Shown: positions 1-64,000 of the stretch, one piece after another
Numbering within the stretch: the first letter of the stretch is position 1
How the letters are laid out: every line of letters starts with the position of its first letter
DNA from: Lytechinus pictus
Taxonomy: Eukaryota
Direction of reading: 5' to 3'
DNA length: 64,000 nt
Assembly (NCBI RefSeq): GCF_037042905.1
Contig: NC_087245.1
Coordinates: forward strand, 21,516,001-21,580,000
Made by a program: the position numbers and the translations under genes
Notes under the pieces: generated by a model
The model's input: only the letters and a program-made list of their open reading frames with translations
The model's database searches: none
Told to the model about the DNA's origin: nothing

Positions 1-1514
1 ATATGGGAGCAAGAAACAGGGATGAGGAGAGAGAAAGAGAGGGAGACTTGGAGAAAATAAATGGCAATAAAATCATGGAGCAAATTTCCCCAAGATGTCA
101 GACCAATGATAAAGTTTGAAGATTCGAATATGTCTAAAATACCTTTTAATACCCTTTTTAAAGTAACTAGCTATCATTATCTATTAGAATTTAGACTTTT
201 CCTATAGTACTAAGCGTTTCTAAGAACTGAATGATGTTATTGATAACTTAATTTTGTAGTCTCAATCAAATAACATCAAAGTAACCAAATACGTATGGAT
301 GCATACGTGCTCCTGATAAAGACGTAGGGAACGTCGAAAACTATGAATAAACAAATGATTGGCAAAAACATTAATTTTCGATTTTGTTTTATTATCATCA
401 TAAGAGAGAAAGAGAGAACAAGAAGTGTATGCATGTGAAGACTTGGTAGCGAGGTAATAAAATACAAAGAAAATAAAAATGCTAAGAAACCGTTAGTTTT
501 TCTACATTCCAAGGAATGGGCGCCAAGACACTGACCCCAAGTGATGTTCAATCACACAGAGATAGTTGAACCTAGAGATTTGTGGTGGAGAGCATTTCGG
601 AGTTGATGGCATTAAGTAATTGCGAGGGATAAAAAAAACCAGTGTAGTAACATTAAGACACGTCCGCCAGATCGAGACCCGGAATGCCACTCATTAATTT
701 AATGTGTACAACTATGACGTAAAACAGAGCGGCGAGAAGATACCCAACTCAAATGGGGGACATTGAGTTTAAGCGACTGAATTGCCTGATTTATAAGATT
801 CACTACACCCAGTCGTTACCGGAGAATGAAATTTGGGGGAATTGCGTTCCTTGTCAGTGTTGTCGATTGGTTCTGATGTCTCAGCATTGAACAAGAAAGC
901 GACGCGACCGGTCACGAACCACGTCATTCACCCACGCACATTAACTCTGTGTCTTAAAGGCCGTCTTTGGTTTTGGGGAGCGTTTTATCAACATTTGTCG
1001 TCTGAGAAATTGTCAGATCTGACAACTTTCCTTGATATAGATTGGATGAGAATGACGGGTGTTGTGACTGATACTGTGATAATTATCGTATATTCGGACT
1101 TCGTGGATAAAATATCCTGTGATTTCTTGTCATGAAACGCGCCCCTGGCAAATCTAAAGAATGAATAGTCATGTCAGATTACATGATATGATATAATTTT
1201 GGACATTATGTGTGAAAAATGTCACCTAAAAGTAATGAAACATATAGGACATTGCTCCAATTAACGTATAAAAAATATCGGATCCGATAATTTGATTCAC
1301 TTTTCTTTTTGGTCAAGGGGGTTTGAATAGAGAACTTCTTGTTCAGAAAAATGGCGTTGATTCTATATTAAAAAAATATTTTCATTATTGGCTTGGGCTT
1401 TTATATTTAATTGTTTCATATCTTTTTCTGACGCTTACGTGTATTGTAAACGATACTCTTTTTTATATTTATGATTGCTTTTAGATAATTGCACATCTTT
1501 CCTTAGACTTACCG

Positions 1515-2045
1515 TTTTTTTCAATAGCATTTATTTAATCATCTGTACATACATTTCACATTTACATAAAAAACATCAAGCATAATCAAATAATACATAC
1601 GAAAGACGATACAAAGATTTACCAGTAAAGTTTTTGTTCATTCCTAACCTCCTACGCAATTCTGATATAAATAAAAACGTCAAATCTGTTTATTGTCTAC
1701 TTTCTTGAAATTTACGTAACAAAATTGATTTATACACAGTCCAAAAAGCTATATTAATGATATCATCTAATTCTTTGTACTCGTTATCTTTTCTCAAAAG
1801 ATCGACATCAATAATAACATGTTTATTAAAGACTTTTTTTTAATCAACCAAATTATATATGACCCAAGACTTTTGATATGTGATCAAAGCATTATAATGT
1901 CGTATTATACATGGCAACTATTACAATTTGCATCCTCACTTAAACGCCATTTACAAAAGGTCTTTTTTCACAGGCAATAAATTATACAGTATTTTAGACT
2001 TATGGTTAAGTTCAACTGAAAATTTTATTGCTTATTTTATATTTC
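1515..2045 (-). mobile_element. Degenerate L1/Tx1-type LINE 3' fragment
   Basis: Reverse strand reads (with a frameshift) ILYNLLPVKKDL-KWRLSEDANCNSCHV, resembling the Tx1/L1 ORF2 C-terminal zinc-knuckle region; multiple stops. Confidence 0.5.
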
Positions 2046-5000
2046 AGGGGCTTTCTCGACGTTTTACAAAGTCATATTACCAGAAACCCCATCCGAGTAC
2101 AACAAGTACAACAAGTAATAGGAAAGGTCGAGCTAAATAATTACTACGTAAAGCGCTTAGTATGAAGCGCTATATAATATGTAACTAATTATTATTATTT
2201 AATAGCAATTTATACATTGCATGTGAAAGGATTAAAAGACGGCAGTTGCTGGATTTTCATCAATGTAAACATGTTGATATCTTTTGTTGGAGAGTACGGT
2301 ATCGTGTCAAAGGGAAGTATCTTTCATCCATATGGTTTGGGTTAACTCTCGGGCTATTTTCTAAAAGAGCACACTTGTAAAATACTAAGGGAATTGTTTG
2401 ATGTAATAAATCATAATATGAACAGAAAGCAGTAATGAACAGCAACAAACCTGTTTTTATTTACATGATAAAGAATTGGCTATGTTCCATTTTCGCTGCT
2501 AAACATGCTAGAGTTCCAAAATCCAGTGGGCTTCAGGAAAGGAAGAAAGATCTAGGTTAATTGATAAATCCCCTCCAAATCGGAATGTTTTCGTTAATAC
2601 TTAATCTGTAGAGTATATAGACTCATCTGCCAATCAATGACTAGCTGCTGGGGGATATTTAGGACAAATCATCTTGAATTCATTTCCTTTAAAATCAGAC
2701 TCTCTGACCAAACCCTTAAAGCTACAGGGAACCTAACACGATTGTGTTGCGTATACAACCCAGGAAAAAGAACCGAGATCTGTATTTACACTGTCTTCTC
2801 ACAGCTACATTAAAACATGTGAGCACATCTTAAACAGTGTAATGATAATAGAATGTAACCTTCTGCAGATCAACATTACATCAAGCGATAATATAAAAGA
2901 AGGGAGAAAATCTATATTTGCCAGTCGAGCATTGTGAGTAACGTGGAATACGTTTTATACTGTAGTTTGATTGTCCGATTATACCATGCTGAGGTATAGC
3001 TTCACAGAGTTTCAGAGCTTCTCATGTGGGACCAGTCTGGAGTAAGAAGTGAGAGATAGATGTATATTTACGCCTGTACAAAGACAAACGCAATGAAATT
3101 GCATTTCCTTTAACCACAATAAATGTTTCTTTTATCAGGGGTGGGGTAATAAATAGAAGGGAAGGTGTTAAAAGACGCAGCGATATTGTGCAAGGGAATA
3201 CTGTACTTTTATCTATCAAACTGCTTCCAGAAAATGTATGTCCACGCAGTCTACGCTCATGTATCTTTCTGTCACGAAAGCGTTAAAACTTTGGAAAATA
3301 ATGTAGAAATTTCACCTGAAATAACGAATATACTAAATTTGATGCCCTTTTGTAGATCGCAAGAAGAAGTAGGCATCAAATCAAAATGTTCTCATCAAAA
3401 CATACAAAATAACCCCACATGCTACGATTTCTAGTATATACTCAAATAGACAGCTAGGTTTTAACATCTTTATTTTCGACATTATAAGATAAAAACCGAT
3501 TAAATAAGATGACATTTGGAATATCTTCATTACAGTCCAAACTTTATTTGGGACTGACATGAAGGCGCCTAAAGGGAGTTTGTGGAGGAGTTTCTTACCA
3601 TTGATCCTCTATAGACGATATACAATCAAGCGTCTTTATTGAACAAAAGCCGCGGATTTATTTCTGAAAAGTGGTCGATCGAGCTAACACTTAAAAAGGT
3701 AAAGGCCCTTGTGGCAGCTTAAATCGATCCGCATCACAAGTCATAAAAGTGTTAGGCGTTACACTTTCACTCCGTTATATTCAAATCTCAGGAATATCGG
3801 GGAAAATATGGGTGTTTCCCAATATAAAGCAGCGAATGGAACACAGATTTAACCCCAAACTAACACACAAATATACCAGGAAATCCTCTTACTACTTACG
3901 TTGATATAAACAGATTCGGTATATAAGCTCATTTTCATAAAGCCAAGTCAGATCGGCTTATCCCTCATATCGAAAATTTCCAGTGGTAATATCCAAATGT
4001 GAAAGATTGACAACTAACGCGGTCGTACATTTCTCACACTCAGCCCAGTTAAGAAAAGATTGTGGAATAGAAGATTTAATCCTGTTAATGGTTCCATTAC
4101 TTGATGCATAGGTACAGGCTATGAGTAAGAATCAAAATATGCAACAGTCTACATTTTATTTGAAAAAAATACATATCCTATACCAAAATTTTGATTATTT
4201 TTTTTGGATAGTCATGATTGGAAATGAATAATCTCGAAAGTCTGGGAACCCGAAAGACCACTTTGGGCCCTCGTACGTTTATTTGGGCTTGTAAAGACGA
4301 GTATTCAATCAGATATGGTTAATATTTATATCTGTGTTTTTATTTTTGAACAGAATATTGGCAGATGCCAATGATGTTGCAATAAATTCAATTCAGTTCC
4401 ATTCAATTCATCTGAGGTCGGCCTTTTAACGTCATCACACGTTACGCGGTGTGTGAACCACGGCCCTCTAAATCAGTTTGTAACATTTACAAGTCATGGA
4501 GAATGATTTTTACAGGGGCACACATCACAGTATCTTGACATTCTATCTACTTGCATGGGTGGGTGAGTTTTCGAGGGTGTGTTTGAACCTGAACAGACTC
4601 ATGGACTTTTTGTGTCAATTATCCACCGTTTTTACTGGCCTGAATGGATGTCAGCTATTGCAGATCGTAAGAGCCATAGGGGTATAATGTCTGGTGACGG
4701 TATACTTCTTCGGATCTGGTCCATGTCGTCGGTTTTGGTGTACCCATTCCTGCCCTGGTTTGTCAACCCAGACACACTGACAACCATTTTGAAGATTACC
4801 GCGGGGATCCCTTCTGCAGTGTTTGGCCCAATTAGGTCACCATCTATTCTAAAGGTTTACCCCATCACCAGTCATTAGTTTCTTGTGACGCATTTACTCC
4901 CGTGTAACCTCGGAAACATTCACGCTAAATGTCGAGACACGGAGACACCATACATCGACATGTCAAAGGAGAAATACGAGCTGGAATGAAATAACAAAAT

Positions 5001-7399
5001 TGAGGTATGAATATATAACTTGAGCATTCAGGGCCCATTTGACAGTATCATAACTTTGTATAGGGCCTTTTCCCCCAAGTCTGTCGCACATCAAAGGGTG
5101 TAACCCTGTGGACCTTCCTCCCAATATACCCTATAGTTAAAGGACACATCGATGCACCCCTTTGGGATCCCCCTATAATGTAATAAGCTTCGACGCCAAC
5201 CGCCCTAGGCGAACATAATGACATTAAGACGAAGCAAACATCATTTACGTAAGAAGTTTGATGGGTGCCATTAGGGGGTACGGGAAACACCAATGAATGA
5301 AAAGTTCAGTGTAATATTTCAATGTGAACACCGTACATCGTGTAAGTGTTAACAGTGTAAAAATATCACCTTCGGAGATCATGATGCAAATAAGTGATCA
5401 CGATTCAGTACGAACAATAAGAAAGTTTATAATGGTACCCAAAGCAGAATTTTGAAAGAATAATCATTGCCAATTGCTCTTCCCTGTTTCTTTTTTCCTT
5501 TAAATCATTTTTTATCAACTAAAAAATAAGCGAATTGCATTCTCATGTTCATAAATCTCCGACTGAAGTCTTCAGGACAATCGATCATAAGACTTAATTT
5601 TCAGTCAAGGTAAATACTGTAATGTGATCAAGATACCCTCCATTTTCTTAGGTGGAGAAGTAGGTTGCACATTAAACCCTTTCTTTCATGACGTCATCCG
5701 TCTTTTTAAACCATGGTGTTTTTAACGTCAACATTTTATTAGCCCGCCATCCGACCTGTCACGGTCCTACCAGTGACGAGTTCCACTTCTGCTATTTCAT
5801 ATCTGATCCAAATGTTCAATTGGGTGAATGACGGCATCCAGGTCCACCACATGAATCTCTGAGCATCTTCCAATGTGTCCTTTCTTTCTTTCTTCTTCAT
5901 GTGAGAGGAAATGCCGACACAAAGACATGTTTAACAGATCATTATCGGCTCCCTCTGTTTGGGTATCTGGTATCAAGGACCTGCTCTGTGGATTCACACT
6001 GCTCTCGTAATAGGGCGCCATGATATACTATGTATGTTAAAGGCTATAAACATGCACGCCGAGGAATTTTATCTAGTACACGAGCTTGAACTATGAATCT
6101 CCTTTAAATAGAGCAAAAGTTTTTAGAAAGTATATAGTTACCTTACAAAACATTTTGAATGATGGGCGTTCAAACACAACGACATATTTTCATCTTAATG
6201 TCACTTGGAAAAAACAACAACTAAGAAATTAATCGTACACAATCACTCTGAATTGCTAGGTTAATACCTTGAATTTGGTTGTGATGTATTTTCTCGACTT
6301 CTTTAATCTCGATATATTCATCATATCAGAACGCATCTCTTTTAAGATAAAACATATGTTCACTTAAATGGCAAAACTACCCATACCAATGTATTGATGA
6401 AGGTTTGTCATTTATAATATTTAAAATTGAAATTATTGGTATCATTTTAATAGCTACCCATATCCCATTAACCAAGGCCTGTCGTATTAACAACTGGGGA
6501 ATAAAACGGCACCGTAATAAAGAATGATTTGAAGTTTTGAAGTTTCAAACGGGACAGCTATGACATGTATGAGTATAGACAGATGTGGGCCTAATATGTT
6601 GGTCAATTATTACCGCAAGATCAACACCTCGTCTTACAATCCCTTTCATATTTCCAAAACAGCATAGGAATGAACAGTACTCCACCCTTCATCATCTTTG
6701 AAATGTCGTCATCTCTAGAATGTTGTCTCGAATGACATGCACCACTGTCCCGGCTCTTCGAGCACAACGAAACTCCTGAAGATGTTTATGACGACCTTAA
6801 TGACTCGCGCAACATGACTCACATAGCTCCAAGTTCACGGACTTTGTCCGTGGGGGACACTTCATGGTAGTATTGTGCGTTAATGGGCACTATATTTTCA
6901 CAATACAGAAGTTTAATTATACTCACTCAAATAATACTCGGCCTCATGTAGCCCAATCGAATTCATAACCGAGAAGACATTTTACTTAAAAAACAGTGCA
7001 GACCACCATCCAATTATACACCTACATGAAGAATAAGCATCCCGTTTCATCTAGCCGGTTATAATATTAAAATTATGATAATTGACTGGTAGTTATTTTG
7101 TTATGGAAATATTGAATTTGTCATACACTGTAATAACAAGTTGTTTTGAAAGGGACTCGTGGTATGATGCGGGGTAGATGCTATAGATAGATACGCCAGA
7201 GGCGATTATCAGTTTCGCTTGGATTCTTTAAAATAGCCCGATATGATTTTTTCCTCACCCTTTCTATTCTCTGTCAACGCCCATTCCTTCAGGGTAAAAT
7301 TTGCTTAAAGGCAATATGAATCCTCCATAATAAAAGTTATTCCACATACTTTACAAGGGTATCTTTATAATTATACAAGTATTTTCGGTTTCAGGATAA

Positions 7400-8441
7400 T
7401 TAATAGAGAGTTTTCGAATTTACTACGGGGACACTCTCCAAAAACGCATCGATTCCTTTGAAAATGCAATTTAAATCATAATGGAGAGCTGAGAGGCTTT
7501 TGGGTAAATGTGACCTGAAAGTGAGAGACATTGCGTACAAGCAACTTGTCAGACCTCAACTTGAGTATGCTTCATGTGCATGGAATCCTCACATACAGAA
7601 AGATGTAAACATTATTGAGAACATTCAGCGTCAGGGTGCTAGGTTTGTCCTTCACGACTATAGCAGAATATCCAGTGTAACATCGATGTTGTCAACTCTT
7701 CACTGGGATACTCTCCAACACAGACGCCTTCTTAGCCAATGTGAGATGTTCTACAAATTTCATCACAATTTTTTTTACACCAACATGCCACATCAGATTA
7801 AGTTAAGCAGCAATTCTCGTCCACAACGTTCACAACACACTGGACACAAGCTCAAGTACACCCAGCATTTTTGTAGAGTGAACTGCTACATGTACAGTAT
7901 GTTCCCAAGAACCATCCGTATTTGGAATCCTCTCCCAAACGCTGCTGTAACTTCGACCTCTATAGCTGGCTTCCGGGGAGCAACATTGCCTATCATTCAG
8001 CAAATGTTGCCTCCCCTCCCCTTAAGATGCTGTAAGAGGGACACACACGCACCACCCGCACACTGCACCTAGCACACTGTCCATGATATAGTGCACCAAG
8101 AATACCACCACAGGATTACCACATCACCTGAAGCACTGGCAGCACCTGAAACAGCACAACCCTCTCCAGGACAGCGTGTACGCTTTTTGGGAGAGTACTT
8201 CTTCAAGGTTCAAGGTTCGAAAGTTGGTGGACTGGGACAGCAGATTATCCGAAGATTTGCACTGGACGAACGATTGCAAATATATGTCGTTGTCCATATT
8301 CCAGAGATTCCGATGCTGTCCCGGTCCACCAACTTTCCACAAAAACCTCGCAGCTCTCCATTGTGATTTGACTTGCATTTTCAAAGGAATTGGTGCGTTG
8401 TAGAGAGTGTCTCCGTAGTATATGCGAAAACTCTCTATTAA
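7400..8441. mobile_element. Palindromic MITE (TTAATAGAGAGTTTTCG...CGAAAACTCTCTATTAA) interrupted by a LINE
   Basis: 7400-7502 is an imperfect reverse complement of 8340-8441; after the LINE the arm resumes (aagttggtggactgggacagca 8221 pairs with tgctgtcccggtccaccaactt ~8314-8335). Confidence 0.75.
7503..8220 (+). mobile_element. 5'-truncated CR1-group LINE (ORF2 C-terminus, 3'UTR, short tandem tail)
   Basis: ORF 7500-8072 has the motifs AYKQLVRPQLEYASCAWNPH...IENIQRQGARFV...SVTSML..L.WDTLQHRR...MFPRTIRIWN typical of CR1-group RT C-termini; ends in CAAGGTT repeats (8204-8217). Confidence 0.85.
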
Positions 8442-9646
8442 CGATTTTGCAACGCAGTCAAGGCAGTGTGTCATCTATTATTAGCCGATAGAGTGCCCCC
8501 CCCCTCCATTGTACAGGGAGCGCAATAGCTTCATGGTCTAGGGTTCGAAGCTCAAGTTGATGCGATCATTTACTTTGCACAGGCATCAATCTCTCTGAGC
8601 TAGCTTCGATTTGATCGTTTTCTATGTCACCATGTATGTAAATTAAATATGGCCGGCCAAGAGATGAAAAGAAAAGCAGGTTGGGTATAGGGGAAGGGAG
8701 CTGTTATGGAATGATGGGCTTTTGTCAAAGCTTTCTCAAAACTTGAAAAAATATTGATAGAAAGCATTATTTGATATGTTTGCCATCATTATTCACTGAC
8801 AAGTCAAGTGACCCCACCATGGCAGGCTTCCATCATGAACCGAAGGGTAAGCGAATAATGAGGTGGACCTTCCTCACCCCAACCCTCATCCGTTTGTTTT
8901 TCCATCTCACACATTATCATCCCTGGTAACCATCCCTGTCCTCCAAGTTCAATTTTCAGATCACTCCTCTCCCAAGCACGTGTGACGTGGAGAGCGCATA
9001 GTGGCCTAAGATACTGGGGATCGAATTACTGTCCCCTCCAAAATTTGATCCCTCGCTCGGGTTCAAAACCCCAATAATGATTGTGTTAGCTGAGCCTAGA
9101 TTTCCGACAAGAGCACCAGACATGGTTTACTTAAGGTATCCGGTGACAGGTGCTCAGCATGGTGAGAGATACCAGATACCAAGAGGTATATCAGTAATTT
9201 CATTTGGAGAGGGATGGGGGGGGGGGGTAAAGGGGGTAAGAACTAGATGACAAGCCTACCCCCCTTCAAAACAAGTGTGGGAATAACTTCAAAGGGTAAT
9301 CACAGATTGTAAATACCTTAAGGCCTAAGTCCGTTTGCACGGAAATTAAGGTGCAACTAAATCTTGCTTAGGATATAAAGGGGTGCATGAGTGTACCCTT
9401 GCCCCGCCACCCCGGATCCGATAGAGTACCTCTCTAAGAGAGGCCATACTGGCTCAAGGATGGATATGGATATTGGTGAGATATGAACTTGAATGCAATT
9501 CCGGCGTTACACTTGCCCATGAGCTCCATGATCTGTTAACATATCTGGTTGCGAGTTCAGGTATCAGAGTACGGAGATGAATTGAAAAGCAATGCCCTCG
9601 ACTTACGAGATTAACTTTAGATGGAAGATATTCTAACAGAAAACCA

Positions 9647-9929
9647 CACTGTTAGAAAAAAATAAGAAAGAAATAACCAAGTCATTCTGTAAATTGTTAT
9701 AACAGGAAAGATTTTCCACAATCTTTCTACAATTTTACAGAACAGGTCTGTTTAAAAAAGGGGGAAAACAGTTTAATTACAATAAATTTGTAAGGTTACA
9801 TACACCAAATACCAATAATCTGTAATTTTACACAAATGCATGTAAGATTACACAGCGCAGTAAGATTACAGACGTTCTCGAGACTCTGCTGCAGGAATTT
9901 TTGTTTTTAAGAAGATTTTTTTAACAGTG
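9647..9929. mobile_element. Tc1/mariner-like MITE (CACTGTTA...TAACAGTG)
   Basis: Terminal inverted repeats CACTGTTAGAAAAA / TTTTTTAACAGTG with internal TTACA/TGTAA repeats; TA target duplication not intact. Confidence 0.55.
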
Positions 9930-11384
9930 CACTTTCTATTGTATTATTTCTACCTGTATTATTTCGTAATTTCATGCAGTTGCTCGTAATTTGTAACTCA
10001 TGCATTTTGTTTTGATTACTTGTGATGTCATGCTCCTTACGAAATTCTACCACATTCATCTTGGGGTAAAAAGGACTAATCGTGGAATTGAAAAAAAGGA
10101 AAGATTGGTCGTGCAAATAATGATTAACGAATGCATTTGGTGATTAAATTCGTGCAGGGTCCACACGTCAAAATCCAATTCTCTATTCAATACGACACAC
10201 GCAGAATTATCAACTGAAATGCAATAACAGTGAACACCCTGTATATAGTTTCATTCCTCAAAACTGGTATGGTAAAAAAATCATGACGAAAGGATTTTAT
10301 TAAAGTGAATGGACGAATTCGAGATTACTTGAGAATGGCAAAAGGATACACCCAGAAACTAAATCTACTATCTAAATAGGATATGGAGGTAAAATACTGG
10401 AGGTTATTTTTTTTGTGTTTCAGTCGTTTAACTCTCGATTCCTACTTCTCATTTTGCAAGTATTTAAAATACATGGTTTGCCGAGGCCGGGGCTAATGGC
10501 AAATAGTACATCGTATACGAATTGCGTTGAACAAGAAGAAGGCTCTGCAGAAAGAAAAAATATATATATATGGACAACCTAGGTTAAGAGAAATTATCAA
10601 TAAATATATACAAAGAGATAGGACGTAGGAAGTGAAGTAGAGATAACACAAATGGAATATTGAGATTTCCATGGACGATTAACAAAGGGATAATGTTTTA
10701 ATGCGTATGGGGATTATTACCTATATAAGTTTAAACAATATCAAACTTTAAAGCATGAATTGAAAGCCATGATGACATTATCACTCGTATCAAATCATTC
10801 CTGTTGATTCCAATTAGGACGACATCATAATGAAAACGTTACGCAGTGGCATATTGAGCCAAAAATGCTAGAGGGCAAGATAAGTCTTATCGAGCAAAGC
10901 ATTTGACATTTTTATTACAAAAATCCAAGTTTGTGATATATTTTTACATATTATTTATAAAATAATACCACATTTCAACCTTCTCTCTTTCATTTGCTTT
11001 CTTTTCTTTCTCTTTTGTTCTCTTGGTCGTGATTTTTTTCCGGGGGTGGGGGTGCAAGCGCCCCCAGGTACCCCCATCTGTGCTTTACAGTTTTGTAGTT
11101 TAGTGGCAAATTGTGAATGGTGATCACAGCCCTCATCATCACGATCACTTCAGCTTTAACGCTACATCCATAATTAGCTTGATTAGTATTCTATGAACAG
11201 TTTCATTATGCTTTATTAAAACAGCTCGATCTAATCGATCCAAATCAATTTAGAAATGGGGCCGTATAGTGAAATGCCATCTCACTATGTCATCGTCATA
11301 ATATGCATGGATATCAATTAAACCACATTCAAATATCTAATTAAATGTTAAATACTATTTTAGCTACTGCAACTTTGAACTTGA

Positions 11385-11572
11385 AACTTTCTTTCTTTCT
11401 CTCCCTCTGTATCTCTGCATTTCTTTCTTTCTTTCTTTCTTTTTCTCCCTCTCTAACTCTGCATTTCTTTCTTTCATTCTTTCTTCCTGTCTTTCTTCCT
11501 TTCTATCTTTCTATCTTTCTTTCTTTCATTTCTCCCTCTTTTTGTTCTTTTTTTTTTCTCTCTCTCTCTTTC
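11385..11572. repeat. Pyrimidine-rich (TTTC/TC)n simple repeat
   Basis: Direct inspection; explains the low-complexity F/S/L ORF 11345-11647. Confidence 0.85.
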
Positions 11573-14500
11573 TGGGTCACTCCATCAAAAGTTATAGGGC
11601 GTCCGCCCCTGCCTCGCTGCGGCGTTGTCCCTCATTATTATGTGTGATATAACAGGCAAGGCTAGACAGTTGTGGATGCAAGTGTGATGTATGTATAATT
11701 TAAATAATGTAAAAATCAACAGACGTTTAGGAACTTAAAAAAGAAAAACGGTCGATCGGCATGGGGTAGCACAAGTACACGAGCAAGTGTACAACCGCGT
11801 ATTGGAATAGAATAATCACTTCATTTATTGATGGATTGAATTCATGTAACACAATTACCGTGGTGATAAATAGAATTTATATTAATTTCCATTCATTGAC
11901 TGGTGGCTCAGAAGGTATGTAGGATGCATACCGACGTCAAGTTACCCTAAGCAGGTTTTAGCAGGAGTTAAATGTCCTGACATTTTACTAAGTTCTATTT
12001 AATGCATTGACATTTGCGTCGGCGAGTGCTGTAATATCGCACACAGGCAGATGTGAAATGAATGTGATAAACTCAATTTGGGCCTTCTTCAAACATGCAA
12101 AGACCTTTTGTGGCGAGAGAGCAAAGGAAATAGGCCTACTGTGAATATGGAATAGAGCATAGGTATGAAAACGAATTATCAATGAAGTCAGGAATTGCTT
12201 TTATGTAATCATGGTAAAGGGATTTATACATAAATAATATTTACTCTTTTTGCCTAAATCATCACTAAAAAGGTCACCGCTTCATCAAACGAAATGCACC
12301 CTTCCTATGAATCCAATTTGCAACATGACTATAGTCACATCCGTGAAAGTGCGTAAGCAAAATTTAGTTTGAGACCAAAATTATGGGGGAAAGGAACTCG
12401 AACGGCCACTATAAGAACGAAAAATTAGGGCTTTAGAATTGGAAGGGGCAAACGGGCACGAGGGGGTGGGGTGGGGATACGTCCCTGATTCCCCCTTATT
12501 CTGTCTATTTATGATGCATTTCATCCAGCGATTTATACATCCGGCGCCCCCGCTTTTCATTTTCTAACATGAGTACCGCCCCCATGATTGAATATGCGTA
12601 CAACATTTTGATAAATAGGCTTTTAAAAATTTCATCTAAATTTGATATAATGAGAACTCTTTGGACCTATCCAATATCATAACTAGGTAGACCCTATAAT
12701 CATGTGATGTATTACTTTTCGTCCGTCCCTGTTTGCTTCTTAACAACTGTGTTTCTAATTTGGAGGTAGATGAACTTTGTGGCGATATGGGAGTAATGTG
12801 CATCTCTGACCTGTAAACTCCCATCTCTTATGGGTAATAACGAATTTGACAGTCTAGATGCTATAAGCAATATCACAACCAGTCATCCGGCACACACACC
12901 TGCTAGTCTGGCTTCAAAGATATATGATCTATTTTTAATTTTTGTAGGTCATGCTAATTGTGAGTTGAACCACAAAAGTGAGTCAACGTTGATCTATTTG
13001 TGATCTGATGAATACATAGCACTGGAACTGATTGCATGGAAGATTACCTCTGAAAATAATCAAACATTTTTTGAACTTGTACATGATTTCGTTCAATACT
13101 ATTCACCGGATAGGTCCATTGTGAATAGCAAGTCCGTACAGTCTGTTTTTTTACATGTTTTAGGAGTCACTTTGTAACAAATTATCGACTAAAACACTCG
13201 ACAAGGGAGGTAGAATGAGTCCATTAAAGCTGCAGAAGATTTCAACTCCGAAAACGGTCTACGTAGGTCGAGATTTTCCTATTTTCAAAGGGGCACTTGT
13301 GTATAGATTTCAGACATTATGGTCCCGATATCTGGCTCAATTTTCCAGACAATATTGAGTCATTTAAAAAAATATACTCACTGAAAGTCGAACAGAAATC
13401 ATAGAATCGTAAATTATGATTGAATTTAACTGCCCTGTACTGCACCTGCATGCATTGCACCCACTTGATCAATGCAGAAATACGTTTACCATTTTTTTAC
13501 GAGGCCGCCATCATTTTCAAGCTTAATCGCTCACGATTGTGAATAATGCATCTTGTTAATAACTATTTTCCATTGCTTAGACATATGTATTACGAATATT
13601 GTATTATTGTTTTTTCATATATGTATTATCTTTGTATATGTTATATTGTATATTCATCTCTAATGCAGTAATCAAATAAAATAAAATAAAATGGGAGGGG
13701 ACTGGACCCCGCAAAAGGTTCCACGAACGAGAAGAAGAAAGAAAAGAAAGAGAAAAAGTAAAATGGAAAAGGATTGAAAGAACTCTAAAACACATGGATT
13801 TGAATAAAGCCAAGTGGACTATAGTTAGGGACCAATCGAATTCTGGATTTAGTTTCAATCCTCACCAAAAAAAAAGTAATTTTTCAAATTTAGAGGGATT
13901 AAAAAATTTAAAGTGTTATGTTTTAAATACCATGTCAAAATTATCACAAAAATTAACGTTTCTTACATTACAAAAAAATTCCCCTCACTTTTTTTCTCAT
14001 TAAGCCACGGGAACATGACTGTGAAAGGGGCGAGGGGTGTTAGCGCGCACCCCGTACCCCCTAGTTTGTAATGCCCTTAATAGGGTCACTTGTTGGAATC
14101 TGCCTAAAAAGTAAGGAAAAAAATCATTCAACACAAAAGATAAATCTGAAAAAAAAACCTGAACACACACGCAAAAAGACGGTTATTTACCCATCTACCA
14201 TTTAGAATTTCAGGGAAATATTTGTTGTACTGGAGTTTCCTCGTATTTCATGTAAATCTGCATATTAATTATCGTTTTGATTGTCAGTTATGTCTGACTT
14301 AAATAAATTGCCATCCTTCCTGATCTAAGAATTTCCTTCTTTGACGTACAAGATACATTGGAGAAAACTACTTTTAATGCAAACAATAATTAATCCGCAT
14401 TTCGACTGAAAACCTCTAACTCACTGTACCATGACTAGTCTTTATGTTGACAAAATCTAATACTTGTTTGGTTTCTTTATTTTATACCACCTTTTCTGTC

Positions 14501-14689
14501 TTCGGGATTAGAAAACATATAACAACCTAATCATTCGGTCCCTTTCAAAAGTGTAAATATTCATTTTCCTGGAGGAGTAAGAAATGTTTACATGAGAGTT
14601 CAGAAGGACGTTTATCATGTTAATTTACATCAATTTTTACAGTTATAAATATAAAATAAGTCAATCAAAAAGAGGATAGGGTATATAGT

Positions 14690-14845
14690 CAGATAGTGAT
14701 ACAGATAGATCGATAAATCAATAATTATAGATAGGTAGAGAGATAGACATTTAGAGAGTCAGAGAGACAAACAGACAGACAGACAGAGACGAAGATAGAC
14801 AGGACGAGGGGCGGAGAAATAGAGAGGAAGGGGGAGAGAGGGAGA
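14690..14845. repeat. Degenerate (GATA/GACA/GA)n microsatellite
   Basis: Direct inspection. Confidence 0.75.
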
Positions 14846-15445
14846 TAGTGCAAAGGGTAGGATAAGGTAATTGCATTAATTGCAATAGCTACATTGCAAT
14901 AAGCAGCATAATGCCATCTATTAACTATTGCAAAAGTGATAAAACGAGTATGCTAGAGAGGTGGAAAGGGGCATTTTGGGATATTATGGAGGGGGAAATT
15001 GGGGGTCGTTTGTGTGGCGTGCAGTGGGAGTGGCCAAGGCGATGAACGTAAAACGGTTGAATGGTTTAACACGCCTTTACGAAGATCAGTTTAATGACTA
15101 ATAAAATTAATTATGCGAATCTATCTTTTAATTCTTACTCAATGAACAATAGAGAAAACTGACTCACAGCCAGTTGTATTTCAACGGACCCCATTCGCTA
15201 GAAAGGTAATTGCATAAATACTATAACCATTACGGGCTCAATGCATAGGTAAAGCGTTAAAGATCGAGTATATGAAGCATTTGTTTATGCCGAGTGTCCT
15301 TGAAGGCAACTATTGGATCAAAGAAGGTCGAGTGAATTGTTCAGCTCCAATCGATATCAGGTAAAAAAAAAGCAAGTCTTCTGCGTTCTATTTTTTCAAT
15401 TAGGAAGAAGGGTAGGGACAGACAATTCAACAAATTACAACTCAC

Positions 15446-15539
15446 CGATTGACGGGCTCAGCGCAAGGACATGGACAATCAAGGCAGACAAGCGAAAGAT
15501 CATCATAGCTATACTCTCCATGCTCCAATCCAACCTCAT
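15446..15539 (-). other. Signal-peptide-encoding first exon (MRLDWSMESIAMMIFRLSALIVHVLALSPSI)
   Basis: Kozak-like gccatcATG, 31 codons + 1 nt, hydrophobic core, strong phase-1 donor G|GTGAGT. Confidence 0.55.
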
Positions 15540-15960
15540 GATGGCAAATGAATGTCCGCAAATGTTGACGATATTCCGATCAAGATAATCAAAATTAATG
15601 TTCCCATGGGCTCAAGAATGTTGGGTAGTTTCTAAACCAAGTTGCTTTTCGAGATGAACTAATGAGAAGAAAGTTACGTTTAATTGGTAAATCGACACGG
15701 CCCAACACAGTGAGTGGGAGAGTGCGAGTGCTACAGCTCAGCATTTGGCAGCAATTCGATCCTGGTTCGACCAGCGCGCTTGCATGCCTGGCCGTCTGTT
15801 ACTCCAAGTTCGGAGCGTAGCAGACGCATTCACGGAACTTTACTAGAATGAGGGCGCTATACTAGAATGAGCAAGGTTGTAGATGAGGTTTCAGAAAAGT
15901 ATAACTTTACAGCCAAAGCTGTATTAGACAAAGATCGAAAAAGTAGGGTAGGGGGTAGAC

Positions 15961-16173
15961 CACTAGCGTACCTACGGGGGGGGGGGGGCACTCTGCCCCC
16001 CTGACGAGCCACAACCCATACAAAAGACATATACCTGCCCCCCTGACGAGCTTAAAATACCTTTTTTGCCCCCCCCCTGACGAGCTTGAAGACTTTATTG
16101 CCCCCCCCCCTTGTCAAATTTTTTGGCGGCCGATTTTGCCCCCCCCCTGTGGAAAATCCTAGGTACGCCACTG
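15961..16173. mobile_element. hAT-like MITE with 8-bp TSD GGGTAGAC
   Basis: TIRs CACTAGCGTACCTACG / CCTAGGTACGCCACTG; identical GGGTAGAC at 15953-15960 and 16174-16181; internal CCCCCTGACGAGC repeats. Confidence 0.85.
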
Positions 16174-16191
16174 GGGTAGACCTATGGTCAA

Positions 16192-16778
16192 AGGATGAGT
16201 CCACCCCAACAAGAAGTTGATTTTAATAAAAAGAGAAAAATCCAACAAGCACAACGCTGAAAATTTCCTCAAAATCGGATGTAAAATAAAGTTATGACAT
16301 TTTAAAGTTTCGCTTAATTCACAAAATAGTTAAATGCACATACCGGTTGGTTGGGTCTATACAAATGAGGGAACTGATGACATCACTCACTCATAATTTC
16401 TTTTGTATTATATTATATTCTAATTTTCTCCCCATTGCCTGTGAAACAAAATTTTATTTATCTCTGGACATGTGGGTATTACCATTAATTGTTGTAACAA
16501 TGGTTCAGTTAATTTGTCCATATTGGAAAAAATTGAAATATTGTACAGTTCAAACAATAAAAAACAAAATAAATAGTGGGTGAGGGACATCATCGATTTC
16601 CTCGTTTGCATGTGACTAAATTGTGCATAACTATATTGTGAAACTAATTACAAATGACTAGTAAACTTTAAAATGTCATGATGACTTACATTCGATTTTG
16701 ATGAAATTTCCAGCATTATGCTTGTCTGATTTTTCTCTATTTATTCAAATCAACAATTTTTTGAGAAGGACTTGACCT
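16192..16778. mobile_element. Kolobok-like non-autonomous DNA transposon
   Basis: AGG...CCT termini flanked by TCAA / TTAA, with long imperfect subterminal inverted repeats (gaaaatttcctcaaaatcggatgtaa / ttacattcgattttgatgaaatttcc). Confidence 0.65.
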
Positions 16779-17336
16779 TTAAGGATTTTCCGGCAGCTTT
16801 TTTTTTTACTGTCCGGCTATTTAGTGATTAAGAGGGTTTAGGTTACAAATCAACTAAAGTGACAAATGAACGAACGCAACGCATTGATCTAACTTTTTTG
16901 TTACATTCGTAATTTTATATGAAGCACTTAAGTTTTAACAATACAGTTCACGAGTAACCTGATTTCTCTTCTTCTTTATGACATGCTCTGATATGTATCC
17001 CTTTTATGTATTAACCATTGTCAGATACACATCTTTATGACTTTTGTATCTACATGTATATTTATGTGGTGATCACTGCATCGGTCATGATTGCCGACTA
17101 TCTCTGAATTGCCGTAGATGGCGCGCTTGTAAGTTGACGTCATTTACGTAGTCATCGCATTATCCATGGTTGTAATCGAAAAATACCATGTTTTATCAGT
17201 ATATTGATGTCCAAATGCTCCGTTTTAGAAAATTAATCTCATGGAACAACCATTCTATGCCTAAACACCATTTGAGAACTTTATCTATATTATTTTGTCT
17301 TTAACTTAGTAAAGCTACCCTTATTTTGGCGTCAAA

Positions 17337-17418
17337 GTCATGGTGGCCGAGTGGTTAAGGCGTTGGACTCGAAATCCAATGGGGTTTCCCCGCGCAGGTT
17401 CGAATCCTGTCCATGACG
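17337..17418 (+). tRNA. tRNA-Ser, anticodon CGA
   Basis: 82 nt; acceptor stem GTCATGG/CCATGAC; A-box TGGCCGAGTGG; anticodon arm TTGGA-CTCGAAA-TCCAA; long variable arm GGGG-TTT-CCCC; GGTTCGAATCC T-loop; discriminator G; followed by a T-run Pol III terminator. Confidence 0.97.
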
Positions 17419-18286
17419 TTTTATTTTTTATTTTTATTTTTTTCCAAGTTGACATTGTAATTTATTTCGTAACAGTTTTAAAAGTATAGGATAACATTAC
17501 AAAGATCTTATTTATGCTTGGCTTCATGATTTGGATGAAAAACCAGGAATGGTGAAAACAATTATAATTCAATTCGTATACTATGATTGAATTTGTATGC
17601 TGCATGTCTACTAGCGTGATTCCGGTCCGTGCAGGGGGGGGGGGGGGACGAAAGCAATATATTGACCTGAAAATTAAAAATCTGGGGGACATCCCCATAC
17701 CTAAGGCTATGCATACGGGAGTGTATAACCATCGTAATCCTTTTATCTTTCAGTTAAAGGCCTCTAAGGATTTTTTTTTCAATGGCCTTAATAATGAATT
17801 TGTAGTCTTATAAACTACTGAACTATTATTGATATCCAAATGAGCAAATTTTCAGTCGTCTTACATGAGGTGTGCGCGTAGCCAGGATTTCATTTCGGAG
17901 GGGGCGGTAAATGCACGCGAAGCGTGTCAACACTTACAGAGCGCGCGAAGCGCGCTCCCTAGGGGGTGGGTGCAGGGAGGGGGAGCATGGGTGTCGATCG
18001 GTATTCTTGGTTGGGGGGGATGATTGACACAAAACTTCTTGTGGATGGGGATCTTTCAACATTACCCCCACTAAAATCACAAGTTAGGACATTTTGGAGT
18101 AATTGATATGCATGGTGTTCTTGGAAATTCCTTCATTGTTGTAGTGTACTGTACTTATATAATTTTTTTTTGAAAATTCAATTTGTGTTACAAGTAAGCC
18201 TATTCTAAACTCATACGAAAGAAAAAATGACAAAAATTGTCTGGACCATGTGCATAGTGATCTGTTTATTGAGCATGATGTATACA

Positions 18287-19072
18287 CAGGGGCGTCGATC
18301 CATTTTTCAGATTGGGGGGGGGGGGGGGCAAAATCATGAATCAACGTTCCAAAGGCGCTCGATCATACAAAACGAACAAACACACCCACACACCCCCCAC
18401 CCTCACCAACAATGCGAGCGCGAAGCGCGAGCTGAATTTTTTTAGTATGACATGAAAACAGGAAAAATGTACCTGTGTAGGTTTGTTTGTAGTAACTCAT
18501 GAGGAGCATAAATACATGTATCTCACTAGAGAGCGAGCTAAAACTTCTTTATATTCTAACGTGAAAGCTTGATATTCTAAGCATTTTTGGTACCAATGAT
18601 TAAGATGGGTATAATAGATGCGAGCGCAAAGCGCCAGCTGAAAATTTTGATATTTCGATCTGGAAAAAAGACAGTTTAATGGACGCTTATAATAAAGAAC
18701 AAGATATATATCCAACAAAAAATTATATCAAATCGAAGCAGGAGTTCTTTTGAGGTATAGAACTGAAAACGGGACACTCTATTCACCTATTTAATCATGA
18801 AAAGTATGGGGTTTTGGTACAGAAATGATGCGAGCGCGAAGCTCGAGCTGAAAATTTTTATATTCCAATCTGAAAAGCAGACATTTTGAGTACGATTTTA
18901 AATCAAAATCGAGTTGGAATCTCAATCTCGCTTGCTGCTGGTTTCAGTGTAGCATTACAATCTTATTTTTTAGTTGCACATGCGGAGTTATTGGGAGGGG
19001 GCAAAACGATATGTTCCCCCCAAATATTTTCATTGGTGGGGTGATCGCCCCCCCCCCGGATCGACGCCTCTG
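18287..19072. mobile_element. hAT-like MITE nested in composite copy 1 (TSD TGTATACA)
   Basis: TIR CAGGGGCGTCGATCC / GGATCGACGCCTCTG; TSD at 18279-18286 and 19073-19080; same family as 24213-25025. Confidence 0.9.
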
Positions 19073-19228
19073 TGTATACAACTTCTCTCTTAAATCTAAC
19101 CCGACTGGCAATATCTTTTTTCTTAATGCATGATGATAACATGCAGATTCGGACCAATAATTTTATTAAGACTAGCACAAATGACAAACTGTGTGGCTTC
19201 TCGTGCGCCATCGGGCTTACCGTCATTC

Positions 19229-19261
19229 CATAGAGCTATTACTGTATGTAATAGCTGTATG
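19229..19261. mobile_element. 33-bp palindromic CATAGAG...CTGTATG remnant with 7-bp TSD GTCATTC
   Basis: CATAGAGCTATTAC-tgtat-GTAATAGCTGTATG flanked by direct GTCATTC (19222-19228, 19262-19268). Confidence 0.6.
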
Positions 19262-21119
19262 GTCATTCCTTAGACGATTTATCTTGCCACCCTTTTACTC
19301 CCGTTTATTGTCCACCCTTTTGAATTAATCATTGATGTATTAAAATCAATTTATTCACCACTGGTGGGATGGAACACGCTATCCACAAAAGTTGTTTTTC
19401 GTTGGGGTCCTTTTATGTCATGTGTTAAAAATATCATATACAAAAACATTTCACTCTTTTTCCTCTTGAACCTCCACCCATCTGTTTAATAGTCCTGAAA
19501 AAGAATGTTTTTATTTAATAACAATATACACAAATTGCGAAGGAAACAAACTGATGGCATAATCATCACTATAATCATCATGATCAAACTTCTCATTTTT
19601 TCATCATCATTATTATAATTTTTCTACCCTAAATTATTGGGGGGATGATAATACAGGGCATCCCCCCCACTTGAAATATTGGGGGGGATATATCCCCCCA
19701 TCCCCCCCGTGATCGACACCCATGAGGGGGAGTATCCCCCTCCCGCGCGAAGCGCGAAGCTTTCGATGTTTCATGAATTAAAATAAAAAGGAGCCGCCTC
19801 CCTTGTCTCTAGTACCTATATCAGCTCCAATTCATTTGAATATATTGTGATTTTGAACCTTGTTTTCAAAAGTGATTGTAAAACGAACAAAAAAGGGATA
19901 AAATGGAGGAAATTAAAATAATATTAACCCCGCGCGAAGCGCAAAAGCTAAAGCGTTTTATAATGTTTTTTTGCAAAGAAAATGGTCCCGAGAAAAGGTT
20001 ATTTTCTAAGTTATATTGAATACTTCCCTTGGAAAGATCAGATTTGATTACAAACAATTTAGCGACAGTGCATATCTTAACTCGCAAAACAGAGGAGAAG
20101 GATATATGCCGGGAGGAAGATATTCCTCCCCGCGCAGAGCAATGAAACTCTGAAATTTCAAAGGGCGGACGTTTCATCAAATGCAGATATCTCTAATACC
20201 CCCATCAGCTCTAATTCAAATTTCTAAGATTATTGAACTTCACTACAAGGAAATAGTGCGCAAAAAGTTGAAACTTCTGTGATTATTGAAATTATATAAA
20301 ACAGGATGATGTTATTATACATTGTATAATTTCTTTCACTTATCCCGATGCGCTTCACTTTGAATGATAAAGAAACGTAAGTGTCATTCAAAATTTCAAA
20401 CTGAGGGAGCAAAACGGGACAGGAGATGAATGTGCAGGGAAATGACATTAAGTTGAATAGAATTGGATAAAAAAATATTGTACTTTTTTTTATTTAATAC
20501 GACACGAATTTTATACCTTCCTCTTTTTAAATTAGGAACCTGTTTGCCCCCAAATTATGGTTGTGTAGTAATGAGCTGAAAAAGCGGGAGAAGTTGCCTA
20601 TATGGAGGTGACGGCAGAAATTGAGATTTTACCCGCCCGGAGCCAACCCGACCAGAAGTTGCGCGATCAATTAAAAAAAAGATAAATTCATATACTTCGG
20701 CCTAATCTTACTCTAATTCCATGCCCTAATGTATACATTTGAACTTTAACTGGCAAGAAACACATATAGCCGAGGTGAAAAAACAGGGTTAGTGAAAGGG
20801 TGAGGGAAACAAAGGAGAACTGCAACATTGTCAAATAACCGCGCGCAGCGCGGAAGCAAAATTCATATATATAAATTTAGAGCAAGAGTCGCGGAGTTTC
20901 TTTTTTGAGAAAAAATAAAGAATAAAAAGAAAAACCCACAAAGCTATACCTTTCTTCCCTTTCCTCCCTTCGCTTTTCCTTTTCTCCTCTCTTTTTTCCC
21001 TTTTTTTTTTTTTTTTTTTGGGGGGGGGACGTTTTTTTTTTTGGGGGGGGGGGGCGACCGCCCCCACCGCCCCCCCTGGTTAATGTGGCGAATGAGCATA
21101 GCGAGCGAGCAAATTTTGG

Positions 21120-21645
21120 TAAATTGCCAATTTGTCTACTGCCATTCCGTCCACTCCACTGTACTAGAAATACGTATTACTAGTTCAGTGGTCCACTCGC
21201 CACATGGTCTGCCTTCATTTTGTCAAATGCCATTTCGTCCATCAACATTTCGTCTACCACCCATTTCGTCCAGTCACTACTTGTTTCGTCCAATAGCCAT
21301 TTCGTCTAGTCATCACTTCGTCTACAACCATTTCGTCTACCACATATTTCGTCTAATTCCATTTAGGCTAATACCAACTCGTCCATTAATCAGTTCGTCT
21401 AATGTTCATTTAGTCCAATAGCCACGTCGGCTAATATTAGTTGGTCCAATATCCATATCGTCTACTTATCAACTCGTCCAATTGCCATTTCGTCTAATCA
21501 TCATTTCGTCCACCACCCATTAGGCCCAATAATCAGTTCGTCTAACAACCAAATCGTCTAATAACCATTTCGTCCAATTCCCAAATCGTCCAAAAGTCAT
21601 TTAGTCTAATAGCCAATTGGTCCAATAGCCATTTTGTCTAACAAA
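21120..21645. repeat. Degenerate minisatellite of ~15-18-nt units (core CCATTTCGTC[CT]A), probably transposon-internal
   Basis: Many imperfect tandem units such as ccatttcgtcta / tcgtccaat; no unique spacers. Confidence 0.8.
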
Positions 21646-22317
21646 ATTACGTTGCGTTATCCGAGCGGGGGCGGCAAAATGACTTCTCCGAGTTAGTCTG
21701 CTATGCAGACTCTGAATGGCTCGTATGGTGGGATCTCAGCGCGCGAAGCGTGCTGCGCTGCTGGTTTGCGAAGCAAACTAGCCTGAAAGGGCGGGCGAAG
21801 CGAGCCATTTCAGACATCTGCAGCCACAGTAGACCTAGTCTGCTATATGCAGACTCGTTGAATTGAGCTGTGGTACACACACTGCAGATGTGGGTCTACA
21901 TTAATTTTGTAGACTATCTTCGAGTTGCAGTTTGTTTGCCAATTACTTTATCAGGTATATAGTTTGGCTTATATCACTTTCTAAACTTTTTTTTAAATTT
22001 GTCTCTTCAAAAGAGATGGTGAACCTAATCGAACAATATTACAAGGATGGGAGAGAGAGTGGGAGGGAGAGAAAGAAAGAGAGAGAGGGGGGTTAGAAAT
22101 ACAGGCAAGGGCGAAGGCTGGTTTGAGCATGGGGAGGTGGAACTAAAGTGTTATGGGGACAGGGGGTGCACATCTTGGGGAGGTAGAACTAAATTTGGGA
22201 AAATCAGCTGTTGAAAGCAGAAGGGGTACGAATTTCGTTTTGCTTGCCACTATCGGAATCCTCTTACAGCGGGAGGGTGCACGTGCACCCCCCCCCCAAA
22301 AGGCTGTATGTGACGTA

Positions 22318-22541
22318 CACTCTCAAAACAAATCAGTCAAATATTATTGACTAGACCAGTAGTCAGCTGGGTGCAACTGATATGGCAATCACTAATAGTC
22401 ACATTTCTGACATAAATTCTAGTCAGAATTAACTCTGTTCTTGTAAAATACGACTAAAAATAGTCACATATGACTAGAATAACAGTTGCAACCAGCTGAC
22501 CCTATTAACTAGTCATTTTTGACTGATTTGTTTTCAGAGTG
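22318..22541. mobile_element. Tc1/mariner-like MITE with TA TSD
   Basis: TA-CACTCTCAAAACAAATCAGTCAAA ... TTTGACTGATTTGTTTTCAGAGTG-TA; internal GACTA/TAGTC inverted motifs. Confidence 0.85.
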
Positions 22542-24212
22542 TATATGTATGCAAAAGTAACTCTAAAAGAAAATACCGCTGCAGGAAAGACTCTTCACTC
22601 AAGTTCCATCGTTGTTTAATTTCACTTCACTTTAAAATTGTCTTCAAAATTGTATCATACTTGTCCAAGACTGAATAATTTGAGTGATATATAGAATTAA
22701 GTTACTATTCATTATTTACACGACATCCGTTTATCAAGTTGTTTATAAAACCTACAATAATCGATACTTTATATTCATACAGTTTTTAATACTTCAAGAA
22801 TATACAGTGCGTTGCACAAATAATATTCAGAGATGTCGATCATAATCAAATGACTTGTGTAAATATTAGATTTGACACATACTTTAAAACGAAACAATAT
22901 CAAACTATCATGTACACACCATGGAAGAATACAAACAATAAAAGAAGCCTGATGTCAGAAATGACTTGCGCTGATATTTGTGAATTAATCTATCATTTTC
23001 AGTCAAAATGCAAAGGAAAACAATTGAAATACGAACGAAATGGTAATTTTTTCTCTTTTAAACATGGTCGTGGTCAGCTAACTTACGTATTGAATAAATT
23101 ATTCTGCGCAGTTTGATATTAGCATTTGATCATTAAAATAAGTGGCAAGGTAGCTGTGACCTTTGCATCGTAATTATTGTGCATTCAAATAAAGAAGAAA
23201 AAAAGAACTTTGAAATGATGTGCATAGAATACTGTATCATATTATCAGTTTCATCTATGCTGGAAAATAATGACTGGGAATCGAAATTTGATGGGGGGAG
23301 GGAGTACGCATTGCATTAAGGTGAACTTTCTAAAAACCATGTCAACAATATGATATACACGCATGTGGTTGTAGCCCAGCAGTGCAGCGGTTGTCTTAAG
23401 CACACCAGATATTATTTTTAGGTATCTGAAAAAAAAATAATTTGGCAATTCACCCTAACGACAGTCGAAATAAAGAGATTATCAAAGCAAATTTTTACAA
23501 AATTAATTGTGATAAAATATTGCAAAACTGCACTGCTCGTTTGTACCCTGCATTTCATATTTTGATGATAAAACACTATTGCATTCGGAAATAATGATCA
23601 ATTGCTTTGATTGAAGATGATTAATCATAATAATTTTCAATGAGTGATTGAATAATAACTAGCGATTGTGATTCACAATTACATCGATGAATTTTGTACC
23701 TTTAAGAATTAACAATGCAACTCTGTTCTCTCTGATCTTGGATAGGATTGTATTATAATGTTATTTTAAGACAAAAATGAACACACCATAGGCAGTTATT
23801 GGGGAAGCTCTGAGGGTAATAACTGATAGCAATCTTTATCTCCACAAAAAAATGTCGCGATTCTGCTATAGGCCTCCATCTATTTTTCCTGCGTTAATCA
23901 ATACACCTTTAAAGAAAAAGTATACTTTACACCACTACTGTGTACTACGGCTATATTGTTGTGATATGGATCCTTATAAAGCATTATAATGTACAAAAAT
24001 AATTATTTTATACATTTATTGTACAATTATTTGAATATTCAAAAATAAGAGCAAAGAGACATACAAACAATGTTGTGTTCATTCTGCCCTGTATTCTGAT
24101 CTCGGGTTTAATCTTGACTTCAGAATACAAGCCTGTGAATTTATACGTTTCATCCCGTACGCGTAAACCCCAAATGGGTTTATTTAGACCACACCCTCAT
24201 CATGCTCATGGT

Positions 24213-24839
24213 CAGAGGCGTCGATCCTGGGGGGGGGGGGGGGGCAGGGGGGGGGGGCGATCGCCCCACCAATGAAAATATTGGGGGGGCAAACATATCA
24301 TTTTGCCCCCCCCCAATAATTCCGGATATGCATTAAAAAAAAACAAGATTGTAATGTTCAGCAAGCGAGATTGAGATACACAACTCGTTCTTTATTTAAA
24401 ATCGTGCTCAAAATGTCCGCTTTTCAGATTGGAATATAAAAATTTTCAGCTCGCGCTTCGCGCTCGCATCATTTCTGTAGCAAAAACCCATACTTTTCAT
24501 GATTAAATTGGTGAATGTAAATGTCCCATTTTCAGTTCTAAGCCTCAAAAGAACTGCTTCAATTTGCAATCATCTTTTCTTGGATATATAGCTTGTTCTT
24601 TATCAAAAACGTCCAGTAAACTGTCATTTTTTCAGATCGAAATATCAAATTTTTTAGCTCGCGCTTCGCGCTCGCATCTATTCTCTTTTAGATACAAATC
24701 TTAATCATTGGTACCAAAAATGCTTAGAATATCAAGTTTTCAGCTCAGAATATAAAGAAATTTGAGCTCACTCTCGGCACTCGTACTATCTGTGTAGTGA
24801 GATACGTGTCTGTGTCTCATGAGTCATACATATATATAG

Positions 24840-24889
<50 letters not shown>

Positions 24890-24896
24890 ATATATG

Positions 24897-24951
<55 letters not shown>

Positions 24952-25025
24952 TTTTGTACGATCGAGCGCCTTTGGAACGTTAATGATTTCGCCCCCCCAA
25001 TCTGAAAAATGGATCGACGCCCCTG
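24213..25025. mobile_element. hAT-like MITE, stand-alone inverted copy of the 18287-19072 family (TSD CTCATGGT), containing a (TA)n/(TG)n microsatellite
   Basis: TIR CAGAGGCGTCGATCC / GGATCGACGCCCCTG; TSD at 24205-24212 and 25026-25033; body is the reverse complement of 18287-19072; microsatellite ~24830-24946. Confidence 0.9.
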
Positions 25026-25983
25026 CTCATGGTTAAGGAAACAGAATTAGCGTAGTTTCCAACGCATCGATCAGTAGTGGTGCGATCGGTAAAACCATAG
25101 AGCTATGGTAAAACGATGCGGTAAATGTGATAACTGCAGTCAAAATCATTGACGCAGGTTGGAGTCACGCCTTGCACTATTTTTCTAAGTTTTCATTTTT
25201 TTTAATTTAAAAATTGAAGCAAGACTCTGAAAAAAATACAAGTCCAAGATTTTTAGTCTGATTTAATGCCTCCAAAGCAGAGTTAGCTTTTATCGTAGGT
25301 GAAAAAACCCTGCACCCCTGTGGTGAATATGACCGATTTACCAAATTAAAAGAAATAATCAAAAATATTGGTCAGAATGTATAAAATTGAAAAAAATTAG
25401 TTCCCGAATCGACGTCAGCAGATGATGATATCAGGTTACCGATGCCTTGGATTAGGTCTGTATAGTCTTCTACAATCAAATATTAAATGTGCATTATCAC
25501 ACCATTGTGATACTTCAAGTCTTCAATAATGATTTGAGGGGAACGTAAGAACTGGGGGAAAAATTGTAAAAGTTTGAAATAGATCGGGAAAAGGATGGAA
25601 TATTTTCAAAATTATTATCTATACAAAATTGGAGTTGCCAGTTCGGTAAGTGATTATTGATTGTGACAAATTCTCCCAAAGTTCGCAGCATTCTCTTGTA
25701 TTGGCCTATATAAGCGAATTAAAAAAAAAATCTCAAGGCAAATTTTGTTGATTTTTGGTGGGTGGACGCTCTTAAAAATAAAAATAAAATAATTCGTCTT
25801 TAACACATTGATCATTAGACACCAATATTTCAAAAAATGCAGAAAGTTTTGGTGAAGAAAGTGTACAAAAGGTTGAAAATTTGATCAACCACTGCTCACC
25901 AATTCAATCATAAATCACCTCGACATGTTTTCTTGATAAAAAAATTCGATAAACTATAGTCTTTACAGAATCTGATCGGCCGG

Positions 25984-28017
25984 TCAATCCGAAGATGAAC
26001 CTTTGGGTTTCTTGCGGAACACTTTGATGGTATCCTCATCAGAAACAACAACATGTCCTTCAGGTGATAGGCACACGTCGAATGGCTCCCTGAAAGCTGT
26101 AGCCACACACGCTACATACTGCCCCCGATCGGTGTACATGTGAACACCTTTCTCACTTCCACGTTCTTTGTGGACAACAAATATGTTGTTCTCGGCATCA
26201 CAGCAAACCCCGCTTGGCTTCAACTTTCCAGTTTCACCGTATGAATCGATAGCCAAAAGGAGTTTACCTTCCTTTGTCATGATTCTGATTTTTTGCTTCC
26301 TGGGACAGCTGACAACGATGCGATCTCGATGATCGGTTGCAATGTGACTGGGACCAACAACAGGGAGTGTCTTCAAAAGGGTGCCGTCGGCGTAATGGAA
26401 CGTGATGACGTTACGCTTACAGTCACCAACAAGGATTCGGTTCCGACGGTCTACGGTGACGCATGCTAGTTCGACGTCCAACATTTTTACTTCTTCGTCT
26501 TTGCTTGATGTCTCGAAACGAAGATAGAAGCGTCCCTGAGGGTCATATATGCGGACAAACTTTGATTTATCAACAGCAACGAATCGACCATCAGGAAGAC
26601 ATGCCACATCTTGAGGCATCGAAAGCTTCCCATCAGGTTTCTTGTCCGAGTTTAACAGGCATACGAATTTCCCATCTTTGTCTAGCACCTGCACGCGATC
26701 ATTTCCCCAGTCGGCGACAATAGTGTGCCCATCTAAAGATACCGAGACGCCTCTACACCAATCAAACTGCCCCTCTTTGGAACCTGGAGCCCCAATTGTA
26801 GATGCAAGCTCCCACACTGGTGTCGTGTCCTCACTGATTTCCTGCTCTGATTCAGTCGATTCACTCTTTAGTCCGTCCATTTCATCACTTTCATCTGCTG
26901 CATCTTCTCCTGTGATTTCGGCTATATCAATGATGCTCAGGTCCTCTGAAGGAAGCCTTGGTTGAAGCTTCTGTAAGTTCGCAAGCCTTGTTCGCACTGC
27001 ATGATCTAATGACAATAAATGATACTCGTCTCCAAAGTCAAGAACACTCTCTCCGAGCTCAAAAGCTGTTGCCAACTTTTCTAAGCCCATTTCAATTTTA
27101 TCGATGTGTTCTTCGATTTTATCATCGTTCTTTTTGACAACAGAATCTACATTTCCTATGTACCGTTCCTCACGAACCTCCAAGTCGTCTTTCTCATTCT
27201 TGATTGCCTCTCTGATCTCAGTACGAAGCTGTTCTGCGCTGCCCTTCAACTCATTTCGTGTCTTCTCAAGAATTTCCCACGCTCCACGGAACTTAGCTGC
27301 AGTCTGTTGCGTCTTGCGGATTGAAGCCTCCAGTTCTTGCTTCCTCGAAGCAGCAGCTTCCTCGATAGCAACACATCGGTGCTTCTCCCCTTTGTGGTAC
27401 AGAACAACGCAATCACTGCATGCCAACTGTGAACATTTCTCGCAGAATAAAGATATGGGCTCTTTGTGTTCGAGGCATAGTTTGTTGACTGTGTTTGTAT
27501 CGTCAAGATGAGGATCTTTCTCCTTCATCTTCTGCCATTCCTCCATAGTCACTACCGTGTGATCACGTAAGATCTTGACATTATTATGCGCCCTCTTGCA
27601 AGCCTTACACATAAACTCTCGACAGTCTTGGCATCGGCACGTCGCGACATTACCTTTCTCACAGGAAGTACATGTCTTTTCTGCAATACTTGTATCCGAT
27701 TCGGATTCCGTGCTCGACTCAACTTGGTCTCCCGTCAACATCGACTTCATTTTGGCAACCATCGTATTAATCGCCAAGTTGACCGCTGACGTTTTTACAA
27801 CCGTCCCGTCCTTACACAATTCACAAGAGAAATTCCCACCATTTTGCTTTTGCTTCTTCTCAATGCAGCTCCTGCAGTAGGTATGTAAACAAGACAGCAT
27901 CCGTGGGTCTTCGTATTCACGTTCACATATCGGGCAGGTGGTAAACTCTTCCATGAACTGTACACTGTGGATGTCCGTCTCAGGACTAGGATCGCCATCT
28001 TGTTGGTCAGTCGCCAT
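25984..28017 (-). CDS. TRIM-NHL E3 ubiquitin ligase (RING, two B-boxes, coiled coil, NHL repeats; TRIM2/3/71/56-like), 677 aa, single coding exon
   Basis: RING CPIC...C.H.YC..C...CELC; B-box1 CTSC...C.CQDC...C..C...H...H; B-box2 C..H...FCEKC...C..C...H...H; coiled coil; NHL repeats (GAPGSKEGQFDWCRGVSVS...VADWGNDRVQV). True start is probably M49 of the listed ORF (aaaATGG), preceded by the acceptor tttgtttacAG at 28033-28034; the first 48 codons of the ORF look intronic or UTR. Confidence 0.92.
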   Translation of the reverse strand: MATDQQDGDPSPETDIHSVQFMEEFTTCPICEREYEDPRMLSCLHTYCRSCIEKKQKQNGGNFSCELCKDGTVVKTSAVNLAINTMVAKMKSMLTGDQVESSTESESDTSIAEKTCTSCEKGNVATCRCQDCREFMCKACKRAHNNVKILRDHTVVTMEEWQKMKEKDPHLDDTNTVNKLCLEHKEPISLFCEKCSQLACSDCVVLYHKGEKHRCVAIEEAAASRKQELEASIRKTQQTAAKFRGAWEILEKTRNELKGSAEQLRTEIREAIKNEKDDLEVREERYIGNVDSVVKKNDDKIEEHIDKIEMGLEKLATAFELGESVLDFGDEYHLLSLDHAVRTRLANLQKLQPRLPSEDLSIIDIAEITGEDAADESDEMDGLKSESTESEQEISEDTTPVWELASTIGAPGSKEGQFDWCRGVSVSLDGHTIVADWGNDRVQVLDKDGKFVCLLNSDKKPDGKLSMPQDVACLPDGRFVAVDKSKFVRIYDPQGRFYLRFETSSKDEEVKMLDVELACVTVDRRNRILVGDCKRNVITFHYADGTLLKTLPVVGPSHIATDHRDRIVVSCPRKQKIRIMTKEGKLLLAIDSYGETGKLKPSGVCCDAENNIFVVHKERGSEKGVHMYTDRGQYVACVATAFREPFDVCLSPEGHVVVSDEDTIKVFRKKPKGSSSD

Positions 28018-28530
28018 TTTGGATAATGTAGCCTGTAAACAAAGAAATAGAAATAAAACATTGTTTAGTCTAGAGATATCAATTTCATTATCATTACCAA
28101 AAGCCAATATCAAATCTGATTGATAATCAATTTCGAGTTTCCATTGTCTCTTTGAAGCCATTCATTCTTTAGCCGGTTCTCCAAACCCTATACTTGAGAC
28201 GGAAATAGCGTCAAGAAACTTGCATGATGTGCTACGCCCCACCATATTGTTATTACCACAAACAATGTTCATGTATATCCTGTGTTCAATTGTTCTGTTT
28301 CAAATGAATTGACGTAAAACAAGAAATCAGAAGAAAAGAAACAGATAGTTTGGCCTGATAATGATTATCGATTCCCCTGCATGCTGACATATTCTACTTC
28401 GCATGCTCATCTGTCTCAGGCTCTCAGTCTATTTGGAAATTGATTTTTTGGGCGAAGGTGACCCACTCCTCCCTTAACATTTCAATACAACAATTAGTTT
28501 CCGGTGTACTGACAGAAAATAAAGAAATTC

Positions 28531-28566
28531 GCCCGCCCATCAATTACCGATTGGCCCATTGATTGG
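28531..28566 (-). promoter_or_regulatory. Two CCAAT boxes plus a GC box upstream of the TRIM-NHL exon
   Basis: ATTGG at 28550-28554 and 28562-28566 (GCCAATC on minus strand, both) and GGGCGG within 28531-28538. Confidence 0.35.
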
Positions 28567-28633
28567 CCTTATATTCAAATGATAGATTCTTGTAAAACGG
28601 GAAGGGGTGGGGGCTGCGTGTGAATTAATAATA

Positions 28634-29664
28634 CACTCAGCAAAAAAAGTTCTTGGACACTTATAAAAGTTAAAATATTTCATATAGATATTTTATTAAA
28701 GGCAAATTATTGAATGTCAACATGACCAGACAATATTCCTCTTCCAGTATGACATGACATTTTCATGTGAACAGTCATGCATGGGTGGTTAAATGCTTTA
28801 AACAATAGCAATGTCAGTAAAAGAAAATTGCAAGAAATGGATCAGTCAGTGCATGGCTGGTTACAGACATTAAACAATAGCAATGTCAGTAAAAGAAAAT
28901 TGCAAGAAAACGATCAGTCATTCTTTCAGTTGTGAAAGTTTGTGTGGCATAAATATCCATTAAACGATAAAAGCAAACTTTAAGTCAAATACCACTCTTA
29001 AAGGGAAGAGAAAGTTATTCAGCCTTGGATGCATCACTATTCCACTGGAATTTTAACTCAAATTTAGTCGATGAAAAAAATGTCAAATTTCAGTATCTTG
29101 GCATAAGCAACAGAAAAGTATCCTTATCCTCCTATCTTCTGCAGGGGTGGTGGCCCTAGGTCGACCACTCCTAGGGCGGTCTCTAACTTCATCAGCGAAA
29201 TACTGCTTGTTCAAATTTGAAATCGTTGTTGGTGAAACTTGGAAATATCGAGCCACTTGTCTAAATGACTGCCCAGACTGTAACATTCCTATTGCTCTTG
29301 CAATGAAAGCTTCATCTTGAAAGTGAGTGTCCAAATGATCCATCTCATTATGCATCTCATGATGCATCCCTAAGCATTCAATTCAAATGATAACTACCTG
29401 TTGAAATTGTTGAATGTATGCCTACAGGATGGCCATGATCATTAGCATTTGAATGGTCAATTTCTTGCAATTTTCTTTTACTGACATTGCTATTGTTTAA
29501 AGCATTTAACCAACCATGCATGACTGTTCACATGAAAATGTCATGTCATACTTGAAGAGGAATATTGTCTGGTCATGTTGACATACAATAATTTGATTAT
29601 AATCAAATATCTATATGGAATATTTTAACTTTTATAAGTGTCCAAGAACTTTTTTTGCCGAGTG
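28634..29664 (-). mobile_element. Internally deleted Tc1-family transposon with ~200-bp TIRs and a transposase N-terminal HTH remnant
   Basis: TA-CACTCAGCAAAAAAAGTTCTTGGACACTT ... AAGTGTCCAAGAACTTTTTTTGCCGAGTG-TA; ORF 29083-29367 ARAIGMLQSGQSFRQVARYFQVSPTTIS...DRPRSGRPRATTPAEDRRI is a paired-like HTH plus the GRPR motif; no DDE domain. Confidence 0.92.
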
Positions 29665-30376
29665 TACATACAGTGCAAAGACGGACACGTATAGTGCATG
29701 GATATCTGAATATCTTACTCTTCAATTCGATATGACTGAGATGCATGGACAGATAACATTTTGACGGAAGGGTCTAAATGTGAAAAGAATGCAATGCAGA
29801 TCGATGGTAAAGAATGATTAAGTGTAAAAGCTGATAATGCATTGAATTTCATACTGTTTTCCCTTTTATTGAATGAAATATATCGCTGATTTTATAACAA
29901 AACCATAGTGGTCATCGAGTCATAATTCAGTGTTGTTGATGAAGCCAGAATTCATATCGAAAGAATTTCAGATATACCATTTGAAAGAAAAGTACATGTA
30001 GCCGTCGCATGTCATAATCGCTTGCACTGTACAACCTGATCGATCGGTCATATTACACCATAAGCATTAAGCATATATATGGGAGCAATCTACAAGAAGA
30101 ATCTTAACATTCGTTTTGGAATTGTATGTAGGCCTATACACACATGAATGTTGTACGTCCATATTGTTTAATGGGCTTCCACAATAACAGAATTAATCGC
30201 CAGGCATATTGCCACTTGTGTTTTAAAAGCCCCCTAGGTATAGTTCCCCCATGGAGCTAAATAAATATTGACAAAAGGAACAGAACAACCCTTACTATTG
30301 ATATCACGCGGAACGAAAACTGAGCTTCGTTGGAGTTTGTATTCATTTTAGTATTCGCCTGATCCGGCTCGTTTAC

Positions 30377-30460
30377 GTTGCTATGAGAAGGTAGCAACTA
30401 GCTTCATGTTTCTATGGCAACTGGTAAATTGGATAAAGCACGGTTGCCCTCGTGGAAAAC
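30377..30460. promoter_or_regulatory. Cluster of RFX X-box motifs
   Basis: Consensus-quality GTTTCTATGGCAAC at 30408-30421, plus GTTGCTATGAG...TAGCAAC (30377-30398) and a GTTGCC half-site (~30443). Confidence 0.65.
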
Positions 30461-33400
30461 CATGGGGGTATTCCAGAGACGGCATCATTGTCTAGGAATT
30501 GAGTTACCCTTGAAATTGTAATTGCATACCGCTGGCGGCAATCCATCTGACACTATCACATTACTGCACCCCTGCATCGCTTAAGTCTAAACAACGACAA
30601 AATTGGAGACCTTTCTACAAGAGCTTTGCGACATTGTAGGCCCATTCACCAGTGATCACCACACCCCTTCAAATTAAACACGTAAATGCAAAATAAGAGT
30701 TATTAAATCAAAGCAAAAGGGTCGAATCGTCGAAGGTTTGGTTCAAATTTAAAGCTCATATGGAAAAGGACAAACCTTAAGAGATTCAGTACAAGTTCCG
30801 TAGAAGCTCATGAATATGCAGCATGTAAAGTTTCCTAAACTACGCGTGAATAGATGTTCTTATTCTTTAAAAAAGGGTTCGTTGCAAAAGTACGCCGTGA
30901 TGTAAAACGTTTGAAAAGACTTATCAACTCCCCATCCATTTGCAACTTTGCTCTATTGGCGTACCATTTCGTCCAGAACAAGTTGCTCCACCGTAATGAA
31001 AAGGATATCGCCGATGAATGCTTAGTCCGTATAGTCGCAAACAGTGGCGTATATAGGGGAAGGGGCCATGGTGACTGGACTCAATCCCACCCCCTAAAGA
31101 AAAAAAAAATCAGCGAACCAAAAAAAAAGGGATCAAAAGAGATACGAGGAAGGGAAAATTATTAAATAATAAATATGATAACATTTTCTGGATATTATGT
31201 AAAAATATGTCCCAATTTATATTTTAATTTAAAAAAGATCAATACTTTGATTCGCCTATGACCTTTTCAAAAACACAATTGTATATTAATCAACTGCGGG
31301 ATTCAACATTTGTAATTTTGATGATAAAATTGTGTGAAATCAAAACAACAGATTGGTAAAAATTTGAAAGAAATCAGACCAGGAATAAGAAAGTCTTGAC
31401 TTAAAAAAGGAAATCACCGTATAAGGTCTAACTCTGACATTGACATTTTAGTGGGGGTATTGGACCTAGGTCCATGAATAGTATAACAAATAATTATGGT
31501 AAAGACGACATCCCATATATGCCATTATGATAAAATTATCAGGATATTTCAATTGTCTCTCAGGTAGCCTTTCCCTCTGGGAAGTACTATATCAATGACA
31601 GCATATTCTAACATGTCGTAAAAGAGTATTATTTTGAGAAAAATATTACAAAAGATGTTTTATTTATTATGTGTATTCAAAGTCCTTACATCTGTGGCCA
31701 ATTTGAAATCCCCATACTTATGTATAGGCCTACCTAATAAGAAAATAGTTATTACAACTTTAAAGACTTTTGTATACCCATAAAACTGCATCTTATTTCT
31801 AATACATTTTGGAAAGAATCTTTCCATGTGGGTTTGATTTCCATTTCAGGTTCATGCCAAAGAGACTATATAGCTGACATTTAAGAAATTGACAAATAAA
31901 AATAAGAGCATGTTTATCCAATAAGGTACTATTATTATGGGAAATTATTTGCTGCAAAATCCTTTGCTCATGTTATTAAAATTTGCCTTTGCATCCCGCT
32001 TTGCATTTACCACTACGTAGTCCCCGAGTACCCTTTGTGCATTATTCTGATCCAACCAAGGATATTAAATTAATGAACAATGTCGGATCAATAACTTGCC
32101 GTCCCAAGGAAACAACTCTTTTGTCATTTTCCAGTTCTCCATGATTGTATGTCTCATAATGACATTAGCCTATTTATTTCGAACAATAACAAATCTATCG
32201 TATCCCAGAGGACTCAGACTGAGTAATGCATGGTGTTCGAATAAAGCATGATTGCTAACCTTCTTCCACTCCTGCAAGCCTACTTTAAAATCATTTATAA
32301 ATTTTCACTGTCAAAATGTTGCAGTTTATCCCATCGATCAGTAGACATCAAAATAATCAAATATTTGAAAGGTCTGAAGGTCAATTATTTTGAATACAGT
32401 GATTCCCCGAGTGATTCACATTATTTCGGCGTAGACCGCCTTAAACTTCAATGTCTCTCTCTCTGATTAAAATTTTATAGACATGCATTTTAAATAAAAT
32501 AAAATAATATTGGTACCCCTTTGGTACTTACGCTTTAGTTTAATAGTTAGAGTCGGTCAGAACATTATTATGATTCTCCAAAATATATTCAAGTCACAGT
32601 GTACTGCAAATCGTCAAAGGAAGTTCAGTCAATGAGGCATCTTATTTAAGGACTTATATTCCTCCAAGTAACATCTCTTCTAAAAAAGTCGGTATATTCA
32701 CTTGTCGCACCAACTGGAACATGAATGACTGTTGATCGCAGTGCTCTCTCTCTAGCTGGTAGTATACACGCGCTGAATATTATATTCTGTTCCTGTTTTC
32801 GCTTGCTTCCAATTATTACATCTTGAGTCACACCCACTTGAAATCCCCCTTTGTTCGGTGGCTATCCGCAATAGAAATGTCCTTTCAAGATAAGGTACAC
32901 CTATATATCATCCTCCATTTCTTTTATCCTACGAAATTGCCTGCGTCACCTTCGCGTCCTAGTGGTATTAGAAGTACTATTATGACCAATTCAATGGGAA
33001 GTCGTTTGAAATCTATTTTCTCCGTTGCGTCCGTGCATGCAGTGCAGTTCGGTGGGGCGTGTGCATGCCAACAGTACACTGCTAGTTGTATAGTCGTAGT
33101 CCAAGCAAATTCAACCTTGACTGTGCATATTCAAATGAGCATAATCAATCAATATTTGTTTTCACACCAAGTTTTCGTTCACTGATTAGATGAGAGAGAC
33201 TTTGCACCGATGGCACATTTCTAATCAGAAACACATTGCCTACCTTTATCATTTTTATCCTCTATTAAAAAGTTATGGCAACTCTGATGACTTGATATAC
33301 GCCTAAACATAAACACGGATTTGGGCTTTCAATGTGAGGCAATATAGATGCATCGAATATTGTTGCAAAATTAAAGAGCCTGGTGCCTGGTGAAAACTGA

Positions 33401-34174
33401 AAAATAATTTCTCATAAATCCAAAAATTATGGCCGGGCTTGAATTAACTTCCCATTCAGTGTTGTATGATTCCTATATCAAATGCTGATAATTTATTTTT
33501 TTCATCATCATTTCTTACTCGTGCCTGTAACATTTACACGTATTAGACCTATCTTATAAGCCCATCATTTTAGGGAATTATATCGATCGCTGTTATATAT
33601 ACACAAAGGTCCTGAAAAGGGGGCAACTTGAGCTAGATTAAAATTCAATGAGGAGATTTCATTGACGTAAGTTAGAACATCCTTAATAAAAGAGATCTCC
33701 CACTTGCCGCCCAACCTCACGAAGCTTTCATCCATTTAGATCAGATTAGCAGAATAATGATCTTGATAAATCAATTAAACTCAAGTTCCCATTTCGGCAG
33801 ATCCATTCTTTAAAGCCATCTACTAAAATCCAATTAAATTTTCAGAAAAGATTGAAGGAAAACTTTTAAGCTCCAAGTACCTTTGTGTAAAAAAAAGAAA
33901 GAAGATAAACACTTAATAAGAGCCCGATTTTTCATCATGATCAAGACAAATAAAGAGAACTGCATGGACAGAATGAAGGGTGAAATTTAAATATTATTTT
34001 CAGAATATTATGTCAACATCTATCACAAAATTGGATTTAAAAAAAATATGGTCGCTCGATTCGCTCGCATTTTTCTTTTAAATTTTGCCTGATACGCCAT
34101 ATCTGGCCCCCGTAAATTTGTTTGGCTCATTACGCCACTGATAAGAGCTGGAATGTTGTTGTATATGTGGCAAT

Positions 34175-34417
34175 GGGGGCGTCATGGTCAAGTGGTTATG
34201 ACTCTCGTTTTTCAATGAGAGGGGCCTGGGTTCGAATCTCAGTCACGGCGTGTTTTCCTTCAAGAAATTTATCCACATTGTGCTGCACTCAACCCAGGTG
34301 GTGTTAATGGGTACCCGGCAGGATTTAGTCCTTGAATGCTCCAAGCGCCTGTATACCAGCTGGAGCTACAGCCGGGTATAGTGCGCCATTGAATATAATC
34401 GGCGCCTCATATATACA
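34175..34417 (+). mobile_element. tRNA-derived SINE
   Basis: Head with A-box TGGTCAAGTGG and B-box GGTTCGAATC, followed by a SINE-like core (CAACCCAGGTG...AATGGGTACC) instead of a tRNA 3' acceptor strand; AT-rich tail interrupted by a MITE. Confidence 0.75.
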
Positions 34418-35402
34418 CAGTGCGTATCAAAAAAAATTTACACTTTGAAAAAATGCTGTAAAATTTACATTTGTAATATCCTGAAGATTTTTCCACATTT
34501 TAACATTGGTACAGATCCATTTAAGCAAATGACGATATAAATGTCGAAAAATATTTCCGCTTGAGTGAGCACCACTTACTTTTGAAAAGTTAGTGAAAAA
34601 TGATTTGCGCAGAACTTTGAAATAGTTATGCGAATAAAAGTAGACCTTAATCATGAAGAACACATGGAATTTAGCTAGTAAAATTGATTTGAAGATATCT
34701 TTTACCTTTTTTACCTTGTTTCCTTGCCCAAAACACTTCGAAGAGTGCATTGCACCCTACCCTACTCCCCAACACACGGAGGCCATCGTGACGATATTTG
34801 CTTTACACTGAGCTGTGATTTATATGAAATGGCTTAGGCTTGATTTTCATTTTGTTAATCATTGTCAAGCTTGGGAAAAGTGTGGAGAAGCAAGTATTAA
34901 ATGAAAAATGAAATGTAAACCTACTTTAAATGATAAAAACTTAGTGAAAAAATGCTGGAGATATCTGATAAAAACTTTTGTTCAGATTCAGTTATGTCCT
35001 CAGATCCAGCTGGCACAAAGAGGGTAAAGGTTGTGCTTACTACGTGTTGAAATTTCAATTTGGATGGCAAAATTGTTGCAAAATGCTTGAATGTATCCGT
35101 TTTATTTCAATTGACTAAAAGTGCAAGGGAAATGTATGAGAAATTTTTCGCAGGGTAAGTTTGATTTCACCCTTTCCCCTTGACACAGCGTGAAAACGAA
35201 CATTTCTGCGCAAACAGATTTCTGCGAGCTTTAAAAAAATGGACAGTGCTCACTCAAGTGTAACATTCTGTGAAAACTTTTACTTTCATTAGATAGATGA
35301 GACCCAAACCCAAAATTATATGTCAAAAAATTACCCACATGTTGTATATTTTTTAATTCCCAGGGTTTTTTCAAAGTGTAAACTTTTTTTTGATACGCAC
35401 TG
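34418..35402. mobile_element. Tc1/mariner-like non-autonomous element inserted in the SINE tail
   Basis: TIR CAGTGCGTATCAAAAAAAATTTACACTTTGAAAAA / TTTTTCAAAGTGTAAACTTTTTTTTGATACGCACTG-TA; internal CTTGAGTGAGCAC / GTGCTCACTCAAG inverted pair. Confidence 0.85.
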
Positions 35403-37116
35403 TATAAATATTGTTATTACCATGACTAATGGTACTTTGAGGAAAGAAACATGCCAATGCGATATTCGATGGGGTGAGATGCACCAAAAGCCATCGCCCC
35501 AATCCGATTAAAAATGACGCGAAAAAAGTAATGGAAATTGTCTATGCCAACAAAATAGACTCCTTATCCATAGAAATTATACACATTTTTTGGGGGGTCT
35601 ATATTTCCATATTTTGGTCTGGTGTTGACTCAAGATAGAAAAACTGAAATTAAATCAAGCTCAAAGAATTCGGGGGGGGGGGGGAGGGGGGGGTTGTCCC
35701 CTCTTTCCTGGCATTGCTGCATATGTTTATGCCACTCGGAATTTTCGATGCATTTCAAAGTTTAGTGCTTTATTATACATGGGTGCCTATTTGAATACTT
35801 AAAATACTTGTAATCATAAAGTTCAAAATCATTAGACATGGAAGCATTATTCACAAATGGACTCTTTTTAATTGGGTGTACATCGATATTAGTTTGAAGT
35901 TTTCAGTAACAGTCTTACACATGGGGGCTCAGGGGGCACTGCCCTACCTCAAATAAGGACCACGACAGAATAAAAAAGAGTGAAATTAAAAATAATAAAA
36001 ATTGTATTATTTGTTGAATATTATGTCAAAATCTAACATAAAATTATATATTTTTTTATTCGAAAATATCTCGCTCGCTCTCGACCTTTTAGAAATGTAT
36101 CAAACACGCCATACTGAGTTCCATCAACCTTTTAATTGACTTATTACGCCGCTTTCTTTTTTAGTCTCACATCCCCGTCCACTCTAATCTGTATATTCCT
36201 CGCTCCAGGATTCATGTTTGAAAAAGTTTCACAATAATCATAACTGGAGTGCGCGCCAGGTCGTTCTAATTCATCGAAATGAAAGGGTTGCTGCATGGTC
36301 ACTTCGCCCCCTCGCTCGTGTATACCGTCACTAAATATTGAATATCCCCCTTATCAACAAAATGGTCTCAGAGAGTTGTTAAATGTGAAGTTGGCATCGA
36401 AGTAAGACAAAGTTGAACTGTAAAAAGATCGTTTGACATAAGTTGAAAAATGCTGGGTAATTTTTATTCTGTATAGACGTTTTTTAATTTTTAATTTACT
36501 TATTTATTTATCAATATTATTTTTTTTGGGGGGTGGGGTGCAGTGGCGGACTGGCGGTGTCTTGGGGGCCGGGAGCGATTTCCCCTTCTTATTTTTAAGA
36601 GTAGTGGAAAAAATAAAATAAAAAAGAGATGAAGACAAGGGAAGAAAGAAGGGGAAGAGGAATGTAAAAGTGAGAGATTGAAGTCGTTTATTTAACCCTA
36701 TAATTCAATTAGGAAAAAATATGACAGCACATCTAGGTCGACCCCCCCCCCGGACTTAGGACCATATGCAAAACCATATAGGGCCTACAGTTAAGTCCCC
36801 CAAAAAGAAAACGCAACAAGAATCATCCATGATTTTATCAAAACTTAATCACAAATACAAAATACAAAGCTTAGAATCTTCCCTTTAACACATGAGAGAG
36901 TAAAATAAATTGAAGAAAGGACAAAAAAAGTCACTTGTCGGGGGTATCTTAATTTCGAAAAGAAAATCACAAGAGAAATCTGCTCTTCGATACCTTAAAA
37001 ACATAAATTTTAAAGAAAATAATGACAAAGTCCGGTCTCCAAAAAAAAAATGCTTGTATTTTGTTAATTTAAATTTAACAAATGTATTTTCACATATCGC
37101 TATCAGGAGCTATATT

Positions 37117-37308
37117 CACTGGCGGATCCAGGGGGGGGGGGCACATCCGGCCCGTGCCCCCTTTTGAGAGGCATAATCTGTATTTGTAATGTAAATGTGC
37201 CGTTCTAGCATGTGTGCTCCCCCATTTGAAAGCGAGGACCTTTTTTTCGCTTGTCAAATTTTCCTCGGGGAAAATGCGCCCCCTTGGAAAATCCTGAATC
37301 CACCCCTC
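37117..37308. mobile_element. hAT-like MITE
   Basis: CACTGGCGGATCCAGG ... CCTGAATCCACCCCTC with a near-identical 8-bp flank GCTATATT / GCTATATG. Confidence 0.65.
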
Positions 37309-38137
37309 GCTATATGGTTAGGGTTTTAAAAGATTTTATGCATGGCTGATCGTCAACATAAAGGACTATTAATCCCAGAGCTAGTATGAAAAACGCCTTC
37401 ATTTTTTTGTAAAATATTGAAATTCAAACATTATTAAAATAAACAAATCGTTTGTTGTTTATTTCTTTACCACTTTCTGTGATTAAGGTATTGGTATTTT
37501 AAAAAAATGTGATATATTTGTAAATTCTGATACTCCCCCCGACAAGTGACACTTTGGTATCCTTTCTTAATTTTTGTTTTACTTACTTTAGTCATGCTTG
37601 AATAAGGAATCTCTTGAGTTATAGCAAGTGAAAGAGGAGATTCATGATTGGAATGATTATGATAAATCATCAATACTTCTCGGTTTCGTTTTTTTCTGGG
37701 ACGCACTGTACAAATATTATAGTCTGTAATAAACCTCAATTAATATTTACGATATCTTATGGTGTTTACAGTCTAGGCTTAATTTTCATAATTTGTAAAA
37801 TTGATTTCTATATGCCTTCTTGATTGTTTGTGTTGATATCTTATTCATATTTAAAAAAAATAGTTTCACATTATCGATAAAAGTGAAAGGATATCACATA
37901 TAACATACAAATGCAATGACTGTGTATTAACAAAAGAAAGATTTTTTGTTTCATTTACTGCACGAACTGCTATTATATATATATATATATATATACCCAT
38001 ATACTAGCTGAACTGGAAATATTAAACTAATGTCAATTTTAAAGGGGCACTCCGGGCCGAAAATAATAATACCTAAATAAATATAGTAAAATTCACTGAG
38101 CAAAACACTGGAAATTTCATCAAAATATGAAAAAAAT

Positions 38138-38793
38138 AATTCAATTCAATTTTTTCAATTCAATTCAATTTATTTTTCTCAGTATAAAAACAATATAAAT
38201 AGTACAAACATGAAATAAATCAGACATTGACATAAATAAAGTATTATACTGAAAGGGTAGCAGCCAAAAAGAAGTTAACCTTATGTACGGCCGACCCAAA
38301 TAAAATAATACATTATTTGAACAATTAAAGTAGAAAAGGGGAAAGAATTACCTAACTAACCCAAACAAACAATCAGAATAATAATTACATAAAAAATGAA
38401 TAAGTAGTGATGATTTGGTATTTACAATTTCTCCTAAAAACATTAAGAGAGCAACTATCCTTAAGTTCCTCTGATAAAGTATTCCAAATTAATGGTCCCC
38501 TATAAAAAATTGAGTTTTGAAATAATTTTGTTCTTACTTTAGGTATATGAAAATCATTATTGCCCCTGGTTGTATAATTATGTACATTACGATTTAAAAC
38601 AAAATAATTACATATTGACTGCTCAGGTAAAAGATATTTATAACACTTATACATAAAAATTGCAGTCTCATAATTGTAAAAGTCATAAAATTTCAAAATC
38701 CTCTGAGACTTAAAAATTGGTTCTGTATGATCATAAAAAGACGAATGGTTAACAATTCTTATCGCACGTTTTTGAAGTTTAAAAACATAGTTA
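38138..38793 (-). mobile_element. 5'-truncated L2/Crack-type LINE fragment
   Basis: ORF 38385-38696 ...IFMYK....LP...YF..N..VHNYTTR...FHIPKVRT.....SIFYRGP.IWN.L; (AATTG)n tail at ~38138-38170 on the minus strand. Confidence 0.8.
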
Positions 38794-38797
38794 TTAA

Positions 38798-39383
38798 AGG
38801 AGAATGAAACTCTTAGAGCAGGTTAGCTTTTGTGAAAGCAGAACAATCAAAGAATAAGATTCAACAAAAGTTTGAGTAAAATAGGACTAGCAATAGAAGA
38901 GTTATGAGCATTTGAATGTCGGAGATCACTAATGCTATGGAGATCCTCCCATTGGCAATGCGACCAAGATCTATGATGTCACAGATGAACAACTCTCCCC
39001 TTTTGGACACTGAAAATATACCCCAAAACATCTCTTTTTGCTCATTCTAATCATATGACAAACGATTCATCAATGATATAATGTTGTGAAACCTCTGTAC
39101 TTGTCCTCTCATAAAGAGAACAGCTCACCTTGTGATAGACTCTATAAAAGTGAGAATATAAGTGAAATAAGTACTAAAGTAATGAGGGAGTTGTACGTGT
39201 GTGACATCACAGATCTTGGTTGCATTGCCAATGGGAGGATCTACATGGCATTAGTGATCTCAATATTCAAATGCTCATAACTTTCTTATTAATCATTCAA
39301 TCTTCATCAAACTTTCAACAATATGTTTCTTTGATTTTTCTCTTTTATATGGATTCAGCTGGTTTCAAGGGTTTCATTCTCCT
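38798..39383. mobile_element. Kolobok-like MITE with TTAA TSD
   Basis: TTAA-AGGAGAATGAAAC ... GTTTCATTCTCCT-TTAA; ~80-bp internal inverted pair 38900-38982 / 39200-39282. Confidence 0.85.
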
Positions 39384-39599
39384 TTAAACTTGAAAGTTTA
39401 GCAATACTTTGTGAAAACAGTTATGCACAGGCGACGTGAATATAATACTCATGATGTCATGTCCCCACTTTCCCATTTCTTATGTTATTACATTAAATAA
39501 AAATTATTTCATATTTTCATACATATGTGTATGACATGTCTTCCTTATATTAAAGATAAGTTGCAGCAATGAATATCCAATGCATTCAATCAGTGAAAC

Positions 39600-40022
39600 C
39601 ATGGGTGTCGATCAGTATTCTTGGTTGGGGGGGATGATGACACAAAAGTTCTTGTGGATGGGGATCTTTCAACATTACCCCCACTAAAATCACAAGTTAG
39701 GACATTTGGGAGTGATTGATATGCATGGTGTTCTTGGAAATTCCTTCATTGTTGTAGTGTACTGTACTTATATAATTTTTTTTTAAATTCAATTTGTGTT
39801 ACAAGTAAGCCTATTCTAAACTCATACGAAAGAAAAAATGACAAAAATCATCTGGAACATGTACATAGTGATCTGTTGATTGAGCATGATGTATACACAG
39901 GGGCATCGATCCATTTTTCAGATGGGGGGGGGGGCAAAATCATGAATCAACGTTCCAAAGACGCTCGATCATATAAAACGAACAAACTCACCCACACACC
40001 CCTACACCCCCACACATAGGCC

Positions 40023-40054
<32 letters not shown>

Positions 40055-41219
40055 GAATCATGAGAAAGAGACACATATCTCAACCTCACCAACAATGCGA
40101 GCGCGAAGCGCGAGCTGAAATTTTTTAGTATGACATGAAAACAGGAAAAATGTACCTGTTTAGGTTTGCTTGTAGTAACTCATGAGGAGCATAGATACAT
40201 GTATCTCACTAGAGAGCGAGCTAAAATTTCTTTATATTCTGACGTGAAAGCTTGATATTCTAAGCACTTTTGGTACCAATGATTAAGATGGGTATCTAGA
40301 AGAACAATAGATGCGAGCGCAAAGCGTCAGCTGAAAATTTTAATATTTCGATCTGGACAAAAAGACAATTTAATGGACGCTTTTAATAAAGAACAAGATA
40401 TATATCCAACAAAATATTATTGCAAATCGAAGCGGGAGTTCTTTTGAGGTATAGAACTGAAAACGGGACATTCTATTCACCTATTTAATCATGAAAAGTA
40501 TGGGGTTTTGGTACAAAAATGATGCGAGCGCGAAGCGCGAGCTGAAAAATTTTATATTCCGATCTGAAAAGCAGACATTTTGGGCACGATTTTAGATCAA
40601 AATCGAGTTGGTATCTTAATCTCGCTTGCTGGTTTCAGTGTAGCATTACAATCTTATTTTATTTTTAGTTGCACATGCGGAATTATTGGGAGGGGGGCAA
40701 AACGATATGTTCCCCCCAAATATTTTCATTGGTGGGGCTATTACCCGGTACTCTAATAGCTATATTGTCATTCCTTAGACGATTTATCTTGCCACCCTTT
40801 TACTCCCGTTTGTTTTTCCACCCTTTTGAATTAATTGATTTATTAAAATTAATTCATTCACCACTGGTGGGATGGAACACCCTAACAACAAAAGTTGTTT
40901 TTCGTTGGGGTCCTTTTATGTCATGTGTTAAAAAATATCATATACATAAACATTTCAAACTTTTTCATCTTGAACTTCCACCCATCTGTTTAATAGTCCT
41001 GAAAAAGAATGTTTTCATTTAATAACAATATACACAAATTGCGACAAACTGATTGATGGCATACTATAATCATCATGATCAAACTTTTAATTTTTTCATC
41101 ATCATTATTATAATTTTTCTACCCTAAATTATTGGGGGGATGATAATACAGGCCATCCCCCCCACTTGAAATATTGGGGGGGATATATCCCCCCCATCCC
41201 CCCGTGATCGACACCCATG
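39600..41219. mobile_element. Composite non-autonomous DNA transposon, copy 2 (TSD AGTGAAAC)
   Basis: Same TIRs as 17986-19724; TSD at 39592-39599 and 41220-41227; carries the same nested MITE from 39898 with its right end deleted. Confidence 0.9.
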
Positions 41220-41534
41220 AGTGAAACGTTTTTTTAATAATTATTCTTGGAGGACAATAAAAATTTGAACAAACATAATTAATTTGCTCATTGAATACTC
41301 ATAAAGGCAGGTTTGGAGTTGTTTCACGGAAATAATACAAATCTCTAAAATGTCATGACTTTTTCGTCCTTGTCCGAAACTATCAAACTTTCAACTGTTT
41401 AGTTTGACTGATAGTAAAATAATAACCTTAATTTAATTGTTATTTCCGTGGCGATGGCCTGTCGTACACCTTTTATGATTTTCAGCGCGAGATGGCGTTA
41501 ACATTTTCTTTCTTTTTTGCGCATGCTCTGTAAC

Positions 41535-41595
41535 GTTGCTAAGGTAAACCTATGTAGGAAATGCATGCATATCGCATATCGCATATATTGTTTAC
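41535..41595 (+). promoter_or_regulatory. X-box-like and forkhead (FoxJ1-type) motifs upstream of ODAD4
   Basis: GTTGCTAAGGTAAAC at 41535-41549 and TGTTTAC at 41589-41595, ~105-165 nt before the ATG; RFX and FOXJ1 are established motile-cilia regulators. Confidence 0.5.
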
Positions 41596-41700
41596 GTGAA
41601 ATTCGTGTGACGGACTTTCGATCGAAGAACCAGGCAAAGGACAGAGGGCCGAAATAATCAATATTATTCATCTTTCACCAAAGTTTTGGCCTCTTCCACA

Positions 41701-41814
41701 ATGACGGAGGGAGAAACAAATCAAGACTCTTTTGCCATTTATATGGCAGAAGGTGATGTTCTGTTTAAGCAAGGAGAGTACAAAAAAGCATTGCATAGTT
41801 ACTCGACGGCATTG
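41701..41814 (+). CDS. ODAD4: ODAD4 exon 1a (MTEGETNQDSFAIYMAEGDVLFKQGEYKKALHSYSTAL)
   Basis: acaATG start; donor GTGAGT at 41815, phase 0. Confidence 0.88.
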
Positions 41815-44800
41815 GTGAGTTGAGCTGCTTTCCGTGAGTGACCGAGTTTAATGTGGACCGGGTGGGCCGTGGGAGAGAGTCAGACTCAGAGTCAGAGAGA
41901 GGAAAAAAAAACAATGAAAAAAAAAACAGAATGAAAGAAAGGGTGATACAAATACAAACTTGAGTCTTCACATAAGCTTTGGAGAAGGGTAGAGACTAGT
42001 GTAGTGAGTCCTTTTGTTGTCTGGTGGAAAAATATGGTGGAAAATAGCGAATTTTGATGACAAACGGCTACAGATCAGGATCGGTCATGTTCTTCTTCGA
42101 TTGCCGTCAGTGCAGCTACAGTAATAAAAGTTAGATCTACAGCAACTGGGCGTTGTGGCGTGCGCCTGTAATCCAAGCTGTGGGGAAGTTACAAATTGAC
42201 GCAGGGGTTCGAGCCCTGGTCACGTCTTTCGGATGGCGACGTTAAAGGTCGGTCCCAGACGTAAATAATCATATCTGATTGATACACGTCTGACAAAACT
42301 CAAGTACACACACAAATACACACAGCTGAGCGTACGAACGTGCCAGCCAATCCGCTGGCACTTCTTCTGTACACTCGGCTGTAACTTATTGTACATGTAG
42401 CTGACAGCGATCGAACAAGAACCTGGCTGACCCGCCCCGATCTGTTTGTCATCAAAATTCGCTATTTTCAAGCATATTTTTCAGAAGCTGATTCCATTAT
42501 AATTTGATATGAATTCATCTTTATCATTTCTTCCTTTTTTCCCCGTCAAAAAGCAAAATTTAGGAATAGATATTCTAGATCTGATCGAGGAGGGTGCAAG
42601 AACGCACTCTTTCTCCAGACCATAGACGCTGTAGCTGTAGTTAAGCGACGGTTGTTTGCTCCACCATTTACAAGCCCAATGGCCGTCATCCGTCTGTGTA
42701 GGAGGACAGAAAAAAATCAGAAAATGTTGAAAAACTCCTCTGAAACAGCGGATTTATCAGTCTAATCCCTGACAGAAATAGACCTGTTTATTGGTCTATC
42801 CAGGCCTGGGTCTATCTAACGTTAGAAATAGAATCTAGATCAAACTTTATAGAGTTAGATCTAGATCTATAGCAGTATAGGTCTAGATATTGAGGAGTTT
42901 TCAGAGGTAGTATATAGTCTAAGAGTGCAGTGATTGTGAGCAGCAGGAAAAAACAACCATCGAACTCATCCTGGGAAGTCGATGGATCTACCATCGAAGA
43001 GAAAGTCAGTCACCCTCATCTTGGTATCCTCAAGTCTGGAATACGATTGGATCCAACTGGCGACATTATTGGCACCGGTATTCGTACTTTCTTTGCTCTC
43101 ACTGGTACTGGAGCATATACCGGAGGTCTGGTTCCTACTCTTGTATCCCAGCTCTGGAAAACTTTCTGCATCCCTAGAATGCTGCACGGGTCCTCTATCC
43201 ACAAGTTCACTAAATCTATGCTTGTAAAGTTACACCGGGCTCAATCCCATCTGTTTAAGCAAGTTCTAGGGATCCCAAAGACTGCTGCCGACGAGATTGT
43301 CTACCTCCTCACTGACCTCCTTCCAGTCTCATCACAAATAGATCTCAGGAAACTGCTGCTTCTAGGTCAACTCGTCAACCTCGATCACAGCCGCTTTGAG
43401 TTTAGAACATTCCTGGAAGCCCTCAACTTAGGCTCTCCTACAATACGGCTCTTGCAGGAGATAACAAAGAAGTACAATCTTCCTGATCTTCACAGCATTC
43501 ATTCGAATCCTCCCGTATACTCATCTTGGAAGAGATTGGTCAATTACAGAGTGAACCTGCTGACCAAACACAACACATGTCAAGGAATCCTTTCCAAGCC
43601 ATCTCTTAAGTAATGGCAAGATTGTATACCTCCTGCTGCTAAACTCCTGTACCTGAAAAGTGTACCCTCTCCTGTCTTACGAAGAGCATTTCATTTGTGG
43701 TGAGAGCTCAACTCCTCAGAGCCACCTTACTTAACACAGTGTCGTCTTTTCACGCTGAAGAAATCAACCAGTCGCACTTGCCCTCTATGCAAATCTGCCG
43801 ACGAGACTGTGGAACATTTTACTGGGCAGTGTCCCAACCTAGACCATCTCCGTCAAGTGTTTATTGGCAAAAAATAGAATCTCCAAATTGTTTTTATTGT
43901 TCAGCTTTCCCAGAGACACTGGTCCATTTGTTTTGTGAATGTCCAAAAATTACCCCGCTTTGGCAAAACCTATTATCTTTAATCAGTACAAAAATAGGAG
44001 GTCACCTAAATTGGACAACTTTTGAGAAGATGTTTGGTGTTTCTAATGATTCAGTTCACATGAAATGTATAAATTGTTTAGTACTTTATCTGAAATTTTA
44101 TATATACCGTTGCAGATTTAAAAAACTGGAACCAAATTTCGACGCCTTTATGATTTTCATCAACTACAAAAAGAAACTTGATTACAAAATAGCAGAGAAA
44201 AGAAATAAATTGGGTATTCACTTTAGAAAATGGTCTTTTTCATTTGAAACTTCGAGGCCTCAGACTCAGTCCTGATTCTTTGGTATTTCTGTACCAGACA
44301 TGTTCTTAATCAGATAGTGTGCTTCTACTATTTTCACAATTTTCTCCTAATTGTGTGTGTTTTTATGTACAGTCAGTTTATTACTCATTAGTGCATAGGC
44401 TTTTTGTTGTTGTTATAAGTATGTATGCTGGCAATTCTGTAAACGTGTTGTGTTTGTATATTAACTTGTATATATGTTAATAAATATATAAAGAAAAAAA
44501 GAAAAAAAAGGTGTTTATTGGCAAAGTCAAGGACTGCCTTATGGACTTCCCAACATGTGTCAATCTATATGTCAATGCCAACCCACAGGACTTTACTCAG
44601 GCTACCCTTATACCATTTTACTCTTGTTTGCCCAATGAAGTACACAATAGTCTACTTTTATCATCCCTCTTTTTCCTCCACAAAATTCCATTCTGATATG
44701 GTTCAAACCTCCTAGCCAGAATGACAGTGTACATGGAACAAATCTGTTTTCCTTGGACCCTAGGAATCTCCAAATAGTGGAGGGATCAGTTAAGAGAGAG

Positions 44801-47800
44801 AGAGAGTATAGAAGTCTAGACTATGGCTTTGCTAAAATAAAGCAGCACAGTGATCCGGTAAACGGGCAAGGCTTTGATTTGCTACGACTAAGCTAAGTCT
44901 AGCCAACGTCAGTAGACCTAAGTAGATCTACTTAAGAGTCTAGATCCAAGTATTTTTTTTAACCAAACCACATCTTAAACTGGGTGATTACCCTACATCT
45001 CTCAATACAGATTACCAATACAAGTTCCCTTTTCAAAGTCCCCCCACAGAAGTTAAAATTTTCATGTTTAGAATTGTTATCTTGTCTATTTTGAGAGAAA
45101 AAAAAATTAGGATGATACAATGCAGGGACCCATTTGGTTTGACCTCATTCGAAAACCTCCCACAGGCTCTAAGTGTTTTCATGGATGGATGACAGTTAGC
45201 TTGAACTAGAGGCTTTAGTCTTATGACAAAATATTGCTTACTCAAGCTGACATAAGAAGATGCCTGACTGCATTATGAGTAATTAGCTTGCATTGGCAAA
45301 ATTTTTCAACTCTGCTGAAGCTTCCAGGCATCATGTAAATGTACAATGACCCTGACTTCTTAAAAGTGAACCTGTTCAGTTTGTGTTGAGTTTATCAAAT
45401 TATTTAATATACAGTTTCCACCAACATTTCATAAACATTAAAAGCAAATGGTTGAGAGAAGCCATTCATGTCTTTGATGAAAACCATAAACATTGTGTCA
45501 TCTGTACATTACGCAGTTCTTGTTCATTCCTGAACCTGGAGTGTTGGCCCAAATTTATTCTGACTTGAGTACTAATGAACCAACCATTGTGGAGGTGTGG
45601 GGGGGGGGGGGGGGGCGGTGATTGTTTCAGCAATTTCCATTTTGATTTGTCTTCCAAAAAAGTAGATTACAAGCAAAATGCTAATTAAAGAATGCCTAAT
45701 GAACAAGATATTCATAAAGGGAATGAAAGTGAAAATTTATGTTAAAGACTATATTGCACATTAAAATACTCTAATACATGTATACCGAGATATTTAACTG
45801 TGATAGTAGAAATTCAGCAGAGATAAATTTTATTTGAGAATTTTAAACACATAGGACCACGCTACCCTTCCCTTCTCAATAAATGGATTCATCCACTCTT
45901 TATTGATCACTTTGCAAATGGAAATCAATATACTTTCTAGCTGGTACATTCCCTGATCAAGTCTATAGAGATACCCCTTTCCTTTATCCATTGTTATCCA
46001 TTGTTGAGACCTACTCAATGATGCATTCATGAATATGCATGAGGTCAAGAAGACATGAATATGCATTGCTGTTTGTTGCTATGACTTATCTCAAAGGGGC
46101 TCTTCATGCTGTACATGTAGTGTAATGGCTGCCTGCTGAAACACAAAGACTTGCACATCATCTTGGATATCTGTCACTGTACTGAAGTTGGATATTGGTT
46201 GGATATTTGAAGGAGCGAATTTAGATCCATCATGGATGAATATGTGGATCCCATGCAAGAGCGGGAGGAGCAGTTGAAGCTCCTGCAGTCGTATATAGGA
46301 GAAGCGGAGGATCACATGAGAAAGAGAGATTACAGACGTGCAATGGAGGGCTATAATTTAGTATGTGCATGTTGGATGTGTGTGTGTGTGTGTGCACATA
46401 CATGTAGCAAAATGTCAATTGAATTAAAAATAGTGCTTGGGTTTTTAAGAAATCATATTTATCCTTATCCATGTCCAATTCAAATTTTCTATTAATGAAT
46501 TTCACCTACCATTGACTTGTTTAAGAAAGGCAGATCTTGCTCATGCTGATTTTTTTAAAATGAAAAACTTGGTTGTAATTGTTTTGCAGGCAACATCGTG
46601 AGATTCTCCCATTGATCAAAATATAGGGAGATAATCATTATTTATGCCTGGCATTTATAAAGTTGTATTTTTAAAGGCACACTATACTTTAGCTTCAAAT
46701 TATTCTTCCAGCGCTTGTTGTATTCAGGGAATTAATCCTGCTGGGTGCCCATTCATGTCACCTTTGTTTAGTGAAGTAAAAATTTTCTAAATTTGATATA
46801 CTCTGTATGCAATGGTCCAGAGCAAAAAGTTTTGTCAACACAAACACATCTGGCAAAAATACATGTAGATATAAAGGTAAGTTTTTGTGACTTTGTTTTA
46901 TAGGCCTACATGCATTGTAATGCACCTAGTTTGAAATGGTTAATTTTCATTTCTTTTCTCTTGTTATTGTTTTGTAGGCTTTAGAAATAGAACCCACAGA
47001 CAAGAACTGCTTGGTTGCCAGATCTAAGTGCTACCTTCAACTCGGTGATTCCAAACAAGCATTAAAAGATGCTGAGGCAGCACTCTCAGATGATAAAAAC
47101 TACATTAAGGTTAGTCATAAAGCCCTCCAACAGGAAAAAAAGGAATAAACAATAAACAAATTTGATTAAAAAACAATTATTATAGGTGATAAGCAAAAAA
47201 AAAATCAACATATAAAAAGAGGTGATCTAAAGGATAACAGAATGATATGAACTTAATGAAATATTTTTCTTATAAATGGCCTTTGAGTAATATAGAATTG
47301 ACATTAAATTGTGTCTGCCAATATGATTTTGAGTGGAAAGTTGACCGTTCCTCCTAAATAGATATTTTCATTCAACTCTGTTTTCCTTTGAGCGGTATCT
47401 GTGCTGATTATAACATTTATCACCTTAATGGACTTGCTGTTTTTTCCTGTTTCTTCAATGATGAAAGTGTATAAAGCATATTGATTTCAATTCATTGTGG
47501 TATTAACTGCACATACAGCCAGCTGTAGAAAATGGTCAAGAAGAAATATTCATTAACTTATACATGATTATATTCATTTTCAGTGCTGTATCTTTTACAA
47601 CAAGTCAAGAATCAGAAGTAAAGTTTAAGAAATTTTAACAAATCATTTTAGCAAAGCCATATGCTTTTGTGTTTATTGGATAGGCTTATTGATGTTTAAT
47701 GAAAGATTTATTTCACTTTTGTTGATATTTTGCATACACCTTTCTGGTATGTATTTTTTCTTTAACAGGGTTTATTTCAGAAGGCTGAGGCGCTTTATCA

Positions 47801-50800
47801 GATGGGAGACTTTGAGATGGCCCTTGTCTTTTATCACCGCGGCAATAAATTTAGACCAGAGCTCCAAGAATTCCGTCTTGGCATACAGAAAGCACAAGAA
47901 GCAATTGAAAACTCAATAGGAAGTATGTGAACTAGTTTACTGCGCTTGATAGAATACATGCATTATACTTCTAGTTATGTCACTTAGCTGATTTATTTTG
48001 AGAGATATGATTAAACCCCATTCGCATTCTGTCAAGCAATAAATGAAATAAAGCGACCTTCATCATTACATTACAAACACCTGCCCAGAACCAAACATAC
48101 ATGTAAAACTTGTTAGATCTACATAAAACATTTGAAGTAAAAATATTAACATACATGTATGTTGGTACATGTATACTCGTAGCATGCACTCTGTAAACAA
48201 TGAATTTTTGCCCATTTGGGCTTTATCAAGTGTTTAATGAAATATCAAAATGCGTCATATAACATGTCTAGTAAGTAGCGTACACTCTACTGAAGCCCTT
48301 TTATTTATTTATATTATCTCTTCTTCTGAAACCAGGTCCTTCCAAAGTAAAACTAGAAAACAAAGGGGATTTGTCTTTTTTCAATAAACAAGATGAGGTG
48401 AGTTCTATTGATAAGGAAGCTTTCTTTAGAGGTATTTACAATGTTTTTTGCTATCAAGACTAGGATTAAAATTTTGTTTAGAGACAGTTGAATGAGTAGT
48501 TTCACTTTGAAAATAAAATTCATATTGAGAATCAAGCCATCTGGCTTCTGTATATTACAAAGAGTTGCAATATATTTAATTCAAACTTGAATTTTGATTG
48601 ATAGAAATTACTTAAGTAGTAAAATCTAAAATACAAATTCCTATCTCTTCACTACACAATTTTAGATTGCTTTGAATCAATCGCAATTTGAGTTTGATTG
48701 GATCTATCACAACTCTTTTTGTAAATGGGATGTGGGGTCTGTTTTTTATATTGATGAAAAACATTGTAGTCATCACTGTTAAAACTTAAATATTTTGTGC
48801 TGGTCTCCTTTCTACTTGGTAATGTGCTTAGTTATCCTGAAGATTGAATTTATGATATTGAAGGTATTCGTGTAGAGGTTATTAGTAAGGTGACACGACG
48901 CACGCTCATGCAGCATTTGCTTCTGTCTCAATATCTCAGAGGGCATAGGGTTAGAGTTTAGGGTTGGAATATAATTTTTTGTTCTGAATAATGCAAAGAT
49001 AAGGATCAGGGGGCCGTTTCATAAAGCTGTTCGTAAGTTAAGAGCGACTTTAAGAACGACTGGTGATCCTTTCTTACGCGCAAAACCATCGCTAATGAAT
49101 ATACCATTTATCAAAAGAAAGGATCACCAGTAGTTCTTAAAGTCGCTCTTAACTTACGAACAGCTTTATGAAACACCCACCGGGGCTTATTTAGTTTTGG
49201 AGTTTAGGTTTAATTTTCGGCTTAACTAACTTGCATATTTTCCATCAGAGCGATTGTTACCCATTCTCCATGTATGTTCTGTCTGTAACCTTGTAGGTAA
49301 AGTCGAAAAAACCAGCAAGGATGGGATACAGTAAACCTATGGCAAAACAACAAGAAAACAAGAAGAAGAGACCGGTCAAGCCTGACCAGACTCCAGCTGA
49401 AAAGAAGACGGCCAAGCAACTTCTAGGAGAGCTCTATGCTGATAAGGAATACCTTGATAAACTTTTAAGAGACGAAGGTAATCATATATTATGCAAATGT
49501 GCTGCCTGACTAAGTGAGTCAAGGTCCATTTCTCCATTATTTTTTTGTTTCTTGCTATTTGTATAAAAAAATGTAAAACAGACATAAGTTCCTCGTATCA
49601 GATGTGTGTCTCCAGTATTGTTCATCTCCCCAGATCTCTTTCTGTCTCCTCTCCTACATGTACATCCCATTATCCAATTGTGCTCTAATTGTATCAATAC
49701 TTTCATGTAACTTGTTACTATGTAGACCTGACGAGAGCAGATACAGACAGCGGTAATAGAATCTACGACCTTGTCAATGAGGGTCTTCAGTACCTAGACA
49801 CCAGGACAGAGTTCTGGAGGCAACAGAAACCTATGTATGCCAGGAAGAGAGAAAAGGAAGAGGCCAAAGGAGCAAGAGAGAAAAATAAACAACAACCAGC
49901 TGATCCTGCCAAATATGTTCTTAAGAACCTTGAAGAAATTGATGCAGGTAATGAAGACATTGGTGCATGCACATTAGTTCATTGTACTCTATGATCTCAC
50001 TTTGAGTTGAGACATTGCCCAGCTATTACACAAAGTAGTTTTGGCCGAGTGTCCATAAGATGGATACAACCTCAAAGAACTTTAGGCATTTGGGTATGTG
50101 AGATTTTGACGTACTATCCTTTTCGAGGCCAGCCGGATGTAGCTATCTTTCCAAAGTGAAGCTGAGGAAAGATAGTGAGTACATCCAGCTTGCCAAGCGA
50201 TGATTGATGGGGAAACTTCCCTTTATTAACATGATTGACTTATGACCAATCCTATAGCACGATTCTTAGTATGCGGAATATGAAATAACTTATCAAAATT
50301 CATCCCCAAATTGTCCTCCTCAGATCAGAAGGATAGTATAATGAACAAATGAAGATTCATAATTTGTTTTATATTTTTGCATCCTGTTATTTGATGAATA
50401 AATATGAAAGATCGATCCTGTGATCTCTTTTGCGGCTCTGCATAAGGCGTTGCAGTAGGCATGTTTTGAGGTCATTCATCTTTCTGCCCTGGTTTTTTTT
50501 TTCTGGCAACAACTATAAATAGTTAGACTTCAAACATGGATCATCTATATGCATACAGGTGTGACAATTAGATTTTGGAGTCAAAGTCAAAGAGATCATT
50601 ATTCACATTAAAGTACCTTGTGATAATGAAAGAACTGTTTAACTTCATCAAGGTATCAGCTTCAATTTTTACCTGTATGTTTATGTGAGTGAACAAGGTT
50701 GTCATAAGTTATTGATCCAATAGATTTAAAACTTTCCATATTCTGAAATCAGTCCCAAGTATGCAAGTACATGTATACGGTATGTAGCTGTAGATAGAAT

Positions 50801-53800
50801 TCTGCATATTGGAAAATTTTGCAGCTTTGCATTTCATGAATGAAACTGAAATGCTATTTGATTCTTTAACTCTTTGTGCGCTGGGCCATGAACCCCTCTG
50901 TGCTGAATTCTTTTCAGGGAGGGAAACAATGCATTGTTTGCTTGAGTGTGAAATGCGAAGTTCGCACGGCACCAAGTGTGCATACGTGCGAAGTACGCAT
51001 GAAAAGGGTTAAGCAAGACTTTGTGATAACAATAATAATAAAAAGAAAAAAAAGAAATGCATTAAGATCTCAATACATATTCTCAGTGTATTGCCCCAAA
51101 ATGTTATTAATTTATTCCAATTCGACATAACAATAGAAAACAATATGGCTGAACATTGACCATAATTCCTTACCCCCCCTTTTCATAGAAATAACACATC
51201 TCACATGCTTTTCACCCTTGCAGCTCTGGCTGAGAACAGACCCCGAGATGCCCTCAGACAAGCCCAAAAGGTGCTGAGGAACGTTGAGAGTTGGTCAGAG
51301 GACGATGTCCCAGAGAAGCAAGATTTCATAGCTAACCTTCACAGCTGTCTTGGTAATGCCTACCTTGATCTTGGTAAGATGCCTGATGCTGAACAGAACC
51401 ACCAGAAAGACTTGGACCTCTCAACAAAACAGTAAGTCCTGTTTTTTCTTTTTAATTCATCTTCAATCAATTTTGAAAAATAATTTGTATTCTTTGAAGA
51501 TACGAATGACTTTACGCACGACTGGTGATCCTTTCTTGTGCGATGTGATATCCCTGTATAATTGATATATGACCTAAGAACATGTTCCAGTTGTGTGTAA
51601 CTTTACAAACAGCTTTATGAAACACCCATCAGGTCTCATGATGGATGTTATTGCTTTAAATGTCAATTTATTAAATATCAGCCTAGTTTAATAGTGAACT
51701 AAACCCGATTGATGTTTACACATTATTGGTTAGATTGAGGAAATGTTCCCTTTGGTCTACATTGCCCAAAATGGTGATGTCACATGATGTTCACTTTGTC
51801 ATGTATATGTGACAAATTAGATTAGGGAGCTGATATAGCTGACTGTAACATTTTGCTTAACTGGCTTATTAAGTTCCAAAATATGAGCCTCTGAATATTT
51901 CCTGACGTTTATGAGATGACTTTATTCCAAGTAATATAATTTAGGTTGTTGCAAATAATATTTTTGCACACAGGAAAAGGTATATGATTATAGTAGAAGT
52001 ACTTATCAAACCCAGTGAATTTGACTAACGGACAACACAACTTTCGTACTGTAGTCATTTGTAAAGCTCCTCTTAACTTCATGAACAGATTTACTCAATG
52101 AATATGGATACACCAATTAACAGTTGTTGCAAAATAATATTTGGTCTTTGAATGCCATTCCTTTATGGTATTGTATGTGTATGCACTGTGATTGTCATGA
52201 TCATTTTTGAAAACTTGCTTCATCATCACCTTTTATAATTTTCACCTCTTGTTCTCTTGTCATTTCAGCGAAAACGACGAGGGTAGATCAAGAGCGCTTG
52301 ACAACCTTGGTCGGGTCTATGCCCGCATCGGTAAGTTTGAGAAGGCTGTGGAGAACTGGACCGAGAAGCTACCGCTGGTGAAGTCTGCCCTCGAAGGCAC
52401 ATGGTTGTACCATGAGATCGGGCGATGCCATCTGGAGCTAGGAGACTTCCAGGAAGCAAGGGACTGCGGACAGAAGAGTCTCCAGGCCGCCCAGGAAGCC
52501 GGGGACGATGTCTGGCAGCTCAACGCCAGCGTACTCATTGCACAATCAGAAGGTAAGAGTGCATACAAGGGGGCTGTGTTACATAGAGTTCTGTATAACT
52601 TGACAATTGCACAGAAACTCCAAGTCATATGCTGTATATAACATTTCACAGCCCATCACAGCATTGATAAGTTTATGCTCAGGTACAGCTTGCAAGTGCT
52701 TACTTATCATTTCAATTGATTATTAGATTATGTATGAAATGCCAAATATGCAAATTTGCAATAGAAGTCAAACTTCAATCAATGGTATACTGTGTCAAGG
52801 GACCACTTGAAAAAGAATGCAGAAATGTGTATATTAATATTTGTTAAATTTTTGTTACGGTTGAAAATGGGAATTGACCGTGAAAGAACTTTAAGATAAA
52901 CTAGATAATTGTTTGCTTGAACGAACAGTCAAACTTGGAGACCTGCAAGAGGCTATCGATTCCTTTGAGAGATCCCTTGACATGGCCAAGGTCCAGGGAG
53001 ATGAGCCTGCACAGAAAGCCATTGCCAGTGCCTTGGAGGACCTCAATGAGAAGATTGTTCAAGGGATCAAGGAGAAGGAGGCTGAAGGAGACATCTTACA
53101 AGAAGAACAGGGAGGAGAGAAAGAGACGCAGGAGGAGAAGGTTGTTGATGAAGCAAAGGAAGAAGGTACGTTTAAGATTTAATACGCTTGTGGGAACAAA
53201 ACATAGGCTAATGTGATAAAGTTCATGAACAATTGATTCTTTGTTGGCAGGTGGCCAAAAGAAGACTGGGCAAGGTTTGCAATCGATTGTCAATTTCAAT
53301 ATCAAATAAGCAGTTGATATTATCAGTTTTTATTAATAACAAATCTGTTTATACTCACGGTTGCTAGAAGAAGGTAAGTAATCAGTGGCACATTTGCAAT
53401 CAACTACAAAATTTTGATTGATTGTAAGAAATAAACATTAACTGAGGTTAATTGTCGGTTTCCTAGAATGCCGTCCTAATGTTGATTTAATATGCTTGTT
53501 TGAACTAAAAGCTATCTGATGAAGTTCCAGGACAGTTGAGTCTTAATTGACAGAGGACAAATACAAGCATAGTTTAATTGAATGAGAGAAAGCGTGAATA
53601 TGTAGTAAGAAGTGTGTAACATGATTCATGTAGTTCTGAAAGTTAGTGTCGAGGTGTGATAAGTAAAAGTGTGAGCATCACAAGCAAGAATTGAAATTCA
53701 AAGCGGTAAGTGTACATTTACACGTATGATGTGAAAGAGACAAGGACAAAGAGAAAATGGGATAAAGAAATTAAAAGATATGTATTGAAATTGAGATTGA

Positions 53801-56800
53801 AATACAATTCTGCATGCCTCCATCAATTTCAGTTTATACATCAGTGCATGTTCTGGTACTATTCATGTCGAAGCCATTTCTTAGACTAATCATGAATGCA
53901 CAGTATAACCCCTTGATAAGTTCAATATAACTAACAACACAGAACAACAACAATCCCGTCCCGACGATGATGAAGAATTTGAACAGCAGAGGTCACAGGC
54001 TAAAGAGGAAACTTTCAAACCAAAAGAAGACGAACAGGAGGATAGCAATCAGAAACAAGATGAAACGGAACAGAAAGAAGATGAGAAAGATGATGTTGAG
54101 CAACGTCAAGGCCACGATGGTGAAAACATTTCCTTGTCAAAGATTTGTGCTTTTGGTGGCCTGCTTGTCTAATATATCCTCATGTTGCAAAGCCTTTCAT
54201 CTGCTAACCTTGCTTGTGTCATCAGTGCATTGCTAGTCAAAGCAAAGCTGGAACAGCATTCTCTTATGCAATACTCGTATACATACTCAGAAGTTTGCAT
54301 TTCCCAGGTGTTAGATATCAATTCTAAAACGAAGTTAATGTAAACCTTGAAAAAAAAGTTACTAAAAAAGCAACAAAATGGGCAAAATTGAGACAAGATT
54401 TTTTTTCCCTCAAGATTTAATATATAAAATGTTAAAACAGGACAAAAATAATATAACAAGTGTCCTACCTATGAGGTACATGTAGTGAGCATCTTGGTCA
54501 AACGTCTAGTTGTGCATTTTATGAATAAAAAAAATTATAGATCTCCTCCCCTGATAACCCACACAGAATGATTTCAATTTGGGAAGTCTGCTGACCATGC
54601 ATGGACTTCCTTAAAATGAAGTGGACAGCAGTTTCTTATAAAATTGCTCATATTTCAGAAAAAAGACTGATATTCTCCCAAAATCATGAATGAAATGTCA
54701 GATACTAGTGTTCTTGTGCAAGTTATTACAATCCAGGCAAATGATAGGACACTCGATCCAGAATATTTTTTTTGTTCCTTCAAACACTTCAAATGGCAGT
54801 GAAATTTTCAGGAAGGGCTAATTCTATTCTGACTCAATAGCATGTATTCAAGTACATGTTCAGTTTGACACATGGAAATGCTTACCTCTTTTGCTTTCAA
54901 TGTTACTAGCATAACTCTAACTATCCTTCATACTACTTGAATAACCTTGAAATGATGTCCTCCCCTCCTGCTGCCCTCTCTTATCCTACATGTAAGCTTC
55001 ATTTTGAGTTCTATATGGTTAGATCTGTTCATGGTCCTGGTCAGGTTATGCTTAACAGTGGTTAAGGGTATATTATTTTGCTTACCATCATTGCATTCTT
55101 GCAGCCTGTTCTTGCTCATTTACTCAAGTCATATCATAATTGCATTCTTCCAATTTTATTGCCCTGGATGGGTTGCTGCATGTACCATTGCTATGTCAAC
55201 AGTGCTGAAGGGTAAAGTGTATTTTAGTTTACTAACCAACATTGCATAATGATTGTCTTGCAGCATTTTCTTGCCTACTTATCATTTAAACTTTATAACT
55301 GCAACTGTATCTGATATTCTGATCCACCTTTGCTTTATTGAATTCTGTCTTAACCTAAATAGACTGGGCCTATTTCGATGCCTAAGAAGACTGGGGGGGG
55401 GGGCTGATTCAGCCCCCCCCTATGATCTCAGCCGTCGACCGCGCGATCGCGACGAAAATTGGCACGTGCATTACCCATGGCATAATCTCCAAGTCTGTAG
55501 GATCAATTTTTCCGAAAAATCTCATAATTCATTAATTATGCTAATTTATGCGTAAAATCCAAGATTTGCTCTAATTAACTAAATAAGGCCTCTAAACTGC
55601 TAATTTTTTATTCACAGACTCTTTGAAGGATTCTGATCAAATGTACTTAAAAGAAAATTCAATATCACAATTCTTTTCTTATGTATTTTATTGTTTTTCA
55701 AATTTCTTATGTATTTCTTTGTTTTTCGACTTTTTGTATTTTATTGTTTTTTCAATGGAAATTGTCCGCGACTTTATTTTGACCATAAACAAGATGAAAT
55801 TAATTGAGTTTGATTAGTAAAATTGAAAATAATGATACATTTATGAATTTTGGCTAAAAACACAATTTGCATTGGATTTGTACATAAATTCACGTTTTTG
55901 AGCAATTTTGGGTCGACATGCACTTACAAAATGTTGCGTAATTTCGGAACCACGTACCCGAGCGTCGCAAATTTGGTCTCAAAAGTTGCGCAAGACTTGA
56001 AAGAAAAAAGTCATGGAACGGCGCGGCGCCAGCTTTTCGCGTAACAGATTTATCGCGAAAAATGTTGAGGGGGGGGGCTGAATCAGCCCCCCCCCCAGTC
56101 TTTTTAGGGTTAAATCTTGCCATCCTTACATTACTTCTCTCAATCTTCATTCTGTGTATATTCCATTGGGACATTGTTGCACTAATAATATGCATTTTTA
56201 AAAGAAAAGTAACAGGATGAAAGAAATATCTGTCACGTCATTGCACTCTACATTCTTCATGGTGATATGGATGGATACATTGTACTGGGACTTGTAAAAT
56301 TATTATATTCTGCAATCTGCATCAGTTTACTTGATAGTAATGGTTGCCGGTCAATTGATAGATAGTGTTATTTGTCTTGTACTATACATTATGTACATGT
56401 ATTTCTGGAAGGAAATGCTTGTCAATGTGCTTTATACATCTCTCATGTCAAATTGTCAATGACTTTGCTGCATTCTTATGTAGTCATGCTTTTAATTTTT
56501 TTAATATCATTGACATAAAAAAGTTTAGTTCCTAACTCTTTAAGTGATGATTTCTGAAATACCTATAGCTGCAAAATGTGGGCAAGATCAGGAATTAATA
56601 CTTGAACTTACACATACGTAATCCTGGTTTGTTAGCAAATCTCAGAAGTTTTCAAATCTATTTGTATTTCTTTGGGATAAAGACTGTTCATTACGATTGC
56701 TTGTATGGCAATGGCCAGATGTGGTAGGAGCTCCACGTTAAGGTATAGGTATGGCATCGTTTACATGTACGACTACACCGATTGCAAATTATATTACAGA

Positions 56801-59800
56801 ATAATGCACTCCTATGATACAAACATTGTACTTGTATCGTCAAGCACATATCTGTTCATTTATTAATCCAGATATTCAATATAAAGTAGGCTCGCATTTT
56901 TGTTATGCAGATATACCCATCAGAAAAAAGTAATCACCATTTTTGTTTTTTAAGAAATTGTCACCGCTTGCAAAAGTATGCGTTGCTCAGCACAGCCTGT
57001 GTTTGGTTTATACATCTTCAAGCCGTAATTTTAATTTTGAATGAATGAAGACCCACTTTGCACAGTGAAATATTGCGTATGTACAGCATCTACACATATT
57101 TAATTCACACAAATTTTGTCCAAAGAAAGCTTTCAACTACTAGCAGCTCATTGATGAGCATGCCTTCAAACTGTCTGTTTATAGTAGGATGCAGGCAGGC
57201 TCAGTATTTACCCTTATCATATTAAAAAGCCAAAGTGATGTTCAGTTTGTACAATACAGCAATTGAAGAAAGTCATTTCATTTAAGACCAATATTGGGCA
57301 ATGTTAGCAAAATAGTCATGATGTCCAGTGCTATTAATAATTTATTTAATCTTTATTCAACAGGGTAGGACCATAATTAATTATTTAGAATACTGTTATT
57401 TTAGGGGCCCTGCATAACATTGAGTACTAAGACATGAATATACATGAGATCATTACTTTTTGACTATTTAGTATGAATACATCAATACAAAGCAGGATTA
57501 TATACCCTATTTTCAGTGACCTTAAATACATGTGAATTCATCATGCCAATATTTGTATGATTCAAAACTTCTAACCTGCTAATCGATAGAGGGATACTTA
57601 TGAATACATGTAGCCTTTTTTTTTAACTTGGTTTTCATTTCAGGGTTGTACAGTATTATAGAAACACTCACCTCTCTCCATTGGCTGACCTAATCTTGTT
57701 TGTACATTAATTTGTCTTGTTCAGTGAGGACTTCTAATTGTTCACCTGTACTGTTCATTTTGTGCTGGCTGTAATAGCTTCATGTTTGCTTTCAAAACCA
57801 TGGATCTACTTAAAGTTAACCAGTGTGGTGTACAAACTTTTAATATTGTAATCTTTTCAAGAAGGAAGTGAAGAAATCGTTCTCATCTAGAAGCACGCTT
57901 ACTTCAAACTCTGATTAAATTTGCCTCAATCACAGTCCCAGGTCTTCCAGATCTTAACTTCAAAGGTTTAATACCATCATATATCAGTGAGCATTTTGGG
58001 CCACCCTGGTTAAACTTCTATAATGTTGGCTTGCTTTGCTTGAAAAAAAAAATATATATGTGGCATGCTCTTTTGTGTGTTCACATACACAATTAATTCT
58101 AATAAAAGTAGAGAATGTCTTATATTAATAGAAGGATATAATAAAAACTGAAACAAAATACCCAATGATATGTTTGTAGCATATGAAGCCTCTTATTACC
58201 AAGGCTAATATTAGTATCAATAATAGATATTGAAAGTAATAAAATCTCAAAAGAGGAATTAAAATCTTAAAAGAGAAAATGACAACCCGAAAGCTCAATG
58301 CCAATAAATGAAAGAAATTACTAATTCAATTAATATATTACAGATATCAATTGATCAGCAACATAGAATTCTAGAATTGTATTTAATATTCAAACAATAG
58401 AACAAATTATATTTTGCATTAACAATAATAGCTATCATTTCCTGTAGAGCCATTTGAAGCAAATGCAGCTGCTCAGAAAATTTTGTTGTAAATCATTAAA
58501 GTACTAGCGGTATAGTGCTAGCTCTGGGCAATGGTTGATACTAGTAACCTATAAACCCTACAGGATCGAGGTCCAGTAGTAGATCTTCCAAGAGCAGCAA
58601 GAGTAGCAAAAGCAGCAAGAGAGGATCTGGTTTCTTTGGCCTTCGCAGGAGCTCATCGAGCGGCAGTGAGAAAGATGAGAAGAAATAGAAAGGTGATGAT
58701 CACATCTATTTAGTAGGATCATCTCATTTTGTAGAGGGGCACCCTTTTTGGCTTTTGGCCGTCAGGATGTAGTTTGCAAGCAAAGACTCAAATTTGACAC
58801 CTCGATAAACTATGTCTAGAATGGAGACTAGTCCCTCTTTTCTGAGTCAAATTGGAATAAGAGAGCAGCAACAGTACTTTAAGTGAATGTAGCCCCTTCA
58901 GAGACTGATTTTGTTTATATAATTTGTAGGCAAAAACCAAAGGTATGTGCCTGTAAAACCTGCTGCTTCTCAACCAGGGTTTTTTTTCCTCTGAAGTCTG
59001 AATGTCATTTTTTTTTTACTGTACATACAAATTGTGTTCAGTAATTCAGAAGCTCTCTCCAGGCACAGCCAGTTCTTATAATGATTATCTTCATTCTTGC
59101 AAAATACTTAGAAGTGATGATTGCATGACATGCTTTCTAACATAGATATCCCTGCATATCCCTGCATACAACAAATAAGCAACCTTCCGCTTTATCACAG
59201 CATATCTTTCTTTTCTACTTTTTGGTCTTCTGTCATAGAAAGCACAGACGTGAGCTGCTGTTGATATTGTTATTAAAGATATGATTTAAGAAATTAAAGC
59301 TAGCTATCCCCTATTCCTCAGCCACCCCCAAAATTTTGTCAAGTTTGTTTGAGAAAGTATGAGTTAACACGTCAGTGAAGACTGCCTGCCTGTAATGATC
59401 ACTTTTCTTTTCTTCCTTGAGCAGCCTTAATATACAGGATTCGGTTTACCAAACCCTCTCCTGGGTCCCGTAACACAAAGCTTAGCAATCATCTTTTTAT
59501 AAGAATATCTTAGCAATTGATCGCATTGACTACAATGTAAAATCAGTCATTAAATTATTATGATAATCACTAACCTCTGTGATATGGGACGCTGATTGTG
59601 TTCACATTCACAGTTTTATTCTATCCCTTCAGTTTAATGTTGTCCATTTATATATTATCTATATACCTCATGATTTGTAGTGTGTGATTGCCAAATTGGA
59701 AAAAAAGGCTTCCTTAAATCTGTATGCATTTACCTCTTTGCTGTGAACAAATGTAATTTCTTGATATAGGGGGCTAATGTAAAATAATTATACTTTGAAT

Positions 59801-61141
59801 TGCATTTGATCACAGAATTTAGGACAAGGATGCTTGAACTGATGATTTCATTTGGCAAGACCTTCATCCAGTGGCGGACCGTGACTCAGAGGAGGCAAAG
59901 CATTGGAGGGGCACTGTATTGTTTGTGAACAATGCTGTTCCCCTCCAATGCTTTGTCTCCTCCGGGTCACTGTCCGCCACTGACTTTATCCAGTGATTCC
60001 TTCCAATTTTGAGAGCAAAAAAGATTTAAATTATGTACATGCTGTACCCCTCCTACTACACATAACAGTATAGATTTAAGGTCAGGACCCTGTTTCACGA
60101 TACCCATTATCATCAAGTTGCTTTCACTGGACATTATAAGGTGCTATTTTCTTTTATTGTTGTGTCATCGGCTGAGAACACATTTGGCACACACTGTAGA
60201 AATTTAGTTTCTTTATTTGTGTGTGTGGTGAAACAGGGTACTAGTTATCTGGATCTTGCTGTTTTATTAATCATTCAGCTGGTATAATTTCAAGATACAT
60301 GTCATTTTTGAGATGGGAAGGCAGTAACACACAATCCAACTTCCATGTCGTTGAACACCAAGGTCAAGTCCTTGGACCCCCCCTAAAAAAAAAAAAATCA
60401 AGTTTATGTATGGAGTAAATTTATGACTACGTCAAAATGTTATTCACCACAATAAAGTGAGATATGGCTCTTTGAGCTCTTGAATGTGTCAGTTGGTTCA
60501 AGGCATAGTTTTTCTTCATACTTCTGAATATTATGTTGACTCGAGATGAAATGACTCAAGGATTTCCTGTTGATCATATCTAGACGAGTTCTGAATTCTT
60601 GAGCAGTTGATTTGGGCATCGTCCTGATGTCTGTGTACTAGAACTTACTAGATTCCTTTGTCATTGTCATGTCATCATCATTCTTATCCTCAACATAATC
60701 ATCGTCAACATCACCACCATCATCAACACTGTCATCATGATTGATGCCACCATCATTAACATTAATACCATCATCACTATCAATAACATCAACACCATCA
60801 TCATCATTATCGTTGCTGTCATCATCAATACCATCATTTTCGACATGCTCATTATCATCACCATTATCATCATCATCATCACCACCAACACCACCACCAC
60901 CACCCCCTCCACCCCCACTACCACAACCATCACCACCATCATAAACACTAACCATCACCTCACCACCACAAACCTTGTTATTTACATGACAGGGCTATTG
61001 CTGGAGTATGTGAGTTTTAATATGACATTTGGCAGTGTAAATTCTTCAGTAATTTTTGTTATCTCTTCTCTTATGTCTTTTACAGATGAAAAGCCAGCAG
61101 AAGAAAAGACGGATGAGGCAGAAGAGCAAAAGGAAGAATAA
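41701..61141 (+). CDS. ODAD4: Outer dynein arm docking complex subunit 4 / tetratricopeptide repeat protein 25 (about 608 aa)
   Basis: join(41701-41814,46978-47109,47769-47922,48336-48397,49297-49477,49726-49947,51224-51431,52269-52552,52929-53165,53943-54119,61086-61141); all GT-AG introns with matching phases. Motifs match TTC25 as I recall it: YMAEG, DKNCLVARSKCYL, QKAEALYQMGDFEMALVFYHRG, KLENKGDLSF, QLLGELYADKEYL, FWRQQKPMYAR, SRALDNLGRVYARIG, TWLYHEIGRC, WQLNASVLIAQ. Confidence 0.92.
42027..42482. mobile_element. Long palindromic (fold-back) element interrupted by a SINE
   Basis: Arms GAAAATAGCGAATTTTGATGACAAAC / GTTTGTCATCAAAATTCGCTATTTTC; centre GTGCCAGC-caatcc-GCTGGCAC. Confidence 0.75.
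42145..42321 (+). mobile_element. SINE with a 7SL RNA (Alu-domain)-like head and a DeuSINE-like core
   Basis: CTGGGCGTTGTGGCGTGCGCCTGTAATCCAAGCT resembles the 7SL/Alu 5' end; B-box GGTTCGAGCCC; GTCTTTCGGATGGCGACGTTAAA resembles the Deu domain; CA-rich tail; ACAGC on both flanks. Confidence 0.7.
42930..44806 (+). mobile_element. Truncated non-LTR retrotransposon (RTEX-like ORF2 C-terminus with CCHC knuckle), split by an L1/Tx1 insertion
   Basis: ORF 42930-43613 (HLGI...GL.P....LWKTFCIPRMLHG...KQVLGIP) with a stop and frameshift; CPLCKSADETVEHFTGQC at ~43778-43831; frame resumes at 44511-44696; (GA)n at ~44793-44806. Clade assignment tentative. Confidence 0.7.
43872..44510 (+). mobile_element. 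5'-truncated L1/Tx1-type LINE with poly(A) tail and 15-bp TSD
   Basis: ESPNCFYCSAFPETLVHLFCECPK...LKFYIYRCR...KW; AATAAA plus A-rich tail 44479-44509; TSD GTGTTTATTGGCAAA at 43857-43871 and 44511-44525. Confidence 0.9.
46232..46360 (+). CDS. ODAD4: ODAD4 putative alternative first coding exon 1b (MDEYVDPMQEREEQLKLLQSYIGEAEDHMRKRDYRRAMEGYNL)
   Basis: atcATGG start, coding-like composition, phase-0 donor GTATGT at 46361, in frame with exon 2; aligns with the TPR helices of exon 1a. Confidence 0.7.
46978..47109 (+). CDS. ODAD4: ODAD4 exon 2
   Basis: ttttgtAG|GCT...AAG|GTTAGT; ALEIEPTDKNCLVARSKCYLQLGDSKQALKDAEAALSDDKNYIK. Confidence 0.92.
47769..47922 (+). CDS. ODAD4: ODAD4 exon 3
   Basis: taacAG|GGT...A|GTATGT; GLFQKAEALYQMGDFEMALVFYHRG...ENSIG. 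Confidence 0.92.
48336..48397 (+). CDS. ODAD4: ODAD4 exon 4
   Basis: accAG|GT...GAG|GTGAGT; SPSKVKLENKGDLSFFNKQDE. Confidence 0.9.
49010..49180. mobile_element. Palindromic Harbinger-like MITE (degraded relative at ~51505-51630)
   Basis: ~55-bp near-perfect arms GTTTCATAAAGCTGTTCGTAAGTTAAGAGCGACTTTAAGAAC... / ...GTTCTTAAAGTCGCTCTTAACTTACGAACAGCTTTATGAAAC; G-rich/C-rich termini. Confidence 0.8.
49297..49477 (+). CDS. ODAD4: ODAD4 exon 5
   Basis: ttgtAG|GTA...G|GTAATC; ...KTAKQLLGELYADKEYLDKLLRDE. Confidence 0.9.
49726..49947 (+). CDS. ODAD4: ODAD4 exon 6
   Basis: tgtAG|AC...G|GTAATG; ...YLDTRTEFWRQQKPMYARKRE...LKNLEEIDA. Confidence 0.9.
51224..51431 (+). CDS. ODAD4: ODAD4 exon 7
   Basis: ttgcAG|CT...CA|GTAAGT; ...ANLHSCLGNAYLDLG...HQKDLDLS. 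Confidence 0.9.
52269..52552 (+). CDS. ODAD4: ODAD4 exon 8
   Basis: tttcAG|C...G|GTAAGA; SRALDNLGRVYARIG...WQLNASVLIAQSE. Confidence 0.9.
52929..53165 (+). CDS. ODAD4: ODAD4 exon 9
   Basis: gaacAG|TC...G|GTACGT; KLGDLQEAIDSFERSLDMAK... Confidence 0.88.
53943..54119 (+). CDS. ODAD4: ODAD4 acidic symmetric (phase 1-1) exon 10, possible cassette
   Basis: ctaacaacacAG|AA...G|GTGAAA; EQQQSRPDDDEEFEQQ...EQRQGHD; 177 nt; weak polypyrimidine tract. Confidence 0.65.
55354..56109. mobile_element. piggyBac-like MITE with TTAA TSD
   Basis: TTAA-CCTAAATAGACTGGG ... CCCAGTCTTTTTAGGG-TTAA; subterminal hairpins GGGGGCTGATTCAGCCCCC at both ends. Confidence 0.85.
58564..58688 (+). CDS. ODAD4: ODAD4 putative alternative terminal exon (Ser/Lys/Arg-rich)
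   Basis: ccctacAG|GA in phase 1 gives GSRSSSRSSKSSKSSKSSKRGSGFFGLRRSSSSGSEKDEKK*; GC-richer coding-like island within an AT-rich intron. Confidence 0.6.
59869..59982. mobile_element. 114-bp hairpin hAT-like MITE
   Basis: CAGTGGCGGACCGTGAC... / ...GTCACTGTCCGCCACTG, palindromic over nearly its whole length; flanks CCTTCATC / ACTTTATC (6/8 match). Confidence 0.8.
60660..60970. repeat. Degenerate (CAT/CAC)n trinucleotide repeat
   Basis: Direct inspection; produces spurious D/G-, M/V- and I/T-rich ORFs in several frames. Confidence 0.9.
61086..61141 (+). CDS. ODAD4: ODAD4 terminal coding exon (DEKPAEEKTDEAEEQKEE*)
   Basis: Strong polypyrimidine tract ...tcttttacAG|AT, phase 1; TAA at 61139-61141. 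Confidence 0.75.
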
Positions 61142-64000
61142 AAAAATAAAATGATTGGAATTGATTAGATTATTTTCAAACGTTCCCGGGTCTTCATCAT
61201 GCTGACTGAAGATCTAGAAAAAGAATGGATCTTATTACGAGGCACAAACCATTTGGAGAATGTATAAGAAATTATGAACTGTCTATTGCAAAAGGAGAAG
61301 AAAAAACAACAGCAATTCAAGTGTGAAATCTTCTGAAAATTGAATGTTTTATATGCAATTCATTCACTCTATGTTGGGATCTCATATAGGAAATATCTCT
61401 GATTTTGCACCGAGTTCTCATGATTTGGAATGACTTAATAGTGAATTACGAAATGAAACTGGAGAAATTTCTTGTTGTATAATTTCATTTAACATGTTAT
61501 AAAAAACAATTCTACATTCAACCAGCCTGCCCGAGTTCTGTTTAACTTTTACATGATCATGTTCTTCAAACGTGTGTAGTTACTATTTTAATTGCCGTAC
61601 ATTCGATATTTTTGGAGGGGGGGGGGGTGGGCAAGAAAAATATTGAAATTGTACAAGAGCATATGCAAGTAAGGGAGAGAAGAACCCTTGGCTCTGTTTC
61701 ATAAAGCCTTGTTGTAGCAATAAAATAATGCACAATTTCTGTAGCAAGTTTACTACCAGCCAATAAGTAACTTACAATTTTTACTGCACATTTGTTACTA
61801 CTCAAGGTTTTATGAAATTGGCCTCAGGTTAAACACCTGGGAGTTGTTTTTCCTTACATTTTCATACTGAAATTAAAGGAGTGCATAATGTGAATAAGTT
61901 GTTGCAAGATTTATTATAAGAAAGTGTATTTTAAAACTTTTGTCCCCATCCCATATCGGTCTTCTGTAATAAGAAATTACACTCTATGGAGTCTAAGCAG
62001 ATAAATTTCATCACAGAATTGAAAAGCACACCACCGTTTGTTTGCCTGTTTGTAAGCAATATATATTTCTTCCACCCTTAAATCTTTCTCATTTTGAAAT
62101 ACTAGATTTCAATACTTCATTTGTATGTCAAGCAATAAAACATTCTTTTAGTTATCAAATACTATATATCAACAAATGACCAATATCAATGATATCAGAC
62201 ACGTTTCTTGCATAACAAAGTATCATTCATGAAATACATACACATGTTCATTTAGATGTGGTTTGTATTTGTGTTATTTCAAGGAGAAATTCTCCCTGGT
62301 ATCAAGTTAAGAAAAAAAAAAAACCATTAATGAAGGTTTGATGAAAAGCCATCAATATCAAAGGATAGCAGAGTTATTAATTAGTCAAAAAACTATGTTA
62401 CCTCACTTGCCTACTGTTTCCCCATATGCTGTATTACAAATTCCATAAATTCCCCCTTTTCCCCCCGTTTCGTGACTGAGCAAATTTTATTCTTTTTAGA
62501 GAGAAAGGTGTTTGACATACTGTCATATTTAGTACAGAGGTAAACCTTATATTTGAAATTTCTATAGTACAAGTAACATTAATAATCATAAATAATTCAT
62601 AACACTGTTAATCTTTGATGGGTTAGAAATATACATTATGTGTCTAATTTTCTGCTTTAATGAATGTTGTGATTGCCTTCTACTTTGAAGATATCTTTTT
62701 TCTTTATAATCGATATTTTACCTATATTCCAAAGGAAAATGATGAGATGTTAAGATTGCATAGCAATCATGTGTTAAATTGGGATGATATTGTATGTATT
62801 CTATTTAATTTTCAACTGCTTTGTAGTTTTTAAAATGTTTATTTATTTTGGTGACTTTGTATGAGAGGAGACAGGGGAATCGTTTTCTGTAAAGGGAGAC
62901 TTTTAGGTGTCCCGTTTTAGAAATCTTTGATATTCTAGAATAATAAATTTGAGCTGATTTAAACATGAAGTTAGAAGTTCATTTCTCAAAAATGGTTTTA
63001 TAAGCAATTTCTTCCAGAAAACGCATGAGGAGCTTTTCTGAAAGGTCTTGATCCTTTATTTGCCTTCATTTTGCAACAAAGAAGGGTATTGTAGTAATAA
63101 AACTACTACAATTCTTCAAAATGTACTTCAAGTTTTGTAGTTATTCAAGAAATGCCTTTTAATTTGTTTCATGGCTTTGTTGCCAATACTGTGCTTTATT
63201 CAAAATCAGAGAAAGTCAAATTATTGTACATAAATTATTTTATGTATTGTAAATAATACATTTTTTAACCAGATTCTATTATACTCCATGAAGTTGGGTA
63301 TGAAATAAGTATTCATGTTATTCCAGTCATATCGGATCTTTCATTGATAGTTGTGGCGAAAGCAGTGTTGTAAATAATTTTTGTTTCAGGTGTATATTGC
63401 ATGTATGTACAAAAATGTGTTATTCAACCGTCCAATAATAAATGTTTGCTACTTGTAAAGAAATGTGAACAAATTTTTTTTTCCCATTCATTCTTGTCAA
63501 CCATTTTGAGACAGTGTGAGAGGAGTTTCAGGAATTCATGAAAATTGTTACTTTCTGGTGAATATAGTAAGCAGTCAGCTTATGAAAATTGACTAAAAAA
63601 TGCTATTCATTTTTTGAGTTTCTTCACAATTAATGACTGTAAATATGATGGGGTTCATGGGGAATCCTTATCTGGCCATTTGAGGGGCATTTGGATATAT
63701 TTCAATGCAAATTATGCGTATGTAGGAAAATGTAGGGGGTAAATACCCGAACAGACAATCATTTGTTTTATATTAACAGCATGAGACAAAAATAGAAGAA
63801 TGATTTAACACCCAAAATACTTGGACTGATTGATTTATTCTAGCACCTTATGGTAGGATATTGCAGCACAATAAAAACTGAGGCATTGTTTGCACATTCT
63901 ACTCTTGAATATTAATAACAATGTGTATGTAATCTACTTCACACAGTGATTAAACATAATAAAATTCCAGCAAGCCTTTTGAACTGAAATACAGGTAAAA

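Follow-up and report, generated by a model that had tools for sequence, protein, structure and literature searches.

The window, i.e., the whole 64-kb stretch of DNA analysed here, comes from a sea urchin, in agreement with the earlier note on this DNA, which had assigned it to an invertebrate genome, and it carries the gene ODAD4/TTC25 with its TPR domains. The first coding exon of this gene (41701-41817, forward strand) matches the Lytechinus pictus protein at 38 of 39 positions, and over 94 residues one exon has an identity of 100% to ODAD4/TTC25 of L. pictus, of 97% to that of Strongylocentrotus purpuratus, and of 91% to that of Diadema antillarum. When the gene was compared with the L. 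pictus protein by tblastn, seven of the 10 pieces showed 97-100% identity and one short piece 96%; the remaining two run into the intron and reach 83-84%. These identities make the source animal a Lytechinus. The first coding exon exists in two alternative versions that are alike in their TPR sequence, the one named above and another at 46232-46359, one of which fits the L. pictus isoform and the other the S. purpuratus isoform X1. Intron 1, after the 41701-41817 exon, holds on the sense strand an insert of 177 nt, which is described below. The stretch 41600-42600, comprising exon 1 and the insert, shares 0.15-0.27 of its words with 20 of the 24 listed sequencing runs (8 studies, 2 organisms), and among the runs listed there is no RNA run sharing its words.

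Elsewhere the window contains a tRNA-Ser(CGA) gene (17337-17418, forward strand), a 725-aa open reading frame in one piece on the reverse strand (25984-28161) with RING, B-box and NHL domains (TRIM-NHL-like) and 76% identity to a Diadema protein, and a 0.8-1.7-kb repeat in three copies of 85-94% identity (17986-19726, 24248-25025, and 39600-41221). Two adjoining LINE-like fragments occupy 42918-44275 on the forward strand; the second has an A-rich end and weakly matches zf-RVT (E 0.00037).

The insert and the element that it interrupts are composed of the following parts:

42027-42482, no strand assigned: older foldback (MITE-like) element split by the insert, with its centre hairpin at 42340-42361 and arms about 80% alike
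42139-42143, forward strand: left copy of a likely target-site duplication of 5 bp, with one extra A between repeat and element
42145-42189, forward strand: 7SL-like head, corresponding to the Alu 5' domain (helices 2, 3, and 4, and the U-turn), the likeness ending near model position 45
42149-42158, forward strand: Pol III A box within the head, 9/10 by eye to the consensus given in PMC12265939
42190-42200, forward strand: linker, present upstream of the B box in a tRNA-headed metagenome element (L002) too and in a decayed relative at 4482
42198-42221, forward strand: predicted hairpin like a tRNA T arm, with the B box, aligning with both tRNA-headed metagenome elements (L001, L002) and with a tRNA SINE of the window (34220-34249)
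42223-42261, forward strand: conserved core, by eye like the 5' start of the Deu/Nin domain (Inv/alpha-type) as drawn in Fig. S4 of PMC7245038
42256-42292, forward strand: 3' stem-loop from fold prediction, a candidate recognition site of a LINE reverse transcriptase
42293-42321, forward strand: A/CA-rich simple tail, with CA/ACCA tails at the same place in L001 and L002
42322-42326, forward strand: right copy of the likely 5-bp target-site duplication

The insert (42145-42321) is a single, non-tandem unit below the 1-kb size limit of SINEBase (PMC3531059). Upstream of it, 96 letters of the foldback DNA align with the opposite arm, 78 of them identically (18 mismatches, 3 gaps), and on its 3' side 23 of 26 nt agree with the next stretch of the opposite arm; both alignments were made without joining the flanks, and none of 2000 shuffles reached either flank score. 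The body of the insert has no counterpart in the opposite arm, 165 of 500 shuffles scoring as well, and the motif of the left 5-bp repeat occurs once at the matching place of that arm. Taken alone, the 5-bp repeat is weak evidence, as the CA tail runs on into three of its five letters. Arms that continue on both sides, a flanking repeat and a body without counterpart are nevertheless together good evidence that 42145-42321 was inserted into the foldback arm with a short duplication, and a 5-bp flanking repeat, a CA tail and a split foldback arm are all hallmarks of insertion. The earlier note had given the exact coordinates of this element, which it put at about 180 nt, and had rightly described its flanking 5-bp repeat, its CA-rich tail and the palindrome that it interrupts; the break is less clean than claimed there, the 14 nt to the left of the 5-bp repeat facing about 3 nt in the other arm. 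Other foldback elements of the window lie at 7400-8441, 16190-16780, 28632-29666, 38794-39387, 49016-49174, and 59869-59982.

The Rfam metazoan SRP model, proposed in the earlier note as a check of the head, matched it (RF00017 Metazoa_SRP, 35.8 bits, E 2.9e-7 in 1.5 kb, E 1.2e-5 for the whole window and all families) at half of the gathering score of 70, and the alignment covers 42145-42230. The T-arm hairpin, which is aligned there as helix 5, contributes part of the score. Matches to mir-1268 and AdoCbl in the 1.5-kb scan were rejected as far below threshold. The 5' end of the head is 7SL position 1, and by eye 35 of the first 45 model positions equal the Metazoa_SRP consensus, the likeness dropping after position 45; 28 of the first 30 nt are identical, again by eye, to the hagfish element SINE1-1_EBu. 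The 3' end of 7SL, which is kept by Alu, B1, Urop, and SINE1-1_EBu, is absent from 42145-42321. The 7SL gene itself was rejected, given that the likeness stops near nt 45, and the element had indeed been judged too short and too early in its divergence to be that gene. Human Alu contamination was likewise rejected because the head lies in a sea-urchin intron on a body common to marine elements. The proposal of an Alu-domain-like 5' end thus holds for about 45 nt and fails from the B box onward, a part common to the tRNA-headed sisters. For heads, SINEBase (PMC3531059) sets a minimum of 60% identity to tRNA, 5S or 7SL across 60 nt or more, a rule outside which hybrid heads fall; here the 7SL likeness is 78% over 45 nt and is followed by a tRNA-type stretch of about 30 nt. 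Judged by its sequence, and with a score below the gathering level, the head is classed as 7SL-derived and the insert as SINE1 in the broad sense of head origin described in PMC7245038.

In the Rfam alignment all three pairs of helix 2 are kept, two of them with both partners changed from the consensus, as are all three of helix 4; helix 3 has lost one of its consensus pairs. The U-turn triad occupies the positions that it has in 7SL (numbering after PMC12265939). The folding check suggested for the Alu domain therefore gave a divided answer: pairs and triad are kept in the alignment, but the free-energy fold of the head (z 0.46, with 136 of 200 shuffles as good) prefers a rival pairing of the U-turn bases with the linker. 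In that minimum-energy model the SRP9/14 site would be hidden. Free-energy folding often misses the native Alu fold, which relies on protein and on tertiary pairs.

Downstream of the head, the linker is identical to that of L002 at 10 of 11 positions, yet 59 of 2000 shuffles score as well; by its sequence it likely comes from the tRNA-SINE parent. The Pol III B box reported in the earlier note is found at 42206-42216 and agrees with the tRNA-type consensus of PMC12265939 at 11/11 positions, and the 64 kb hold three such exact B boxes in all, counting both strands. It shares 9/11 positions with the B box of L001 and, by eye, 6/11 with that of human 7SL as cited in PMC7245038. The A and B boxes are 47 nt apart, and the element contains no T4, the first one lying at 42465.

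The core motif (42224-42246) has no other match in the window at up to three mismatches and none in 100 shuffles, and the core as a whole differs from L001 and L002 at one position. Its resemblance to the Deu domain, which has ~130-140 nt, is confined to the initial ~35-50 nt, with ~26/32 to AmnSINE1 by eye in Fig. S4 of PMC7245038. A DeuSINE was rejected because the remaining ~90 nt of the domain are absent, and the label 'DeuSINE-like' given to the core in the earlier note was an overstatement, the match being limited to the Inv/alpha-type part. A MetaSINE was rejected too, as no likeness to the 66-bp Meta domain consensus was seen by eye. Descriptions of Inv/alpha make it the 5' portion of Nin, itself contained in Deu, and Inv is listed for echinoderms (PMC4758252, PMC5804259, and PMC3747384); the core was compared with these descriptions, which its position and extent fit. 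In the 3' stem-loop all 13 consensus pairs are invariant in the three sequences compared (3/3), and covariation accordingly gives it no support. The proposed search for a partner LINE of the 3' end returned no match in the window, and the tail motifs are absent from the searched supplements of PMC4758252 and PMC4824008 (in both cases with file 1 outside the search), PMC5786205, and PMC5804259.

A scan of marine metagenome contigs with the core motif yielded two loci, and the window itself contains a third relative of the body:

520-705 in L001: tRNA-headed element with the core and tail of the insert and a different head
170-372 in L002: tRNA-headed element with a longer head, a 9-nt duplication in the 3' stem-loop, and the core and tail of the insert
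4266-4482 in the window, reverse strand: decayed relative of the body (linker and core, then tail) in two collinear pieces with ~70 nt between them

Core and tail are identical to those of the insert at 87/95 positions in L001 and at 79/82 plus one 9-nt gap in L002. The heads of both (2/2) differ from that of the insert in having A and B boxes of tRNA type, and they have no Rfam match at E up to 1, SRP included, and no tRNA call by ARAGORN. The flanks of the two loci are unrelated to the window and to each other, with 5-mers only and no clear target-site duplication around them. The B-box hairpin and linker of the insert differ from those of both loci, which likely represent an undescribed or unidentified parent SINE group. 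In the nhmmer search the two pieces of the decayed relative scored E 0.026 and 9e-5, against E 0.13 for the best reversed-window control, and no SRP match at E up to 10 marks a 7SL head on it. The 64-kb window contains no second full copy of the insert and no second 7SL-headed copy, and neither of the two metagenome matches has such a head (0/2). The body patterns had no match in viral contigs and none in genome contigs; three viral loci matching a 16-mer were rejected as chance, with no extension beyond 16-17 letters. A tRNA-headed SINE of the window at 34176-34370 (forward strand) has an Rfam tRNA match of 33 bits. Its body is presumably of the CORE/SURF1 type.

The hairpin, core and tail common to the insert and the tRNA-headed elements place the junction at ~42189/42190, with everything 3' of it coming from a tRNA-headed SINE lineage. 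Since the same core and tail stand behind tRNA-type heads in L001 and L002, a tRNA SINE likely had its front part exchanged for a 7SL 5' domain, its B box being kept. We put a probability of about 0.7 on the reading that the insert has a 7SL-like Alu 5' domain in front of B box, core and tail from a tRNA-type SINE and is a copy of a Lytechinus SINE family predicted to use Pol III, SRP9/14 and a LINE. Within this reading, a multi-copy family with a 7SL-derived head is very probable, and the predicted binding of SRP9/14 as an aid to mobility is slightly favoured. The fusion could have arisen during reverse transcription of the tRNA-headed parent, if near nt 45 the enzyme jumped to 7SL RNA as a new template; a template switch of this kind, with 5S rRNA, has been proposed for the origin of HaSE3 from HaSE1 (PMC3272025). 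The A box from 7SL would then form, together with the B box of tRNA type, a working internal promoter, from which Pol III transcripts would read through to the T4 at 42465. The head of such RNA is predicted to fold as a tau-junction, to bind SRP9/14 and thereby to dock the RNA on ribosomes, where a stringent LINE could recognise the 3' stem-loop and CA tail and copy the RNA by target-primed reverse transcription. By analogy with other urchin SINEs, which pair with CR1 or L2 elements in a table of PMC3747384, the partner LINE may be of the CR1/L2 class.

The main rival also assumes a real SINE family, but takes the 7SL-derived head as a mere donor of the A box and 5' end, SRP9/14 having no role and mobility being due to the 3' stem-loop as in the parent. 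It fits the lowest-energy fold, in which the U-turn bases pair with the linker, as well as the spread of the parent body with plain tRNA-type heads in L001 and L002, and the A box, which any promoter fusion must keep, is indeed located in the first 15 nt. However, an A box needs only ~15 nt, yet the whole 45-nt domain with its three helices was kept, which is the size of the minimal binding unit, and we regard this rival as possible though rather unlikely. It is improbable that the insert is a one-off chimeric retrocopy, made by a single switch from a tRNA SINE to 7SL RNA and never amplified, like the U6/L1 chimeras. The single 7SL-headed copy seen in the 64-kb window and the two metagenome loci agrees with such an event, but both promoter boxes are intact, the 5' end begins at 7SL position 1, and after a recent one-time event the body should agree with its parent throughout, whereas the B-box hairpin and linker are unlike those of both sister loci, which suggests a lineage with its own history.

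The remaining explanations concern the origin of the head. By eye, 42196-42220 is patchily like the matching part of hagfish SINE1-1_EBu, and the B-box stretch might thus also be 7SL (positions ~64-86, after a short deletion), in which case the head would be 7SL throughout and only the core and tail borrowed. This is quite improbable in view of the B box, which agrees far better with the tRNA-type consensus (11/11) and with L001 (9/11) than by eye with human 7SL (6/11), and of the register from B box into core, which is that of L001, L002, and the tRNA SINE at 34220-34249. A Rfam score under the gathering threshold would also be compatible with a diverged tRNA-type head resembling 7SL by chance, and the failure of ARAGORN and Rfam to call the sister heads as tRNA indicates that heads in this group drift far. 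An E value of 1.2e-5 over the whole window and all families, the 28/30 identity to the proven 7SL-derived head of SINE1-1_EBu and the compensated helix 2 make chance a highly improbable source of the likeness. We prefer the fusion of a 7SL 5' domain to the body of a tRNA SINE, and we infer that the insert works like Alu-type SINEs.

SINEs derived from 7SL are called extremely rare, and all are stated to have arisen by much the same central deletion (PMC13023118, February 2026); the groups named as having them are only supraprimates, hagfish, and shrew moles (PMC13023118, 2026; PMC10886601, 2024). Among the papers listed in the literature searches there is no 7SL-derived SINE from an invertebrate, which is in keeping with the earlier suggestion of a possibly undescribed family; an unpublished entry in Repbase or Dfam may exist. 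The insert probably belongs, as one copy, to an Alu-like SINE family of independent origin in the sea urchin, and it would add to the known cases both an invertebrate lineage and a different route, in which the 5' domain alone was kept and the B box borrowed. We see even odds for the fuller proposal that Alu-like SINEs arose independently once more, with this as the first case outside vertebrates, and that exactly the minimal 46-nt SRP9/14-binding domain, kept by evolution and combined with a tRNA B box, serves the element to reach a stringent non-L1 LINE on the ribosome. If SRP9/14 docking helps even with a LINE that recognises a stem-loop, the ribosome-docking model would be general and no quirk of L1 and poly(A). 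Lytechinus is kept in laboratories, and the tRNA-headed sister with the same body and tail could serve as a natural control of whether the Alu domain alone raises SINE mobility.

As all known 7SL-derived SINEs keep both ends of 7SL and the insert does not, it is not of the Alu/B1/Urop/Ebu1-1 type; that type, which also keeps the 7SL B box, was rejected because the likeness ends near position 45, and the poly(A) tail for L1 of Alu, B1, and Urop was rejected because the insert ends in a stem-loop and CA tail. It is like Alu, B1, Tu, and Urop, as described in PMC13023118, in starting with an Alu 5' domain that contains the A box and U-turn and in having an internal Pol III promoter, and differs from their central deletion of ~183 nt that keeps both 7SL ends, their poly(A), and their use of L1. 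The hybrid of 7SL and tRNA parts in the head of the insert may have a precedent in the tree-shrew Tu unit. That unit is reportedly of 'dual 7SL and tRNA origin'.

The hagfish SINE1-1_EBu (Ebu1-1; Kojima 2020, PMC7245038) resembles the insert in carrying a 7SL head that was put on an older tRNA-SINE by chimera formation, in its simple-repeat tail instead of poly(A), and in its independence of Alu. It retains positions 1-96 and the 3' end of 7SL together with its own B box, whereas the insert keeps 45 nt followed by a B box of tRNA type, and it has an RTE-derived tail and target-site duplications of ~17 bp without a Deu-like core, in contrast to the core with an Inv/Deu start, the 5-bp repeat and the invertebrate host of the insert (PMC7245038). 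The hagfish 7SL DeuSINE named in the earlier note conflates two groups, since SINE1-1_EBu lacks the Deu domain and EbuSINE1/2 have it behind tRNA heads. With DeuSINE, Nin and Inv (alpha) elements the insert has in common the recognisable first ~35-50 nt of the Deu domain (Fig. S4 of PMC7245038), but the known members of these superfamilies, among which the sea-urchin SINE2-3_SP is counted, have tRNA or 5S heads instead of a 7SL-like one. HaSE3 and HaSE1 of Helicoverpa (PMC3272025; supplement of PMC5786205) show the same kind of head swap on a common body, with a similar core motif; HaSE3 differs in its 5S rRNA head, RTE tail, and insect host (PMC3272025).

The closest counterpart of the head was made in the laboratory. 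Moldovan, Yin, and Moran (PMC11760393) describe a 46-nt Alu 5' domain (SA46/AY46) that binds SRP9/14 like the 86-nt SA86 and gives ~86% of Alu retrotransposition, and the head of the insert is likewise a 5' domain of ~46 nt, its likeness to 7SL stopping where the minimal domain stops. The piece kept in the sea urchin is thus the minimal Alu domain of the cell assays (PMC11760393) and bears on why Alu succeeds. SA46/AY46 were engineered and CMV-driven with poly(A) and human L1, sufficient for one round of retrotransposition, and their RNA is described as unable to re-amplify without a B box, unlike the insert, which has a B box of its own (PMC11760393). The minimal-domain result of PMC11760393 accordingly belongs to human L1 and poly(A), and the insert presents the corresponding domain in front of a stem-loop and CA tail.

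Follow-up and report, generated by a model that had tools for sequence, protein, structure and literature searches.

An ancient alternative first coding exon, probably duplicated, exchanges most of the first TPR repeat of ODAD4 in Lytechinus pictus and other ambulacrarians

In the ODAD4 (TTC25) gene of the sea urchin Lytechinus pictus, two tandem first coding exons, 1a and 1b, are joined alternatively to one and the same downstream exon, as judged from protein records and mRNA-like contigs, and exon 1b is almost certainly a real alternative first coding exon of this gene. Exon 1b probably arose by duplication of exon 1a, and the overall explanation towards which we lean is that of duplicated first exons, from which promoter choice would select the version of the first TPR repeat (TPR1) according to the ciliated cell type. 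Exon 1b is ancient and has apparently not been discussed in the literature, though it is already present in automatic annotation and belongs to a class of events that is itself known.

Structure of the ODAD4 locus

The window, i.e. the whole stretch of 64,000 nucleotides that was analysed (contig NC_087245.1, positions 21,516,001 to 21,580,000), contains a multi-exon ODAD4/TTC25 gene on its + strand, the proteins of which correspond to the RefSeq isoforms of L. pictus (100% identity over both first exons). A tblastn search placed ODAD4 at a single locus in this assembly, and orthology to vertebrate ODAD4 extends over the full length of the protein (E ~1e-155 against the human and bovine chains in 8J07 and 7RRO).

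Exon 1a is the ancestral first exon. Its coding part (41701..41814, + strand, 38 aa) starts with the ATG at 41701, ends at a phase-0 donor (GTGAGT), encodes helix A and most of helix B of TPR1 and is identical to the start of RefSeq isoforms X4 and X6. The coding part of exon 1b (46232..46360, + strand, 43 aa) is identical to the start of isoforms X3 and X5. The initial annotation had credited this exon with its own ATG and a phase-0 donor, and both were confirmed in the sequence: the ATG at 46232 has A at -3 and G at +4 and is the first in-frame ATG downstream of an in-frame stop, and the donor GTATGT lies at 46361, directly after 46360. Exon 1b encodes, in this order, an acidic tip, a conserved helical extension, TPR1 helix A, a turn and most of helix B. 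The common acceptor of 1a and 1b is exon 2 (46978..47109, + strand), which encodes the end of TPR1 and TPR2 and is preceded by a pyrimidine tract at its acceptor (46978); in L. pictus, the junction 46360>46978 rests on RefSeq models. The downstream exons, common to both isoforms, are found within 47769..61141 (+ strand; boundaries approximate, from tblastn), at about 47769, 48337, 49297, 49725, 51220, 52270 and 52868, followed by an optional exon at 53942 and a last exon near 61100, so that the gene spans ~15 kb of the window from exon 1b onwards.

In this assembly exon 1a carries two added codons (AL) before its donor, at 41809-41814, which duplicate the first two residues of exon 2, and the junction of X4 and X6 accordingly reads 'YSTALALEIEP'. 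These codons shift the 1a junction by two residues relative to that of 1b. The AL codons were absent from the 1a proteins of Strongylocentrotus, Heliocidaris, Diadema, Amphiura, Apostichopus and the hemichordates, and their addition in L. pictus may be either a polymorphism or an insertion peculiar to this species.

Several other features of the window were recorded. The optional exon near the 3' end (53942-54118) is acidic and distinguishes X3 and X4, which contain it, from X5 and X6, while at 58548-58688 there is a Ser-rich ORF, possibly a further alternative 3' exon, that looks by eye like the Diadema ODAD4 C-terminus. The ODAD4 proteins of sea cucumbers and brittle stars (P0004, P0005, P0010, P0039, P0040) end in a PF01477 domain, which we take to be PLAT; tblastn found no match to the exon for this domain in the window. 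The intron between 1a and 1b holds two ORF fragments (231 and 210 codons, 42918-44275) that look by eye like the decayed ends of LINE reverse transcriptases, and similar pieces are present at 7482-8072 and 38385-38822. Two Rfam tRNA matches were found at 17337-17418 (64.5 bits) and 34178-34250 (33 bits), the weaker of which may be a tRNA-derived repeat.

Protein and transcript evidence for two isoforms

The 43-aa peptide of exon 1b is single-copy in the genome. The initial annotation proposed an old alternative first exon that gives two N-terminal isoforms. A search with the peptide recovered five database proteins at 84-93% identity among seven candidates, including sea urchin, sea cucumber and other records, and together with the paired isoforms described below this strongly supports that proposal. 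Cluster look-ups identified RefSeq isoforms of the 1b type in L. pictus (X3, X5), Lytechinus variegatus (X3, X4), Strongylocentrotus purpuratus (X1), Apostichopus japonicus (X1, X3) and Amphiura filiformis (X1, X2, X4), and in the hemichordates Saccoglossus kowalevskii (X2, X3) and Ptychodera flava (X1, X3). After the junction, the bodies of the a and b isoforms were identical at 430/430 positions in all six species compared (L. pictus, S. purpuratus, A. japonicus, A. filiformis, S. kowalevskii and P. flava), and the two forms are therefore isoforms and not paralogues.

Unbroken ORFs of the 1b type (560 and 653 aa) were found in P0003, P0039 and P0148, on contigs of 3440, 2575 and 2520 nt, respectively. 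As these contigs measure 2.5-3.4 kb against ~15 kb for the gene, they are most simply explained as spliced mRNAs. P0003 and P0039 group among the echinoderms on the tree of protein bodies in which these two were included. The word shares in four sequencing runs were 0.14-0.16, where ~0.11 is expected for exons 2 and 3 and ~0.16 when 1b is added; these values were not used as evidence.

Distribution and conservation

The retrieved sample comprised 225 ODAD4 proteins of 400 aa or more, drawn from 120 of 842 clusters, with members taken from 30 clusters (for two of these, 15 of 17 and 15 of 54 members). In this partial sample a 1b start (more than 40 bits on the 1b profile) was present in 19 of the 37 ambulacrarian proteins and in none of the 188 others, the best of which reached 15.6 bits; none of the vertebrate ODAD4 proteins retrieved had a 1b-type start. 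Echinoids, holothuroids, ophiuroids and hemichordates possess both forms, and the pair is therefore older than the split of echinoderms and hemichordates, which dates back over 500 million years. Among the 120 of 842 clusters, asteroids and crinoids had no named record, and no 1b isoform was found in the clusters of Diadema (four members), Glandiceps (two) and Heliocidaris (one), which may reflect annotation.

Wider searches gave no further confirmed case. A metagenome scan with the 1b alignment returned 200 pattern matches, none of which was confirmed, and a scan with P0003 returned 37 loci from other eukaryotes, none with a 1b match and P0003's own contig not among them. A search of 1.84 billion representatives with the 1b profile gave one match, a weak negative because the known hemichordate 1b forms, hidden in clusters, were missed as well.

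Within the 43 positions of exon 1b, 18 are invariant in nine sequences, including the N-terminal Met and Tyr4. Over a 27-residue core, echinoderm sequences are identical at 22-26 positions for 1b and at 21-25 for 1a, whereas echinoderm and hemichordate sequences agree at 17-19 positions for 1b, against 22-23 for 1a. Within one species 1a and 1b share only 4-8 of the 27 residues. A tree of these 27 columns (32 rows) gives 1b a long stem of ~1.2 changes per site and short branches beyond it, a shape suggestive of rapid change at first and constraint thereafter.

Predicted structure of the alternative TPR1

AlphaFold2 models were built from alignments of nine sequences per isoform, as single chains with no partner proteins. 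As the overall pTM was low (0.43 and 0.44), our claims are restricted to the local fold. For isoform b the model shows a 24-residue helix (residues 7-30), a three-residue turn and a helix B (34-47) that runs across the junction, with pLDDT values of 87-92. In the model of isoform a, the first ten residues have low confidence (45) and the loop after the added AL falls to 69. Residues 14-119 of the predicted isoform b overlay the TPR domain of PP5 with 1.3 A over 106 residues (Z 17.9), and the results of the fold search were dominated by C-terminal TPRs. The region encoded by exon 1b is thus predicted to pack as a TPR-like helix-turn-helix pair. A TPR_1 scan of the genome, in which 150 of 218 candidates were scored, did not place 1b among the 141 matches listed, and exon 1a itself reached E 0.147.

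The claim that the exon swaps the first TPR repeat of ODAD4 stands for helix A and, in helix B, for 10 of its 14 residues, but not for the whole repeat. In the turn between the helices, KQGE of 1a is replaced by RKRD in 1b, and a conserved helix extending helix A is predicted to replace, in isoform b, the variable acidic tip of 1a. Exon 1b encodes 2-7 residues more than 1a, the net charge of both versions is similar (-3 to -6), and nine residues are invariant in 1b and absent in 1a (E10, R11, E13, K16, H28, R30, K31, D33 and R36).

In vertebrate ODAD4 this end of the protein is reported to lie near the motor. The TPRs of ODAD4, together with ARMC4, bridge neighbouring ODAD1/3 coiled coils, according to the accessible part of PMC8595878, and a zebrafish preprint (10.1101/2024.02.14.580281, accessible part) notes that cryo-EM does not resolve the first ten residues of ODAD4 and, from a personal communication, that the vertebrate N-terminus occupies a small space between the microtubule and the motor domain of the outer arm. 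No solved structure of the 1b form was found among four matching sequences, the solved chains all having a 1a-type start, and no proteomic or structural record of isoform b in the axonemal docking complex was found.

Upstream regions of the two first exons

Exons 1a and 1b most likely each have their own promoter, as suggested by their separate ATGs and similarly placed RFX-type half-sites, and by the fact that no strong in-frame acceptor precedes 1b. The site upstream of 1a (41535..41549, + strand, predicted; 166 bp upstream of the ATG) fits the full X-box-like pattern with one mismatch, whereas the one upstream of 1b (46075..46085, + strand, predicted; 157 bp upstream of the ATG), of which 46075-46083 reads GTTGCTATG, represents only the left half; we presume both to be RFX-type. 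A full RFX X-box consists of two half-sites in a 14-bp imperfect palindrome. The X-box-like element that had been proposed at 46075-46085 is thus present as a half-site but is not a full X-box: it is not among the 30 matches in the search for the full pattern at no more than one mismatch, whereas the 41535 site is. The pattern GTTGCYAWG, picked after both sites had been seen, has four copies in the window where 1.76 would be expected; the excess is not significant, since four or more are found in 8 of 100 shuffles. Two of the four sites precede the ATGs of 1a and 1b in the same orientation.

Two copies of CATGAATATGCAT are located just upstream of the half-site of 1b (46028-46040 and 46054-46066, + strand); we take them to resemble POU-dimer sites. 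The 11-mer core of this motif occurs three times in the window (0.04 expected), and the 13-mer has 465 copies genome-wide against eight for the reversed control, a ~58-fold excess, with 12 genome matches for tandem pairs. Tandem clusters elsewhere (L075-L082) include two near-identical copies of one cluster (L077 and L078). The 11-mer core is contained in an Oct EMSA probe (PMC1800861, accessible part). A dispersed repeat as the source of the 1b promoter was rejected, as the region is single-copy, and so was a common module of POU-like motifs and X-box, which has two genome matches, one of them this site; the half-site was found near none of the 11 other tandem-motif matches listed.

Elsewhere in the window, a cluster of X-box-like sites was observed at 30377-30452 and 30810, with a perfect match at 30408-30421 and one copy of ATGAATATGCA. 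It lies ~2 kb upstream of a 725-codon minus-strand ORF (25984-28161) that resembles by eye a RING/B-box/NHL (TRIM-NHL) protein, and it is possibly an RFX-driven promoter.

Proposed function and its alternatives

In the mechanism we propose, the starting point is the pair of tandem first coding exons of ODAD4, which the protein records show to be spliced alternatively onto exon 2. Exon 1b would have been duplicated from 1a before the echinoderm-hemichordate split, would have diverged fast and would then have come under purifying selection, in keeping with its conservation at the protein level. The two proteins are identical except for TPR1 and the N-terminal tip, and promoter choice would set, for each ciliated cell type, the TPR1 surface facing dynein or tubulin, the remaining docking complex presumably being the same. 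Setting TPR1 at the microtubule-motor end through promoter choice would be the likeliest function, because the vertebrate N-terminus has been reported there.

A cell-type bias in the use of 1a and 1b is fairly likely; the initial annotation had suggested sperm flagella and larval cilia as the two sites. Ap58 has reportedly been characterised in sperm flagella. Since the Ap58 cDNA (BAD38896.2, Heliocidaris) is of the 1a type, we slightly favour the use of 1a in sperm, and 1b might then serve somatic, larval or sensory cilia; alternatively, both forms might occur in one cell. A literature search by accession for the isoform found in sperm proteomes returned no papers, and no match was found in the supplement of PMC11785096.

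Other animals offer partial parallels. In the tunicate Styela clava, RefSeq X1/X2 (P0214/P0054) and X3 (P0215) have identical bodies and differ by an alternative first exon that is joined at the same junction as 1b but has no detectable homology to it: HHalign gave 1.5%, and the Styela exon groups with 1b only on a branch of length 2.8. No alternative first exon was found in the Ciona cluster members listed. Haliotis (P0070/P0114), Mytilus (P0217/P0136) and Lineus (P0086/P0135) have a divergent TPR1 in a second ODAD4, but as two genes and not as exons of one gene. The bodies of these paralogues are 52-54% identical, and the mollusc and nemertean pairs form one lophotrochozoan clade (support 96). 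A shared alternative exon in molluscs was considered and rejected, since their two forms are paralogous genes. The second mollusc paralogue has a remodelled TPR1, and its start nests among the lophotrochozoan exon-1 sequences; the best tree does not favour a common origin of 1b and this second start, although the AU test does not reject it (p-AU 0.172; 27 columns, 32 rows). Both the Styela exon and the second mollusc paralogue resemble 1b in the replacement of the glycine of the TPR1 turn.

A further reading sees exon 1b as an ambulacrarian innovation through which one class of cilia, for instance sensory cilia specified by POU factors or the reversing cilia of the ciliary band in dipleurula-type larvae, obtains a second type of outer-arm docking site. 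Ciliary bands with reversing cilia are a feature of these larvae. Ambulacrarians, the tunicate and the lophotrochozoans would then each have reached a second ODAD4 with a remodelled TPR1 (by exon duplication, by an alternative exon at the same junction and by gene duplication, respectively), and this repeat would be a recurrent tuning point between the microtubule and the dynein motor. We consider this reading tentative and rather unlikely. It is weakened by Saccoglossus, a direct developer that retains 1b.

Rather unlikely, too, is a purely regulatory subfunctionalisation, in which 1b would act as a second promoter and the two TPR1 versions would be functionally interchangeable. The shared fold of the helix pair and the similar net charge fit this idea, as does the motif set that exon 1b has of its own. 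Interchangeable versions are harder to reconcile with the 1b-specific invariant residues listed above and with the long stem and short branches of 1b, which fit a distinct, fixed function, and promoter choice between functionally different TPR1 versions remains our preferred reading.

Less likely still is a role of isoform b away from the axonemal docking site, for example in sensory or neuronal cilia, or in the cytoplasm during the pre-assembly or transport of outer arms. POU factors are linked to neurons, and POU-like motifs lie upstream of 1b. The longer, rigid helix of isoform b could be too large for the narrow gap in which the vertebrate N-terminus reportedly sits, and the ciliary signal was lost when zebrafish Odad4 carried a tag at this end, according to the accessible part of the preprint cited above (10.1101/2024.02.14.580281). 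On the other hand, the rest of the protein is unchanged, and the few residues that 1b has in excess of 1a are a small addition, which argues against a separate location.

Origin of exon 1b

The initial annotation described 1b as a duplicated exon that aligns with 1a without gaps. Both peptides are present and the alignment is indeed free of gaps, but only 5 of the 27 core residues are identical in this genome. The duplication draws support from HHalign, from the common junction and from a clean reverse profile test, but it is not proven, as one score test overlaps the background.

In the comparison of 1b with non-ambulacrarian exon 1, HHalign gave a probability of 94% and an alignment without gaps up to the last residue of the exon. 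The 1b profile scored 60 outgroup exon-1 cores at a median of 11.5 bits (range -6.8 to 22.7), whereas 30 unrelated TPR loci of this genome reached at most 0.5 bits. In the opposite direction, the outgroup exon-1 profile scored 1b at 12-24 bits, but this test fails to separate 1b from the background because unrelated TPRs reach 19.5 bits (2 of 30 at 19 or more). The internal repeats of ODAD4 attained at most 1.7 bits in profile scoring. Hemichordate 1b and outgroup exon 1 have the pattern F-x-x-Y-L-x-E in common. The boundary between exons 1 and 2 is identical in three other eukaryote loci (L015, L021, L032), and 1b ends at this boundary in the same phase. In two metagenome loci (L008, L022) the exon-1 region is interrupted by an additional intron halfway through TPR1 helix A.

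On the sequence comparisons, the homology of 1a and 1b as tandem first exons can be stated with moderate confidence. The low identity of 1b to 1a and the overlap with unrelated TPRs in the one score test would also suit a real exon 1b recruited from an unrelated TPR or helical sequence that converged on 1a; we regard this as very unlikely in view of the clean 1b-profile separation and the HHalign probability, the identical junction and phase, the F-x-x-Y-L-x-E pattern and the low scores of the internal ODAD4 repeats. Least credible is the idea that 1b is an internal cassette added after 1a to give an extra half-repeat, for although in the Holothuria leucospilota model KAJ8019702.1 exon 1a is fused to the interior of 1b and weak in-frame AG sites exist at 46262-46289, these sites are preceded by only 1-7 pyrimidines in 14, Met1 and Tyr4 of 1b are invariant, 18 of 19 full-length 1b-type proteins begin with 1b, and the exon ORF P0038, which matches the Holothuria 1b stretch, starts with its own Met, so that the fusion is read as a prediction error.

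Relation to known systems

The homology of both first exons, their alternative joining to one exon and the deep conservation of both place the pair in a class that is already recognised. N-terminal substitutions derived from tandem exon duplication are typically ancient and often tissue-specific, and make up 39 of 236 human events in the accessible part of the catalogue by Martinez Gomez et al. (2021, PMC8373072). The class described there, with a duplicated 5' coding exon, alternative promoters and homologous N-termini, corresponds to what we propose for 1b; TTC25 is absent from the main text of this human catalogue, and the 1b event is ambulacrarian.

The gene itself is a clear orthologue of Ap58/ODAD4 of the pentameric outer dynein arm docking complex, with the same TPR solenoid (PMC8595878, accessible part). 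Versions of docking or motor subunits that differ between cell types have been reported, in the accessible parts of the sources, as sperm-specific outer-arm paralogue swaps (CCDC63 for ODAD1 and DNAH8/17 for DNAH5/9; PMC11779644) and as distinct DC2-like subunits in the gill cilia and sperm of Ciona (PMC4427456). Those swaps involve separate genes and other subunits, whereas here a single ODAD4 gene exchanges ~40 residues, as known from sequence records.

The statement that this had not been described holds for the literature searched, mostly abstracts with few subscription papers covered, in which no description of ODAD4 first-exon isoforms was found; nor do the accessible parts of PMC10266980 and 10.1101/153437 contain anything on such isoforms. 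It does not hold for automatic annotation, as the RefSeq models of at least seven species already include the 1b form.

Significance

Why the same conserved axoneme beats differently in sperm, in epithelia and in larvae is still being asked, and the swaps known so far, few in number, involve paralogous genes. The exon pair of ODAD4, which is a gene for human ciliary dyskinesia, offers a natural two-state swap of TPR1 that has been kept in echinoderms and hemichordates, which marks the TPR1 surface as functionally important and gives a clean test of its role in a tractable animal. With two isoforms in existence, ODAD4 assignments in sea urchins must state which isoform is meant, and exon 1b also explains the fused Holothuria gene model. 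The swapped N-terminal end, which reportedly adjoins the motor in vertebrates, may tune different kinds of cilia.
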